NCBI RefSeq assembly: GCF_021869535.1 | Contig: NW_026262659.1 | Span: forward strand, 9,424,001 to 9,488,000 | Direction: 5' to 3' | DNA from: Mytilus californianus | Taxonomy: Eukaryota | DNA: 64,000 nucleotides | In this document: piece by piece, positions 1 to 64,000 of the stretch | How positions within the stretch are numbered: position 1 is the first letter of the stretch | Layout of the letters: each line of letters starts with the position of its first letter | Made by a program: the position numbers and the translations under genes | Notes under the pieces: model-generated | Database searches by the model: none | What the model was told of the DNA's origin: nothing | What the model saw: the letters and a program-made list of their open reading frames with translations, nothing else

Positions 1-221
1 ATCAATTTCAGGTTCAGATGGTGGTTTTGGTGACAGACGTTTTTTGTTCTTCGTCGGTAGTTTTACTTTTGGTATTTTAATACGCTTGCAAATACATCCA
101 TATTTCTTGTAGCATAAAATAAACAAACAAATAAACCAAATCAGGAGCGGCAATATGGCAAGTCCAGCTATCAAGTAATATATCCAAGAAATGTCTGTGT
201 CAATTGTCTCATCAGCGCTAC
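1..221 (-). CDS. Gene A exon 8 (transmembrane helix and start of basic cytoplasmic tail; runs off the window)
   Basis: Acceptor gtatttccag; phase 1 continues exon 7; reads (G)SADETIDTDISWIYYLIAGLAILPLLIWFICLFILCYKKYGCICKRIKIPKVKLPTKNKKRLSPKPPSEPEID. A hydrophobic stretch of about 23 aa is followed by a Cys/Lys-rich segment. Additional exons in the 9.3-kb intron cannot be excluded. Confidence 0.75.
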
Positions 222-3200
222 CTGGAAATACATATATGTTATTGTACAAATACATAAAATAATATTTCTTTCAGGAACTTATATTCAAAATAATATCGAA
301 ATCATTAAGAATGATACTTAAGTCTTATGAAAATTAGTATTTGTTTTGTAGGCAGTATTATTTAGTATAAAGTATTTATTAGATGACATCAAATTTAAGA
401 ACTATGAAAATATTAATATAACGGAACTATAAGTGGGCGTTTGAGCTAGCTATTAAACAAGGTCTAACCCACCATTTGTTCGGAAAATGCCTGTACCAAG
501 TCAAATATATAACAGTTGTTCACCATTCGTTCCGTTGGTTGATATAGTCTTACGTTTGATTTTGTCAGTTTTTTTAATTTACTTTGGATTTTGGTATTTT
601 TGTAAATACAATGTACTTTTTTTTCAAATTAAGAATTGTATTTTCATTGTCTATCTATGATTCATTGTCCTAGTTTAATAGCAACATTTTACTGGTTTGT
701 TTTTTGTTATTTCCTAGAGTGGATTAGACTTGTTTTTCCTGCTACATCCACCCAATACATCTCTTTTCTAGTTTTTAACAATTAAAACTGATCATGTTAC
801 AGAAATGACATGATATCGATTAAGCCAAAATTTAAGACATTTAACGTATCAAATCAAAGTACTGAAGTACTGAACATCGGATGACAACAAGTTCTTGAGG
901 ATGGTCAAAAGCACTTGTCTCAGAAATAAACAACATATCTCTTTACCTGAAACTGAGGTTAATGTACAGAGATATATTTTTTTCTGAGACAAGTTCGTGC
1001 GTGAATGATGAATAAATGACAGGAAATTCAACTTCACCGTAATAACTATTATATTGTAGTGATACAAATCAGTATACACTGATTTGTTGTTATATATTAT
1101 ATTAAAATAACAGTTACATATATATATATATATGATTTGCATGCATTTGTATATCATTCTATTCTACTATTCTTATAATAGTGCAATGCAAGTGCATGGT
1201 GGACACTTTTCTGTAAAAATTCGATTTTTCTAAGATTGGATACGAGTAGGCATTCATATTTTCCCGCAAAAACAATTACAGAGTTACCGGTCCTATCTTT
1301 GAGATATTCTTCCGCATGCTTTAACACAATTTTTCGGTACGCGTGCATTGATATTATCAATGATTTTTTACTTATATATATATATCTAACTACAAAACAT
1401 TTTCATGTTTTTAATTTATGTTGTAAACAAAAATATTTTTATCAGTATTCATTGAAGAGATGTATTTATATCAAACGATAAGGAATGTTATTTTGCACTC
1501 GTTTATGTGCGCATATTTATCATGTTTCTAGATCGGTTACAAACCCAAAACTAATTTACATAATGGAAATCTAGGCGATAGCAACACATCCGAATGACCT
1601 CAAGGTCATCGCGATGTAAAAAGCAGAAAGTGTGTGTATTTATTTATAATTTCTGATGTCTAAGTCTTGATTACCGCCTTTTACAAGATTTAAGATTCTT
1701 TAATTCTTACGAGCTGCATGCAAACAATATAAAAAAGACATCACTCTTGATATAATCGTTATCAAAAACACTTTTTTTGGTTAAAGATAAAAAAAAAATG
1801 TGAAAAAGTCATTCCTTATATGGACTGATATAGAACGAAATAAACACGAATGCCCCTGCTCAAGCTATGCAACGAAAATGGGACGGACGGAAAGACGGTC
1901 AAGGTACGGCGGGGGCATAAAAAAAACAAATGGTACAAATATAAACAAAGAACAAATCGAAAAAACAGATGTAATCGCAATCCTGAGATAAACTACAAAA
2001 GAGGAAACCAAAAACCCCGACATAGATGTACGTACCATTAACTTATGCGAACAGGCAAACAAAACACGGATGTTTTAACAATTCCATTGTATCTTTATAT
2101 ATAATAATAATGTACCAGTAAGTGTTTGTGTGTATACGGATTGATACATTTCTTCATTAATTGTGTCCTGAAAATATTTTTTGTTGGTATTATTTATGTT
2201 AGATATTTAGCAGTTTAAGAGACATTATTAGATGGAGTATATACATACCTTGTATTCCATCAAGACAGATTTCTGAAAAAAAATAAAACACATTATTAGC
2301 ATTACTATTCTAACTTACAAGTCTTATACATGATACATGTATCCACAAGGAGTACATGTATATGTCTACCTGAAAGTCTACATCCGGCAGCATATCTCAT
2401 GATGAAGAGGGCACCTGTTTTGTTGTGCGAAATGATTAATTAGGCAGCCATATCTGGTCGGAATGGGGACACTAAATCCGATGAATTATATGCAGAAAGA
2501 GTGCCACAATATCTCCATGTTATAGAAATCATTGTAACAAATGTTTATGGGGGCCAAAGGTTGCCCAATGCCGCCCAAAAAATGTGCTTCTTAACAAAGT
2601 TGTTACCATTATTAAGTGTTTAATAGTGATGGTTTCTGTATAACTGCCCTTTGTCCAAGCCGACCCATTTTGCGGAACCAACTTCCCATTTGCACTTGTC
2701 CTGAGTATGCATAAAATACTTGCCGCTGTACGTTTAACAAACAGCAATCAGTCAATTGTATAAGCCTACATGTTTCTCAAATATATTGTATCTTCAAACC
2801 AACTATTACTATCTGAACAGTATGAAATTAGGAGAAGTGGTATGATTGCCAATTAGATAACGTTCAACCAGAGTCTAAAATACATGAATTTAAGCTAGTG
2901 TAGTTCACCGTATGGCCTTCAACACCGAGCAAAACCGACACCGTATAGTCAGCTTATAAAAGGACAACGATATGACAAAATACGAAGCTATGCATAAGAA
3001 AAAACCAAGAGCCTGATTTATGATGAAACAATCAACGAAAATCAAATATGATAGACAGTTACCAACGGCACGCACTTAATAACAGGCTTCTCACTTAGGA
3101 CATGCACAATAGAAAAAGATGGGGGTAAAACATGGTTTTAGGTGTTCATCTCTCAGTCTAACCTGGTACAGTGGAGTAACAACACAATATGTAATAAGAA

Positions 3201-3428
3201 TAAATTGAAAAATCAGTTGAAAATGACGTGACTCAAAAGATTGGCACGAAGTACAAAAACAAACAACATAAAGACATAAGACACGAAGTATCGATACAAC
3301 AGTTCTAGCCGTTACTGAAGTCTAGTTCAAAGCCAATAACAACTGTTTAAAATATCAAGTTGAACTAGACTAAAGTTTGGTTGCTATCTCAATGACGTAA
3401 ACCATGTATACGCCATATATCTCCTTTA

Positions 3429-4005
3429 AAAAAATGAAAACAACATGTTATAAATTTCATGCATCTGAGGCGCTTTTCTGGATTGACCGTCATCGGGAAC
3501 GTTCAAAGCCGAATATTTGAAAGCCAATGATGTATAAGAACTGAAACAGTTGAAGAGCTATATGGCAAAAAAGTATCTAAAAACTAGCCAAATCCATCTA
3601 AGGTGAACTTTGCCTGAGAGAGCCGAAACCTTAGTTCCTTTATAATTTCAAAATTTATTAACGGACAATTTTCCAAAGGTTTGTTATAAATCATGTCAGT
3701 ACTGAGGTACTGAGCTGATGAAACCCTCGGGGACTGATAGTCCACCAGGAGGGGTATCGACCCAGTCCTGAAAAAAATGAAAACAACACGTTATAAATTT
3801 CTTGCGTCCGAACCGCTTTTCTGGATTTAACTTCATCAGGAACGCTCAAAGCCGAATATTTGAAAGCAAAGGATGTATAAGAACCGAAACAGTTGAGCTA
3901 TATGACAAAAAAAGTACATAAAATAGCCAAATCCCTTTAAGGTCAACTTTGTCTAAGGGAGTGGTTTAGTTTCTTTATAATTTCAAAATTTATAAACAGA
4001 TAATT
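3429..4005. repeat. Tandem duplication (period about 343 bp) of a dispersed repeat unit
   Basis: aaaaaaatgaaaacaacaYgttataaatttc...caaagccgaatatttgaaagc starts at about 3429 and again at about 3772; a degraded related segment lies near 48185-48330. Confidence 0.75.
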
Positions 4006-4468
4006 TAATGTTAGTTTAAAAAATATTAAACGACATCATAACTCTATATCCTTGTTTGTAAATATAATCACACAAGAAGAAAATGTAAGATGCGATTTCT
4101 TTCCTGCCATCTCTGGAAAATTATGTTGCATTTCATTACAAAACATGTATTCTTGGCAAATTGTAAACACGTAGTTGTCCATCATGCATTGCGACTCATT
4201 CAATGAATTTGTCAATGACCCAATATTAAGTTAACAAACAATTATATTGTCGGGAACAATAGTGTGCCCGTAACAAGTAATGTATTCGACCCGTTTAACC
4301 CCTCTATATTCTGTCTGTGCCGATGGCAGGTCAGGTGCCTGTAATCTGTGAATGTCATTGGTTTCTGTCAGTTATATGTGTTTTCTGTTTGATTGTTCTG
4401 TCATGCAACATGTCTTTGGTTTTTTTTTTTGTAATTTAACATGTTTAAGGGCATTTTATAGCTGACTA

Positions 4469-5334
4469 TGAGATGAATATAGTTCACCTGTTTTATTTTA
4501 CTAGGGTTCAACTTAGCATTACTTTTATCAAGCTGAAACATTGTAATACGAACTCGTTTAGTTTGAAAATTGAATGGTTGTCTACTATGGGTTTTGTTTT
4601 GTTTACATTGCTATGGAAATTTATAACATTTAGAATCAGGAACGGACAGATTGTGGTTAGCAAACCCGGAAATATTCCGATCGGTAGTTGTAAAAATAAG
4701 GGCCGTCATTCAAACGTTTTAGCAATAAGGGTTAGGTATTCTATAAACACGCATAGGAATAAGATATTTGGTATCGTCCAAAGTAAATGGTATGGTCCAA
4801 AACCTAGTATAAAACCTGATGCGCTGTCAGAATAAGGGTCGCTTAATGGATATTCCAGACGTCTCAAAGAAGCAAAAAGGTAATTATATAATTATTTACA
4901 CTTTATAAAATATTAAATAGATTCTGGATAAGAATCTATCTGCGTACCTGAATGAGGTTGTAGGGATATTAAAAGTTGTACATACGCACCGGGTAATAGG
5001 TGCATAGGCGACTGTGCGGTAATAGTGCACGGGTAAATATGTGCACTGGCTAAGCAGTGCACAGGCGGATTAGGTCAGATAGTGCACAGGCGAAACAAGT
5101 CAGATAGTGCACAGGATAGTAGTGCATAGGTAGAATACAGCATAGTTTTGGATAGTGCATAGGTTAGCACTGATTGCTACTGGACACATAAGGTCTGTGC
5201 AACACATTGCTTGGTTGGTGATAGAGGCCAAATTAACAAGTTAAAGATCGATATCTAAGAGACGGTGTATCTTCCAATATCCAGGGGTAAACTCTGGTAC
5301 GATACCCATAAGTCACTACACCGAGTACGTGACA
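4469..5334 (+). repeat. 5' LTR
   Basis: TGAGATGAATATAG...GAGTACGTGACA; near-identical to 8428-9311; contains an internal gtgcaYagg mini-array at about 4995-5165. Confidence 0.95.
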
Positions 5335-5340
5335 TAATTT

Positions 5341-5358
5341 TGGTGGCAGCGGTGGGAT
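5341..5358 (+). promoter_or_regulatory. Primer binding site complementary to the tRNA-Leu 3' end
   Basis: TGGTGGCAGCGGTGGGAT, 6 nt after the 5' LTR, is the complement of ATCCCACCGCTGCCA+CCA, the 3' end of metazoan tRNA-Leu(AAG/TAG) (sequence recalled, not searched). Confidence 0.85.
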
Positions 5359-5388
5359 ATTGGTAAGTGCACCGATAATTGAATAAAT

Positions 5389-6738
5389 ATGGATGATTTA
5401 CAACAGCATATAAGTACGCTAGAGGAAGAGGTTAAGCAAAGTAGGGAGAAGTTGAGACAAACTCAAAACCCTTGGCTTTTGACACAACAACACTCTACCC
5501 CAAAAGTGCAACCTAGAAACCTGACAGATTCTGGTATTGTTCAGACGAGGCGCACCAATTTCGGCGATGTCACAGAGCGCACAGTCCAAACACAGCTTCA
5601 TCGAGCTGATGATGCTCCAACATTGTTTGGACCTTACATAAGTGAGCAAGGCCCGGCAGTCCGTCCTAAGCAAGTGCAATACAACACAACTAGCGCCGCA
5701 CCCTGTACCAGTAGCGGAGGTTCAGTGGAGATTTCTCCTATCTTAAGATATAACCAAAGGAATGCAAGACAGGTTGTCAATAACCAGGAAAAAGTACACA
5801 CGCCAGGAAAGAATACAAGGAAAGAAATCAAACTGGCCAATATATTAGTAACAGAGGTTATTACGCGTTTCGGCGTGCCTACTGTAGTTCACTCAGACCA
5901 AGGCGCGCAGTTTGAGAGCGAATTATTTCAAGAAATGTGTCAGTTATTACAGATAGACAAGACTAGAACCACGCAGTGTGACGGAATGATAGAGAGATTT
6001 AATGGCACATTGGCAAAAATGTTGACTGCTTATGTTGATGAACACCATTCCAATTGGGATTGCTTACTGCCCTACGTTATGATGGCATATAGATCAGCTC
6101 AACATGAGACCACAGGATGTACGCCTAATCGCATGATGTTAGGTCGCGAAGTTGCTACACCTGTGGACCTTATGTACGAGGTACCTGATTATTTAAAGAA
6201 AATTCCACAAAACAAATGGGCGTGGGAACTTCAAGAACGAATGGAAGAAGCTCACCACTTTGTTAGAAAACATGTAGGACAGGAAATGTTGCGTCAGAAA
6301 AAGTATTATGACAAACAGTTAAACTGGAGCAAGTTTAGGAAAGACGACCAAGTATATGTATTCTTTCCAATTCGAAAAGCTGGTCATTCTCCCAAATTTA
6401 CATCCTACTGGCGTGGTCCTTTTCGAGTACTCAAAGAATACTCAGATGTTAACTATCTCATTAACTGTGGTAGGCGTGGTCGACCACAGGTTATACATGT
6501 AGATAGAATGAGGTTGTACAAGGGCCAACTTCTGAGAGGAGAAACAGAGATGAACGAAAACGAAAATCAAGATGATACTTTTGAGCCGGAAAGTGTGGTG
6601 CCCGAAATTTCTAATGATGAGCCTGATAGTGCGGGCAACATTGTTGATCAAAGTGATTCAAGGGATAAATCAGACTACAAAGGGCGTCCACACCGGGTTA
6701 CCAAGCAGCCGGCATTGCTGCATGAGTTTGTTAGATAA
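5389..6738 (+). pseudogene. In-frame fusion of gag N-terminus to the C-terminal two-thirds of Gypsy integrase
   Basis: Coiled-coil gag-like start (MDDLQQHISTLEEEVKQSREKL) joins directly to the rve core RFGVPTVVHSDQGAQFES...DGMIERFNGTL and a C-terminal YWRGPFRV motif; the HHCC zinc finger and first catalytic Asp are missing. Confidence 0.9.
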
Positions 6739-6875
6739 TGTGGATCGCATTGTCGTATATATATTCTTTATCATGTACTAAAATATATAAATAAATATAG
6801 ATATGTATATAAAGTTAATTTCTACAGAATATGCCGACAAAAGTTATTGCGTTATTTTTATTTTCTTTTGCAGAA

Positions 6876-7616
6876 ATGGTGAAGACAAAAGTTACAGTAA
6901 GGAATAGACAGGACTGGTGCTGCCATTTCTGTAATACAGATTATAAAACTGAGGCTGCATGGGATGTACACACGCTCAAATGTGCAAAAGAAAAGAGAGA
7001 AAAGGAAAAGTTTCGGTGCACAGAGTCTGGGTGTAATTATGCTTCGGCAAGAAAACAGGATTTAAACAGACATAGGAAAAGAGTTCATGGTCTAGGGAAA
7101 GCTCTAGAGGAGTCAGACTGGGAAACACAGAATCCTGGTGATTTGTTGGATATTATTGATACGCCTGATGATCCGCGAACTGTGCGCAAACCAACCAAAC
7201 CAAACCCAGTAGTAGCTCCTAAAAGGAAGCAGGAACTAATGGACATGTTACAAAAATCAATATCTCCAAAGAAGATTCCCAGAGTGTCGTGCACTGTATC
7301 CACAGCGCCAGCTTCAGTCGTTAGTGACAGTAGTGGTTCAGAATCTGACGATTCCACTATTTTCAGTACAGTCTGGACGGCTACCCCAGTTGCATCAGAG
7401 AGCTCCGGTATTGTACCAAGCTCAATCTCGCCAAATATTGTAGTTTCAACACCTATAGTGAGTGCACCAATGCCAATACTACCTTTTTCTGTGGACAATC
7501 GCACTCAAACTGAAAGATTGAGCCATCATCATCGCCTCCGACGTAAACGTCATTTCATTCACAATCAGGGCATTCTTGTCTCTGAAACAGAGGAAGAGGA
7601 ATGGGATGATTTTTAG
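6876..7616 (+). CDS. Extra retrotransposon ORF with two C2H2-type zinc fingers
   Basis: CHFC...HTLKC and CTESGCNYASARKQDLNRHRKRVH fingers, a Ser/Pro-rich middle and an acidic tail (ETEEEEWDDF). A splice acceptor ttttcttttgcag sits 2 nt before the ATG at 6876 (the ORF track starts at 6831). Confidence 0.75.
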   Translation: MVKTKVTVRNRQDWCCHFCNTDYKTEAAWDVHTLKCAKEKREKEKFRCTESGCNYASARKQDLNRHRKRVHGLGKALEESDWETQNPGDLLDIIDTPDDPRTVRKPTKPNPVVAPKRKQELMDMLQKSISPKKIPRVSCTVSTAPASVVSDSSGSESDDSTIFSTVWTATPVASESSGIVPSSISPNIVVSTPIVSAPMPILPFSVDNRTQTERLSHHHRLRRKRHFIHNQGILVSETEEEEWDDF

Positions 7617-7847
7617 AACACTATCTTTTTGACACACATACCAACCAGAGATGTTGAAGGTAGTTATCAGACAGTGCCGTTAATTAAGTGCATGTCATAA
7701 GCAGGAAGCTGGACGTTTTATGAGTTATGAGGACACTTAATTATAGAAGTTGTTTTGGAGTCTATATTAACAGACAGTTTTATTTCTAATTAAAAGTGAG
7801 GGAATCACTACTATAAATGTTATTTTGTTGTATATTTTAATATGTAT

Positions 7848-7980
7848 GTCCGTCGGATGGGGACGTTAAATCCGAGGTCCCGTGTTCATGGAGTACCACG
7901 CTTTGTGCACGTTAAAGATCCCTCTTAACAAACTCTTTGAGTGGTCCATAAGTGGCTGGTTGTTAGGCAAAATTATTTCT
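7848..7980 (+). mobile_element. SINE core (Deu/Nin-like) fragment inside the LTR element
   Basis: gtcggatggggacgttaaatccgaggtcc...cacgttaaagatccc resembles the Deu-domain consensus as recalled (cggatgagacgtaaaaccgaggtcc...ttaaagatccc). Confidence 0.5.
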
Positions 7981-8413
7981 TACCGGTTTTGGCTTGTTGA
8001 TGTTTTCAGTGGTTTTCAAATGTATAATTTGGTTTGTTGGTTTTCATGGTTATAAATTGATTGCTCAAAAATCTGTCTGCATGCATATTTGAAAAACAGA
8101 TGTAAAATGACTTGAGGGTACTTAGGATAAAGTTGATTTATTTAAGTTGATGCACATGTTAAATCAGTCCTCCAATGTTAAGACAATAGTATACAGTTGG
8201 TTGGGAATCTTGTCATGTCGGGTAGATCATACATCTACGAGTTGTTCTAGTGGTTAGTTACTGAAGAAGTACCAGTTGTTTAATGATATTTATATTTGTG
8301 GATTTTGAATGACATGGCTTGAGGCAATACCCGGATAGAGTTTGGGACTGAAAAATGTCCACTTGATGTAGATGTGTTCAATTGATATCGATAAATGCGG
8401 GGACGCATTTCCT

Positions 8414-8427
8414 GGAGGCGTGGGTAA
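8414..8427 (+). promoter_or_regulatory. Polypurine tract
   Basis: GGAGGCGTGGGTAA lies immediately before the TG of the 3' LTR. Confidence 0.7.
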
Positions 8428-9311
8428 TGTGATGAATATAGTTCACCTATTTTATTTTACTACTAAGGGTTCAACTTAGTATTACTTTTATCAAGCTGAA
8501 ACATTGTTATACGAACTCGTTTAGTTTGAAAATTGAATGGTTGTCTACTATGGATTTTGTTTTGTTAACATTGCTATGGAAATTTATAACATTTAGAATC
8601 AGGAACGGACAGATTGTGGTTAGCAAACCCGGAAATATTCCGATCGGTAGTTGTAAAAATAAGGGCCGTCATTCAAACGTTTTAGCAATAAGGGTTAGGT
8701 ATTCTATAAACACGCATAGGAATAAGATATTTGGTATCGTCCAAAGTAAATGGTATGGTCCAAAACCTAGTATAAAACCTGATGCGCTGTCAGAATAAGG
8801 GTCGCTTAATGGATATTCCAGACGTCTCAAAGAAGCAAAAAGGTAATTAAATAATTATTTACACTTTATGAAATATTAAATAGATTCTGAATAAGAATTT
8901 ATCTGCGTATCTGAATAAGGTTGTAGGGATATTAAAAGTTGTAAATACGCACCGGGTAACAGGTGCATAGACGACTGTGCGGTAATAGTGCACGGGTAAA
9001 TACGTGCACTGGTTAAACAGTGCACAGGCAGATCAGGTCAAATAGTGCACAGGCGGAACAAGTCAGATAGTACACAGGATAGCGGTGCACAGGATAGTAG
9101 TGCATAGGTAGAATACAGCATAGTTTTGGATAGTGCATAGGTTAGCACTGATTGCTATTGGACACATAAGGTCTGTGCAACACATTGCTGGTTGGTGACA
9201 AAGGCCAAATTAACAAGTATAAGATCGATATCTAAGAGACGGTGTATCTTCCAATATCCAGGGGTAAACTCTGGTACGATACCCATAAGTCACTTCACCG
9301 AGTACGTGACA
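8428..9311 (+). repeat. 3' LTR
   Basis: TGTGATGAATATAG...GAGTACGTGACA; differs from the 5' LTR by scattered substitutions and small indels, including an extra unit of about 14 bp in the gtgcacagg array. Confidence 0.95.
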
Positions 9312-9569
9312 ACTACACGATATGAGTTCGCTCATTTTATGAGGAGCGTACGGTGACCTTTATTTAAATCTACGTAATTTGAATTCTGTTAGATGGTAAT
9401 TTCATTGACATTGGGTAGCATGGCACATCTACTTATTTTATATACAAACACTATCATTTTCCTGATTTACTAAGTTAAACACAATTCAATTAGATTACTA
9501 AAACCAATTGTTTTTACTTGAAATTCTCCTCTTCAAAAACTAAATCATTTTCTTAAGAATTACAATTAC

Positions 9570-9690
9570 CTGAAATATCCCAGGAGACAATTGTCACACC
9601 ATCTGGTCCCGGATTCGTAGCGGTTGTTGCTGTGTCACAAAACTTAGGTGTCTCGGTAGAGTAAACAGTGCCTCCTTCTTTCTTGAAAGC
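9570..9690 (-). CDS. Gene A exon 7
   Basis: Acceptor ctgttacag, donor GTAATT; reads AFKKEGGTVYSTETPKFCDTATTATNPGPDGVTIVSWDIS(G); phase 0 to 1. Confidence 0.85.
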
Positions 9691-10603
9691 CTGTAACAGT
9701 GGTAACGTCATTTTCATTGCGTTACACATATACTTAGACGTTATGAGAACAGGAAATCGTGTTTCTCAGTTAACCATATAAAGTGTTTAATATGCTCTTT
9801 TTGTATTGGCTTCCCAAGCTATAAATATTCAGCCTACTTATTTAGATAATGTTATAGAAAGCAGAGATATCGGTTTTGGATTGTTTTTCTAAATGCTCAC
9901 AATTATTACATATTTTTGTCATACCTGATTAATTCTTCCATTTAACTTTAAACTTGCATCTATTTCTGATGTGATTTACATTTTACATTAGGGCCCTAAT
10001 ATGTATTACGTCATGTATCGTGAAAAATACATAAGAGAGATTAGTTGTACTTGAGGTACATGTATATAATAAAGTGTATATGATATGGTTTTTTTCAATA
10101 TCACACACCGTATCAACCCTCAACCAATATAATCCCTCGAGCAGAGCTCTTGGGATTATATTGGTGTCTCGGGTTGATACAGGTGTGATATTGAAATATT
10201 CTCTATTTATCATACTGTTATAGAAAAAATATATTATGATAAATGAATTTTTTTATTCTTCTGAAAAACGAATGGGCTGCACTTATATTATATCTATAAG
10301 TTTTTGACAACAAATGGGTCGTTACCGCTGATGGTTCGGTCATTGCATGATACAGACGATAAGTAAAAAAATGTCCAATTCTTAAACTTTGTATTTTTTA
10401 TTCTTTTGGTCAAGGGTGATGATTTTTCCCGAATTACGTGTTGTGAATCATATCAAAACTGTTTATTTTGTCATTTAGTATACATGTAAGAGCTACATAA
10501 AATGATGTGATCAGTCTACATATATAGTTACTTATTAATAAATCAAAAATATTATTGTACTTCATTGGTAACTTATTTATGAAATGTGTGTCAGACTACT
10601 TAC

Positions 10604-10719
10604 AAAGCAAGAAAATCTGTAATTATTCGTGTCGTCCACAGTGTTGTCCTGGTTCCAAAGTCCTAGATATGTAAAGCTGTTCACAGTGGTATAAAATAAA
10701 CAACTGTAGCTTCCATTAT
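10604..10719 (-). CDS. Gene A exon 6
   Basis: Acceptor tttaacccag, donor GTAAGT; reads (H)NGSYSCLFYTTVNSFTYLGLWNQDNTVDDTNNYRFSCF; phase 1 to 0. Confidence 0.85.
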
Positions 10720-11069
10720 CTGGGTTAAAGTCAAATTCTTTATTAGCATTATTTTGTGCAATTTAGGTAAGAAGGAACACTGGCATCGTATACTTTGATA
10801 ATTATCACATACGTTGATGAGTTACCAAAAAGGAAAAGTACAAATTTAGGATTTTGTTCATTTTTTGTTTTTGTAATTGGTGCTTATAGGTGTTAAAGCG
10901 GGAGTATTTATATAAATTAGTTTTTTCAATATTTCATGATATAAACCGATCAATGTTTTAGGTATGTTGTTTTTTCACCCATCATCATAATGACCCATCG
11001 CAAATTTTATGTTAATAAAAGTGATGCATATGTTTTAAGTCTAATATGATAACTGAGTTTTATACATAC

Positions 11070-11267
11070 GAGAGGTTTGTTTAGCAGGAGAGGAACATGA
11101 ATCATTGTAGCCAAAACTAACTGTTGTTCTGTTTGCACACACATCTAACGTGTTTCCTGGACAGCTAGTCGTTATGGTGCCATCAGACAGTGTAATGTTA
11201 ACACTCTGGAATATTGCCAATAAATCATCTGGACACCTCGTTGTCAATAATCCATTATCATACGCAT
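11070..11267 (-). CDS. Gene A exon 5
   Basis: Lies within ORF 11041-11427; acceptor ttcgttccag, donor GTATGT; reads (D)AYDNGLLTTRCPDDLLAIFQSVNITLSDGTITTSCPGNTLDVCANRTTVSFGYNDSCSSPAKQTS; phase 1 to 1. Confidence 0.85.
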
Positions 11268-12016
11268 CTGGAACGAAATCATATGTATTACATTTTTGAC
11301 ATCTGTTCTTGAGAAGTCTGTGTGACCCTAGGTATAGCTTGAGAAGTCTGTGTGACCCTATTTCTATACCTAAGTCAACCCTTATTTTATATCGAATCTG
11401 ATTTAACTTTGAGCGATCGAAAGCCACATTAAGGTATATAATCTGATTATGGTAAAACCAAGCCTTTTATTACTCTCATACATGTGTCAACTGAGTTCAC
11501 TTAATAAGTAGGCTTTATGCTGAAACATCTAAGCTGGAAAATAAGTGCAGTGGTCATAGTTAATTTGATATAATACAGAAAATAAAGGAGTGCATTTTAT
11601 ATTTGAAGAGAATCGCTTAACGAATAAAAAAAAAACCAAAGAAACAGAAAACAACACAAAATATATTCAGATTAGAAAATGTAAAACTATTATTTTTGTC
11701 AAAACGTTTATTTAGCCAAAAGAAATGAAAAAAGAAAAGAAAAAATATTAATGTTTGTTTGCTTTTGTGTGCAATTACTAGAAAAGTCAGTGTGGAAAAA
11801 ATTGCTAACATTCTTATTACAAATGAAAGCACACTTCCCAAATAATTGTTCCCTATACTTGTGCTAATATTTATAAAATTATTAGCGCACCATTATTTTA
11901 ATGTGTTTACGCTAATTCAGATTATGGTATGTCCTTGTTTGTATACTATGCCGACTCTAAATATTTATTTATTATTATTGAAAATCTCTCCAATTCAACT
12001 AGTATATAAATTTACC

Positions 12017-12414
12017 TTAAGGATGTTCGCTCCACTTGTTTTTGATTTTTTGCCAGATATTCCGAATCCTCTTGTTTTATCCATGTAGTGCCATTAACAA
12101 ATTTTGCCCGCTAACCCCTACTTTTCTTTTCATAATTTTATTACATCTAGTTTAAAAAGCCATATTTGAAAATCTTATAAAATCCTTGTTACTTTTTCAT
12201 TGTTTTTGAAAGAAAAAAGGTGACAATGTTAAATGTATGAAAAATCTAGAGAGAATCATTTCCCGCCAAATTTTCAATGGCTTATATCTCGAAGACAAGC
12301 ACACGGACCCTTAATTATTTTCTGCTTTTTTAGTTTCTTCATTTATATACTATCAATTAATAACAGTCTTTTAAAAAGCTTGTTATTTTGAAACAGAGGA
12401 GCGAACATCCTTAA
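12017..12414. mobile_element. TTAA-flanked MITE
   Basis: ttaa-GGATGTTCGCTCC ... GGAGCGAACATCC-ttaa gives a 13-bp perfect TIR; a partial second copy with the right end only lies at about 15400-15648. TTAA TSDs are typical of Kolobok/piggyBac-type elements. Confidence 0.85.
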
Positions 12415-12464
12415 AAGATACATTTTAACATGACATACATGTATGTACCTATATAGTTACGTAC

Positions 12465-12590
12465 CTGCTTTAACTAACATAACAAAAGTTTGTTTTCCGT
12501 AAGGATATGCTCTGTTACATACATCTTCAAACGTAACCGTGCCACCGGTAGAATCGCCATATAGATGGTCTTGAGCAAAAACCTCAAAGT
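12465..12590 (-). CDS. Gene A exon 4
   Basis: Acceptor ttcattttag, donor GTACGT; reads (D)FEVFAQDHLYGDSTGGTVTFEDVCNRAYPYGKQTFVMLVKA; phase 1 to 1. Confidence 0.85.
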
Positions 12591-12986
12591 CTAAAATGAA
12601 ATCCTAAAATTCTCATAATATGAGCATCATACAAGTCTGTACATTTGTTTAAAAGCAATCTGTAAATCATTGACACATAGTTGTAAAATTAAGTAGGATA
12701 TGCATGTAATATTGAAAAAAAGCAATTTATTTCTTTTCTTATCTTTATTTCTTGTAGGTCGTTATTGAGGAAAAATAAGAGATGAGGTATGATTGCCGAT
12801 GAGACCAATATTCATCAGACACCAAAGGATGAGGATGTAAACAAATACAGGTCACCGTATGGCATGCAATGGTCAAAACTCAGACCGTATAGTAAGCTAC
12901 ACAAGATCCAGGCATGATAAAATGTGAAACAATTAAAAACAAAAAAAACAACGGCCTTACCTATGCTTATACAATAAACAACAGCA

Positions 12987-13065
12987 CAAAGAACAAAACA
13001 ACACATCAAAAAGACAAAACAACACATCAAAAAGACAAAACAACACATCAAAAAGACAAAAGACA
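12987..13065. repeat. 20-bp minisatellite (aaagacaaaacaacacatca) x3-4
   Basis: Direct tandem copies are visible. Confidence 0.85.
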
Positions 13066-13379
13066 CAAAAAGCCAATCTAGTAAGAGTACTCTCAGTTAC
13101 CATGAAGGTTACATGTAGTTCAAAGTTCATTTTCAACTAATAAATGAACCACGATTTAGTTAAGACGTCTTAAACAGTCTGAGAAAACTATGACTTCGTG
13201 ACTTTTATAATTTATACACTTTAACTATATTTATTCATCAAAAAATTATATACTTTTACTTTATTTATATACTTTAACTACATTTATTCATCAAAAATGT
13301 AGTTTCATTTACTCATGATCACGAAAACATGTAGGGACAGTCTATTTCTAACATTTGTAGTTTCGTAGTTTCTTTTTTT

Positions 13380-14110
13380 GACACTTCCAATTTGACATTT
13401 CTAATTTCTTACTTGAATTTTCTCAATTACAACTTGAAAGTGAGAAATGTCTAATTGGAACTGAGAAGTGTCAAGTTAGAATTGGGAAATGTCAGGTTGG
13501 AATTTAGAAATGCCAACTTGGAACAGAGAAGTGTCAACTTGGAAGTGGAAAGACTTGATGTCAAGTTGAAACTGAGAAATTTCAACTTTGAACTGGAAAG
13601 ACTTAGTGTCAAGTTGAAACTGAGAAATGTCAACTTGGAACTGGAAAGTGTCAAGTTTGAAGTGAAAATGTCAACTAGGAAGTTAGAAATACACAATGCT
13701 TCAACTTGGAAGAATGAAATGTCAACTTGAAACTGAGAAATGTCAAGTTTAAACTGATAAATGACAACTTGGAACTAAGAATTGTCAAGTTGAACTGGAA
13801 AGTGTCAAGTTGAAACTGAGAAATGTCAACTTAAAACTGGAAAGTGTCAAGTTGGAAGTGAAAATGTCTGCTTAGAAGTTAGAAATATCCGTTTGGAAGT
13901 TAGAAATGTCAACTTATAACTGAGAAATGACAATTTTGAAATGAGAAATGTCGAGTTGGAAAAGAGAAATTTCAACTTGGAACAAAGAAGTGTCAAGTTG
14001 AAATTGAGAAATATCCATTTCAGTTTTGTCGCCGAAAAAGCTACAAGATCACAGACGTACCTAACTTTGAACTGAGAAATGTCAAGTTGGAAAGAAAAAT
14101 GTTAAATTGA
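13380..14110. repeat. Degenerate tandem repeat with about 21-bp period (gaaatgtcaagttgaaactga-like)
   Basis: Dozens of variants of gaaa(t/g)tgtcaa(g/c)ttg(g/a)aactga; located in gene A intron 3. Confidence 0.9.
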
Positions 14111-14507
14111 AGAATGAAATGGTTAAATGTCTGATTTACTCTTCCCAGGTACTTTTATTAAGTGCTCGGATGGGAAAATTCAAAATTTCATCGATACTGA
14201 CCAAAACGCATTGTACCTGAAGAAATATTTGCTATTATTTAATTTCTGTATCTGTATGACCGTTAGATTCTTGGTTTACTTGAAGACTTGAATAAAGGAG
14301 TTATGAACTGTATTCTTCAGTATTGAAGCCTTGTCGGCCACGACGAAGAAGAAAGCTTATTGCTGTCTCTTTGTTGGCTAATATGGCTTTTTCTGTTGTT
14401 TTTTTGTATATATATTAAGTCTGGAGGCTACTCTCAAATGTATATCAGGGCCAATACAAAACAGTCAGTTTTAAAATAACACTGTAATCACGACGTTTGT
14501 CACTTAC

Positions 14508-14611
14508 CGGTTCCTAAATAATAATAAAATGTAACGTTGTTTTCCTTAAAAAGCTCTATACACATATAAAACCTCGTGATCGTCCCGAATATATTAGGTT
14601 CAATTACCATT
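14508..14611 (-). CDS. Gene A exon 3
   Basis: Acceptor ttaatttcag, donor GTAAGT; reads MVIEPNIFGTITRFYMCIELFKENNVTFYYYLGT; phase 2 to 1. Confidence 0.85.
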
Positions 14612-15679
14612 CTGAAATTAAAAACAAAATATTTTTCTATATATGCTCATTTGGCTTGGCAAACACCGAATCGTTGACTTTGATAGGTCGATCTCACTTC
14701 ATGTGGATTGTTTCGGTCCAAGATGAAATCACCTGTCTGATAGTCAATAGTTTGGCTTTGATTTATTACTTAGCATTTGCTTTACAAAAACACATAGCAA
14801 ATTTGCAAACTCAGCGGTCTTAAAGTGTGACACCATTGACGTTCCTACAAGAAAGGGTGACCCGCTGTTATTTGCACATAACATATATATTGTATTTTGT
14901 ATACTGTTGTATTTGTCCTTTGGTCATTTTTCGTTTTTTGCCAGTTTTTCCTTGCATTTAAGCTGTGCGTAGTGAGGTTGTCGAATTTCTAACTGGAGGG
15001 GTCATGATTAAGGCCATTGCATGCATAAGCTGTCGGAGTTAGGGTAATTCAGTATATTTCTGAAGATTTGGATATAACAAAGGATTGTCTTTTAAAAGAA
15101 AGTCTATGTCACAGTTTTATAGTATAACTTAGCCATTGAAATGTCAAAAAAACATAATCAACTTTTTGTTAAATTTGAAGCATCATATGAATTCAAGTCT
15201 AGAAAAAAATCTTATGCTAACAGACTAGTCAGAATTTACGTACATTATTGTTTTATTGACAAACAAGAAATTTTCTTTCAATAATTCAAAAGTCTTATGA
15301 TACAATGTAAAATAATGCAGACGAGAAGTAAAAGTCAAATTTTCTTTACATCTGGTCTTTTTGTCTTAGAAAATATTACATAATACCAAATTACAATTAT
15401 ACATAATTAACTGTGAAATCCTTGTTATTTTTTATAGTTTTTGATAGAAAAACAGTGCCAATGTTAATAGTATGAAAAATCTAGAGAGAATCATTTCCCG
15501 CCAAATTTTGAACGGCTTATATCTCAAAAACAAGCACACGGACCCTTCATTTTTCTCTGCTTTTTTAGTTCCGTTATTTATATACTATCAATTTATAACA
15601 GTCTTTTAAAAAGCTTGTTATTTTGAAACAGAGTAGCGAACATCCTTAAATGCAAAACTAGGAAATAAAGTGAACTTAC

Positions 15680-15848
15680 TTCAGAACGTATCGATCGTCT
15701 CTTTTCTCAAGACATTCGAAATCTGATTTAGGTGTAAAAGGTATTGTTAGAGGGTAATCAATGATATGTGTTACATTAGCCCCTATTGTCCCTGTAGAAG
15801 CACTGACATAGGTATCTTCCTCACCAAACGGCATCATACACTGGCCAT
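15680..15848 (-). CDS. Gene A exon 2
   Basis: Acceptor ttttcttcag, donor GTAAGT; reads (D)GQCMMPFGEEDTYVSASTGTIGANVTHIIDYPLTIPFTPKSDFECLEKRDDRYVL(K); phase 1 to 2. Confidence 0.85.
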
Positions 15849-16743
15849 CTGAAGAAAAGAAATGGCATCAATTACGATGTAAAACGTTTCAAATAGTGTT
15901 ACATCTGTAACGAAATTGAATTTCACCGGTAGTATATTGTACCTTAATATGTCTGCATTATATAAGTTGGAAACACCAAAGTCAACCCTTCAATAAGCTT
16001 TCCATGAATTGTCATCTTCCAACCCCAACCCCCCAAATTTGTTTTTTTTTTACAAGGAATCAATTGATAGAAGGGAAATGCAAAAGGAACCTCAAAAACC
16101 CAACATTACGTTTGACGTGTCGACAAGAGAAGTGTTTACGCATCCTCGATGACTCTGTAATTTTAGTTTAATCTTTTGCACTGGTGAGAGGTATAGGTTC
16201 ACACTATGGGGCATCTTATTTCCCATATGTGCTTTTGTTTGTGCTGCCTAACGTTAGTTACCTGTGTTATGCGTGTTATATTCTATTAATATCGTTTGTC
16301 TTTTCTGTCGCGATGTTGTTGTATGTTCTTCTACTTTTGATTTTTATCTGACCCATTTGTAAACAAATGATAATACATATTTACACAATTGAAGAATCAA
16401 GACCAATAAAGGACAATCTAAATTAACACGAACAATGGGTCAGTGAAATGTCGACAAAGGATATATTGAGCCAGCCATGTAAGTCAAGATCAACAAAAGT
16501 CTGTATATAAATACCAATATGTAAAACTAAAGAATAAACAGATATAAAAGTTCATTATGTAGGTCAATAAAATGTAACCGTACATTACTTGTGTCAAAAG
16601 TTGCTGTCTAGTTGACTTATATCTCGTATCTATAAGTATTCTTATTACAACAGTTTAACAGTAAAGTATGTATGATGAGCAGTGTTCATAGACACGCACA
16701 CAAGTATTGGAAGATCATTTACGGTATTATGAAAACCAGTTTA

Positions 16744-16845
16744 GGAATGAGAGACACAATAAAAGAATGAGAGACACAATAAAGGAATGAGAGACACAAT
16801 AAAGGAGTGAGAGACACAATAAAGGAATGAGAGACACAGTAAAGG
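16744..16845. repeat. 20-bp minisatellite (ggaatgagagacacaataaa) x5
   Basis: Direct tandem copies are visible. Confidence 0.9.
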
Positions 16846-17899
16846 AACGTACAAACTACCAACAGACATATTTATGAAAATATACAAACTCGGTTGATTT
16901 CAATGGCCGCTATACTTTATGTTAGTCTATAAGGTAAGTCCACTTGTATAAAATTAAGCACCTCAGTTATTCAACTATATTAACTTCTAATAACCTAGTA
17001 CAGTCCAAATGATGTTTTAAGGTATAAATATGGTGCCTATGACCTCCCGTCCCGTGCTGAGAGGTGTCTATGACCTCCCGTCCCGTGCTGGGAGGTGCCT
17101 ATTTTCTGGGTGAGATGTACAAATACCAACAACGTCGGGTCGGTACGGGAAAATATTTGAAGTCACCGTGTTGGAGTGTTCCCTGCTCTCTACGTGGTAC
17201 ATGTAACGAACTCTTTGTTACCTGTTTGAATGGTGCTCATGTCACTTCATAAAATGCGAAATTGATAAACAAATATGATATTCTGCCTCTAATAAGTCAT
17301 ATGTCAATAAGTAGTTCAAGTATCCCTTAATCCCGGTCCACAACTTTTAAGTGCCAGTCTTTGTAAGAATCAAGCTATTTAGAAAAAAATTAAAACATGG
17401 CAAAAGAAAACCCACCGACCTAACCATCCTATTTTGAAGGTACCCTCATCTTGAGTTAGAAATGGTAGGTCTTTCGTTTCTGCGTGTCTGGTAATTCCAG
17501 AAATATCTAGATAAATTTTGGTAAGAATGATAGCAAATTACGGAGTTATCTCCCTTAAATGTTAATTTCTAGTGCATTTCAACCAAATCATATCTTGAAT
17601 CACCAGAACAGGTAAAGGAAACGAATGTTTTATTCAGGCACCGTTATACATTCTGAATTTAAATAATGGTAAAGCTGGGCGGGTTTTTGTTTGTCATGTT
17701 TTCACCACTGCCTGATTCTTAGGCAGATTAGCGCTTAAAAACACACCTGTTTGATTTGTTCTCTACACGAATCTGCATGAAATATTTGCCACTGGACGTG
17801 AAAGCAGACAATTGATCATTAACTACGTTCTGTATCATGGGGTAGTTTTAGTGATATGACTTTGGTCAATCTTATAAACTTCGGCGTACAAACTATAAA

Positions 17900-18660
17900 A
17901 AATAAGAAGATGTGATATGATAGCCAATGAGACAAGTCTCCACCAGAGACCAAATGACATTGAAATTTAAAACCATAGGTCACCGTATGGCCTTCAACAA
18001 TACGCAAAACCCATCCTGCATAGTAACCTATAAAAGGACTCCAAATGACAAATGAAATACAATTCAAACGAGAAAACCAACGGGATTTATGCACAAAATA
18101 ATGAACGTAAAACAAATATGATATACAGCAATAGACGATAACCACTGAATGAAAGGCTCCAGACGTAGAACAGGCACATACAGAATGTGGCGGGGTTGAA
18201 CATGTTTGTGATGGCGCCAAACCCTCCCCCTAATCTGGGACAGTGGTGTAACAGTACACCATAAGCACAAACTACAATAAAGAGCTGCGCCATGAGCGCA
18301 TGTTACGCCCCTCGCTTTTTCAAAGAATGAAGTTCCATAACTCCTCAATGTCATATCAGAAATTTATAAAAAAAAACTAAAGGGAGCTCACGTCAATAGA
18401 TATAAACAATTCACTATCATGCAAATTTGATAAAGCGGTTTTGAGTTATTGTCCGACATGTTGACGACGGACGGACGGACAACGGTATACCATAATAAGT
18501 TCCGTAAACGGGCGTATACAAATCAGTTGAAAAGGGCTTAACTAATCAGATCGATACAAAGCACATAACAAACCATAACAAAATCAAAAGTAGAGATCTA
18601 AGAGTACACGCAGTTACTGAAAACTAGATCACAGCTAATAACAACTGATAAAAAAGTCAT
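17900..18660 (-). mobile_element. Copy of the most abundant dispersed repeat in the window, with a nested short element at about 18280-18520
   Basis: Family core gatgtggtatgattgccaatgagac...ggtcaccgtacggccttcaacaa...gctataaaagg...caggctcctgacttgggacagg. Further copies in either orientation lie at about 2830-3240, 12780-12960, 25365-25740, 28520-28760, 35395-36640, 37340-37440, 38645-38870, 41260-41590, 42510-42905, 56000-56360, 61540-61710 and 63620-63690. Class is unresolved and the strand label is arbitrary. Confidence 0.85.
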
Positions 18661-18749
18661 GTGTCAGACTCAAAAGTCTTCATTAGAAATCTTCTCTTTT
18701 TAACATTAATAATTTTTCACATAAACCTTTTGAATTTATAAGGAATTAC

Positions 18750-18819
18750 CTGCTTGTTTCGTCCAAATACTTGTAGAGAAGCACAACACAAAAGATATCC
18801 ATGAAAAGTATCTCAACAT
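18750..18819 (-). CDS. Gene A exon 1 (signal peptide) of an uncharacterised Cys-rich type I membrane protein
   Basis: ATG at 18819 gives MLRYFSWISFVLCFSTSIWTKQA plus 1 nt, then donor AG|GTAATT; hydrophobic leader; phase 1 matches exon 2. Confidence 0.8.
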
Positions 18820-19302
18820 TTTCTTTTTTTGTATAACATGCATAAACGCCACTTGGTTTAGGGCAAAATGACAAAAATAATTATTATTCAATATTTTGAA
18901 AATTGCACCTAAATTAAATTGTTCTACATTATTAATTTGATTGAATTTTAAACGTCGCGTGCATTTTATTGATACATTACCTTCCGAACAGAAAATTCAT
19001 TGTCATGAAGGCGATTTAATTACGATATGGGGATATTTCAGCAATTTATAATGTTTTGTTATTAAAGGATAGTCAAATATATTGGACCATGTAAACAATA
19101 AAGTAACAGTGTTCATACCGTTCTAATTACTTATTGGTGTTTGGTTACAAAAGTCTCCTACAAGGCAATACACTGAATGACCGTCTGCTTAATGTGGTGA
19201 TCATTATTAAGTGTGCTTATATTATGCTTTAAAAAAAGTACGAAGTAAAATAGAAATAAAAACGTTTCAATATTTTTCTCATTCTGAGCTATTATATTCA
19301 TT

Positions 19303-19304
19303 CC

Positions 19305-19352
<48 letters not shown>

Positions 19353-19460
19353 AGACCATTATATTCATTCCTATTATTATTCCTATTATTATTATTATAT
19401 TATTTTCATTATTATTATTATAATTATTATTATTTTAATTATTATTATTATTATTATTAT
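19303..19460. repeat. (TTA)n microsatellite, compound
   Basis: Runs of ttattattatta interrupted by a duplicated aaagaccat motif. Confidence 0.95.
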
Positions 19461-20183
19461 TAAAGACCATATGTTCTGCAAGTAATAAAAGAATAAAACT
19501 AATTGGTCCAACGAGAAACGTTCTTCTGTTAAAGTTCTTCTGTTAAAAATGTGCCATATAGATATCGACATAAAATATAAGAACAACAATATACTAACAA
19601 ATTTGTCCATTAATTTTTACAGATCTTTTGTATCTCTAGCTCAGGTTTGCTGTTTCAAGCTTCTATCTGTTTATAATAGTTTTCAAATAAACGAAAATAC
19701 ACTAAAATGAGTTAAAAAAATGTAATTTTAGGACAAACCTCGTTTAAGGAGTCTATGTTTATGTTAATATGCTTGTATTTTTGAAGATCTTGAATTATGA
19801 TCATTTATACAACTGCCGTCACACATTCAGGATTTTTACTGCCGTTATTCCTGATTAAAAATTTGTAAAAAGTCGGATAAAGATCCTGTGATTCGAGGCT
19901 GGAAATTTGTAAATCAAATATTTATTTTTATCCTGCAATCGACCTTTCTACTATACTAATACAGGTGTACAGATAACACGAAGCGATAAACGTATACTAG
20001 ACGTTTATAGTCTCCTAATATCCTGCTTCTGTTGCGAGCGACTGGTTATGTCAAATTACTGTTTACATCACAGTTCAATTTGGGGTCCTCATTGCTGTCC
20101 GCGTTTAAGTCATGCCGATTTCATTCAAAAACAAATTCAACGATTGGGATGGGAAAAAAATGTACAAAATTATTGCAGGATAA

Positions 20184-20333
20184 AGACAATAACTGTTTTG
20201 TGTCTTTAAATATCAGCTGTATTTGTACTCGGCTCCAAACAGGAGTAATAGCTCGCTGAAGTTCGCATTACACCTGTTTCTTAGCCTCGTACAAATACAG
20301 CTGATATTTAAAGACACTAAACAGTTATTGTCT
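20184..20333. mobile_element. Near-perfect 150-bp foldback (hairpin MITE)
   Basis: agacaataactgttttgtgtctttaaatatcagctgtatttgtac pairs with gtacaaatacagctgatatttaaagacactaaacagttattgtct (1 mismatch in about 45 bp); the inner arms also pair. Confidence 0.85.
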
Positions 20334-23300
20334 ATATATTTTTCAGGAACGTCTCGATAATCCCGTTTTCAATCCGATTCAGATCCGATTTGTATCTTTC
20401 GAGTGGTAAATAGATATAGGAAGATGACCGAATTTGTCCCGATAGCGTCCCGATTGTCCAGAATGTGATCACAGGATCTTGATCAGACGTTTGACAAATT
20501 TAAATCGGGAACGGTCCTATTAAGGATGGCAGTTACACTCCTGAATGTGTGTCTGAGGCTTTGTAGTATTTTGTATTTTTCGTATCAGTCTATCTCTTCT
20601 AGCTTTAAACGGCACATTATGTAAATATACAAAACATGGTCAGAAATCATCATTTAAGGGCTATCCCTTCATTAAGAAGTTTTCTGATAATTTTGATACA
20701 AATGAAAAGTAGGTAGATTTTTTCCTCGTCATATCTGTTATGGGTTTCAAGGTATAAGATTATTACTTGATAATGTTCTAATTTAGCTATGACGATAATC
20801 TAGCTTGAAGTTCCGTAATACTTCACAAACTATTATTACATGTATAATGACCTAATCATGTTTTGAATTGGTTAAAATAGGTTCGGTAGATCAGAGGGAG
20901 ATCTCTGACAAACTTTACAACAGATGTAATACAATGTAGCTCATCGTGGTCTATGTTAATAAAAAGGAACAATCATTATATGTATATGCTTGAATAATCT
21001 TGCTTGACCTGCCATTTATCGTTGCGTCGTATGAAAGTCGATCTTTGTTTGTTTAGTATGTCAAATGATAATGTCCTTCATGGGCAATTAACTGTAAATC
21101 ACAATACTGACATTCAATTTTGTCGAACGTTTGATTTTGGCCCCAATTTTGCTTACGCCCAAAGCAACGTTTTGTGAAGGACATAATATATAAATCTAGT
21201 AAACACTTATGGCATTAGATGTGAGCATCTAGATTAACCCTCAGCAAGAACACTCATAGCAACAAGTTCGGAAAGTCAAACCTGTATAAATGCCACACCT
21301 AGTTCGTGTGTTAACCTCTTAAATTACAGGAGGTGGTTGATAAAATAACGACTAAAGAATGCATTAGTTGTACCAATATTATTAATTCGTTCCTATTTTC
21401 AGTGTATTAATTACACCCATTTCAAATGCAATAAATGCACCGATATTAGGAACGAGATATAAACTTCCATTCACAACTAATATTGCGTTTCATGCAGAGG
21501 GTTACCTACATCTAAAATAGTAAGAAATATATATATAAAGTGCCTAGAAAATCAACAATGTTAGAGTAGATCTGATTCTTTACTTCCTCCCCGAGCTGGG
21601 CTGGAACCTGTACTTTTCACTTCTCACTTCTACGACAACACCGCCTAGCATTGCGCAAAGACCTTATCCCCTCCTCTAACTATGGCTGATAAAAATCAGC
21701 TTTCGTTTCAGGATGTGTTACCTTCTCGTAGTTATTAGACAAAGACATCTTATCACAATACACGAAGTATTTTTAAGTGTACAAGAATGATCATCTACTC
21801 ATCTGTTCAGTATAATTACAGGATGCTATTCTATTTTTAGAAGCATACAATCACTATGAATTATATATATATGTATGAAAAAGTCTTCAAATTCATAAAA
21901 AAAATAATTGAAAGTTTTCTCGTTGAATAATCAGTATTAATTCCTCTACGTAGGCAAATATAAATCACCGCGTCCTTAAATCTCTCATTTTTTTTCACTT
22001 TGTGTTTAATCGTCTCTATTTATCTAAGGTATACCTAGAAAATCTACAGATACCATGTTCTATAGTTTTATAATGATAATAATTGTGTTATATAAAGGAA
22101 AAGACTTCCTAAGATAGTGTCAGATCCTCCTTGCCTCGTAAGTTAAATAGAATACTGTGGATTCATTTATTGTGGTTGGTACCTATTTCCAAGAGAAAAG
22201 TCCGTTCTTTTCTTTCGCAGATATTTGATTGTGTAGTTTAAACAAAATTATGTTTACAAATCTACAAGAACTGCGTATTATAATGGATACCACGAAATTC
22301 ACGAAAAATAGTATACCAACAATATTTTGTATTCAAATGTATAAACAAATTTTATTTTATTGAATACTTAAATCCTATACCCATGAAATTAACAAAAAAT
22401 TGTACACCACGAATAAAGATATCCCCTGCCAGATGAGAAGCATACGAAGGGTAACTTGGTTTTATTCCGTTTGTAGCATGTTAAAAAATTCCAATCTAGA
22501 ACAAAAGGGTAAAAGTTAATCATATAACCTTACCATGTTATTATCATAAATATGCCTAATATTTGCCACTGGACGTTAAATAGCTAGTTGTCAATTAATC
22601 AATCTCAGTATGGTGCGAGTTGTTACGTATACTGTAAGATTAAGTAATGAGTTTGCGAGATGTAAAACCACTTCTACAATTGGATGTACCAAAGCAGTCG
22701 TTCAAAGAGGTTCCTAAGCGAACGTCCATTTAATATTCGGGGTGGGGGAGAGTGCAGGATTAATTTTTGCGGATTGACTATTCATTTCATCTGTTGTTAC
22801 GCATGCTTCTTTTTTCAGTTTTAAACACAATTGTTTCCGGCATTTTTGGGTAGCAGAATATTCATGTTTATCCAGTCTAATGCAAGATCATTTACTTTCA
22901 GTTCTTACCAGGCCAGACCATTCATGTTCTAAATCCTCCTGCCCAATCCACCCCCTAGAAAATCAAGTCAAACCTAAGTCCCCTTACAGTTCAGTTAATT
23001 TGTTATACCCAAATGAATTCACGTCTTTGGCAAATTAAAAAGACATTACAGACACATAAATTTAGCTTTGTAAGATTAGTCTTATTCATAAGCAGAGTAG
23101 ATATTTTATCATAGTAACATTCTTGCTTTATTTGGCACTTCAATATTTATAGTTATACTCGTCTGGACACATGTACAATATGTGTCAAAGTAAAGGTTTA
23201 CTTTTATTTTGTCAGCCAATGTCAACTTTTAATTATAAAGTTTTAAATTTACTGATTATTAAAGGTATGCAATCAGATCTAGTGTAGGCTTCCTGCTGAC

Positions 23301-23571
23301 GTCGAATCTATATCAATGGTTTGATTATAGTCAGGAGAAATAATGAACAATAAGAGTGTTTGTTTTCTCGTTTGTGGTCCATAGAACTGCATGATTCGAC
23401 AACAACAAAATATTTGTGTTTTATTATTTCAACTGTTTCAAAAAAGTGACTTCTTGTTCTTATCACCATTTCGACAAATATATAAATCAATAAATGAAAA
23501 AAATATGGTATAGTAATCGTTAAACTTTATATTTGTAAATATTGAATCGTGGAAGGCATACTTTGGACATT

Positions 23572-23626
23572 ATGGTTAAGATTGGATTCTTTTGTATGAT
23601 TGTAATGTGTGTAATTAGTAATACAG
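23572..23626 (+). CDS. Gene B exon 1 (signal peptide); secreted paralog of gene A
   Basis: MVKIGFFCMIVMCVISNT plus 1 nt, donor AG|GTTAGT; phase 1 matches exon 2. Confidence 0.7.
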
Positions 23627-24461
23627 GTTAGTTAATGTTATATATGTATATATTTATATACCCTTACATTTCATATCCCTCAATTTTAATGAACTATGAT
23701 GTTACATAAATTTTCATTAAAAGCCAAATTGATGAATTATAAAAAAAAATGTGTACATTTTTTAAAAACTGATCTTATATCTGTTACTCAGTGACCACAA
23801 TGCGTATATGAATTATTCTCTTGTAGGCAAATATTTGTTTTGAGTGTTCAGTCAACTTGACTCAGATGTTTTCATCTTATTCTGATTTTATAATACTACC
23901 ATTAAAACGAATGCTACTTTGATACAGAGTAAAGAAAAAAGGTTATTTGAATCTCTATTTTAAAAAACTTTCTAAATATATGTGACGGTCAACTGTTGGT
24001 TGACGGGATTGATTGATGAAAAAGGACCAGTACATTCACGACATGTTGACCTTTGAGGATAGTTGTCACATTGGCAATCATATCTTGTTTTCTTACTTTT
24101 ATATCGAAACAGGTGTATGTATATAAGTATTCTTCACTATGGCAGATACACTTCTTGAATTTAATATTTATGTCAAGATGATCGGCTTTACGATACAGTG
24201 GAACTTAGAACTAAATTAAATATAAAACAGACAAATTATTTTAATTAATATAGGATTGATAGTACGCTCTATATATATAATATTTTTTGGTAATATATAT
24301 TTTTATTTTCATATCATTTTCAAGTCTCATCTACAAATAAAGATGTACAAAAAATGACTTTTGCAATAACACATAGATATATGGTAAATCATAATTGTTT
24401 CAATAGAACAGTCAATAATACAATGAAGAATACATCTTTATAATATCATTATATACCCCAG

Positions 24462-24669
24462 ATGCATCCTGCCAATTCAAGGATTCACTTCAGGGTAGAT
24501 GGAATGGAGGTTATGATGCAGACACCAGGAAAAATGTTGTTTTTAGTTTTGATGGAGATACACTGAGGGATTTTACCTTAAACATGCCAACACTGTCACA
24601 GAGTGATTTTACTTGTGTCGAAAGTTACGAGAAAGGAGATACAACGATATATACCTTACAAAATGTGGA
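24462..24669 (+). CDS. Gene B exon 2
   Basis: Acceptor atacccccag-type, donor GTAAGT; reads (D)ASCQFKDSLQGRWNGGYDADTRKNVVFSFDGDTLRDFTLNMPTLSQSDFTCVESYEKGDTTIYTLQNV(E); same phase 1 to 2 and SDF-x-C motif as gene A exon 2. Confidence 0.8.
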
Positions 24670-25165
24670 GTAAGTACTGGGTATTCTACAATATGGAAAG
24701 TCTTTTAAATGACAATGTCTAAGCTGACAATGGTTAGGTTCATAATGTACACTGCTATGTGTGTTTGTATGTGTGTGTGTTTCTATAAAAACTTAAATGA
24801 TTACGACAATCAGTTACTGTAATATAATTAATTTTTTTGTTGTCCATGTAATTTTGTTGACGCGTAGCCAAATTCTTTTCAAAATGATCATGCATGAGAT
24901 TCTTCTTCTAAACTTATTTTTTTCTATGTTAAAATTATCTGTCAATTCGGTTGTTTACGAAAACACTTTTTAATAAACATATATACTTTTTCAATTCATC
25001 TTATGTAAAGTATATACATGTTTAGTAATGTTATAAATCATATCGGCTATACCTGTCATAAGTATTACTATTGACACATGAGATGTATGAGTAACTGAGA
25101 CTGTACTATAGTGGAAATGAGGTTTTTTTTGGATTTTTTATTTGTCGTGCGTATATATATTTTAG

Positions 25166-25248
25166 GACTCCACAACCCATTTTTGGGATCCAAATCGACA
25201 TTTACTTTTGTCTGGCTGTCAAAGGCGAAGAGTATTCTATACTGACAG
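25166..25248 (+). CDS. Gene B exon 3
   Basis: Acceptor atattttag, donor GTACAT; reads TPQPIFGIQIDIYFCLAVKGEEYSILT; aligns to gene A EPNIFGTITRFYMCIEL; phase 2 to 1. Confidence 0.7.
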
Positions 25249-25654
25249 GTACATCTTATATAATTATGATTTTTCTATAAGATTTCCTATGTTGTACAAT
25301 ACATCCCATTCATCGCGGTTATTGTATTTTTCGAACAAGGTAATTTCTGATTCTGTATAAAAATAAATAGATGTGGTATGATTGCCAATGAGACAACTAT
25401 CCATCAAAGTTCAAATGAAGTGGATGTAAGCAATTATAGGCAACAGTACGGCCTTCAACAATGAGAAAAACCCATACAATATAGTCGGCTATACAAAGCC
25501 CCTACATGAAAAATATGAAACATTCAATTGAGAAAACTAACGGCCTAATTTATAACAAAACAATTTACGAAAAACAAATATGGCCGACATGAACTAACGA
25601 CATCCACTGAACTACAGGCTCCTGACTTGGGACAGGCACACAAGGAATGTGGGT

Positions 25655-25687
<33 letters not shown>
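25655..25687. repeat. Poly-G run (33 nt) inside a dispersed-repeat copy
   Basis: Direct; expands the gtggcgggg site found in other copies. Confidence 0.85.
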
Positions 25688-25691
<4 letters not shown>

Positions 25692-26436
25692 ACATGTTTG
25701 TGAGCGATCAACCCCCTAGCTAGTTCAAAGCCAATAACAACTAATAAAACAAATCATATATCTGATTCATTTCTACCAAAGTCTCGTATTTCATAAAATA
25801 AAATTAGACTGATATAAAGGAGATAAAACATTTCATGAGTGTTTTTTTTTTATGGGGGGGGGGGGGGAGGATAATATGGAACTATTAAGATATAAATAGA
25901 AAGAAAATAAAGACAAAACTAACAAATAAAAGCACTTTTGATCACTATGTGCAAGTTTTATGCTTTCTTCATTATTACATGACATGCACAAATGTCCAAA
26001 AAGTACAAATACATAACATACATGTACTTACATCCTAAAATACCTATTTCTGGATTTATAAAGATTTTCATTAATATTTCAGCATCATTGAAATCTCTGC
26101 AAAATGTGTTTTCCTTTGAGTGCTCTTAAAAGTGTCATCAAAATTATATATCATCGGTTTACGCTCTGTTGGTTCCTCATGAAAATAGAGAAAGCATATT
26201 TATGGTAATTTTCATTATTTAAAAAACATATAAATACACACCAACGTCAAACGTTGTTAGATAGAGATCTTTTATATTTTTTTCTAATCATATTTATTTT
26301 AGATAGAACTCAAATGCCCTAATCAGCGTTCCTTACTGCAGAAACTTGCATTAAATAATGCTATGACAGTCAAATTTGTTTACTTTAATAGATTCAATCA
26401 AAATATAACAATATTAACTATTAATTTGAATTAAAG

Positions 26437-26590
26437 GTTTGAATCCTATCCTAAAGGATAAAGTATATGGCGTGAAAGCCGGTACATCTGTACTTACTAA
26501 TGATATTTGTAACCAGAATGGTAATGAAATGAACGAAATGACACAAATAGCGGACCAAATAAGCATGAGAAAGAGTGAAGAAATAACAAG
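26437..26590 (+). CDS. Gene B exon 4
   Basis: Lies within ORF 26439-26654; reads (G)LNPILKDKVYGVKAGTSVLTNDICNQNGNEMNEMTQIADQISMRKSEEIT(R); D-x-x-YG...C-N aligns to gene A DHLYG...VCN. Donor AG|GTACGA at 26590; an alternative donor is possible at 26520. Confidence 0.6.
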
Positions 26591-27568
26591 GTACGAAATG
26601 CAACGTAGCCTATTCCCTCCTTTTTTCAATGTGAAAATGATACTTGTATTTTGAAGTTTTTTTTATTATATTGTGATAGATATATATATAGATAATGCAT
26701 AATTGACGATTTAATGTTATTCAGTTTATTGAGACTCGCATTTTGTTTGCATAATGTTTACTGAGAGAAAATATAATTCACCCACAATGCCTAATTCTAA
26801 TAATTGATTTATTTTAAATTCATCAAACACTAAAACATTTCTTGGTCTACAAATGCACTTTCAAAATAGAAGGTAATCAGTGCCTTACACTATATAAAAA
26901 TTGCTCATCGCTCGCACAACGTGAAGGCGTCCAAGCAGTTAGCTAATTCTATTTACTGATACATTGAGCTTGTAAGACATGCCTACAAATGTTCATGTTC
27001 AATGCCTTTGTAAAAGGACGTGGGACCTTTTTTTATATTCTCTTTTTCTACTTTTGTTAAGATTTTTTCTGGTAGAAAGGGGATAATTCAAATGTATAAC
27101 ATTTATACTCTAGACAAGTATAAACTATATAATGTATAATTTATGAAGCTTGTTCAGATGCATCTGTTCTATCATGTTGTGGAAACGTTAACGAGAACAT
27201 GGTTTGTTTGAAATGTTGACTGTTTCAGATATAATTAGATCAACATTTGCTTCCTTTTTTCTCTGTATATTTAAATGTAAGTTTTAGGTGTACAAATATA
27301 TTTTGCGTTATGATTTGTGATTCAATGTCCGTTTTTCCATGAAAGTCCATTATTCTTATAATTCATTAAACTTCTTTCCGAGTCTCAAACTCATTTTCAT
27401 TGTATCGCTCTATTTACATTGTATTGTACAACAACATTGATTTAAATTGATATATTATGAAAGTTTCATTTAAATTGTGAATGTCTCATCTATTTAATAT
27501 AGAGTACAAACATTTAACTGATAATATCATCATTGTAGTATTACATACAAATATGCATTATTTTGTAG

Positions 27569-27611
27569 ACTGGTCGATTCACTAGAAAGGGAACTTGAAG
27601 ACCGACCTTGA
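27569..27611 (+). CDS. Gene B putative terminal exon 5
   Basis: Acceptor attattttgtag; phase 2 gives (R)LVDSLERELEDRP-stop. The total model is 543 nt (180 aa plus stop). Confidence 0.45.
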
Positions 27612-30600
27612 ACATCTGTAGTTACATTGTAGATAGTCTCTAATAACATTTTGTAGATTTTCGAGAAAAAATACTATAGTTGCACCAGAGAATATCATTT
27701 TTGATTTCATCTTATATAGCTGATGATGATTCTGTATTCAAGCAAGTTTGGCGCAATCAGAAGTGTGTACACAAACATCTGGTCTGAATTTTTGTATTGT
27801 AATATCAAAATCTTGTAAATGATTTTACAGATGTAAGAAAATAATTTACTTACAAATTGTTTTTAATTATCTTCATTATTATTATTATCATCATTATCAA
27901 TAGAAAAAAAATGTTAGGTCATATGTATGTGTGTGTGTTCATGTATTTGCCACTTAAAGATTTATAAATGTTTTAATGGGCACAGAGCATAGCATTTTTT
28001 CATAATTGGGCATCGGATTTAACCGGACGAGACTGCGTGTTTATACTTCCCTCACACTTAAACAAGCGCCTCCTCCCTCAGAACGTTCAAACGAAAGAAG
28101 CGCATTTTCTATATCACAGTCAATCTTCTGGTTGAGAGTTCTGTACTTCAATCAATTGATGGAAGCGACAGTTTGCTGCTAGTTCGTTGCTGTTCTACTA
28201 TCAATTGATTTTTTAAAGGAAGATAGTACACGTAGAACTAAAACGTTAGGCAAGTGTTATCGGAACCAGATTTAGACAACCATTCGCTTAAATCAGGTTA
28301 ATTAATTATATCATTCTTTTACATCGTTTCCAACAGATTCATGACGTCCATATTTGTTTATGTAATCGTTCCCAGAAGATTTTGAACAAACACGTATACG
28401 TCTTTCACTTTAACTACACAGGTTTGTTCTGGTGACTTCTGATCCGTGTCTTCTTTCTCAATTTCAATAACAGAAAAGGTCCTGCATGTGTCTGTCGTAA
28501 CATTGTTCACTTACTGTTTAATTGATATTGGAAACGGGGAATGTGTCAAAGAGACAACAACCCGACCAAAGAGCAGAAAACAGGCCAAGGCCACCAATGG
28601 GTCTTCAACACAGCGAGAAAATCCCGCACCCAGAGGCGGGCTTCATCTGGCCCATAAACAATAATGTATACTAGGTCTGCGAAAATGGACATCACACTAA
28701 ACTCCGAAAGATATAAATGAACCAATATTAAAAAACATACAAGACTAACAAAGGCCAGAGGTTCCTATGACATACTTGACACCGATAATCAATGAATAAG
28801 AAACTGTCATATGTAGTTAAGATAAATATGTGGTTTTTCCCTACATTTTGCAAACTAGTCATCAATTTTATATAACAGACGTGAACAAGAGCGAGCTGCT
28901 GAGCAATCTAGATGAGTCCTATCCTTGATCAAAGTATGTAGGTGCTCTTACATCTCAGGAACACAAAAAATTGGGCTTAACATTTGTTAAACTACATGTT
29001 TCATAACATGTACCAAATTGGCACACCATCTGCATAAATTGCGACGGTTACGAGGTGGGCAAGTATAAATTACACAAGCATCTTCATTATACCAGCAATG
29101 AAATAAAGTATTGGCCTGACATGCTGCAGTGCTCATGAGTATTACTTATATCAAAACATTCACAAGCGCTATCACAAACCAATACCAATCACCTCTGTGG
29201 TTAACTGTATTATTCCGTGCCATAACATGAAAGTGTGTTGACAGAATGCTGAGTAAATACAGAGAATCATTGACACGTTGATATAAACATCGGTTATGTT
29301 TCTGACTTATAATATCAGTTCTTAAAATAAAAAAGAACTTCACGAATAGCTATGGCATTGAAGTACCTAGACTACATTTGCTCAGCAGTATGGTTCATGT
29401 CTAGGTAAATGTACATCTATTTTTCTTGGAGTTCGATAATTTTGTTATTTTACTTTTTTTTATAACAATTTTCAAACCAATAAATATATATGAATAGAAA
29501 TAAATAAAAATGAAAATCCGTGAAAAGATGAGTATAAAAAGCGGTTTTAAATCGTTCCTAGTCGATACAAGTGGTGAAAAAAAATGAACAAAAAATTCAG
29601 AGATTTAACATAAACCAACTTTTCCAAATGTTTATTTCATTTTCAAATGTTAATTTTATTATTTTCTGCAAGAAAATTGTGTACTAATAAACACATAAAT
29701 TGGGTGAGATCTTTTCTTCTTGTACTGTTCATGATGTTGCTGTATGAAACCAAATCCGAGGTACAATCGCCGATATTAGACCTAGAGGAGTACAGGGCAG
29801 AGATATAAGTTTGGAATTGAATAGAAGAATATGTTGAGTAAACGTCAATGAGATAACACCACAACAATAAAAATAACCAATAGACATCCAGAGGTCAATA
29901 TACGGTCTTCAATAGAGAGATGTATTAACAAAATATCAAGCTGTAAATCGCCTGGTGTCTATTGTGGCATATTTTGGCCTCAAGCATCACTGAAGAGACA
30001 TTGATTGTCGAAATGCGCATCTGGTGCAGAAAAATGTGTACCGTTTATGTTATTGTATAAATGTAACAAAGCCTACCAAACATCTGTCATCATCGATTAT
30101 GTTGATGCGTGTCACTTCAAAATTGATGTAGACAAACCTACATGGGCGGATGAACGGCATAGAACGGACAATTTTGACACTCTTCGTTCTTGTTTATGAT
30201 TATGTATTAGTTCATACTCTAGTTCTTTAAAATTTCTGCAGTATAATAATGCGAAAAATGAATCTTTAGCCTATTTCGTACCAAGTTCGTCTTACAAGCG
30301 AACAACGCCCCCATTACCATGTAAGATGCATCGAGAAGTGTTTTTAGGACAATTGTGACTAAAATATAGGACGGTTTATATTGGAGTATGTGTCAGTTAC
30401 TCCTCGCCTCGTTTCCAGCTGTTTTATGTATGCTTTTGATTTAAGTGATTGCCGTATTTTTAAAAGAAAGAATTAATTAAAGAAAAATTATCTTCCCGCT
30501 TTAGTGTTATATATTAATAATTTAATTTTGAATGTAACGCATCTTCTGATTGGCTGACGCTGTTTTGTTTATCAGCTCATAGACATAATTTTGTCATGTG

Positions 30601-30665
30601 ACCTTGACGTCATCAACGTTTTTTCATGGTTTACTCCGGTTTAAAATGGAATTTAGAATTAAATT

Positions 30666-30822
30666 ATAAGAAATGAATGTAATATTTTTTCTGTCTATTC
30701 GAAATAACATAAAAAATGTGGTGCACACTTCAAAATAACCTGCTACGCGGGTTATTCAGTGTGCACCACATTTTTGATGTTATTTCTTCATAGACAGAAA
30801 AAATATTACAGTCATTCCTTAA
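30666..30822. mobile_element. Foldback/hairpin MITE
   Basis: gtaatattttttctgtctat..gaaataacataaaaaatgtggtgcacact pairs with agtgtgcaccacatttttgatgttatttc..atagacagaaaaaatattac; the right end is ccttaa. Confidence 0.8.
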
Positions 30823-30980
30823 GTAAATATATTGTATATTCATATTAGTATTTAGAAAATAAATATATTTATAGCTCTTTTTTATTTTTCTAAAATCAAA
30901 TAAAAATGCATTCAAAGATCGATACGTAACAATTAATAAAAAGGAGTAATTTCATAATTATTTCAAACACAATTTCAATA

Positions 30981-32816
30981 TTACTGTCTGTAAACAAATA
31001 TTCTTTTGCCACATTCGCTTGATATTATTAGTTTTCTTAATGTTTTATTGTAATTGATAGCATACGGTAAAGACAAACATTCAAAAGCTGGTTCATCGAT
31101 CAAAAACTTGCTTCCATCTGTCGAAATTTCTAAAACATGTGGCGATGACCCGTAATTGATCACTAGCACTTTCCCCTCTGGTAAAGACGTGATCCCTTTA
31201 AAAATAGATCCGTTATACTTAAACTTGTAAATGATATCTCCAGAACTATCGAAGCAAATGAAGGAACTGTCATCGTCATTGGTAAAATAGATTTTATTCC
31301 CAGCTGAATGAACATAGTTACGGTAACTAACTGGTGTAATAATTGTATTTAATATTTGACCACGATGATCTATTACTAATAACCCTTCCGTTTTACACGC
31401 CACTACTAAATGCTTGTTCATTTTAGTTATTCCAAAGCACCCATAAGTTAGTTCTACAATTTTTCGCTTTTCTTTTTCTTTTGGATAAACCACTTGAAAA
31501 TATTTTTTAAAAGGCAGTGTAACAAAAACCCTATTAGAATCCACCAAAGTAAAGTCAAACGGTTCATCTTTAAGGTGATACACGTCTAGAATGGAACCTT
31601 CTTCTGTACAATTGAGTAGACGTTTATTCTTGCCATCCGCCAGTAGTAGGTTCCCATCATCAAGAATTAGTACTCCTGTTATCATGACGTCATTTTTTTC
31701 TTCAGTTGGTACAATGAAATCTGAAGACAGGTAAAACGTTGGAACTAAAGCTTTCCGCTCGAAACTGACGGTGTTCTCCTGGCGATTCTTGACCGACTGT
31801 TTTGGTGTTATCGGTGACAAGGTTCTGTTTTTATAATTATTATACTCGTTTTCTCTCACGGTTAAGATATCCATATCAACATGAACAGGGCTACATAAAT
31901 GCGGATCAAAACCTAACTGATGAGCCGAATACGGAATTTGAGTCCGATCCGTATTCTTTGGAACATCTATTTCAACCTCAGTTTCTGTTAATCTAATTCC
32001 ACCAAGCTTTTCAGCATTGAGGAGTTTCTGAAAGCTTTCTTTAATGGACAAGTCGAGTTTCAAATCCTTAACACTTTCGGGTAGGCTAAGCAGATATCTT
32101 TCGTGCCGGGTTTGTATATGGGCACAGTCCTGAATGAAGTTAACAGTTTCTGCATTCGAACCGACCAGCTGTAATTCCTCGATCATTTCAAGATGTGAAG
32201 CGATTGCTTTTCTCTTTTCTTTAAGGTCATCGATTTGAGTTTGAAGTCTTGTCTTGTAGTCGGTCATGTCGATATCAACATCTTCCAAGAGCTTCTTGAT
32301 CAATATTTCTATGGCTTTCCTCATATTTTCACGAAATGTTTGTACTTGATTTACAATTACTTCTTTCTGTTTATCTAGTGCCTTCAAATTCTTATTTCTA
32401 TTTTTAAGAATTTTACCGAATGTAAGACTGGACTCCCTCAGCCTCTGATTGAGATCATTGATAGCAAACGAGTTCCGGGCACCTGTTCCATCTGAGTTTA
32501 TGTCAAGTGTCTTACAGTTGAAATGAGTTATGTCTTTCTTACATAGATCACAGATAGTATGATTATGAAACCGACAATACATCGATATAACTTTGGAAGG
32601 GTGTGTTCGGCAAAACATTATTGGGCGCTCCTTCCTGAGCGAAAAGATGTGGTAATCTTCAACTGGCATGAAGCTATGATTAGAGGAAAATTTCAATTTC
32701 TGATGCCGCTTTTTGCAAGGGGTACAAAGGAACTTCATACACTTGTCACACCAGCCAACAGCTATTTTGTTCTTTCCTTGTCCAGCACAGTTATTACAGG
32801 GGAAAGTCGTAGCCAT
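30981..32816 (-). CDS. RING-less TRIM-like protein: B-box1, B-box2, coiled coil and NHL-like beta-propeller (611 aa, single coding exon)
   Basis: CNNC...WCDKCMKFLCTPCKKRH and CRTH...YCRFHNHTICDLC...H B-boxes, a heptad-rich middle, and propeller-like repeats (ITGVLILDDGNLLLAD, PFDFTLVD, CFGIT, KIYFT, PYAI). Likely start is MATTFPC at 32816, just after acceptor tttcattgtag. Confidence 0.9.
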   Translation of the reverse strand: MATTFPCNNCAGQGKNKIAVGWCDKCMKFLCTPCKKRHQKLKFSSNHSFMPVEDYHIFSLRKERPIMFCRTHPSKVISMYCRFHNHTICDLCKKDITHFNCKTLDINSDGTGARNSFAINDLNQRLRESSLTFGKILKNRNKNLKALDKQKEVIVNQVQTFRENMRKAIEILIKKLLEDVDIDMTDYKTRLQTQIDDLKEKRKAIASHLEMIEELQLVGSNAETVNFIQDCAHIQTRHERYLLSLPESVKDLKLDLSIKESFQKLLNAEKLGGIRLTETEVEIDVPKNTDRTQIPYSAHQLGFDPHLCSPVHVDMDILTVRENEYNNYKNRTLSPITPKQSVKNRQENTVSFERKALVPTFYLSSDFIVPTEEKNDVMITGVLILDDGNLLLADGKNKRLLNCTEEGSILDVYHLKDEPFDFTLVDSNRVFVTLPFKKYFQVVYPKEKEKRKIVELTYGCFGITKMNKHLVVACKTEGLLVIDHRGQILNTIITPVSYRNYVHSAGNKIYFTNDDDSSFICFDSSGDIIYKFKYNGSIFKGITSLPEGKVLVINYGSSPHVLEISTDGSKFLIDEPAFECLSLPYAINYNKTLRKLIISSECGKRIFVYRQ

Positions 32817-33952
32817 TCTTGTTGCTACAATGAAAATACGTTTTGTGTAAGTATACCAAGAAGACAAGTAATATAAGCGAATTCCGAACGTCAAACAGTC
32901 AAGACAATTCATCAATGTATAAATGTTGAGACAACGAAATGGGCAATTCAACGGCATCTCAGAGCTTAAAACAGTTTACTCATTTGATATCTTACAACAT
33001 GCTTAAAATTAAACAATTTTGTTTTACCTTTATTAATAAATAAATATATATATATATACATATTTTAATTCTCTGTATAAAATTTAAAAAAAAAAGATAT
33101 TTCAAAAAAAGTTTTACAAATTTGGATAATATTTTGCATACCTGCCATTTGGTTGCCTGCCATTTTGAAAGTATTCCTTTTTATACTTTACCAATGTAAA
33201 AATATTTAATCGGTTCTCCAGTGCAACCTAATGTTCCGTATCCACAATTGCAGTAACGTTTAAATATTTCAATTGATTTTGTGTTATTTTTCGTGCTTAA
33301 TTTCAAAGGTTATTCATACAGATTAAAATATCTGTTGTTATAACGTATTTAATGAATTAGATCTCCGATCGTTTTGTTTTTAAAGTGCACCGAGAAACAT
33401 AGCTAAATTTAAAATATGTCTGTTTTAAAAAATTCCCTTTTGTCAACGCCCTACCTTTAATTGTTATATGAGAAACTATCTTGTGAAGGTTAGAATAGCC
33501 TGCTCCAATGTATCATGTATTCATTTGTCAAATCTCTTTTATTTATATTCGTTTGAATGTAAATAAACACTCTGGGTATTGACCGAAATATAATCCAAAA
33601 CAGAAATGGGTTTTTTGAAAAGATTAAGATAACAACTGCAATATTATTTATTGGCCTGAGATAGCGTTGTGTTTACAAACAGTACACAGTGTAGAGATTG
33701 GCTTCTTTATATTAAGACCACTTTTAATCGGTCAGTAGAAGAGAACAGTTATACAGTAACTATTGAACGCGTGAATCAGCTGTTTATTTTTGTTTCCCTT
33801 GTCCCTGATTGTGATATTTATTATAGATTAAATGTTCTTCGGGACAGTTTTTTTTTTCATCTTCATCGCGAAATGTGCGAAAATAAACTCCATTTGAACA
33901 TTTCCAACTTTTCTTTATTACCAAAAAAGCTGATAGAAAAACAAAGAAAAAT

Positions 33953-34208
33953 ATTGATTGATTGATTGTTGGTGTTTAACGCCACTTTTAGCACTTTTGA
34001 TAAAGTCGTGGCAGTCTGTGTTTTTTTTTTTGTTGGTGGAGGAATCAGGAGTGCCAAGTAAGAACCACTAACCTTCGGCGAGAAAATTGGTAGTTCTAGT
34101 CAATTAAGATTAGAGTCGACCTGCCACGGGTTAGAACTCACACACTCAATGTTGACAGGGCAGTAATACAGTTGATAAACTACTTAGACCACTCGACCAC
34201 AGAAGCCC
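33953..34208 (-). mobile_element. tRNA-derived SINE
   Basis: Minus strand: A box TGGTCGAGTGG, B-box-like GAGTTCTAACCC, body ttcctccaccaacaaa, tail aaagtggcgttaaacaccaa ending in (caat)n. Confidence 0.75.
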
Positions 34209-35480
34209 ATCAAAGAAAAACAAAGAGTTTTGTATAGAATAAAAGCGAAATGCTACATTGTATATTAGACTGACTGTGTTCGTTATTCTTTTCACATTCA
34301 AAAATTCTTAAAAAGTCTCCCCTCAAAAAGAAGCAAGGATAAAAGTTGATTCCTATTTTATGACTAAATGACAACACACATTTATAAATCTGCTTTAACT
34401 GTAAAATGCGTTAATCACCAAAGTCTTAAAATATGTAGAGATTTAAAAAGAGTGACTTATTTTTTACATGGCGTGGTCAAAAAGATGTCATTAAGTGTAT
34501 TTAGAATGATTGGGAAACTCTTTATGGGAACTTTCAGAATATCCGTGCGGTTAGAGCGACACATATTTCTCTATTGTTATTGCATTGATCAGAATGAAAA
34601 AGGGTAAGAGTGAAATACTACAAAACTAGTGTTACATCGTCCTTTGTTTACTTTTCAGAAGGTAAATACACTTCATTTATATGTAATGACAAAACGTTCA
34701 ACTTTCCAAAGTTCTATGCTTATCTCCCTTTGATATTGCTCGAATTATGCTTCGTTTCAAAATTTTCACCTTAATTGCGGATTTCAATCTTCATGCTGGG
34801 TCCATTTGTAGTAGCTACCTAATGTATAAATTGTTCATACGTTTTCCGTCCTGCATATGCATGTTTTATTTGCCACTGCACGTTAAGCAAAAACAATCAG
34901 TTTGGAATATTACTTGTTTGAATTTTTTTTAATTCTAAATTCTAACTTGGTGCATTATTATCATACACATTGGCTAGAGGTGTAGGGGGAGTGTTGAGAT
35001 CTCACAAAACATGTTTTACCCCGCCGCATTTTTTTGTATATCAATTCGTTCTTACTTTATTCGTGTACAGGTAGTTTACGTGGGTGTGAGTTTGAATTAG
35101 AAAAGAGGAAAGAAGTTTATTTAGGTATACGTGTATCAGGTAGCAACCAAACAATAGAGATTGGCCCAAATAAACATACATGTATCAAGCCAAAATTAAT
35201 CAGATGACCGAGGACTGGAATACTTAAGATTATTATAGTCATAATGTGGTACACTCGTCATTGTTCAACGAACCGTCATACAGGGATATGTACAATTAAT
35301 TAAAATACTTTACAGTACAAGAAATAAAGAAATGTGGAATAGAACAATTGTTTTCTAACGGGACACTCTGATGATTTAAGACACTCCCAACAGATTGTTA
35401 TAGCTTGTTCTTATGTTGTGCTATACACCACTGTCCCATGTTAGGGAGGGTTTAGTACTCACACATGTTAAATCTCGTAA

Positions 35481-36435
35481 TATTCTTTATGTTCTGTCCA
35501 AAGTCAGGAGCCTGTAGTGGAATGGTGATCGTTGGTTGCAGTTAGTCATATTCTGTATGTGGTGTCCAAAGACAGGAGCCTGTAGTTGAATGGTTATCGT
35601 TGGTTGCAGTTAGTCATATTATGTTTGTGCTGTCCAAAGTCAGGAGCCTGTAGTTAAATGGCTATTGTTGGTTGTGGTTAGTCATATTCTGTATGTGCTG
35701 TCCAAAGTCAGGAGCCTGTAGTTGAATGGTTATTGTTGGCTGCGGTTAGTCATATTCTGAATGTGCTGTCCAAAGTCAGGAGCCTGTAGTTGAATGGTTA
35801 TCGTTGGTTGCAGTTAGTCAAATTCTGTATGTGCTGTCCAAAGTCAGGAGCCTGTAGTTAAATGGTTATTGTTGGTTGTGGTTAGTCATATTCTGTATGT
35901 GCTGTCCAAAGTCAGGAGCCTGTAGTTGAATGGTTATTGTTGGCTGCGGTTAGTCATATTCTGAATGTGCTGTCCAAAGTCAGGAGCCTGTAGTTGAATT
36001 TTTATCGTTCGATGTGGTTAGTCATATTCTGTATGTGCTGTCCAAAGTCAGGAGCCTGAAGTTGAATGGTTATCGTTGGTTGCGGTTAGTCATATTCTGT
36101 ACGTGCTGTCCAAAGTTAGTAGCCTGTAGTTGAATGGTTATCGTTCGTTGCGGTTAGTCATATTCTGTATGTGCTGTCCAAAGTCAGGAGCCTGTAGTGA
36201 AATGGTTATCGTTGGTTGCGGTTAGTCATATTATGTATGTGCTGTCCAAAGTCAGGAGCCTGTAGTTGAATGGTAATCGTTCGTTGCGGTTAGTCATATT
36301 ATGTATGTGCTGTCCAAAGTCAGGAGCCTGTAGTTGAATGGTTAACGTTGGTTGCGGTTAGTCATATTATGTATGTGCTGTCCAAAGTCAGGAGCCTGTA
36401 GTTGAATGGTTATCGTTGGTTGCAGTTAGTCATAT
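35481..36435. repeat. Satellite array, 14 x 68 bp, nested within a dispersed-repeat copy
   Basis: gtccaaag recurs at 35496, 35564, ... 36380 at exact 68-bp spacing; there are no unique spacers. Confidence 0.95.
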
Positions 36436-36779
36436 CCTTTTTTCGTTTATTGTTTGATCATTAATCATATCGTTGGTTTTCTCGATTGCATTGATTCACA
36501 TTTTGTCATGGTCGGGCCATTTATAGCTGAATAGACGGTACGGGACTTGATCATTGTGGAAGGTCATACGGTGACATACTGTTGCTTTAATTCACGTCTC
36601 ATAACTGTTTCATTGGCAATAACACCACATCTCTTCATTTTTATATATTATACTAAATTGGAAAATGGGAAATTTTCTTTCAAAGTGAAATCTATTAATT
36701 GCAAACAAGTAGTTGTTTTAAGGATCTTGGACGTGCACAGAGATAGACATTTTCCCAAACGATACTGTAAGATCATATA

Positions 36780-37200
36780 CCTGGTTTATCAAGAGTTCAA
36801 AGTAAAATTGAAGCCATCGCTTCTAAAGTTTTATGGGTGTAATCATGATTTTGATTGACCATTATGGAATATCTGTTTCATGGATGACTACGGGCATGTT
36901 AAACTTATTGTAATCACAATCCTCGATTGTGATAATACGGAATGCGACTTACCACCTGATATGTACGACGAGTGTATGCCTCGATTGTGACAATACGGAA
37001 TACGACTTACCACCTGATATGTACGACGAGTGTATGCCACGTGTGGAATAGGAACTGACTACTCTTCCGGAGTACCAGAGTTCATCCCGGTTTTTTGTGT
37101 CGTTCATATTGTTAAATCTTTAGTGTTCTGTGTTATGTTTTGTTATTGTTGTTAGTCTTATCGTCGTTTCAGTTTATTTTTTACCATGGCTTTGTCTGTT
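36780..37200 (+). pseudogene. 3'-end fragment of a Penelope-like retroelement
   Basis: QEFKVKLKPSLLKFYG matches QEFQMVKLKSSLRKFYG of the 54672-55589 ORF, followed by a similar 3' UTR; contains a local duplication of about 58 bp. Confidence 0.65.
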
Positions 37201-37829
37201 TTGTTGGACTTTTTTAATTGCCTCCTTTGGTTTTTTTCTCACTCCCCCCTCCCCTCCCCCCTGTATTATAGAAAGTTCTGCAGATTTAAAATTTGGTTTA
37301 AGAATACACAGTTTAATTTTTGAACATGCTATCTACATAAGATTGAGAATGGAAACGGGGAATGTGTCAAAAAGACAACAACCCGACCAATGAGCAGCAA
37401 ACCTTCAAAAACCGCCAACTGGTTTTCAACACAGCGAAAAAATCCCGCACCCGCTGCAAGTGGTCATTATTGAGAGCCAATATACAATGTATCATCCAAA
37501 TATCTAAAATTGTTATTAAATTTTGGTATCAGATGTTGTTACGATGGGTCTTTCCTTATTTTTTGCCATAAATTGTAGCTCGTAACAATACAGAAACAGG
37601 TCCGCAATAAGTGGTGCACAGAGTGTCCACATTTGAATTCCGATAACTTGACGATATACGGAATCTCCATAGCGAGCAAAAATGTTATCTAGTAAAAATA
37701 CAAGTTCAGTTATCGTTCACACATTTTTTTTCTACTGGAAAAGATGTTAATTTAAGCCACTGCAGTTCAACCGGAGTCTGGGGTGAAATATCTTGCCTTT
37801 TTCACAACCAGTATTTTAATATGTACGGA

Positions 37830-39300
37830 CTTTCTTAAAGTCACGATTTTAATAATGGTTAAGCATTAGTTTTGATGGATTACATATTAAATCATTATGA
37901 ATGTTTTCCATTACTGATAACAACCGGTATGAAGAAAGTTTGATAAAAGAAGTTCTACGGTTGATGTTCTGAACATTAAACAATATTCAGATTTTATAAT
38001 AATAAGCTTGGCAAAGTTGTTGAGGTACGAGATAATCAATAGCGTTAGCATGACACATTTCGTGAACTAAATAATTTTGATGTCTAGATTTATTTTCACT
38101 AAGGGGTTACCCGCCAGTATCAAGGTCAAGTTTAGTTTTGGAACAAAGTTTGGTGACAATACAAGCCTCCTCTTTGTGGATGCTTTCTAGTTTATCTTTC
38201 AAATATGTTGGTATATAATATTTTGTTTATTGCATATGCTATGTATTGTATGCCACTGTTGAGACCATAGGTTTTTGCAATATCAGAATTAAATATTTCA
38301 GCATACTCGTCCTGAACAACTATAAACAATGATGTTATCGTCAGCGAAAATTCTAATTGATATGTCACTAAAATGTCCTTTATAAATAGTAAGAATACTA
38401 CAGGACCTACAGTTGACCCTTGGGGTCACCAGCGTTAATACTTATCTATCAGAGGTCTGTCTTATGATTTGTTTTGTCTTGTTTCGGATAAATAACTTTT
38501 GAACCATTTCAAAAGGTCCCCTCATATTCCATGTTTTTCTAGTTTATGAATGAGTCTTTCATGCAATAGTCGGTCGAACGCTTTGATGATATAAAAAATA
38601 CAACTCTGATTACCTTTCCAGAGTGAAGACTTTATATAAAAAAGAAGATGTGGTTTGATTGCCATTAAGACAACTCTTCACAAGAGACCAAAGACACAGA
38701 AATTAACAACTATATGTCACCGTAGGGCTTCAACAAAGAGCAAAGCCCATATCGCATAGTCAGCTATAAAAGGCTCCGAAATGACAAATGTAAAACAATT
38801 CAAACGAGAAAACCAACGGCCTAATTAATGTACAAAATAATGAACGAAAAACAAATATGTAACACAGCACTATAGTAATATCGTCGGTAATATAAATAAG
38901 TTAATTGGCAGTCTATCTCTAGACATAAATCGTGTTTGTAATAATCATTTAGCAAGAAAGAAAATTAAATAAATATTTAAAAATACATTTCCCTCCGTTT
39001 TACCAATAATAGATAGCAGAGAGATAGGTCTATAGTTGGATTACATGTCTTGAGAACCACTCCTGAAAACTGGTGTTACATTAAATTTTGATATTTTCCT
39101 TTTGATATTGATAAATGCAAAATTGTAATGACTTATTGCACAACAGTGCAAGGGGATAGTTTAATTAGCGATCCGCGCGCATTTTACAGAAACTTTATAC
39201 TAATGCTGTCAGGGCCTGCTACCTTAGACACTTCATAAACCTTCTCTTGTGTTACAATTTTTTTTATCTTAATCAGAGACATATAATACAAGCTGTATAA
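37830..39300 (-). pseudogene. Degraded CR1/L2-type LINE reverse transcriptase, interrupted by a dispersed repeat at about 38645-38870
   Basis: Minus-strand motifs KVAGPDS (about 39220), NVTPVFRSG..*SNYRPISLLS (39000-39085), PQGSTVGPVVFLLFIKDI (38370-38425) and FADD (about 38340-38360), with stops and frameshifts. Confidence 0.8.
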
Positions 39301-41655
39301 AATCCCTAAAGTATGAATAACGGCATCTATATACAAATTCTAAATATTTTAAGATGAGTCGTCACACCCGATTGCTCACAATAACATTTACTTATCTTTA
39401 TCGTTCAAGTAGGTATCATTTAATAGGATAGGGGGTAGTGAAAGGAATTAGAAGGAAGAACAGCAAATGTACGCATCTTTTTCCTGAGGATATCTACATG
39501 TGAGTTTATTGACACATTGATTTTCCATGTACTGAGTTTTTGCCTATTTAATCAAATTAGCACAGTGATTTCAAACCTTTTTAATGCTTGCCTAAGACTC
39601 AGGAGTGATGTACATTTTAGCTTTTATGTGCGAATGTGTCCGTTTACGAAATGTTTCTCCATCCCAGATGAAGTCATCATAGGAGGATCTTTCGTGCAAA
39701 CTACTGCATTTCAGTTTATGAAGAATTAGTACTCCACTTACTAGACAATTGAACCTAGTATTTTCTCATTTCATAATACGCCAAAATAACGATATTATTT
39801 ATTATCAGGGATCGAGGGGAGACGAGAAATGTTCACAATAAAATATTGGCTCGGTAATAGCTTGATGCCATTATCTATTATAATATTTTAAAAGTAATTA
39901 CGGATGATAAGGAGTAAGTTGTCGTCCATGAACACAATACTTTCTTAAGCGCAATTTACGGCGTTATCGAGCGATTGTTTTATTTAATATTAAATATGAT
40001 ATGTTGAATCCTGAGGATGATATAATAGACAAAACAATAATTTACGATCGTTAACAACTACTACAACCCTTAAGCATTCAAGAGAATACAAAGATTTGGT
40101 TAGGAAGCTTGGTTGTACCTGTAAAATTCTTATAAGATACAACTAAATATATAGTGCTATATATGTATGAGATGTAAGATTCTCATATTTGAGGGCGTTA
40201 GCGTCTCATTTACACAGAAGACATGAGACGATTACATCTGATTTACATATAATATATATGTAATATATAAATATTTACCATTTCTCTTGTTTTAAAAGGA
40301 GCAATTAGTTTTGATAAAACAGGAAAATTGTTACTACCTCAAATATTCCAGATGCAGTTACACTATCAAAAGATGTTTCTTATTTTTGAATTTGGAATGA
40401 AATCTTAATTGCATCTATTTGTTTGTCATCAATTTGATACCTCATCACTTCTTTTGTATGGCAATATACATATCTGCACTATATTGTCTTTTTCCTGGAT
40501 TAATTGCAAAAATATGAACTTGTTGCTGATAAATGGTATCACTTCTATGTAAATATCTATTATACTACTAAAATACGAGGTCCAATTTGTTATCCGATTT
40601 GACTTAAAACGACAAATCAAAGAATTCAACTTTATATATAACTAGTAAATAATAGGATAATGGTATTTATTAAAAATTACACCATTCGAGGTCCTTGTGC
40701 TTTCCACATAATTAATATTACAATCATTAACAAGTTCCTGGTCGAATCCGATACCGATACAAATAGCTAGTACCTGTTACCTGTTAACTAATCTGTATGT
40801 TCGGGATTGATACTACTTAATTCCGTCATTGACCAAAAAATATATCAAGTAGTTTCCGGTTGTAGTAAGCAAACCTAGACGAATTCAAACAAAAAGATTT
40901 TGAAAGAAGAGAAAACTGTGCACGTAATAATCAACATGACTTTATCGAATAACAATACTAATACTAAAAATCCAAGCTCACAAAGAGGCGTAGGTACTTG
41001 GAGTCAGTCACGGACCCGCGACATGTTTTTAGTACATGTATATACGTATATATATACAGTTAGGATTACTCATGATTCTACGTCCTGTCGATACAGTAAA
41101 CTTATATTTTGACATTGCAACAGGTCATGCGTTTCTCATGTAGTCGAACTGATTGCTACTTTAACCTATCTTTAGTAGCTGCGAGTACTCTTATATCGGT
41201 GCTTTGCGTCTATTGTTTTTTATGTAAGTTGTTTGGTGTACTGAGCTATTGAGTTAAGCCATTAAATGATTTGCAACTGATGTTTTCTGTTCGTTCTTAG
41301 GTTGTGCTGTATTCATTATGACCCTGTCTTTGTCAGGAGCCTGCAATTCAGTGGTAGTCGTCTTTCTATGTCTGTCACATTTGTTTTTCGTAAATTGCAT
41401 TGTTATGAATTATGCCGTGATTGAATTGTTTCACATTTTTTTTGTCAAGGCCTTTTATAGCTAACTACACGATATTGGCTTTACCCATGGTTGAAGGCCG
41501 TACGGTGATCTATGCGTGTTTATACATTCATCATCTGAATTCTGGTGGATAGTTGTCTCATTGGAAGTCATAACACAGTTCCTTATCGTTACATTGTAAC
41601 ACTTTCAGTGTAGGGTATTTAAAACATACATATCTTGTTGTAGAAAACTCTCCTT

Positions 41656-41937
41656 TTAAGGTGGTACCCAACACCTTGACTAATATTGATTTGGCTCGTT
41701 TAATATTCCTAAAATTTTGACAAAATGTTTACTTTGACCCTTTGACAAAAATATAAAAATTTCAAATAATTTGAACCAAACAATTTATCAGAAAAATTTC
41801 ACTGGTTATATAGCAGTTTGACAAACACTAATTTTGATCATTGAGAAGCTTAATATTTCCTTAACAATACAACGTGGTTAAAACGTTAAGTTGATTTTTA
41901 CAGAGTTATCTCCTTGTAGCGTTAGGTACCACCTTAA
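41656..41937. mobile_element. TTAA-flanked MITE
   Basis: ttaa-GGTGGTACC ... GGTACCACC-ttaa terminal inverted repeats. Confidence 0.85.
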
Positions 41938-43122
41938 CACTAGATTGGTGGTAATTTTTCATTTGTCAAATACATGTATGTGATGTGCTTTCCGTCATGT
42001 TATATCAAAAGATTTTTTCATTTCATTCATGTTTTGAAAAGAAGTGTATGAACTTTCAATAGAAAAAAGTATTTCCTTAACGTGTTATTTTTTCAACATG
42101 AGTCTGATTATTTAATTTTTAATTTCTTCCTGTGTGGTCTCAATCACGTGTGTCGGTTCAACTGTATGTTCCTCTTCATGTTGATTGTTCGTATTTAGAG
42201 TTTTGAAATACTTTAAAATCGGATCTTCGTGTCTAAATTAAAATTTTCTAACCTGAACTGTAATTCAACGGTTTATACATGGTTAATATTATTAACGAAA
42301 ATGATTCTCCTGTCCGTATACTACATGTAGTATAATCACATTTTTATAATCTTATGTTATCAAATTCTATTTGGACAGTGAGTTTTCAATTGCTTTGAAT
42401 ACCGTCTTTAATACTAATGATAATTAGAACAGTACCGGCCACGTCCACCCTGTGTTATTGTTAGATGTATTTCTATGTGTATCCATCTGATGAGTTAACT
42501 TAATAAAGCCTTTTTCAACTGATTTTGTATAGTTTGTTCTTATGTTGTACTGTTACACCACTGTCCCAGGTTAGGGGAGGGTTTACACCTTCAAACTAGT
42601 TTCACCCCGCCACATTCTGTATGTGACTGTCCTAAGTCAGGAACATGTAATTCAGTGGTTGTCGTTTGTTGTTGTGTAATATATTGGTTTTTCGTTCATT
42701 ATTTTGTACATAAACTAGGCCGTTAGTTTTCTCGTTTTAATTGTTATACATTGTCATGATGGGTCTTTTTATAGCTGACTATGCGATTGTGCTTTGCTCA
42801 TTGTTGAAGGTCGTATGGTATCCTATAGTTGTTAATTTTTGTGTAATTTGGTATTTTGGGAAGAGTTGTCTCATTAGTAATCATACCACATCTTCTTATT
42901 TTATATTTGTTAAAAAATTAAATATGTACAAACAGTTTCCTTATTGTCTGATTTTTCATTTGTTTGTTATTTAACACATATCATGATTATTCAGTAGTTG
43001 CTTTATTTTTCCTTTGTAAGAATTTGTGTACACATCATCCGAAACTATCATGAATATTGTTGCAGCATAAATTTGGTTAAACATCTGCCTGTGTCTTAAG
43101 ATAACAACACAACGTTAGGTTT

Positions 43123-45243
43123 TTACAACAGCGCAACCGGTGGATCCCCTAGCGGTTTTTTAAGAACTTCTATAACAGCTCTCCAAAACAAATCCTCCCC
43201 TACACCACTTGAATATTTAATATGATGACCACTGGCCAGTAGCGATCGAAGATGACTTGTCATATGCTTGGAGTCAATATTTTTCAACATGACGAGAAGA
43301 AAAACATCTCGTCCTAATCTTCTATGTTTTTCCTGTACAATATCAACTTCCCACTGACACCATTCACTTTTGGCAAAATCATTTGACATTATCACGACAA
43401 CTTTTCGTGATTTTTCCACAAACTTATCAATGTTGCCGATGATTGGCTGTCCGATTTCAAAGTCACGATGATGAATACATAATTTTAATCCTTCTTCATT
43501 TTCTACTCTCTTTATGAATTTTTTATGAACCCAATCTCTGTCTTCCTCACAGTACACAACAAATGCATTGTATTCAAAATCTTCATCGTTATCCAAAGTT
43601 AGATATCCTCGTCTTTTGTTGTAGGACACTCGTAAAAGGTAGATATAGTTCTTTATATTTGACTGACATCGCACAATTAACACAATTATTAACACAATGA
43701 TCGTTCCACTTCCTGCAAGTCCAATTATAATTGTATTAAATGGATTCCAGGGAGTACAGATTTCCACTGTTGGGTGATAATTATACAACAGTTTCCCAGC
43801 CAAATCTGGTGGATGTTTGCATTTATAATTCTTGAAGTGTACAAGTTTGTTCATGAAATGTTTTGTCCAATTAAGAAACCAAATCTGGTCACATGTACAA
43901 GAGAAAGGATTAAAGCCTAAATTAAGTGTCTTTAAAGAAAACAAAACTTCCCGAGGAAAGGAAGTCTGATTTATAACTGTAATCGAATTCACGCTCAATT
44001 CCAGCATAGTTAACGATGTAACATTAAGGAATAAATTTTTCCACTGAAAAATTTTGTTCTGACTAAGATTTATAGACCATATCTTTTTGAAGGGTGTAAA
44101 CAACATTTCGGGGATGGCGGTAATTCCACATCCTGCAAGTATAAGTTTCTGAAGATTGGACAATGGACGAAGAGTTTCTTTGAACATTGAAAGGTTTCGT
44201 GGCATGAAATTTTGACTCAGATCGAGGTACTCGATGTCTGGACAGTATGCAAATATTTTGCTAGTTGTTCTGTCAAAATGGAAGTTGTTCAAACTCATCT
44301 GAAGTGTGGACAGAGATGTGCTATTGAAAGCAAACTCACTTATCTTTTTTAAAGGATTTCCTATTCTTGATATCATCAGAGTCTTTATATGAGGCAAAGA
44401 CGAAAAAACATTATCTTGTATTCGACCAGTATTAATGCCTTCTAAATTCAATAACTGAACGTTTGGCAAACATCTAAAAGTGTTGTTTCCAAGGTCGCCA
44501 ATATTGTTGCTACCCAGGTTAAGGTGTTGTAAGTTTGGAACATGACTTAAATCTAAATTAGAACACCATTTTGGGACCTTTGTGAGCCGGTTACTATCTA
44601 AAGATAATTTTACCAATGTTTTCAATCCCTTCACATACACATCTTTGATAGAATTATCAGATAATATTAGATTTGTCAAAGAAGTCAATTGCTCAAACAT
44701 TATACAGTTTACATCTTTGAAATTATTTCCAGTTATAACTATCTTCTGTATTTTACTTGTTGAAAATGAAATAAAAGTATCAGCAGGCAGGTTCGTCCAT
44801 TTATTGTCACGAAGATGGAGTGCTTTCAAATAACGTTTCTGAAGATTAAAAAAGGCTTTTGTTAACACAATGATATCCAGTTGATGTTGGTTTGATATTT
44901 CCAATGTTCTGAGGGCTGAAATATTGTAAAACGCCTTTGGATGAATATACGTTATGTAATTATCACGCAGTATCAGTTTTCCGATGTACATACCGAATGA
45001 AAGATTATAAAATGTATGTTCCCCAATATATGATAAATTTGTGTGGGTCAAATTCACTAATGTAATACTAGGTGGAAATTTTGGAACATAGTGTAAGGAA
45101 ACTCCACTACATAAGGCTTTCGTCCCTTCACATATACAGTGTTTGTCACATGTGATGTTACTTCCATTTACGTGATTGAACTGCGTAATAATAACGATAA
45201 ACATAACGCTTGAAAAAACGCGTGCAGTATAACAGAAAATCAT
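43123..45243 (-). CDS. Toll-like receptor, copy 1 (706 aa, single cysteine cluster type)
   Basis: Signal peptide, Cys-rich LRRNT (CDKHCICEG), many LxxLxLxxN repeats, LRRCT (NPFSCTCD..WF..W...YKC), TM (IIIGLAGSGTIIVLIIVLIV), and TIR domain (YNAFVVY, CIHHRDF, SEWCQWE, LFW). Intronless CDS; acceptor ttttttgtag is 14 nt upstream of the ATG. Confidence 0.97.
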   Translation of the reverse strand: MIFCYTARVFSSVMFIVIITQFNHVNGSNITCDKHCICEGTKALCSGVSLHYVPKFPPSITLVNLTHTNLSYIGEHTFYNLSFGMYIGKLILRDNYITYIHPKAFYNISALRTLEISNQHQLDIIVLTKAFFNLQKRYLKALHLRDNKWTNLPADTFISFSTSKIQKIVITGNNFKDVNCIMFEQLTSLTNLILSDNSIKDVYVKGLKTLVKLSLDSNRLTKVPKWCSNLDLSHVPNLQHLNLGSNNIGDLGNNTFRCLPNVQLLNLEGINTGRIQDNVFSSLPHIKTLMISRIGNPLKKISEFAFNSTSLSTLQMSLNNFHFDRTTSKIFAYCPDIEYLDLSQNFMPRNLSMFKETLRPLSNLQKLILAGCGITAIPEMLFTPFKKIWSINLSQNKIFQWKNLFLNVTSLTMLELSVNSITVINQTSFPREVLFSLKTLNLGFNPFSCTCDQIWFLNWTKHFMNKLVHFKNYKCKHPPDLAGKLLYNYHPTVEICTPWNPFNTIIIGLAGSGTIIVLIIVLIVRCQSNIKNYIYLLRVSYNKRRGYLTLDNDEDFEYNAFVVYCEEDRDWVHKKFIKRVENEEGLKLCIHHRDFEIGQPIIGNIDKFVEKSRKVVVIMSNDFAKSEWCQWEVDIVQEKHRRLGRDVFLLVMLKNIDSKHMTSHLRSLLASGHHIKYSSGVGEDLFWRAVIEVLKKPLGDPPVALL

Positions 45244-46674
45244 CTTCTTCGTGAATTCTACAAAAAAACCAAAACGAAATATAGATAAATAAATGCATCA
45301 ACACAGACTTACTTCAGTCGTATTTGATAAAACCTTTCGGAATCTGTGGTCCTCAGTGCTCTTCAACTTCGTTTTTTATTTTGCCTTTTTTATATCAAGC
45401 TTCACTGATGCGTCTTTTGTACACGAAACGTGTTTCCGGCGTACAAAACTTTAATCATGGTATCTATGCTTAGTTTATTAGGATGTAAATGAAATATAAT
45501 ATGATAATATGACAAGGGGCGTAAAGCAAAACATAGTTATAATAAAACTTTGAGTATTTAGGGCTTTTTAAATGTATTGATTGAATATCAGAATTTTATG
45601 TAAGCTTTATTTTTTCTCTTTTTTCTGTTAATATTGATGTACACATAATACGAAGAATTTTAAATAAGAATACTCAGTTTATAAATACATTATGTACTGA
45701 ATATAGAACAAAAGTTACAAAACAACTGGCTAGTATCAAGCGTTGCCGTATTGTTTTTATGCACGAGTAGTAACTACAATGTCCGAGGCGATAACCGGGG
45801 ACCATGACCTGACTACGAGTATAGAAAAACCAAACGGGTGGTTGTTACCAACCCGCTTCTTTTATAACTTTTATTTGGATCTGACATGTAAAACGATTAT
45901 AATTAGAAAGTAGTACATTTTACATTTTAAAGACGATTGAATAATTAACAAGATTAAACACAACACACGATGTTTAAACTAGTGCATGACCTACGACGTT
46001 TGGAGGTATTATGATTTAATAATTAATAAATTAGGGATTTTGCTTTAAAATCACGCTTTTCAAATCCTAAGCTGTGTCCATGTAAATTTATTGCTGATTT
46101 CTTTGATCCACATCAGTGTGGTAGGGTTAGACTGAAAAAGGAGAGACAAATTCTTAAAGTGACAAGCAAAAACAAAACCTTTCTATTTTACTATAGCCTG
46201 ACAGTCTAGAAGTTAGTCAATGTCCTCTTTTAAACAAGTGTTCTTTTTTCAATTTAAAAACATCTCTAATAGTGTTGATGTGGGGCAATATAAAGGTTTG
46301 TTTCCCAATTTTGAAAGTGGCGGGAGTGTGCCTCCCCTTATAAATACATACCGTCGACACCAAAAAAGAAAAACAACGAACAAACAAACAAAACCAACCA
46401 AACAAACAAATAAACATCATTAATATGAATAGAATAATGGATTTTGTCTCGATTAGAATTTTCGACACACATATTTTGGAAATGGAATGTTATTTTGAAG
46501 CTCATTGGAGTTAAGTGATATTCAGGCATAGCCAAGGATTGACAAGGTGACATAATATAGTTTTCAATTACCATCCCAATATCCAACATGAGTGATATCT
46601 AATTTGACGTTGAGAGTAATTTTGCACTATCACAATACAACTTGAACTAATTCATTGAAGAAGATGAGAAAAGA

Positions 46675-46685
46675 GGGAAATTTCC
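46675..46685. promoter_or_regulatory. kappaB-like motif GGGAAATTTCC
   Basis: Unique-sequence match about 1.4 kb upstream of the TLR copy 1 ATG, near a putative 5' UTR exon donor (AG|GTAAGT at 46819, minus strand). Function is untested. Confidence 0.35.
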
Positions 46686-49239
46686 GTATAGTTAAATTAA
46701 GATTTCAGTTTAACACCTAAGCAAACCGAAGAGAAGTTCGTACACGGAAACGTGTTATGGTTACAGTTACTATAGTATATCAATTATCAACACATTGCGT
46801 TAAGTATGAGCCACTTACCTTCGCTACCATTCGCTACAATTGTCGTTTAAAAAACAACAACTACAAAGATCCTTTAAATTCCTCAATTGGCGTTCCAAAA
46901 TGCGGAAATATTTCTTCGTAATCATTTACTTGATATAATATTAATTATGTATTGAATTTGATTTTGAATACACTTAGTTTTCTGCTTTAAAAAAAAACGA
47001 ATTTATTCAATGAATATTTCTTTCACCCCTAATAAAGCAATATAAATAAACCACAATAGTATAGCTCATTTATGCGGAAATCATTTTAGGTCAGGTTAAC
47101 TTCCCCGTATAGGAAAAGGTAATAGCAATTGGCTTTTTTTGTTTTTTCACCAGTTATTAATTATTACAGATAAAAGAGTATTTGCTGGCGGTAAGAATCT
47201 ATCACTTTATCGAATAATTCTGATTAAAATCTGTCTACACACTTATCATTTTTTATTAGTTAAATATTCTCATGATGTAGATCTTTAGATTGAATATAGG
47301 TGTTTTTCTGTACATTGCTTTTACATATTATATAAAGCAAATACAGGATAAACGTTAAACATTTAGTCACAACGCTTTAAAACGCAATACTTAAAAAACA
47401 TGTATATGTTAAAATATTTTGTCGCAGTCAGTAATCTTTGAAGCGAGATCTCATGATTTTGTATATCTGTATAATACCTATTGCAGTGTGAATGGCACGA
47501 TGTCCTTTGCAAAATGAGCAAGAACGCTCGAGATTATAGAATGTGGGGAATCCAGTATGAAAATCAGTGACTGCACTTTATTTTTGATATAATCACAGAT
47601 TATGTAAATGCTTACAAGAAACAAGACGAAATGAACGCAAATAATTACTTCACAATTCCAAAGTGTTTGTAAGATATGCATTTTATTTTAGTTTATGCCC
47701 GTTGCTAGGTTCTGAACATTTATAGAAATATTCGTCTCTTTTTTCGCGGGCTTACCATATATACGACATGCATATCATACAATGTCGTCAATAATTATTG
47801 ACCTTTTTCTTTCTTGCTTTTCCGATTTCAATGTATTCAGATTATCGAGTTTTATAAAATTAACATGTGGAAGACTTTTAATGTCAACATAACGTACCTG
47901 TTGGTGATCCTTACAAAGTTTAATCCAGGTAGATACTTCGTTTGGTCCATTACCAGTAGTTAAATTCATCAGAGGAGATTTGAGGAAAATATGTGAAATA
48001 TGACGAATATGATTGGAGCTATATTTGATTCGTATACGATCCATAAATATGTAAATATGACAAGTGAAATATATATAAATAGCAAATGTTATGTCACATT
48101 AATAGCGGTAAGATTTAAAAGTTGCTTTTACACAATGTGTTATAATAAGCTTTCTGTACACATACAGAAAAAATAGTTTGATGAATTTCCGTCATTCGGA
48201 GCGATTTTCTGGATTAACCTTCATCAGGAACACTAAAACCCAAACATTTAAAGGCCAATAATGTAGAAATATAAGCAGCTAAATAATTAATCCAAAGGTA
48301 TTCGGAAGTAGTTTTACAATTACAAAAAAATCGTAAATGCGAACCTCTTAGAGCACAGTGTAAAATATGTCTGGCCAAACGGGTTTGTAGATATGGGACA
48401 AAACTGTCTCTTTAAGTTTAACATGCTAGACACATTATATATCTTAGACAGTTCTTGGTAAACAATACCGAATGTCCCCGGTGTGTTCATTAAATCAAAA
48501 CCCAACTTTCCAGCTTATCCCGGTAATACCACCGCCGAAAATGAAATCTTCTTTATTATTTTAAAAATTTTTTGATAATTATATTTGCATAGACCTATAC
48601 ATTATTTTTTTCCCTAATATCGTATTATTTCGGTAGGTTTATTTCATTTAAAGTCCACGGGTTACTTTTTGTAGACTAAGTTAAGTCAAATGATTTACCG
48701 TATATTTAAATTTCTTCATACATTTTATATTTCACATTTCTTAAATCACGTGATTTAACGTTTCATTATAAGACATTTAGCCTAATCATTTTTGAAATCC
48801 TGTACGGGTACTTCAAGGAGACTGAGTAATTCCCTTTTGTATTAAATAGAATAAAAATAAATTAATGCAGCAATCTTCTGTAAATGTAGGCAGTAGTAAT
48901 TCACGATGTTCAAATGTCATTTATCGTTTAGAAATACAAAGTGAGGTAATGATTAAAATCTGAAGTACTCGCATGCACTCCAAAAGAAACAACACTGGAT
49001 GTGTTGATCCTGCTAGGCATGCATCACCCGCTATGCGAATCCACAGAATTGGGTAGAGGACACACTCGATAAAGTTACCGACTACTAATGTGGTCTCTAA
49101 AGTTTAAAGACAGCGAAAATATGTCGTTAGTGATTTTAGTCAAAACAAGATCAGGGCAGACAACCTGATCGTGACAGTTGACAGTAAAATTGACATAGTG
49201 TCGGTTTCAGTCGTTCTACCACAACATTAGTATTCTACA

Positions 49240-49390
49240 TAAGAAAATGCCTGTACCAAGTCAGGAATATGACAGTTGTTATCCATTCATTTGATGTGTT
49301 TAAGCTTTTGATTTTGCCATTTGATTAGGGACTTTCCATTTTGATTTTTCATCAGAGTTCGGGTATTTTGTGGTGTTACTTTTTGGAGCA
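49240..49390 (+). mobile_element. Second dispersed repeat family (aaaatgcctgtaccaagtcaggaatatgacagttg...) carrying a kappaB consensus
   Basis: Copies lie at about 425-600, 49240-49390, 50720-50890 and 56980-57100; GGGACTTTCC at 49328, GGGACTTCCC at 50836 and GGGAATTTCC at 57045. Confidence 0.75.
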
Positions 49391-52185
49391 GTATTTGTGC
49401 AAGAAGTATATGATAGATAAAGATAAGAACATAAAAGATAAAAAGTTCAGAATTCAAGGAATAAGTTCATGTCATTCTTAAAACAAAAGCGTTTGGTAAT
49501 ATAAATTTGTATTTATACGGTAGTCCCTGTAACTCTTTTTCAAAAGAAAACAACATTACGAGTAATTATTCTAGAAAGTCATAAACATTTCAGTATAAAA
49601 GAGAGGCGAAATATACCAGACGGACATTCAAACTCATAAGTCGAAAATATACTGACAACGCCATGGCTAACAAAAAAGCCAACAGACAAACAATAGTGAA
49701 CAAAACACAACATAGAAAACTAAAGACTGAGCAACACGAACCCCACCAAACCTGTCGATAGTTTTATTAGATATTTTGTGAAAAGTGTCACTCTACCATT
49801 TGGAAGAGTTTCATGATTTTGTCACGTAATAGTAGCGTTTCAATAATTCTTTATGAAATCTGTAAATGACCACATTACGTAGCATAGTTGTTTCTTCCAC
49901 TTACCAACATTCGTTTTTCCTGTGACATCCCAAATAAACGGTCCTTCATTCCGGTAAATTCAAAATGCAGAACTTATCTATAATTGGTTTACTGTTTTAT
50001 TTGTTCTCCTGAACATGCATGAAATATTTGCTATTTGACGTTAGCAAACAAAAAATAACTACGTATTACAAACAAAAATGGCCCTTGTTGAAAAAGTTTC
50101 TTTTTAAGTATGATGCACATTACTGTAAGATCCGTACTATAGAACAAATATATTTCTTTATTTTTGTTATTATAAGAAGTTGAAATGCTAAATTTGGGTA
50201 AAAAACAATAAGCGTATTTGATTTAATTCGTGAGATTAAACATTTAAACAAAAAGTGTATTATATGTTTATTCATCAGGATTAATTCATTCATTTACCGC
50301 TAGCTATAAAGATTGGAATTTCATTATGATATGACATTTATACCTAACAGGAACGGAACATAATGCCTTGGAAAATGAAACCTTCCCTTCACAAATAAGG
50401 ATCGTTGACGTACTCAGATATAAACATTCTCCCTATAAATGGTTCTGAGATCATATCACCATGTAATCAAAACTTATCTATATTACTTAAAGTTTTACCA
50501 CATACAGATTTGAAATTTGGTTTTAAAAATAGACATGAACGATTTGAAATTTGATGCATGACGCATGCATACTATTCATACAATTAAATATTTGTTTTAC
50601 AGAAGCATGTATTAGAAAAATTTCGTATAAGCAATAGAAATTTTCTTCTAACATCAAACATCAACCACAGGGCTATGACACTTGGCTAGCTGATCTCGAT
50701 GGTGCGGTTAGCTAGCTATACAACCAGGTTTAGTCCACCATTATCTACATATGGAAATGCCTGTACCAAGTCAGGAATATGACAATTGTTTTCCTTCGTT
50801 TGATGTGTTTGCACTTTGATTTTGTCATTTGATAAGGGACTTCCCGTTTTGAATTTTCCTTAAAGTTCAGTATATTTGTTTGTATTACTTTTTTCAACCC
50901 AGAGTTATGCACGAAATTAAAGCATTAAATATGCTGAAAATATTTATAAATTGCTTAATGATGCTAATATAATATATTGAGGGTAAACCATAAGTACGCA
51001 AAAGTTGACCATGGTGCTTTGCTTTTAGTGTTATATAAAAAAAAACTATTTAATTTGCCAAAAAACACTATGATAACTACATATACGTTTGTGTAAGTAT
51101 ACGAATTTTCAATGCGATAAATATTTCCCTAACTACTATTATATTTGAATTACAAATATTGGGCTTCAATATTTCTTCCTCAAATCGGTAAAATTATTCC
51201 CCGTATTTGAGTGTCGTCTGCATAACCCAATTACGTGTAACGGTCCAAGGACAATAATTGTCGCTTTCTCTTCCTATTGATTTCTCGTATGTAGAATTAG
51301 GAATGTATACATTTACGTCATATACATGTACATCAACATGCACTGCTATTCAAACAAACGACGTGATCAGAAAACAAAAGTGAAAGCCACCCTTTTGCCT
51401 CTATTTGTTCATTTTAGTGACATAACACTTCTTTTTGTTTTTGTGTCAATTATACTTCTGTTTTTATTTAAGCAAAAGGGGATTGGATTAGTTTTCATCT
51501 GTGCACTCTTTGTATACCGTATTGTTTCTTTTCATGCAAATGAGATAAAACAGTGCTGATAAATCGAACATGTACACACAATAACTGGATATAATAGACA
51601 AAATACTATCTAGGTATTCCACGGTTAGTTATGTCTGTTCAAAATATAATATTAAATTTGTTTATTTGTATTCCACTGGATTGAAGTAAAACATTGGTTT
51701 TGTATGACATTTTTTGGCTCTCTCTTTATTATTCAAATACATGTTTTTCATTCGTCTTCACGAAATGCTTGTTCTAGTTAAATTATAAGATTACAATACA
51801 ATTTCCAAGGGAACGTATACAAACATTATTTGAATAACAACAATTAGTACCGTGAGCACAGAAAACTTGATTTGGAGACAAATAGCCAAACTACATGTAT
51901 TGGTAGAATCTTTTATACCCTAAGTAAATATGTATATAAAGGAGTAATAAGATGAGAAACAGCATTAAGTGCACTGCTTGGTTAATACATTGTTGAGTTT
52001 TCTAGTTTTTCGTTGGATTGGTACATTCTTCCAATATCCAGTCTTTCAGATAATTGACGGAGGTACAATTGTTGAATCCTCCATACTCATGAATTTTTTG
52101 GAACAGAAACGTCTTGAAATGTCTTAATGTTCTTTAAAACTACAAACAAACAGTTGTATAAAGAGTAAATAGTTATTTTTACAAC

Positions 52186-54303
52186 TTACAACAACGCAAC
52201 AGGTGGATACCCTAGCGGTTTTTTAAGACCTTCTACAACAGCTCTCCAAAACAAATCCTCTCCTACACCACTTGAATATTTGATATGGTTACCACTGACC
52301 AGTAGTGATCGGAGATGACTTGTCATATGCTTCGAGTCAATATTTTTCAACATGACGAGAAGAAACACATCTCGTCCTAGTCGCCTACGTTTTTCCTGTA
52401 CAACATCAACTTCCCACTGACACCATTCACTTTTGGCAAAATCATTTGACATTATAACCACAACTTTTCTAGATTTTTCAACAAAATTATCAATGTTGCC
52501 AATGATTGGCTGTCCTATTTCGAAGTCACGATGGTGAATACACAATTTTAATCCCTCTTCCTTTTCAACTCTCTGTATGAATTTTGTATGAACCCAGTCT
52601 CTGTCTGCTTCACAGTACACAACAAATGCATTATATTCAAAATCTTCGTCGTTGTCCAAAGTCAAATATCCTCGTCTTTTGTTGTAGGACACTCGTACTA
52701 GATAAACATAGTTCTTAATATGTGATTGACATCGCACAATAAGTACAATAATTAACACAATTATCGTTCCACTTCCTGCAAGCCCAATTATAATTGTATT
52801 TGTTGGTTTCCATGGATTACAGCTTTCCTCTGTTGGGTGATAATTTGACAAAAGTTTTCCATCCATAATAGGTGGATGTTTGCATTTATAAAGTTTGAAA
52901 TTTTCAACCTTGTTCATAAAATGTTTCGTCCAATTAAGGAACCAACGCTGTTCACATGTACATGAGAAAGGGTTAAAGCCTAAATCCAGTTTCTTTAATG
53001 AAAATAAAACTTCCGGTGGAAAAGAAGTCTGGTTTATAACTGAAATCGAATTTACGCTCAAATCTAGCATAGTTAATGAAGTTACATTAATGAATAAATT
53101 GTTCCAGCGAAAAATTCTGTTCCCCATAAGATTTATTGACCAAATATGTTTGAATGGTGTAAATAACATGTCTGGAATATCGGTTATTGCGCTTTGTACA
53201 AGTATAAGTTTCCGAAGATTCGATAACGGTTGTAGCATTTCTTTGAACATTGACAGGTTTCTTGGCATGAAATTATGACTCAGATCCAGATTCTCCAAGT
53301 CTGGACAGTATGCAAAAACTTTGGTAGATGTTCTGTCAAAATGAATGGAGTTCAAATTCATCTGAAGCGTAGTAAGTGACGAACTATTGAAAGCAAACTG
53401 ACCAATCTTCTTTAAAGGATTTCCTATTCTTGGTAACAACAGAGTTTTGAGAACAGGCATAGGCGAAAAGATATTATCTTGTAAACGACCTGTATGAATT
53501 TCTTCTAAATTTAGAAACTTAATGTTCGGTAAACATCTAAAAGCATTTTTTCCGAAAGCGCCAATGTTGTTGTTTCCAAGTGTGAGGTTTTGTAAGTTTG
53601 GAACAAAACTAAAACCTGCTTTAGAACACCATTTTGGGACTTTCGTTAACATGTTACTCCTTAAATCTAATCTAGATACATTTTGCAACCCCTTCATATA
53701 AATATCTGTGATAGAATTATTGGATAACATTAAGTGTTTCAAAGAAATTATTTCCTCAAACATTGTACAGTTAAATATTTCAAAATTATTTCCTGTTAAA
53801 ATAAGCTTCAGTAGTTTGCTATTTTTGAATGCATTAAAGGAATCTACTGGAATTTCTGTCCATTGATTGTCAAGAAGATGGAGCATTTTCAAATTCCTTT
53901 TATTCAGGGAGACGAATGCTTTTGTCAACACTGTTATATTCAATTGTGGTTGATTGGCAATATACAATGTTTTGAGAGCTGAAATGTTTAAAAAAGCTTT
54001 GGGATGAATGTAAGTAATAAAATTTTCCTGTAGAACTAGTTTACCAATAAACTTACTAAACGACAGATTATAAAATGTTTGTTCGCCAATATAAGATAGA
54101 TTTGTGTGGGTCAAATTCACAACTGCAATATCTGGTGGAAATCTTGGAACATAGTTTAAGGAAACTCCACTACATATTGCGCTCTGCCTTTTACATACAC
54201 AGTGTATGTTGCATGTGATGTCACTTGCAATTAAATCATTGAAGTGTGTATAAATTACGATACACATTACAAGAGAAACACGTGCCGTATAACCAAACAA
54301 CAT
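52186..54303 (-). CDS. Toll-like receptor, copy 2 (tandem paralog)
   Basis: Same architecture as copy 1. By alignment (MLFGYTARV vs MIFCYTARV) and the acceptor cttttgtag, the start is likely 54303 or 54309 rather than 54330. Confidence 0.97.
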   Translation of the reverse strand: MLFGYTARVSLVMCIVIYTHFNDLIASDITCNIHCVCKRQSAICSGVSLNYVPRFPPDIAVVNLTHTNLSYIGEQTFYNLSFSKFIGKLVLQENFITYIHPKAFLNISALKTLYIANQPQLNITVLTKAFVSLNKRNLKMLHLLDNQWTEIPVDSFNAFKNSKLLKLILTGNNFEIFNCTMFEEIISLKHLMLSNNSITDIYMKGLQNVSRLDLRSNMLTKVPKWCSKAGFSFVPNLQNLTLGNNNIGAFGKNAFRCLPNIKFLNLEEIHTGRLQDNIFSPMPVLKTLLLPRIGNPLKKIGQFAFNSSSLTTLQMNLNSIHFDRTSTKVFAYCPDLENLDLSHNFMPRNLSMFKEMLQPLSNLRKLILVQSAITDIPDMLFTPFKHIWSINLMGNRIFRWNNLFINVTSLTMLDLSVNSISVINQTSFPPEVLFSLKKLDLGFNPFSCTCEQRWFLNWTKHFMNKVENFKLYKCKHPPIMDGKLLSNYHPTEESCNPWKPTNTIIIGLAGSGTIIVLIIVLIVRCQSHIKNYVYLVRVSYNKRRGYLTLDNDEDFEYNAFVVYCEADRDWVHTKFIQRVEKEEGLKLCIHHRDFEIGQPIIGNIDNFVEKSRKVVVIMSNDFAKSEWCQWEVDVVQEKRRRLGRDVFLLVMLKNIDSKHMTSHLRSLLVSGNHIKYSSGVGEDLFWRAVVEGLKKPLGYPPVALL

Positions 54304-54379
54304 TTTCATCTTGATTTCTACAAAAGACAAAAAATGAAATATAAAACAGTTTTTATCAATCGTATTTTATAAAAGAGGA

Positions 54380-55590
54380 ACGATAGATACCAGAGGGACA
54401 ATCAAACTCATAGATCGAAAACAAACTGACAACGCCATGGCCAAAAATAAAAAGACAAACAGACAAATAATAGTACAGATGACACAACATAGAAAACTAA
54501 AGACTAAGCAACACGAACCCCACCAAAAACTGGGGGCGATCTCAGGTGCTCCGGAAGGGTAAGCAGATTCTGCTCCACATGTGGCACCCGTCGTGTTGCT
54601 TATGTTATTACAAATCCGGTAAATAGTCTAATTCGGTAAGTCATATTCGTGAAAAGGGAAGGGTATTGTAGTTACGAATCCGATATCATCTGTGAAACGG
54701 TTATTCCATAACGGTCAACCAACTCGTGAAGGCGTCCGTAAAATTTACGAAGGGATGATTTCAACTTCACCATTTGGAACTCTTGGCTTAATAGCTTCCT
54801 TGTGAGCAGCAATACTCTATCAAGGAAATCATGGTAGGAAACACAAGCCCAGGAATATCGTATCAATTGGGAGATATATACTCCGTATGCAGGCGCTGCT
54901 GGAATGTTGCTACATAGAAATGAAAAATTCACAATTGGGAAGCTGAAATCATCTCTTTTGTCGTAATGTTTTGTTTTCAACCGACCCTCATTGTCAATTT
55001 CTAGATGTAAGTCAAGATATGAGGCAGACTTAACTGTATCTTTAGTATCCTTTATCTCTAGTTCGATGGGATAGATTCGTTCAACATAGTCACCAAATTT
55101 TGTATTATTTAGTGAGAGAACATCATCTTTATAGCGGAACGTAGAGTTAAAGGATATTGCTAACTTCTTATCTTTCTTCCTAAGAAGTTCCTGTATGAAG
55201 TCAGCTTCATAATAATAAAGAAACAAGTCGGCAAGAAGAGGGACACAATTGGTTCCCATTGGAATTCCGACAGTCTGTTGAAAAATACGTCCTCCAAACG
55301 TAACAAATATGTTGTCAATCAAGAAATCAAGCATCTTGATAATGTCAGTTTCAGAGAATTTTTTGTTTGAATCAGAGTGATTCTTTACAAAGTAGGATTT
55401 ATCCCTCCCCAAGACAAGATACTCGTATCTACGTTCGCCATTCTTTTTAATGAAACAAAGTAAAATCAACTCTTTCAATTTGTCTTTTAGTTTGGAATGG
55501 AGAGTCTTAGATTGTATGTACTCTAAAAGATCTTTGGAATTTTTTAGTATCCACATCTGATTCACGCCACCTCTATAACTTTCAATCACT
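54380..55590 (-). mobile_element. 5'-truncated, defective Penelope-like retroelement (RT plus C-terminal domain plus 3' UTR)
   Basis: ORF 54672-55589 has QQTVGIPMGTNCVPLLADLFL, FRYKDDVL (usually YIDD), and YLDL...YDKRDDFSFPIVNF...AYGVYISQLIRY. The DFSTLY-type motif A is absent. 3' UTR relatives lie at about 49605-49750 and 60950-61140. Confidence 0.85.
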
Positions 55591-58500
55591 TACGCATACA
55601 TTATATCCTATTTTACTTTTTAAATTAGAATGTCACTTGTGTATTTTTCTGTGTAATTATTAGAATAGTAATGCTTATAACACGTGATTTTTAATGAATG
55701 TATGGTCGCATGATACTGTATCTGCGTTGGGTTAGGGTAATGGTTACATAGTACCGTGTATGCTCTGGGAGAGTAAATGAACGCATGAAACTTTGTATGC
55801 TCTGGAGCTATGGTCAAATGGTAGTATATATGCTCTGATTATAAGGTCGCATGGAACCACTGGAATCCGGAGTATGTATGTTCTGGTTGAGGTTAATGGT
55901 CACATGGTACTGCGTATGCTCTATGTGATGATAATGGTGGGTTTAATCTCGGATTGGATCAAACAAAAAAGTTGAAGGAACTAGCTTACTTTCAGTTTCT
56001 GTTTCTGTTTTTGTTTTTGTGTTCTTTGTAGCACCACTGTCTTAGGTTGGGAGGTTTGGCGCTAGAAAACATGTTTAACCACGCTTTATTCTGTGTAATT
56101 TAGTGGTTGTCGTTTGTTTCTGAATATAATCATGATCATATTCGAATTAGTGTATTGTTTTGTTCACAAATGAGGCCGTTCGTATTCTCGTTTGAATTGT
56201 TTTCATTTGTCATTTCGGAGACTTCTATTGCTTACTTTGTGGCATGGATTTTTCTCATTGTTGAAAGACGTCCCGTGACCTATACTTGTTAACTTCTATA
56301 TCCTTTGGTCTCTGGTAGAGAATTGTCTCATTGGCAATTATACAACATCTTCTTATCTTTATATTAATAGTTGGTACTTTGTTTAATGAACAACAAAGAC
56401 GGTTGCCTCGAGCTCGGATAAAGAATGCTATATACGTAAGCGGTTGTTTGTCGTTTTAGATTTTCTCCGATCATGCACAAAACTCAACTGACTTTGTCGA
56501 ATTTGCGAGACACAGGTTTCAAATTGATACGAGTTTACAGGATTGACATACATATTCGTTGTACATTTCAGCTGAACCTTTAAGCAACACAGTGGCTGTG
56601 TATTGTACAGAAAGTTATGATAGGCAGAAAATGATATTTCAGCATTATACATGATAAAGTACATTTTCTTTTGTAAACACATTAAGCAATAAAGTAAACA
56701 GCTTACCTACTCAAAGATTATTGTTAAAATGTATTAACTTCAAAACCACTATAAATGTATCAAATAGAGTTTCATAATGCGTAAGATTATTAAACTCGGA
56801 AACAAGTAGCTGTTTTGGTTGCTATTTCCATGAATTACATGAATATCTAATTAAGTTTTTAAGAACATTGTTTAAGATCATTGTATTTTTTTCTGTCTGA
56901 CTTTAAATATTTTCCTCATTCTTTATAATTCAATGGAAATATTATATATCATTTTCGTCGAAATCAAATAAGGTCAGGTTAGTTTCCTACAGTTGTTATC
57001 CATTCGTTTGATGTGTTTGTTTTTTTGATTTTGCCATTTGATTAGGGAATTTCCTTTTTGAATTTTCCTCGGAATTTAGTATTTTTGTGATTTTACTTTT
57101 TTCTTGTATAGGGAGAGTTATCAAAAATGTTTCCATTGTTAATATTATTTATTGTATCATGTTTTATTATTATCAGCCCAAAGGTCTAACTGTTATCCCA
57201 TGAGTAGTAAAATTGCTAATGAATACACATAATAAAAGTGATATGCTTATTGAACGAATATATAACAATAATGAGATACAATTCATCGAATAAATTCCTA
57301 ATTACTCCTCCATTAAGGTATAGTTTTTAAAGCTGCATTTTCATAACATAACTTCAGGTTTAATTCAGTATTTGTAAGTGCATATATATGTTTTATTCGA
57401 TAACATACAGGTAGGAGGCATTCGCTATCAACTCAATGTTGTCTCCCCCCTAATTTTTAAGGGGAACAAATTATTTGTTCACTTCCTTTCTCACACATTT
57501 TCTTTAAAGAAATTCACAGTTGAACAAGTTGCATGTTTTAAAAAACTACAAATGATGTATGGTTTCTATGCCCTACATGAATTGTACGTGATAAAATTTA
57601 TCAGGAATGTTTGAGACTAAGTATTTGGAGAAACCTGTATACAACATTTTGGATCATACATTATTTTAAGAAATCTAAAATTAATTTTAAGTAACAAAAA
57701 CAAGCGAACATGACACAGATCAGCCCCTCGCAAGTACAACATTATTGTAAAGGCTGTATTTTGTTTTTAACTGTAGGCCTGCACCAAAGTTATGAAAAAT
57801 CAAAAAGAATAATTTTCACTTTGAGAAGGTATTAAAAACGATAGAAAACATGTACAAGACTATATTTTATACAATTCCGTCACGAGCCCTGCACTTTTGC
57901 CGTATTAACTGACCCCTGTTAAAGCTATGTTTACATATATTATTTGCCTGTGGGTGCTCTTGAATATATATGTCTCATCCAAAATAATGTTGCATCTGGT
58001 TAATTGCCAGTGGTCAAATTTCATTGAATATTACAGGGAAAATAAATTATAAAGAAATGAGTAGTTCCTGTTTGCTATGGAAAAAGTAATTTCTTTTTTG
58101 TTTGTGTATTAAAATCTAAAAAAATCTTTGTTACGAGAATAGACGAAACACGCATCTGTCGCACATAATTATGAGCCTGGTATTTTGAACGTATTTTTAC
58201 TAAGTAAACATGAAATTTTAACAAACAGTGTGAATACAACGGAAAAAGACATGTAACTGTACTGTTCCATATGTATAAGTTAAAAACTTTTAAAATATCA
58301 GATTTTATTTCACAACAACAACAACGACCACATTAAAAAATAAATAAATGCAAAATGTGTTAAATCCTTCTGTTCTATATTCGCAATAAGTTTACAAATG
58401 AAAAAAAAAACATTATCAGATAAAAACATTAATGCAAACGTCATAGGGCACATATAAAACAATTCTGAGCAACCGGTTTTGTCCATATCAGGTCAAACGT

Positions 58501-61500
58501 GGAAAGTATTTACAATGAAATCAGATTAAATTGTATTTCGTTAACTTTCTTCTAGTGAAGTTTGTTCCTTCTCGTTGTCTCTACCAGATCGATATAATGA
58601 GATTCACAACAAATTGTCTCTCTTTGTCTGTAGTTTTCTTGATAGAAAATATCAAAGATTCTTCCATTCTGTTCTCTCAATCAAAATGTCGTCTTTACTT
58701 TCCAATATATGTTGACAATACCATCATCGACACGTTATCATCTTCATAACTGATCCGAACTTTTACTTCAACTTATCTTTTCAAATCCTACTTCGACTGA
58801 GAAGTCATCTTTGTATATCTTCTGAACCTTCTTTTTGTGAGGATTATCGAGTTCATCTCTCCGTAATAATAATCTGTAATGCGAGAAAGAATTTCAAGTA
58901 GAGTTTGAAGATTTGGTCAACTTATTGAAAAATAAAAAGGTAAAAGTGTTATTCCTTAATGATTATGAGACTCTATCATAGGAAAGGAGAAGAGTTGAAT
59001 CAAGCAATATCGATCTTATTATATAAAGACGAGATCTATAAACAACACCTTCATAAAATTAGGAAATGCTATTCCGTTAGTAAGACGATTATTTCAGGTA
59101 CAGTCAAACTTTCAAATCACAATATAACTTCAGCAGCAGAGATACATCCGGGAGTGAGGATGCAATGTCTGCCTTCTAGATGGACAATGCATATCCGTGT
59201 TTAGTATGTCTATCTTATTTCAACATCACCTTATTTACATATAAATAATGATGACAGTGCCCTGTCCTCTCCTTTTTTGTACAAAGACATCGATCCGCAA
59301 AGCTTCATATACAGTCACACAATAAGTCATGACATTAAAAAACCAGAGTGTTGTATATATAATTTACGTACGTCCAACCTGTACGTTACATATTTATCTA
59401 CTTACCCTTGAAACTGCGAAAGAAAATTAGTAGATTTAGATTCGAGATTGAATTATTTTTAATTTAGATTTAAGCTTCAAGCTTGAATTGCTTTAGAGAT
59501 ACTTAACCCAAACTATATGACTTCCGCACTATAATCAACCTCATATCATCAAATCACAACATATACTATAGAAGTAAATATCTATCAAAAGTTTCCAATA
59601 CAACGATTGTCCGAATAAAACATGCACTTTCAGTACTTTAAAAAGTACTCAAATAAAAACAAATACTGTACACTGAGATAACAATGCCATGCCCAGTAGG
59701 TAAAATAAGTGAAAAAACATTCAAATATCTTCAAACAGGAAAAGACAGCTCGGAAAATTTGAAAATCGCTAAAAATTAACAACTTGTCATAATAATGAAC
59801 CACACTGTAGATCAAATCAATATAGAAGAAAAATACCATGCTTCGTGGGTATATAAAAAATCAAAATATAGTAAAACTGGAAGTGACTTCCCAACAGATC
59901 TGGAAATCTCCTATACGATACAAAACGTTGAAACATTCTAGATAAACAATGCAGAAGCTGAGTAATAATTAATGAAACTTATGGACGAAAGGACGGACAC
60001 AGACATATAGTTAATCAACCTTCCCTGAGCAGGGTATACCAAATATAAGTGATGTATTAACTCTTAAATAACTTACTTGTTATTTTCAATGAATGATGTA
60101 TGGAACCAAATGAAGAATGCACAATTATCATACACCTTTGGTACTGTTGACTGAAACAAAATAGGATATTCATGACTAGCTATACATTCATATTGAAACA
60201 AATATTTATTGTCATGTGTTCAACTTCCAGCGGCAAATGTTATATAAAGCAATCCTTAGACTTTTTAAGAACTGAATGCTTCTTTTTATAGTTTTAATGG
60301 GATGTCAAAGCGTTGACTGAAGCACATTTTGAATGAAACACGGAAGCTCTTAATATAAAAATGTGCGCACGATCAACGCTTTTACAACCCTAAACAATAA
60401 CGCAGATAGTATTTGAACGACGTGGAAGAAATGCAAAAAAAACAACTCACTCCTAGAATGTGAATTTGTCAACCTTCGCCACACTGTGGAAGGTAATACA
60501 CAACATGAATAAGTTGCAAGCTCAGTTTAAGCCTATAGTTTGAGAAGCAGATGTACATGTTGCTGATTTATATGCAAAGTAATTTGAGTAAACAAATTCT
60601 GAATACTTACAGAGCGTGAGGTGAATCGAAGTGTGTCGTTGTAAAGGTCTGGGCAATTTAATATCTGAACGTCTATCAGGTTCTTCAAATTATTATGTCG
60701 AATCTAACAAAAGAAAAAAAATGTTAGATACAGTTTGCAAACAATATGCATATCATATGCATATATTATTTCGAAACATATCATTTTAACAGTGAAAATA
60801 CATATTGAATATGCATATGAACACGCAGTTTAAGTTTTACAGACTTCAGGATCATACCTTCTCCATTTGAACGCTAGGACAATAGACTGGATACGTCTCT
60901 TGACTTTACAAGCGATTTTATCATCGATTGTTTTAACTGTCATGAGCAACACGACGGATGTCTTTAGTGGAGTAGAAACGATTCCCCTTCCGGAGCACCT
61001 GGATTAACCTTCGGTTTAAGCATTTTTGTTTTCGTTTTCTGTGTAGTATTTTGTGGACTGTTGTTTTTCTCTTCGTCTTTTTTTATTTTTTGACATGATA
61101 TTGTCTGTTTTCTGTCGAATATTGTTTTTCGATTACCCTTAGCTATCATCTTCCTGTTTTTACAGTTTCGTGAAGGCTATCATTAAGAAATATCAATAAT
61201 CGGTAAAACAATGTCTTAATTCTTACTTTTTCACCATTGCTACTAAACTAAGAGCCTATTTATTCAAAATGCAGTACTAAATATAATGATGCTCGTCAAC
61301 AGAAAAAAAAAGGTTGCCTTCATTTTCGAAAATTCTTGCAACAATTACCTGACAGTTTATTTGTTTTTCAAATTGCACCGTATGGACCTTTTCTTTGTTC
61401 TTGTAAATTTCCGTCGCTAAATCTGACCCATCTCCTTTTCCAATATCTAGGAAAAAGATCTTTTATTTTCATATGTAGATTATAGCATTATAGTTTTCAA

Positions 61501-61873
61501 TATGAATATAATGAAAGGTAAATGCCAAACAGACAACAATTTTACACACAATGAAGGGTGAACATATCACTTAACCTGTCTATACCCATACCGTAGAAAG
61601 CTATAAAAGGCACCATGTGAAACAATCAACGACCTAATGTATGCTTAAAAACTGTTGCAAGACAGAAACCAACGACAACCACTGTCTTACAGACTCTACC
61701 TGGGACAGTCATATACATGAAACATGTACAGATTTTTTGCTGATGAAAGTTGATTTCCCTGGTTTGTCATGATGAAGTTTAGGTATCTATACAAGTAAGT
61801 CAATGCAAGTCATTGTTAAAACTCTTTTCTTCAGATTAACCGTCAACGTTCAAACGTTCAATGAGTTCCATTA

Positions 61874-61917
61874 TCAGTACTCCCAATAAATGTGTTGAAC
61901 TTCACGCGTCGCTACAG
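61874..61917 (-). CDS. Gene C putative terminal exon
   Basis: Acceptor ttacaattag; phase 1 gives (A)VATREVQHIYWEY-stop. Confidence 0.4.
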
Positions 61918-62103
61918 CTAATTGTAACAGTTCATTATTACCATTCAAACATTCACCCAAAACCAGAAAGTTAATTAGTACAAATATATAAAATGTGAAG
62001 ACAATTACATATCCATATAGCTTTTGCATATTCTGTTCAAGGTTATTTTGAAACAAAAAATAATAACACAACGCGGTTAGTTTTACCACTGCAGAATACC
62101 TAC

Positions 62104-62209
62104 CATTTATGCCTGTTATTTTGATACTTGTGATTTTCAGGTTAATTACTGGAGGACATTCTCCATCGTAGTCTTTCTTTACATTCTCATAATAACCAAC
62201 ATATCTACT
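62104..62209 (-). CDS. Gene C exon (uncharacterised)
   Basis: Acceptor tttaatttag, donor GTAGGT; reads SRYVGYYENVKKDYDGECPPVINLKITSIKITGIN; phase 0 to 1. Confidence 0.55.
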
Positions 62210-62756
62210 CTAAATTAAAGGAAAAATATTTTGTTAAATTTGGTGTACTAATTTGATATCCTGCATTTATCATACTTTATCATAAAATGAAATAAGATTT
62301 CTGAAAGACCCCTCCCCCCCTCCTTCAAAATTATTGAAAACAAAACTATCCTTTGTATTAACCAAAATATTTTTGTATAAATAAGATACTCTCAATCGGA
62401 CTAATGGGTATATCTAATACAAGGAAACAATAACTTTAAAAAAAAAAACACTTGGTAAAGGTGACAGCTGAATGAAGGTTTAGCAATGCCCACTGGAATC
62501 TCAACCACTTTATACAACCTGCTATTATAACTACTAAAATAAAAACGAAAATTGATCCAAACACAGAATCATTTTTGACAGAGATCTTAGTTGCACGTAT
62601 TGCGAACAGTCAGGGAACGGAAATCATACATAACTCAAAAGTGTACTGGAACAATCTCATAGTGATTCAATTATTCAGCTACAAAAATTACACACATAGT
62701 ACATATAAAAAAGCAATTAACTGTCTTTATAAACATATATGAAAAGTTAATTTTAC

Positions 62757-62837
62757 CTGACTTGGCGTTTCCACGCCTTGGAATGTTGTACCAACACTAA
62801 GATCCGTTCGTCTACCTCCAAAATAATCTAGACTACT
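62757..62837 (-). CDS. Gene C exon (uncharacterised)
   Basis: Acceptor atgatttcag, donor GTAAAA; reads SSLDYFGGRRTDLSVGTTFQGVETPSQ; phase 0 to 0. Confidence 0.55.
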
Positions 62838-64000
62838 CTGAAATCATAAATCAGAAATATGAATAATTCTTTGGTTCAGTTGATTTAGACTTATAAATAT
62901 ATGTCTTTCTGGTTAAGGGTGCCTTTCATATCCGTGACCCTTATCTGCTTTAGATTTTTATATAATCTATTTTAAAAATATTTGATAACTAAATTGTGAC
63001 CGTGTTAAGAAAAAAAATAGTTATCTGGACTTCCATTTGAAAGCAAGACCTGAATCTTTAAGTGCGTCAGCTGTATGGCTGTACGGAATGTAAATATACA
63101 CAGCCACGTCAGGATAAAACGGCATATTCGATCCGATGAATCGGGTTTAGGGCGTGCTACACTATTTGCGCTCTTTGTTGGAATTTCAAAAAGGCAAGTT
63201 TTGCCATACATTACGCACTCCACATTCGTTGCAACACTTTCCTAATAGATGTACATCATTCAGGTCATAAATATGCATGCGATATTTGACAAAAGACGAT
63301 AAACGAACAACAAGCGTTCATTTCATAATTTTATCGTGTTGAAAAAGATGTTAGCGTTTTGTATTGGAACAAGCAACTAAAACATTTACTGTATTTCGTT
63401 ATCATTGTACCTTTTTAATTATCGAATACTGCTTACGTCCAAACTGTAACGTACAGTTTTACCACAGCGTTTAACACAAAAAGAAACTTTTTTTTAACAC
63501 ATAGAATCAAACAAACAAAATAACGTGTAATTAAATGGAATGTGATCCCATATGTTTGAAGAACTGGCACAGTAAGTTCATTATCATGTATGTTTAATTG
63601 ATACCTTGACAATCTATATGCGTTATTCATTTGGTCTCTTGTGGCGAGTTGTCTCATTGGCAATCATACCACATCTTATTTTTTATATTCTTCTATTATC
63701 AGTTTAAAAATGGACAGGTAAAAAAGATCAAACTAACTTATTAGTTTACTGATAGTGTACAAATAGCTTAAAGGGGCATTAGTTGTCAAATTCATGTTCA
63801 CCGATTTGACTCAAATTCTCATATTTGATTTATAACCTACTAAAACGTATATCCAACTTACAAAAAGTCTAAAATGAACAATTAACAATGCACGGACTCG
63901 ATAATATGTATCCGCATTTCATGTGTATTTTAGTCTAGACGCCATCTAATTAACCATTGAGGTGACCTCCGAAGACTGCCGACGATTATATAACCTTATA

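What the first reader, a model, noticed from the sequence alone, without database searches (positions are those of the whole stretch)
6860..7616. Gypsy LTR element carries an intact extra C2H2 zinc-finger gene at the env position, with its own splice acceptor
The ORF lies between pol and the 3' LTR, is open for about 247 codons although pol is destroyed, has two zinc fingers, a Ser/Pro-rich linker and an acidic C-terminus (transcription-factor-like layout), and is preceded by a strong acceptor, consistent with a spliced subgenomic RNA as for env. Established: Gypsy elements normally encode gag/pol with or without env. Inference: an element-encoded DNA/RNA-binding accessory factor (self-regulation, anti-silencing or targeting) retained by a non-autonomous family.
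Basis: partly seen in the sequence, partly recalled or inferred. Interest (0 to 1): 0.7.

Follow-up and report, generated by a model that had tools for sequence, protein, structure and literature searches.

The report
Histone-tail-like zinc-finger gene in bivalve retrotransposons
A whole lineage of jumping genes in a mussel-like genome carries an extra, selection-maintained zinc-finger gene whose protein begins like the tail of histone H3, so these elements likely make their own factor that would engage the host's gene-silencing machinery.

Summary
It is not kept by a non-autonomous family: this copy just has a one-off 3.65-kb deletion, and its open frame is unremarkable (P about 0.26 under neutrality). 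The gene belongs to an autonomous Gypsy clade. It follows integrase in 37 of 50 clade loci and 0 of 20 outgroup loci, sits in young copies with unbroken gag-pol, and has dN/dS 0.12-0.42 between subfamilies. An acceptor lies just before the ATG in 9 of 9 families (background 15%); no spliced read was found. Relatives occur in scallops and oysters. Finger 1 is C2HC, finger 2 a DNA-binding-type C2H2. New here: the N-terminus matches histone H3 residues 1-9 in register (T3, K4, T6, R8, K9), though H3's R2 is never kept, and an LC8-type motif lies near the C-terminus. Likely role: an element-encoded chromatin regulator, VANC-like; untested. Ten paper searches and this scan's notes showed no earlier description; Repbase was not searchable.

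The parts
4465..4468 (+). 5' target-site duplication (ACTA)
   Evidence: sequence; same four bases at 9312-9315
4469..5334 (+). 5' LTR (TG...CA)
5000..5163 (+). six copies of a 9-bp GTGCAYAGG motif in the LTR; candidate target of finger 2 (speculative)
   Evidence: 6 in the 5' LTR, 5 in the 3' LTR, 0 elsewhere in the window; top 7-mer count 5 only equals the maximum of 200 Markov resamples
5341..5357 (+). primer-binding site for tRNA-Leu(UAG)
5360..5368 (+). consensus-like splice donor (GT at 5363) just after the primer site; candidate partner of the 6874 acceptor; a second candidate lies at 4880 in the LTR
   Evidence: present in all 8 other family copies with a readable primer site, ORF-less copies included; use not shown
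5389..6738 (+). gag N-terminus fused in frame to the integrase core and C-terminus by a 3.65-kb deletion (junction about 5831-5841)
6857..6873 (+). polypyrimidine tract and AG acceptor; exon would start at 6874
6876..7616 (+). ORF2, 246-aa accessory zinc-finger protein (P0001)
6879..6905 (+). N-terminal residues 2-10, in register with histone H3 1-9; this copy matches 4 of 9 (T3, K4, T6, R8) and lacks K9
6921..6983 (+). finger 1, C2HC type, acidic helix (predicted not to bind DNA)
7017..7088 (+). finger 2, C2H2 type, basic recognition helix with Arg at +6 in 44 of 44 relatives
7185..7202 (+). conserved R-K-x-T-x-P motif followed by a basic patch (NLS-like, inferred)
   Evidence: R 42, K 38, T 40, P 40 of 44
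7494..7514 (+). LC8/DYNLL-type TQT anchor motif, residues 207-213
   Evidence: the complex model docked a different segment
7524..7610 (+). predicted C-terminal beta-hairpin, residues 217-245, basic then acidic strand
   Evidence: pLDDT about 76-90; not folded or searched alone
7617..8427 (+). 3' untranslated region; part is shared with families whose ORF2 is only about 32% identical
8428..9311 (+). 3' LTR (TG...CA)
9312..9315 (+). 3' target-site duplication (ACTA)
   Evidence: sequence

Best explanation
ORF2 is an old, selection-maintained accessory gene of an autonomous Gypsy clade, likely read from a spliced RNA, whose protein is predicted to bind the element's DNA through finger 2 and would use its histone-H3-like N-terminal tail to recruit or decoy host chromatin readers and writers, likely keeping the element transcribable. 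Shown: clade-wide position after integrase, presence in young copies with unbroken gag-pol, purifying selection, conserved acceptor, conserved motifs. Inferred, with rough odds: splicing (0.85); nuclear DNA-binding regulator (0.7); Met removal giving a free H3-like N-terminus that binds chromatin factors (0.45); LC8-driven dimerisation compensating for a single DNA-binding finger (0.5); activation rather than self-repression (0.6). The window copy is a deleted, ageing member whose ORF happens to be unbroken.
For: Linkage: 25 of 28 ORF2 hits in the genome have an integrase-like hit in the same 3.2-kb locus, 23 of them substantial and upstream on the same strand. Among 70 loci picked by integrase alone, ORF2 (25 bits or more) follows in 37 of 50 rows of one clade (support 99/99) and 0 of 20 outside. 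Five copies have LTRs 99.4-100% identical, one open gag-pol of 1675-1723 codons and an open ORF2. ORF2 and integrase trees of 8 families share two groups and do not conflict at supported nodes. Selection: all 7 pairs with dS of 0.19 or more give dN/dS 0.12-0.42 with intervals below 1. Acceptor within 15 nt of the ATG in 9 of 9 families, against 347 of 2259 background ATGs. N-terminus, 45 of 60 family proteins with a locatable Met: T3 36, K4 41, T6 41, R8 29, K9 32, and a small first residue in 45 of 45. The host's H3 1-9 scores 13.6 against -0.2 for the next H3 window; P = 9e-6 on whole-protein composition, 9e-4 on N-terminal composition; 10 of 22,680 letter orderings score as high. Four families found through integrase match 18 of 20 prespecified positions. 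Finger 2 has Arg at +6 in 44 of 44 and mean helix charge +4.0, against -1.7 for finger 1. LC8-type anchor in 30 of 40 full-length members, shuffles mean 8.6, maximum 17. LC8 complex model: score 0.62, best of 3 controls 0.02; that mark was reached by 51 of 78 solved complexes and 2 of 108 mismatched pairs; runs agree in at least 70% of contacts, partner pLDDT 45-47 (see caveat).
Against: H3's R2 is kept in 0 of 45, so the published N-terminal-mimic definition (PMC8166343) is not met. Position 7 is Pro in 29 of 45, which gives a TPRK that could equally be a CDK site or basic DNA-binding arm (recalled). The H3 match was spotted by eye, so the P-values are post hoc, and the members are homologues: one event, not 45. 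A fifth integrase-found family, left out of the 18-of-20 count because its copies are broken, matches 3 of 5 positions. The window's copy lacks K9. No LTR-to-acceptor joint was seen in 8 run-layings; the only raw RNA run gave 3 and 9 reads. The donor after the primer site is not seen at that place in other families. The LC8 model docked residues 226-237, not the TQT motif at 210-212, and may reflect memory of solved LC8-peptide complexes. The gene is dispensable in cis: 13 of 50 clade rows lack it, five dispersed sister copies share one deletion of it, and a seven-row family has none. The 9 close pairs give dN/dS 0.50-1.02 with intervals spanning 1. Repeated LTR motifs exceed the null maximum in only 3 of the 7 ORF2-family LTRs tested.
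Confidence: 0.45

Rival explanations
1. ORF2 is an element-encoded transcription regulator (transactivator or self-repressor), but its N-terminus is only a basic DNA-binding arm, nuclear-import signal or CDK-type site; the likeness to H3 is coincidence.
For: R2 in 0 of 45 and Pro at position 7 in 29 of 45. Single-finger proteins often use adjacent basic arms (recalled). The resemblance was found post hoc. All linkage, selection and finger-2 evidence fits this equally.
Against: The motif is fixed at the exact N-terminus behind a Met-removable residue in 45 of 45, and T3, K4 and T6 are better kept (36-41 of 45) than the Pro. Ala replaces Pro in several families, one member reaching 8 of 9 identities to H3. 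An NLS-like basic patch exists separately after residue 104.
Confidence: 0.35
2. ORF2 works on the RNA or particle: it binds genomic RNA or the integration complex and links it to LC8/dynein or to chromatin for transport or target-site choice.
For: LC8-type anchor in 30 of 40; weak Pfam hits to RNA-binding finger types in some members (below cut-off); C2HC finger 1 is acidic and suits protein binding.
Against: Finger 2 has the classical DNA-recognition pattern and its best sequence matches are DNA-binding fingers. ORF-less lineages still spread. LC8 binding often means dimerisation rather than transport (recalled).
Confidence: 0.13
3. The ORF is a one-off captured host exon or neutral passenger, intact by chance.
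For: Its openness in this copy is compatible with neutrality (P = 0.26); close copies are frameshifted or deleted; public annotation calls some relatives 'REST-like' host genes.
Against: Present in at least nine families of one clade, dN/dS 0.12-0.42, concordant trees. The 'REST-like' models are multi-copy near-identical proteins on different scaffolds, and one oyster model is fused to an integrase C-terminus.
Confidence: 0.02
4. ORF2 is an env substitute or infectivity factor, like sORF2 of MDG1-group elements.
For: Env position and acceptor; some Lepidopteran sORF2 genes lie downstream of pol (PMC11952523, passage).
Against: No signal peptide or hydrophobic segment is visible in the sequence; the model shows two fingers, disorder and a hairpin.
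Confidence: 0.02

Closest known systems
Ty3/Gypsy (Metaviridae) LTR retrotransposons with an extra gene after pol (errantivirus env; PMC13524379, passages)
   Same: LTRs, tRNA primer site, gag-PR-RT-RH-IN order, third gene between pol and the 3' LTR with an acceptor
   Different: The gene is a soluble two-finger protein, not a fusogen; that paper's text has no 'zinc finger'. Named clade (MolGy, Mag and others; PMC6238403) not assigned.
VANC21/VANC6 anti-silencing proteins of Arabidopsis VANDAL transposons (PMC6719617, passages)
   Same: TE-encoded accessory protein; proposed family-specific action through short repeated motifs in the element
   Different: DNA transposon of plants; acts on DNA methylation; no homology tested; anti-silencing by ORF2 is untested
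H3 N-terminal mimicry proteins, H3TMs (PMC8166343, abstract and passages)
   Same: Met-removable first residue and Lys at position 4 at the true N-terminus of a zinc-finger protein
   Different: R2 is absent; the match instead extends to T6, R8 and K9; encoded by a mobile element, not the host
SNAG-domain factors such as SNAIL (PMC13316430, abstract start in a search listing)
   Same: N-terminal histone-like peptide plus C2H2 fingers, a hook-and-finger layout
   Different: Different N-terminal sequence; fingers are N-proximal; partner unknown; LSD1 binding not tested
Viral histone mimics: influenza NS1, adenovirus protein VII, bracovirus H4 (PMC6028506, passages)
   Same: A genetic parasite carrying an H3-like short motif
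   Different: Those passages name no transposon case ('transpos' 0 occurrences); here the motif is N-terminal, longer and vertically conserved
LC8/DYNLL client proteins with a TQT anchor (PMC6607443, passages)
   Same: TQT anchor with Asp at -4 and Glu at +2 in a disordered region
   Different: Many anchor peptides do not bind; the model here chose another segment

Membership tests
Ty3/Gypsy LTR retrotransposon | LTRs with TG...CA ends and a 4-6 bp target-site duplication | tested here: met
Ty3/Gypsy LTR retrotransposon | tRNA primer-binding site after the 5' LTR | tested here: met
   tRNA-Leu(UAG)
Ty3/Gypsy LTR retrotransposon | gag-PR-RT-RH-IN domain order | tested here: met
   Pfam on two full-length relatives; the window copy keeps only the gag start and IN
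Named Gypsy clade (MolGy1-16, Mag A/B/C, CsRN1, Cigr-1) | RT/RH grouping with reference elements | not testable with these tools
env-carrying errantivirus | envelope glycoprotein with signal peptide and transmembrane segment after pol | tested here: not met
   sequence and model
Non-autonomous LTR family | several dispersed copies sharing the same internal deletion | tested here: not met
   0 of 10 other fetched family copies share it; genome searches give lower bounds
Classical C2H2 zinc finger | C-x2-4-C-x12-H-x3-5-H in finger 2 | tested here: met
Classical C2H2 zinc finger | the same pattern in finger 1 | tested here: not met
   last ligand is Cys in 44 of 44
H3TM (iM-Z1-R2-X3-K4) | small residue after the initiator Met | tested here: met
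   45 of 45 are A, V, P, T or G; true start not shown by RNA
H3TM (iM-Z1-R2-X3-K4) | Arg at position 2 | tested here: not met
   0 of 45
H3TM (iM-Z1-R2-X3-K4) | Lys at position 4 | tested here: met
   41 of 45
H3TM (iM-Z1-R2-X3-K4) | binding of histone readers or modification by histone enzymes | not testable with these tools
   needs peptide assays
LC8 client | TQT-type anchor in a disordered region | tested here: met
   30 of 40; low-pLDDT region
LC8 client | binding through that anchor | tested here: inconclusive
   model passed its mark but used residues 226-237
TE-encoded anti-silencing factor (VANC-like) | relieves silencing of its own family | not testable with these tools
   no functional data

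The most novel reading that the evidence does not exclude
An animal LTR-retrotransposon clade, spread across mussels, scallops and oysters, encodes its own DNA-targeted histone-H3 mimic: a zinc-finger protein whose free N-terminus presents K4 and K9 equivalents to host chromatin enzymes and so counteracts silencing of the element. It would be a histone mimic encoded by a transposon, which my searches did not find described, and many bivalve 'REST-like' gene models would be transposon genes.
Probability: 0.4. Interest if true: 0.9.

Novelty: new variant of a known kind. Interest (0 to 1): 0.74.

Why it matters
Few transposon-encoded counter-silencing proteins are known, the clearest being plant VANC (PMC6719617). 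A conserved accessory gene with an H3-like tail in an active animal LTR clade gives a direct, peptide-level test of whether retrotransposons fight chromatin silencing by histone mimicry, as viruses do. Natural ORF-less sister lineages offer a built-in comparison. It also flags multi-copy bivalve 'REST-like' or 'uncharacterized' RefSeq models as probable element genes. The finding that 19 of 20 outgroup Gypsy loci carry other long ORFs after pol suggests that accessory regulators are common and overlooked in mollusc Gypsy elements.

Tried and rejected
Spliced reads: the window element and a young relative were each laid with 4 runs. No joint to the ORF2 acceptor appeared; contig runs may be DNA and the raw RNA run had almost no reads, so this is uninformative. 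Loci outside this genome: single-protein scans of genome contigs and metagenome contigs found nothing; alignment-based scans could not be run. ESM Atlas gave no result for P0001 or P0007. Longer fused homologues: none at E 1e-12 (weak evidence). Fold searches of the whole model returned only zinc fingers, no Foldseek match at E 0.001 and best Z 5.3; the C-terminal hairpin was not searched alone, and a UBZ/NEMO-type reading of finger 1 (recalled) is neither supported nor excluded (RAD18 at Z 2.9). Rfam found nothing in 3300-9400. A universal donor after the primer site was rejected. Family-specific LTR repeats as targets gave mixed results (the script stopped early in its last table). 'Selection on this copy', 'non-autonomous family', 'env substitute' and 'captured host exon' were rejected as above. 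The earlier-findings look-ups returned nothing relevant.

Full report
OBSERVATION. The window holds an LTR element at 4469-9311. The LTRs differ at 28 of 865 columns with 3 gaps and are flanked by ACTA on both sides. The primer site at 5341 is complementary to a host tRNA-Leu(UAG). One frame, 5389-6738, joins the start of gag to the integrase; comparison with sister copies shows a single 3.65-kb deletion at about 5831-5841. ORF2 runs from 6876 to 7616 (246 aa) behind an AG at 6872-6873. Finger 1 ends in Cys and finger 2 is C2H2. Named close homologues are from Mytilus. A neutral simulation leaves this frame open in 26% of runs, so its intactness here says little.

THE FAMILY. An LTR search gave 48 matches, and I fetched 10 other elements of the family. 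None has the window's deletion. Five hold ORF2 with frameshifts; four of those share flanks at 98-100% and are duplicates of one insertion. Five dispersed copies share one deletion of ORF2 (window about 6792-7740), also seen in a public contig. So the gene can be lost in cis and the lineage still spreads.

THE CLADE. A search with residues 1-99 gave 28 matches; 25 have an integrase-like hit in the locus, 23 substantial and upstream. To avoid choosing by the finger, I searched by integrase (150 matches listed) and examined 70: the top 30, 20 more from the high-identity group, and 20 outgroup loci picked for long frames. For the first 30 only 1.5 kb downstream was seen. ORF2 at 25 bits or more follows in 37 of 50 rows of one clade (99/99) and 0 of 20 outside, where 7 rows have weak 11-22-bit hits. 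Five copies have LTRs 99.4-100% identical with one open gag-pol and an open ORF2. ORF2 and integrase trees of 8 families share two groups, one of them joining long branches. Pairwise dN/dS (NG86, poorly aligned codons dropped, pairs not independent): 7 of 16 pairs have dS of 0.19 or more and give 0.12-0.42 with intervals below 1; the 9 close pairs give 0.50-1.02, as expected for decay after insertion.

SPLICING. A YAG with at least 8 of 14 pyrimidines lies within 15 nt of the ATG in 9 of 9 families, against 347 of 2259 ATGs elsewhere in the window. I set that threshold after seeing some of the upstream sequences. A consensus-like donor follows the primer site in this family; other families have donor-like sites elsewhere or none. 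No spliced joint was seen, in data too thin to count against it. An in-frame ATG at 6831 lies upstream of the acceptor in this family and could give a longer N-terminus.

WIDER FAMILY. A profile search of 1.84 billion representatives returned many 200-300-aa proteins matching over the full length. Of 148 listed, 60 passed a rule that ignores the N-terminus, although the ranking profile did include it. Named members come from Mytilus, Argopecten, Mizuhopecten, Pecten, Ylistrum, Ostrea, Saccostrea and Pinctada; of 30 looked up, most of the rest carry no name. Pecten and Ostrea clusters hold several near-identical models on different scaffolds, some labelled 'REST-like'. One Saccostrea model begins with an integrase C-terminus (E 9e-8). 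Linkage to pol outside this genome is otherwise not shown.

ANATOMY. The AlphaFold model (44 rows, mean pLDDT 73, pTM 0.34) has two confident fingers, a disordered middle and a C-terminal hairpin. Finger 2 has K/R at -1 (41 of 44), D/N at +3 (40) and R at +6 (44), a DNA-recognition pattern by established knowledge; finger 1's helix is acidic. Further conserved motifs are a QxPG-type motif near 85-88, R-K-x-T-x-P at 104-109 and a TQT-type anchor, found in 30 of 40 full-length members against a shuffle mean of 8.6, which fits the LC8 motif as described in PMC6607443 (passages). A model of host LC8 with residues 196-246 scored 0.62, best of 3 controls 0.02; the mark was reached by 51 of 78 solved complexes and 2 of 108 mismatched pairs; runs agree in at least 70% of contacts and partner pLDDT is 45-47. 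It docked residues 226-237, not the anchor, and LC8-peptide complexes are solved, so this is weak support.

THE N-TERMINUS. Against the host's own H3, the nine residues after the Met match in register: T3 36, K4 41, T6 41, R8 29, K9 32 of 45; 15 of 60 members had no locatable start and were left out. The first residue is always one that allows Met removal (rule from PMC8166343). H3 1-9 is the best of all H3 windows (13.6 against -0.2); none of 67,830 nine-mers in long non-family proteins scores as high. Four families found through integrase match 18 of 20 prespecified positions; a fifth, broken family matches 3 of 5. Six outgroup extra ORFs match 0-2 of 9. Against: R2 is never kept, position 7 is mostly Pro, the comparison is post hoc, and the window's copy lacks K9.

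MECHANISM. I commit to an element-encoded chromatin regulator: a spliced RNA (inferred) yields a protein with a free H3-like tail (inferred) that finger 2 would hold on the element, perhaps as an LC8-bridged dimer, recruiting activating readers or decoying repressive H3K9 machinery. ORF-less lineages would use it in trans or do without. The main rival keeps the regulator and drops the mimicry.

LITERATURE. Ten searches showed no paper describing a zinc-finger accessory gene of mollusc Gypsy elements or a transposon-encoded histone mimic. I read keyword passages of PMC13524379, PMC6238403, PMC12440569, PMC6028506, PMC6607443, PMC10294476, PMC11952523 and PMC6719617, the abstract and passages of PMC8166343, and only a listing for PMC13316430. 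Supplements of PMC6238403 were listed, not read. Repbase, Dfam, GyDB and subscription journals were not searchable and may already note the ORF. CDK/SPKK, UBZ and V-SINE resemblances are recalled, not tested.

VERDICT. A real, conserved accessory gene of an autonomous clade; new variant of a known kind; interest 0.74, with a 0.4 chance of a functional transposon-encoded H3 mimic.

Noticed in passing
L113-L132 (outgroup Gypsy loci, e.g. L114, L116, L119, L125, L126, L131): 19 of 20 outgroup Gypsy loci carry an ATG-started ORF of 100-730 aa after pol. Of 8 scanned, 4 have weak zinc-finger hits and one has a BTB/POZ domain at E 2e-18. Several have acceptor-like sequence before the ATG. These are different protein families from ORF2 and lack the H3-like start.
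   Followed up: partly
window 7820-8427: This part of the 3' UTR is 80-89% identical to that of families whose ORF2 is only about 32% identical, suggesting module exchange. An 80-100-bp core near 7820-7925 recurs in further families and is very deep in public contigs; it resembles a SINE core (recalled, untested; no Rfam hit).
   Followed up: partly
L034-L038, L138, L097/L101/L103/L106/L107/L109/L111: At least three independent ORF2-less lineages inside the clade; one ORF-less copy has LTRs 98.5% identical.
   Followed up: partly
G000:C35:21.92-22.04 Mb (L030-L033): Four copies of one insertion with 98-100% identical flanks, about 37-38 kb apart: a tandem segmental duplication.
   Followed up: partly
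window 4449-4835 and 8442-8798: Both LTRs hold a stop-free frame of 118-128 codons; probably chance.
   Followed up: no
window 3428-3960: Two diverged copies of a roughly 340-bp unit just upstream of the element, with a CTGATGA-containing hairpin near 3714; no Rfam match.
   Followed up: partly
window 13390-14106: Array of a 21-bp unit with stop-free frames on both strands.
   Followed up: no
L149 (G000:C86:2.09-2.14 Mb): Tandem array with a 1300-bp period, at least 41 units, carrying tRNA-Leu(UAG), the primer type of this clade.
   Followed up: partly
G000 contig ends, e.g. C106, C110, C121, C97-C99: Many identical short histone-fold hits (profile 87-121) with one TGA cluster near contig ends, suggesting a subtelomeric repeat carrying a histone fragment.
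   Followed up: no
public proteins P0111, P0121, P0144, P0159: Gene models labelled 'RE1-silencing transcription factor-like' or 'ZNF423' in oysters, a scallop and a mussel belong to the ORF2 family and are probably element genes.
   Followed up: partly

What the first reader, a model, noticed from the sequence alone, without database searches (positions are those of the whole stretch)
9570..27611. Head-to-head pair: membrane-anchored two-domain protein and an apparently secreted single-domain paralog
Seen in sequence: gene A (ATG 18819, minus) and gene B (ATG 23572, plus) face away from each other about 4.75 kb apart. They share exon phases (1, 1-2, 2-1, 1-), four aligned cysteines (GQC/ASC, SDFEC/SDFTC, YMC/YFC, VCN/ICN) and motifs (IFG, D-x-x-YG), yet are otherwise highly diverged. 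Gene A continues into a second Cys-rich domain, a TM helix and a tail. Gene B seems to stop after domain 1 with a helical acidic end (RLVDSLERELEDRP), and I found no exons matching gene A exons 5-8 downstream of it. Inference: a co-regulated receptor plus soluble decoy or partner driven by a bidirectional promoter, next to an immune cluster. Neither gene is visible as an ORF in the supplied track.
Basis: partly seen in the sequence, partly recalled or inferred. Interest (0 to 1): 0.78.

Follow-up and report, generated by a model that had tools for sequence, protein, structure and literature searches.

The report
Mussel membrane/secreted paralog gene pair
Two neighbouring, back-to-back mussel genes are real, diverged copies of each other, one making a membrane-anchored two-domain protein and the other a small secreted one-domain protein; both are already annotated as uncharacterised, belong to a known but unstudied protein family, and do not share one promoter.

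Summary
The window is Mytilus californianus. Gene B (5 exons, 23572-27611, 180 aa) equals RefSeq LOC127726363. Spliced transcript contigs from three runs show exactly the predicted junctions, with a last exon that runs on into about 470 nt of 3'UTR. No further exons or TM segment appear.

Gene A is a 484-aa type I membrane protein with 9 coding exons.

A's first domain and B are homologous: 46.7 bits against the B-family profile, four aligned Cys, and introns 1 and 3 at identical positions and phases. A's second domain is Pfam DUF7042 (33.2 bits, cut-off 27). B reaches only sub-threshold DUF7043 scores, but its model matches DUF7042/43/44 clusters best (TM 0.53-0.58), a small calycin-like beta-barrel.

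The head-to-head pair is conserved in four Mytilus species, and B is under purifying selection (dN/dS 0.19 in the domain).

A shared bidirectional promoter is not supported. The starts are at least 4.67 kb apart, each gene has its own conserved proximal block, and the two upstream regions are unlike. Co-expression and any receptor/decoy role remain untested.

This is an ordinary lineage-specific paralog pair of unknown function. The scan noted a similar membrane/secreted pair elsewhere in this genome (s1-274896, not checked).

The parts
18750..18843 (-). Gene A exon 1. Encodes the signal peptide. The exon ends in phase 1, inside the Asp codon two residues before the first Cys.
   Evidence: The upstream ATG is conserved in M. 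galloprovincialis and M. edulis.
15680..15848 (-). Gene A exon 2 (aa 32-87): first half of domain 1, with C35 and C77 (SDFEC).
14508..14611 (-). Gene A exon 3 (aa 88-122): IFG motif and C105 (YMC).
12465..12590 (-). Gene A exon 4 (aa 123-164): D-x-x-YG motif and C147 (VCN). End of the domain shared with B.
11070..11267 (-). Gene A exon 5 (aa 165-230): start of domain 2 (Pfam DUF7042), four Cys.
10604..10719 (-). Gene A exon 6 (aa 231-269): DUF7042 continued. The annotated acceptor is at 10719, not the 10737 I first chose.
9570..9690 (-). Gene A exon 7 (aa 270-309): end of DUF7042.
2249..2272 (-). Gene A exon 8: a 24-nt micro-exon (EICLDGIQ, holds C312).
   Evidence: Present in the protein models of three other Mytilus species.
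1..221 (-). Gene A last exon: stalk, TM helix (about aa 331-353, hydropathy 2.85) and the start of the 131-aa cytoplasmic tail. It continues 282 nt beyond the window start.
18844..19267 (-). Gene A promoter-proximal block, 88% conserved with M. galloprovincialis. A TATAAA sits at 19050-19045.
23098..23571 (+). Gene B promoter-proximal block and 5'UTR, 81% conserved with M. galloprovincialis. A TATA box sits at 23479-23486, and the transcript contig starts at 23519.
23572..23626 (+). Gene B exon 1: ATG and signal peptide. Ends in phase 1, in the Asp codon two residues before the first Cys, as in A.
24462..24669 (+). Gene B exon 2: C22 and C70 (SDFTC), C-x-F-x-x-L-Q-G-x-W motif, weak DUF7043 match.
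25166..25248 (+). Gene B exon 3: IFG motif and C103 (YFC).
26437..26590 (+). Gene B exon 4: D-x-x-YG motif, C140 (ICN) and the start of the C-terminal helix. It reads about 14 codons past the position of A's exon 4 donor.
27569..28084 (+). Gene B exon 5: the last 14 codons (acidic helix end), stop TGA at 27609-27611, then about 470 nt of 3'UTR with no further splice in X1 and X2.
   Evidence: contigs end at 27977 in X1 and 28084 in X2. The stop is kept in X12 (TGA to TAA) and in four species.

Best explanation
SHOWN
- A and B are two real, conserved, divergently oriented paralogous genes of Mytilus.
- Gene A encodes a 484-aa type I membrane protein. Its parts are a signal peptide, an N-terminal four-Cys domain of about 135 aa, a DUF7042 domain with eight Cys, a short stalk, one TM helix and a 131-aa cytoplasmic tail. 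The ectodomain carries six N-glycosylation sequons.
- The tail is about 91% identical between species and holds invariant Tyr motifs.
- Gene B encodes a 180-aa protein with a signal peptide, the same four-Cys domain, and a 35-residue acidic C-terminal stretch that is mostly predicted helix. It has no TM segment and no sequons.
- B is transcribed, spliced exactly as predicted, and ends after exon 5.

INFERRED
- Origin: B arose by an old inverted partial duplication of A's first four exons. Introns 1 and 3 are at identical positions and phases, and intron 2 has the same phase within three residues. B then gained its own 3' end.
- Fold: the shared domain is a small disulfide-stapled calycin-like beta-barrel. 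It is a remote relative of the DUF7042/7043/7044 domains that are expanded in molluscs and arthropods.
- Promoters: each gene has its own proximal promoter.
- Mechanism: both proteins act outside the cell by binding a still unknown ligand through the barrel. A couples binding to its conserved tail, for signalling or trafficking. B acts as a free soluble binder.
- At 26-30% identity the two domains have probably diverged in specificity, so B is more likely an independent secreted family member than a dedicated decoy of A.
For: Gene models
- B equals P0011.
- Spliced contigs in X1, X2 and X12 carry all four junctions and an unspliced 3' exon.
- Intronless contigs of 1066-1092 nt encode a near-identical protein (P0036, in the same 90% cluster as the M. 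coruscus ortholog) in three more runs.
- A's window exons translate to P0023 residues 1-391, and the gene spans 19,125 bp.

Homology
- blastp gives 42 bits. The B-family HMM scores A at 46.7 bits. The alignment puts the four Cys in register.
- Domain 1 and domain 2 of A are not detectably alike (hhalign probability 0.1%).

Family
- DUF7042 hits A residues 188-294 at 33.2 bits, above the cut-off of 27. The precomputed DUF7042 hit recurs on the M. californianus product and on the adjacent 485-aa gene in M. galloprovincialis. M. edulis P0032 in A's cluster is named a DUF7042 domain-containing protein by UniRef.
- Sub-threshold DUF7043 hits occur in 6 of 12 domain-1 relatives.
- B's model matches DUF7042 and DUF7042/43/44 clusters best, at TM 0.58 and 0.53. 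The Atlas's own model of B gives the same families at lower TM.
- The language-model neighbours of A are mollusc DUF7042 clusters at 0.93-0.95.

Fold class
- The VIA-align top hits are lipocalin-like, avidin-like and ZinT-like barrels, at Z 5-6.6.

Conservation
- The head-to-head pair occurs in M. californianus, M. galloprovincialis, M. edulis and M. coruscus.
- B orthologs are 177-180 aa and share the same C-terminal end.
- B dN/dS is 0.30 overall and 0.19 in the domain.

Promoters
-.
Against: - No RNA evidence for gene A was obtained here. The only short A-like contigs are from shotgun DNA.
- Both structure models have low confidence: pLDDT 59 for B and 46 for the A ectodomain, with domain 2 at about 30.
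- All matches to solved structures have Z below 8, which the tool warns may reflect only a common arrangement.
- B fails Pfam's DUF7043 threshold, with 13.6-15.1 bits against 27.
- Nothing tests ligand, localisation or any A-B interaction.
- Signal peptides were judged by eye and hydropathy only.
Confidence: 0.7

Rival explanations
1. A is a receptor and B its soluble decoy or co-factor. Both are driven together from one bidirectional promoter as part of an immune gene cluster.
For: - They share an N-terminal domain, and B lacks a TM segment.
- The head-to-head order is kept in four Mytilus species.
- TLR-like and TRIM-like genes lie within 30 kb.
- A's tail is conserved and carries Tyr motifs.
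Against: - The transcription starts are at least 4.67 kb apart.
- There are two separate conserved proximal blocks. The spacer varies from 4.7 kb to 8.2 kb between species.
- The two upstream regions are unlike each other.
- The shared domain is only 26-30% identical.
- Head-to-head order is also what an inverted duplication leaves behind without any selection.
- Co-expression was not tested.
Confidence: 0.12
2. The domains are lipid or small-hydrophobic-ligand binding barrels. A would work like APCDD1, a single-pass cell-surface protein with two beta-barrels that titrates a lipidated ligand, and B would be a soluble carrier.
For: - Calycin-like barrels dominate the structural hits, and mouse APCDD1 is among them at Z 5.1 with 111 residues aligned.
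- APCDD1 has a signal peptide, two apposed barrels, a TM helix and a small cytoplasmic domain, and its second barrel binds lipid (PMC10193966).
- B carries a G-x-W motif near the N-terminus, as lipocalins do (sequence; the comparison is from my own knowledge).
Against: - The APCDD1 hit is tied with dozens of unrelated barrels, and the models are of low confidence.
- There is no sequence match to any solved structure and no APCDD1-type Pfam hit at E up to 1.
- A's domain 2 could not be modelled, so it is not shown to be a barrel.
- A lacks the G-x-W motif.
Confidence: 0.12
3. B is a decaying remnant of a partial duplication, transcribed but without function.
For: - It is a truncated copy.
- B evolves faster than A: 82-83% against 90-92% identity between the same species.
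- The C-terminal stretch has dN/dS 0.6.
Against: - The open frame, four Cys, stop position and length are kept in four species.
- dN/dS is 0.19 in the domain.
- Transcript contigs have k-mer depth 75-166.
- A B-type protein only 34-36% identical to the Mytilus B proteins (P0005, 184 aa) has the same architecture, and it comes from an intronless 629-nt contig.
Confidence: 0.04
4. B has longer isoforms that splice on to TM-coding exons, so the short form is only one product.
For: Only assembled contigs from a few runs were seen, and contigs drop rare isoforms.
Against: - All contigs run unspliced through the stop into the 3'UTR.
- tblastn finds nothing like A exons 5-9 downstream of B.
- The next gene, on the other strand, is a TRIM-like ORF.
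- Four independent annotations give 177-180 aa.
Confidence: 0.02

Closest known systems
Pfam DUF7042 / DUF7043 / DUF7044 proteins (PF23069, PF23070, PF23071), uncharacterised extracellular Cys-containing domains of molluscs and arthropods
   Same: - A's second domain is a bona fide DUF7042.
- A's nearest Atlas clusters are mollusc DUF7042 sets.
- B's model is closest to DUF7042 and DUF7042/43/44 clusters.
- B and its relatives give repeated weak DUF7043 hits.
   Different: - The domain shared by A and B falls below every Pfam threshold.
- B is a stand-alone single domain with a C-terminal helix, whereas the matched clusters are proteins of 262-720 aa, often with several such domains.
- No member of the family has a known function, and no paper in the library mentions these names.
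Calycin superfold (lipocalins, avidins, ZinT/YodA, lipocalin-like Tp0751)
   Same: - The predicted topology is a short N-terminal helical turn, a meander of antiparallel strands and a C-terminal helix.
- The best solved matches are all of this class: Tp0751 at Z 6.6, BT_0869 at 5.2, avidins at 5.0.
- It is a secreted, disulfide-bonded small domain.
   Different: - Z values are below 8, Foldseek E-values are above 0.1, and there is no sequence similarity.
- A ligand cavity has not been shown.
APCDD1 (mouse; PDB 8e0r/8e0p; PMC10193966)
   Same: Overall plan of A: signal peptide, two Cys-rich extracellular domains, one TM helix. An APCDD1 barrel aligns to B's model at Z 5.1.
   Different: - No sequence relation.
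- APCDD1 has a small cytoplasmic domain, whereas A has a conserved 131-aa tail.
- A's second domain is not shown to be a barrel.
Membrane receptor plus soluble paralog pairs (decoy receptors in general)
   Same: One copy is anchored and one is secreted, and they share an extracellular domain.
   Different: The shared domain is only 26-30% identical here. No common ligand, no co-expression and no shared promoter have been shown.

Membership tests
Pfam DUF7042 (PF23069) | Score at or above the curated gathering threshold (27 bits) | tested here: met
   Gene A (P0023) scores 33.2 bits, E 5.6e-8, over residues 188-294. The precomputed hit is also on record for the M. californianus product and for the adjacent 485-aa gene in M. 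galloprovincialis. Gene B has no hit.
Pfam DUF7043 (PF23070) | Score at or above the curated gathering threshold (27 bits) | tested here: not met
   B and its orthologs score 13.6-15.1 bits. P0005 scores 19.9 bits. Six of 12 domain-1 relatives give a hit at E up to 1, the best at 8e-4. A's domain 1 gives none.
DUF7042/43/44 fold | Predicted structure superposes on family models better than on others | tested here: inconclusive
   B's model gives TM 0.58, 0.53 and 0.51 to three DUF704x clusters, ahead of calycin-like clusters at 0.47-0.48. The model's pLDDT is only 59.
Lipocalin / calycin | Eight-stranded antiparallel barrel with a significant match to solved members | tested here: inconclusive
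   Z 5-6.6 to many calycin-like chains. The best Foldseek E-value is 0.14. The tool notes that Z under 8 may be only a common arrangement.
Lipocalin / calycin | Internal ligand cavity and bound ligand | not testable with these tools
   Needs a confident structure or biochemistry.
APCDD1 family | Sequence match to APCDD1 domains | tested here: not met
   No APCDD1-type Pfam hit at E up to 1. The profile of A6 finds no APCDD1 chain in the PDB at E up to 10.
Bidirectional promoter pair | Divergent transcription starts less than about 1 kb apart (the usual definition, from my own knowledge) with one shared promoter region | tested here: not met
   The starts are at least 4.67 kb apart. There are two separate conserved blocks and a variable spacer. 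The upstream regions are unlike each other.
Receptor / soluble decoy pair | Homologous ligand-binding domain, with one copy lacking the anchor | tested here: met
Receptor / soluble decoy pair | Same ligand bound, and expression coupled | not tested

The most novel reading that the evidence does not exclude
The A/B pair, and perhaps the similar membrane/secreted pair noted elsewhere in this genome, is a recurrent bivalve design. In it, a DUF704x barrel receptor with a Tyr-motif tail is partnered by a secreted copy of its sensing domain that tunes or competes for a ligand, possibly a lipid or lipidated one. That would give this large orphan family a first function in mollusc signalling or immunity.
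Probability: 0.1. Interest if true: 0.55.

Novelty: new member of a known kind. Interest (0 to 1): 0.3.

Why it matters
DUF7042/43/44 proteins form sizeable families in molluscs and arthropods, and no function is known for any of them.

This locus adds four things:
- It shows that a divergent stand-alone secreted form exists which Pfam does not recognise.
- It ties that form to the N-terminal domain of a membrane-anchored member.
- It shows that the pair has been kept together in four Mytilus species.
- It gives two small, well-defined proteins that could be expressed to learn what the fold binds.

Otherwise it is an ordinary lineage-specific duplication. Both genes are already in RefSeq as uncharacterised proteins.

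Tried and rejected
- **Pfam on single exons by reference**. Almost blank. Only B exon 2 gave a weak DUF7043 match.
- **Whole-library profile search with exon 2 of A and B**. It gave nine hits. Two were spurious repeat proteins (Ig and cadherin-like). A-type hits were only exon-sized fragments.
- **Getting the full gene A protein past the length window of the search for homologous proteins.** I used a two-row alignment with an unrelated 300-aa first row (P0008:1-300) plus A exon 5. This returned P0023. The cadherin-like hits in that table belong to the filler row and mean nothing.
- **A plain search with P0023**. It found only itself and P0025, so no deep alignment could be built. This is probably why the A ectodomain model failed in domain 2.
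- **Looking for RNA proof of A through P0034**. Rejected, because those runs are shotgun metagenome DNA (PMC11729891).
- **Profile comparison of A's domain 1 with domain 2**. No relation, so A is not an internal repeat of B's domain.
- **Promoter-to-promoter alignment**. No similarity.
- **Literature searches** for the DUF names and for the accession numbers. Nothing found.
- **X21 raw RNA reads**. No reads fell on B. Only about 6% of the run was read, so this says little.

Full report
**What is there**

The window holds no N. It matches Mytilus californianus assembly GCA_021869535.1, contig JAKFGE010000017.1.

Reading the plus strand from 23572 gives a five-exon gene with canonical GT..AG introns and a 180-aa product. 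That product is identical to P0011, RefSeq XP_052089683.1, 'uncharacterized protein LOC127726363'.

Reading the minus strand from 18843 or 18819 gives gene A. I first built seven exons plus a candidate TM exon at the very start of the window. The annotated 484-aa protein P0023 corrected two details. The exon 6 acceptor is at 10719, and there is a 24-nt micro-exon at 2272-2249. With these changes the window exons translate exactly to residues 1-391 of P0023. The last exon continues 282 nt beyond the window start, and the gene spans 19,125 bp.

It therefore misses the micro-exon, the TM helix and the tail.

**Transcript evidence for B**

The runs holding about 13-14% of the words of 23400-28400 fit an mRNA rather than DNA. 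I laid four runs on 23001-29000.

- One contig in each of X1 (920 nt), X2 (1070 nt) and X12 (1050 nt, an RNA-Seq library) carries the joints 23626|24462, 24669|25166, 25248|26437 and 26590|27569. All are GT..AG, with k-mer depth 75-166.
- The last exon runs on unspliced to 27977 (X1) and 28084 (X2). In X12 it shows one extra non-canonical 314-nt skip (27790 to 28105) inside the 3'UTR, best read as a deletion in that divergent sequence.
- X2's contig starts at 23519, just downstream of a TATA box at 23479-23486.
- X12 is a divergent Mytilus sequence. It has a 6-nt in-frame deletion and keeps the stop (TGA to TAA).
- Raw RNA run X21 had no reads on B, but only about 6% of it was read.
- Three further runs hold intronless contigs of 1066-1092 nt encoding P0036, a near-identical protein in the same 90% cluster as the M. 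coruscus ortholog.
- tblastn finds nothing like A exons 5-9 downstream of B.

**Paralogy**

- A against B by blastp gives 42 bits and 30% identity over 93 residues.
- An HMM built from four B-type proteins scores A at 46.7 bits over the same region.
- In the alignment the four cysteines and the IFG, D-x-x-YG and (I/V)CN motifs are in register.
- Intron phases are 1, 2, 1 in both genes.
- Introns 1 and 3 fall in the same aligned codon. Intron 2 has the same phase and lies within three residues in an ambiguous stretch of the alignment.
- B's exon 4 reads about 14 codons past A's exon 4 donor position, and B's exon 5 has no counterpart in A.
- A's domain 2 is not detectably related to domain 1 (hhalign probability 0.1%).

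**Anatomy of the proteins**

A has these parts:
- a signal peptide;
- domain 1, about residues 31-165, with four Cys;
- domain 2, residues 166-317, with eight Cys;
- a TM helix at about residues 331-353;
- a 131-aa cytoplasmic tail;
- six N-x-S/T sequons in the ectodomain.

B has a signal peptide, the four-Cys domain, no sequon and an acidic C-terminal stretch (10 D/E against 5 K/R in the last 35 residues) that is mostly predicted helix (residues 157-177).

**Family**

- Pfam places DUF7042 on A residues 188-294 at 33.2 bits, above the cut-off of 27.
- A's domain 1 has no Pfam hit.
- B and its relatives give only sub-threshold DUF7043 hits: 13.6-19.9 bits, in 6 of 12 relatives.
- AlphaFold2 models are weak: B has pLDDT 59, with a core at about 70-76. 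The A ectodomain has 45.8, with only domain 1 above 65.
- B's model is nearest to mollusc DUF7042 (TM 0.58), arthropod DUF7042/43/44 (0.53) and mollusc ShKT+DUF704x (0.51) clusters, followed by calycin-like barrels.
- The Atlas's own model of B lists DUF7042 (0.49), DUF7042/43/44 (0.48) and DUF7043 (0.45) among its neighbours.
- A's model matches a mollusc DUF7042 cluster (TM 0.53) and nothing else.
- A's language-model neighbours are mollusc DUF7042 clusters at 0.93-0.95.
- Against solved structures Foldseek finds nothing significant.
- VIA-align gives Z 5-6.6 to lipocalin-like Tp0751, lipocalin-like Bacteroides proteins, avidins, ZinT and mouse APCDD1. This fits a small calycin-like barrel, but the scores are below the level at which the tool advises trust.
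- No solved relative is found by sequence.
- APCDD1 has two extracellular barrels plus a TM helix, and one barrel binds lipid (PMC10193966). That makes it an architectural analogue of A, not a demonstrated relative.

**Conservation**

The head-to-head pair is present in four species:
- M. galloprovincialis: LOC143084960 and LOC143084961, 8.2 kb apart;
- M. edulis;
- M. coruscus: 4.68 kb apart;
- M. californianus: 4.73 kb apart.

Other points:
- A orthologs are 90-92% identical, with domain 1 at 87-88%, domain 2 at 93-97% and the tail at about 91%.
- B orthologs are 82-83% identical between the same species, and all end at the same place.
- B's dN/dS against M. galloprovincialis is 0.30 overall, 0.19 in the domain and 0.6 in the C-terminal stretch.
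- P0005 (184 aa) is only 34-36% identical to the Mytilus B proteins but has the same plan. It comes from an intronless 629-nt contig of an ENA assembly. The short secreted form is therefore not a one-off.

**Promoter question**

B's transcript start (at or before 23519) and A's ATG (18843) are at least 4.67 kb apart. Against M. galloprovincialis, only 18713-19267 (88%) and 23098-23671 (81%) are well conserved. The middle has short patches and about 5.6 kb of extra DNA in that species. The two 600-nt upstream regions do not resemble each other (score 30 against shuffles of 26.4 +/- 2.7).

This is two promoters, not one bidirectional promoter. Shared distal enhancers cannot be excluded.

Co-expression was not tested. 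The only short A-like contigs I found come from shotgun metagenome DNA.

**Interpretation**

The best reading is an old inverted partial duplication within the mollusc-expanded DUF704x family. It left a membrane-anchored two-domain protein and a secreted single-barrel paralog, both under constraint and each with its own promoter.

Binding of an unknown extracellular ligand by the barrel is inferred from fold class and location only. A dedicated receptor/decoy relation is possible but unsupported, and the low identity of the shared domain argues against a shared ligand.

Both genes are already annotated as uncharacterised, and no paper in the library mentions them or the DUF names. The finding is real but ordinary. 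The scan's note s1-274896 reports a similar membrane/secreted head-to-head pair on another piece of this genome. I could not check whether it is the same family.

Noticed in passing
window ~4400-9360 (LTRs 4503-4802 and 8466-8765): An LTR element sits inside intron 7 of gene A. Its two LTRs are 99% alike, and the LTR starts are only 3963 nt apart, so the internal part is short. The exon 7 to last-exon distance is 9.3 kb here, about 7 kb in M. coruscus and about 3.1 kb in M. edulis. This suggests a recent insertion.
   Followed up: partly
window 12193-12415 and 15428-15650: A 223-nt direct repeat, 91% alike, lies just downstream of A exons 4 and 2, inside the introns. It is probably a short interspersed element.
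   Followed up: no
window 25201-25800 and 28401-28800: Summed contig depth is very high (10^3-10^4) in all RNA runs, with many loose ends. These are abundant, transcribed repeats inside B intron 3 and downstream of B, not part of B's mRNA.
   Followed up: no
window 30981-32957 (-): A single-exon ORF of 658 aa, annotated as 621 aa, with B-box zinc fingers, a coiled-coil stretch and weak NHL / beta-propeller matches. It is a TRIM-like protein without an obvious RING.
   Followed up: partly
window 43123-45243 (-) and 52186-54330 (-): Two intronless paralogous ORFs of 706 and 714 aa. By eye they read as leucine-rich repeats, a TM helix and a TIR-like C-terminus. I did not scan them against Pfam.
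   Followed up: no
window 54672-55589 (-): A 305-aa ORF that looks like a reverse-transcriptase fragment of a retroelement, directly downstream of the second TLR-like ORF.
   Followed up: no
L004 (M. edulis GCA_905397895.1) 7498-7675 and 19191-19698: In this M. edulis assembly the A ortholog has stop codons in exon 2 and a frame change in the last exon. Its annotation is accordingly only a 234-aa fragment (P0026). Another M. edulis assembly has an intact 484-aa protein (P0031). This is either an assembly error or a null allele.
   Followed up: partly
L010 34994-36164 (M. coruscus); L004 25153-28622 (M. edulis): A further A-like DUF7042 gene lies in tandem downstream of A, with about 40% identity in exon 2. 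No such copy is seen within 10 kb downstream of A in M. californianus.
   Followed up: partly
P0025 (M. coruscus, 437 aa): The annotated M. coruscus A ortholog skips exon 6 (the residues from NGSYSC to RFSCF), although tblastn finds that exon in the locus at L010 17715-17813. This is a model difference or an alternative isoform that removes two of the eight domain-2 cysteines.
   Followed up: no
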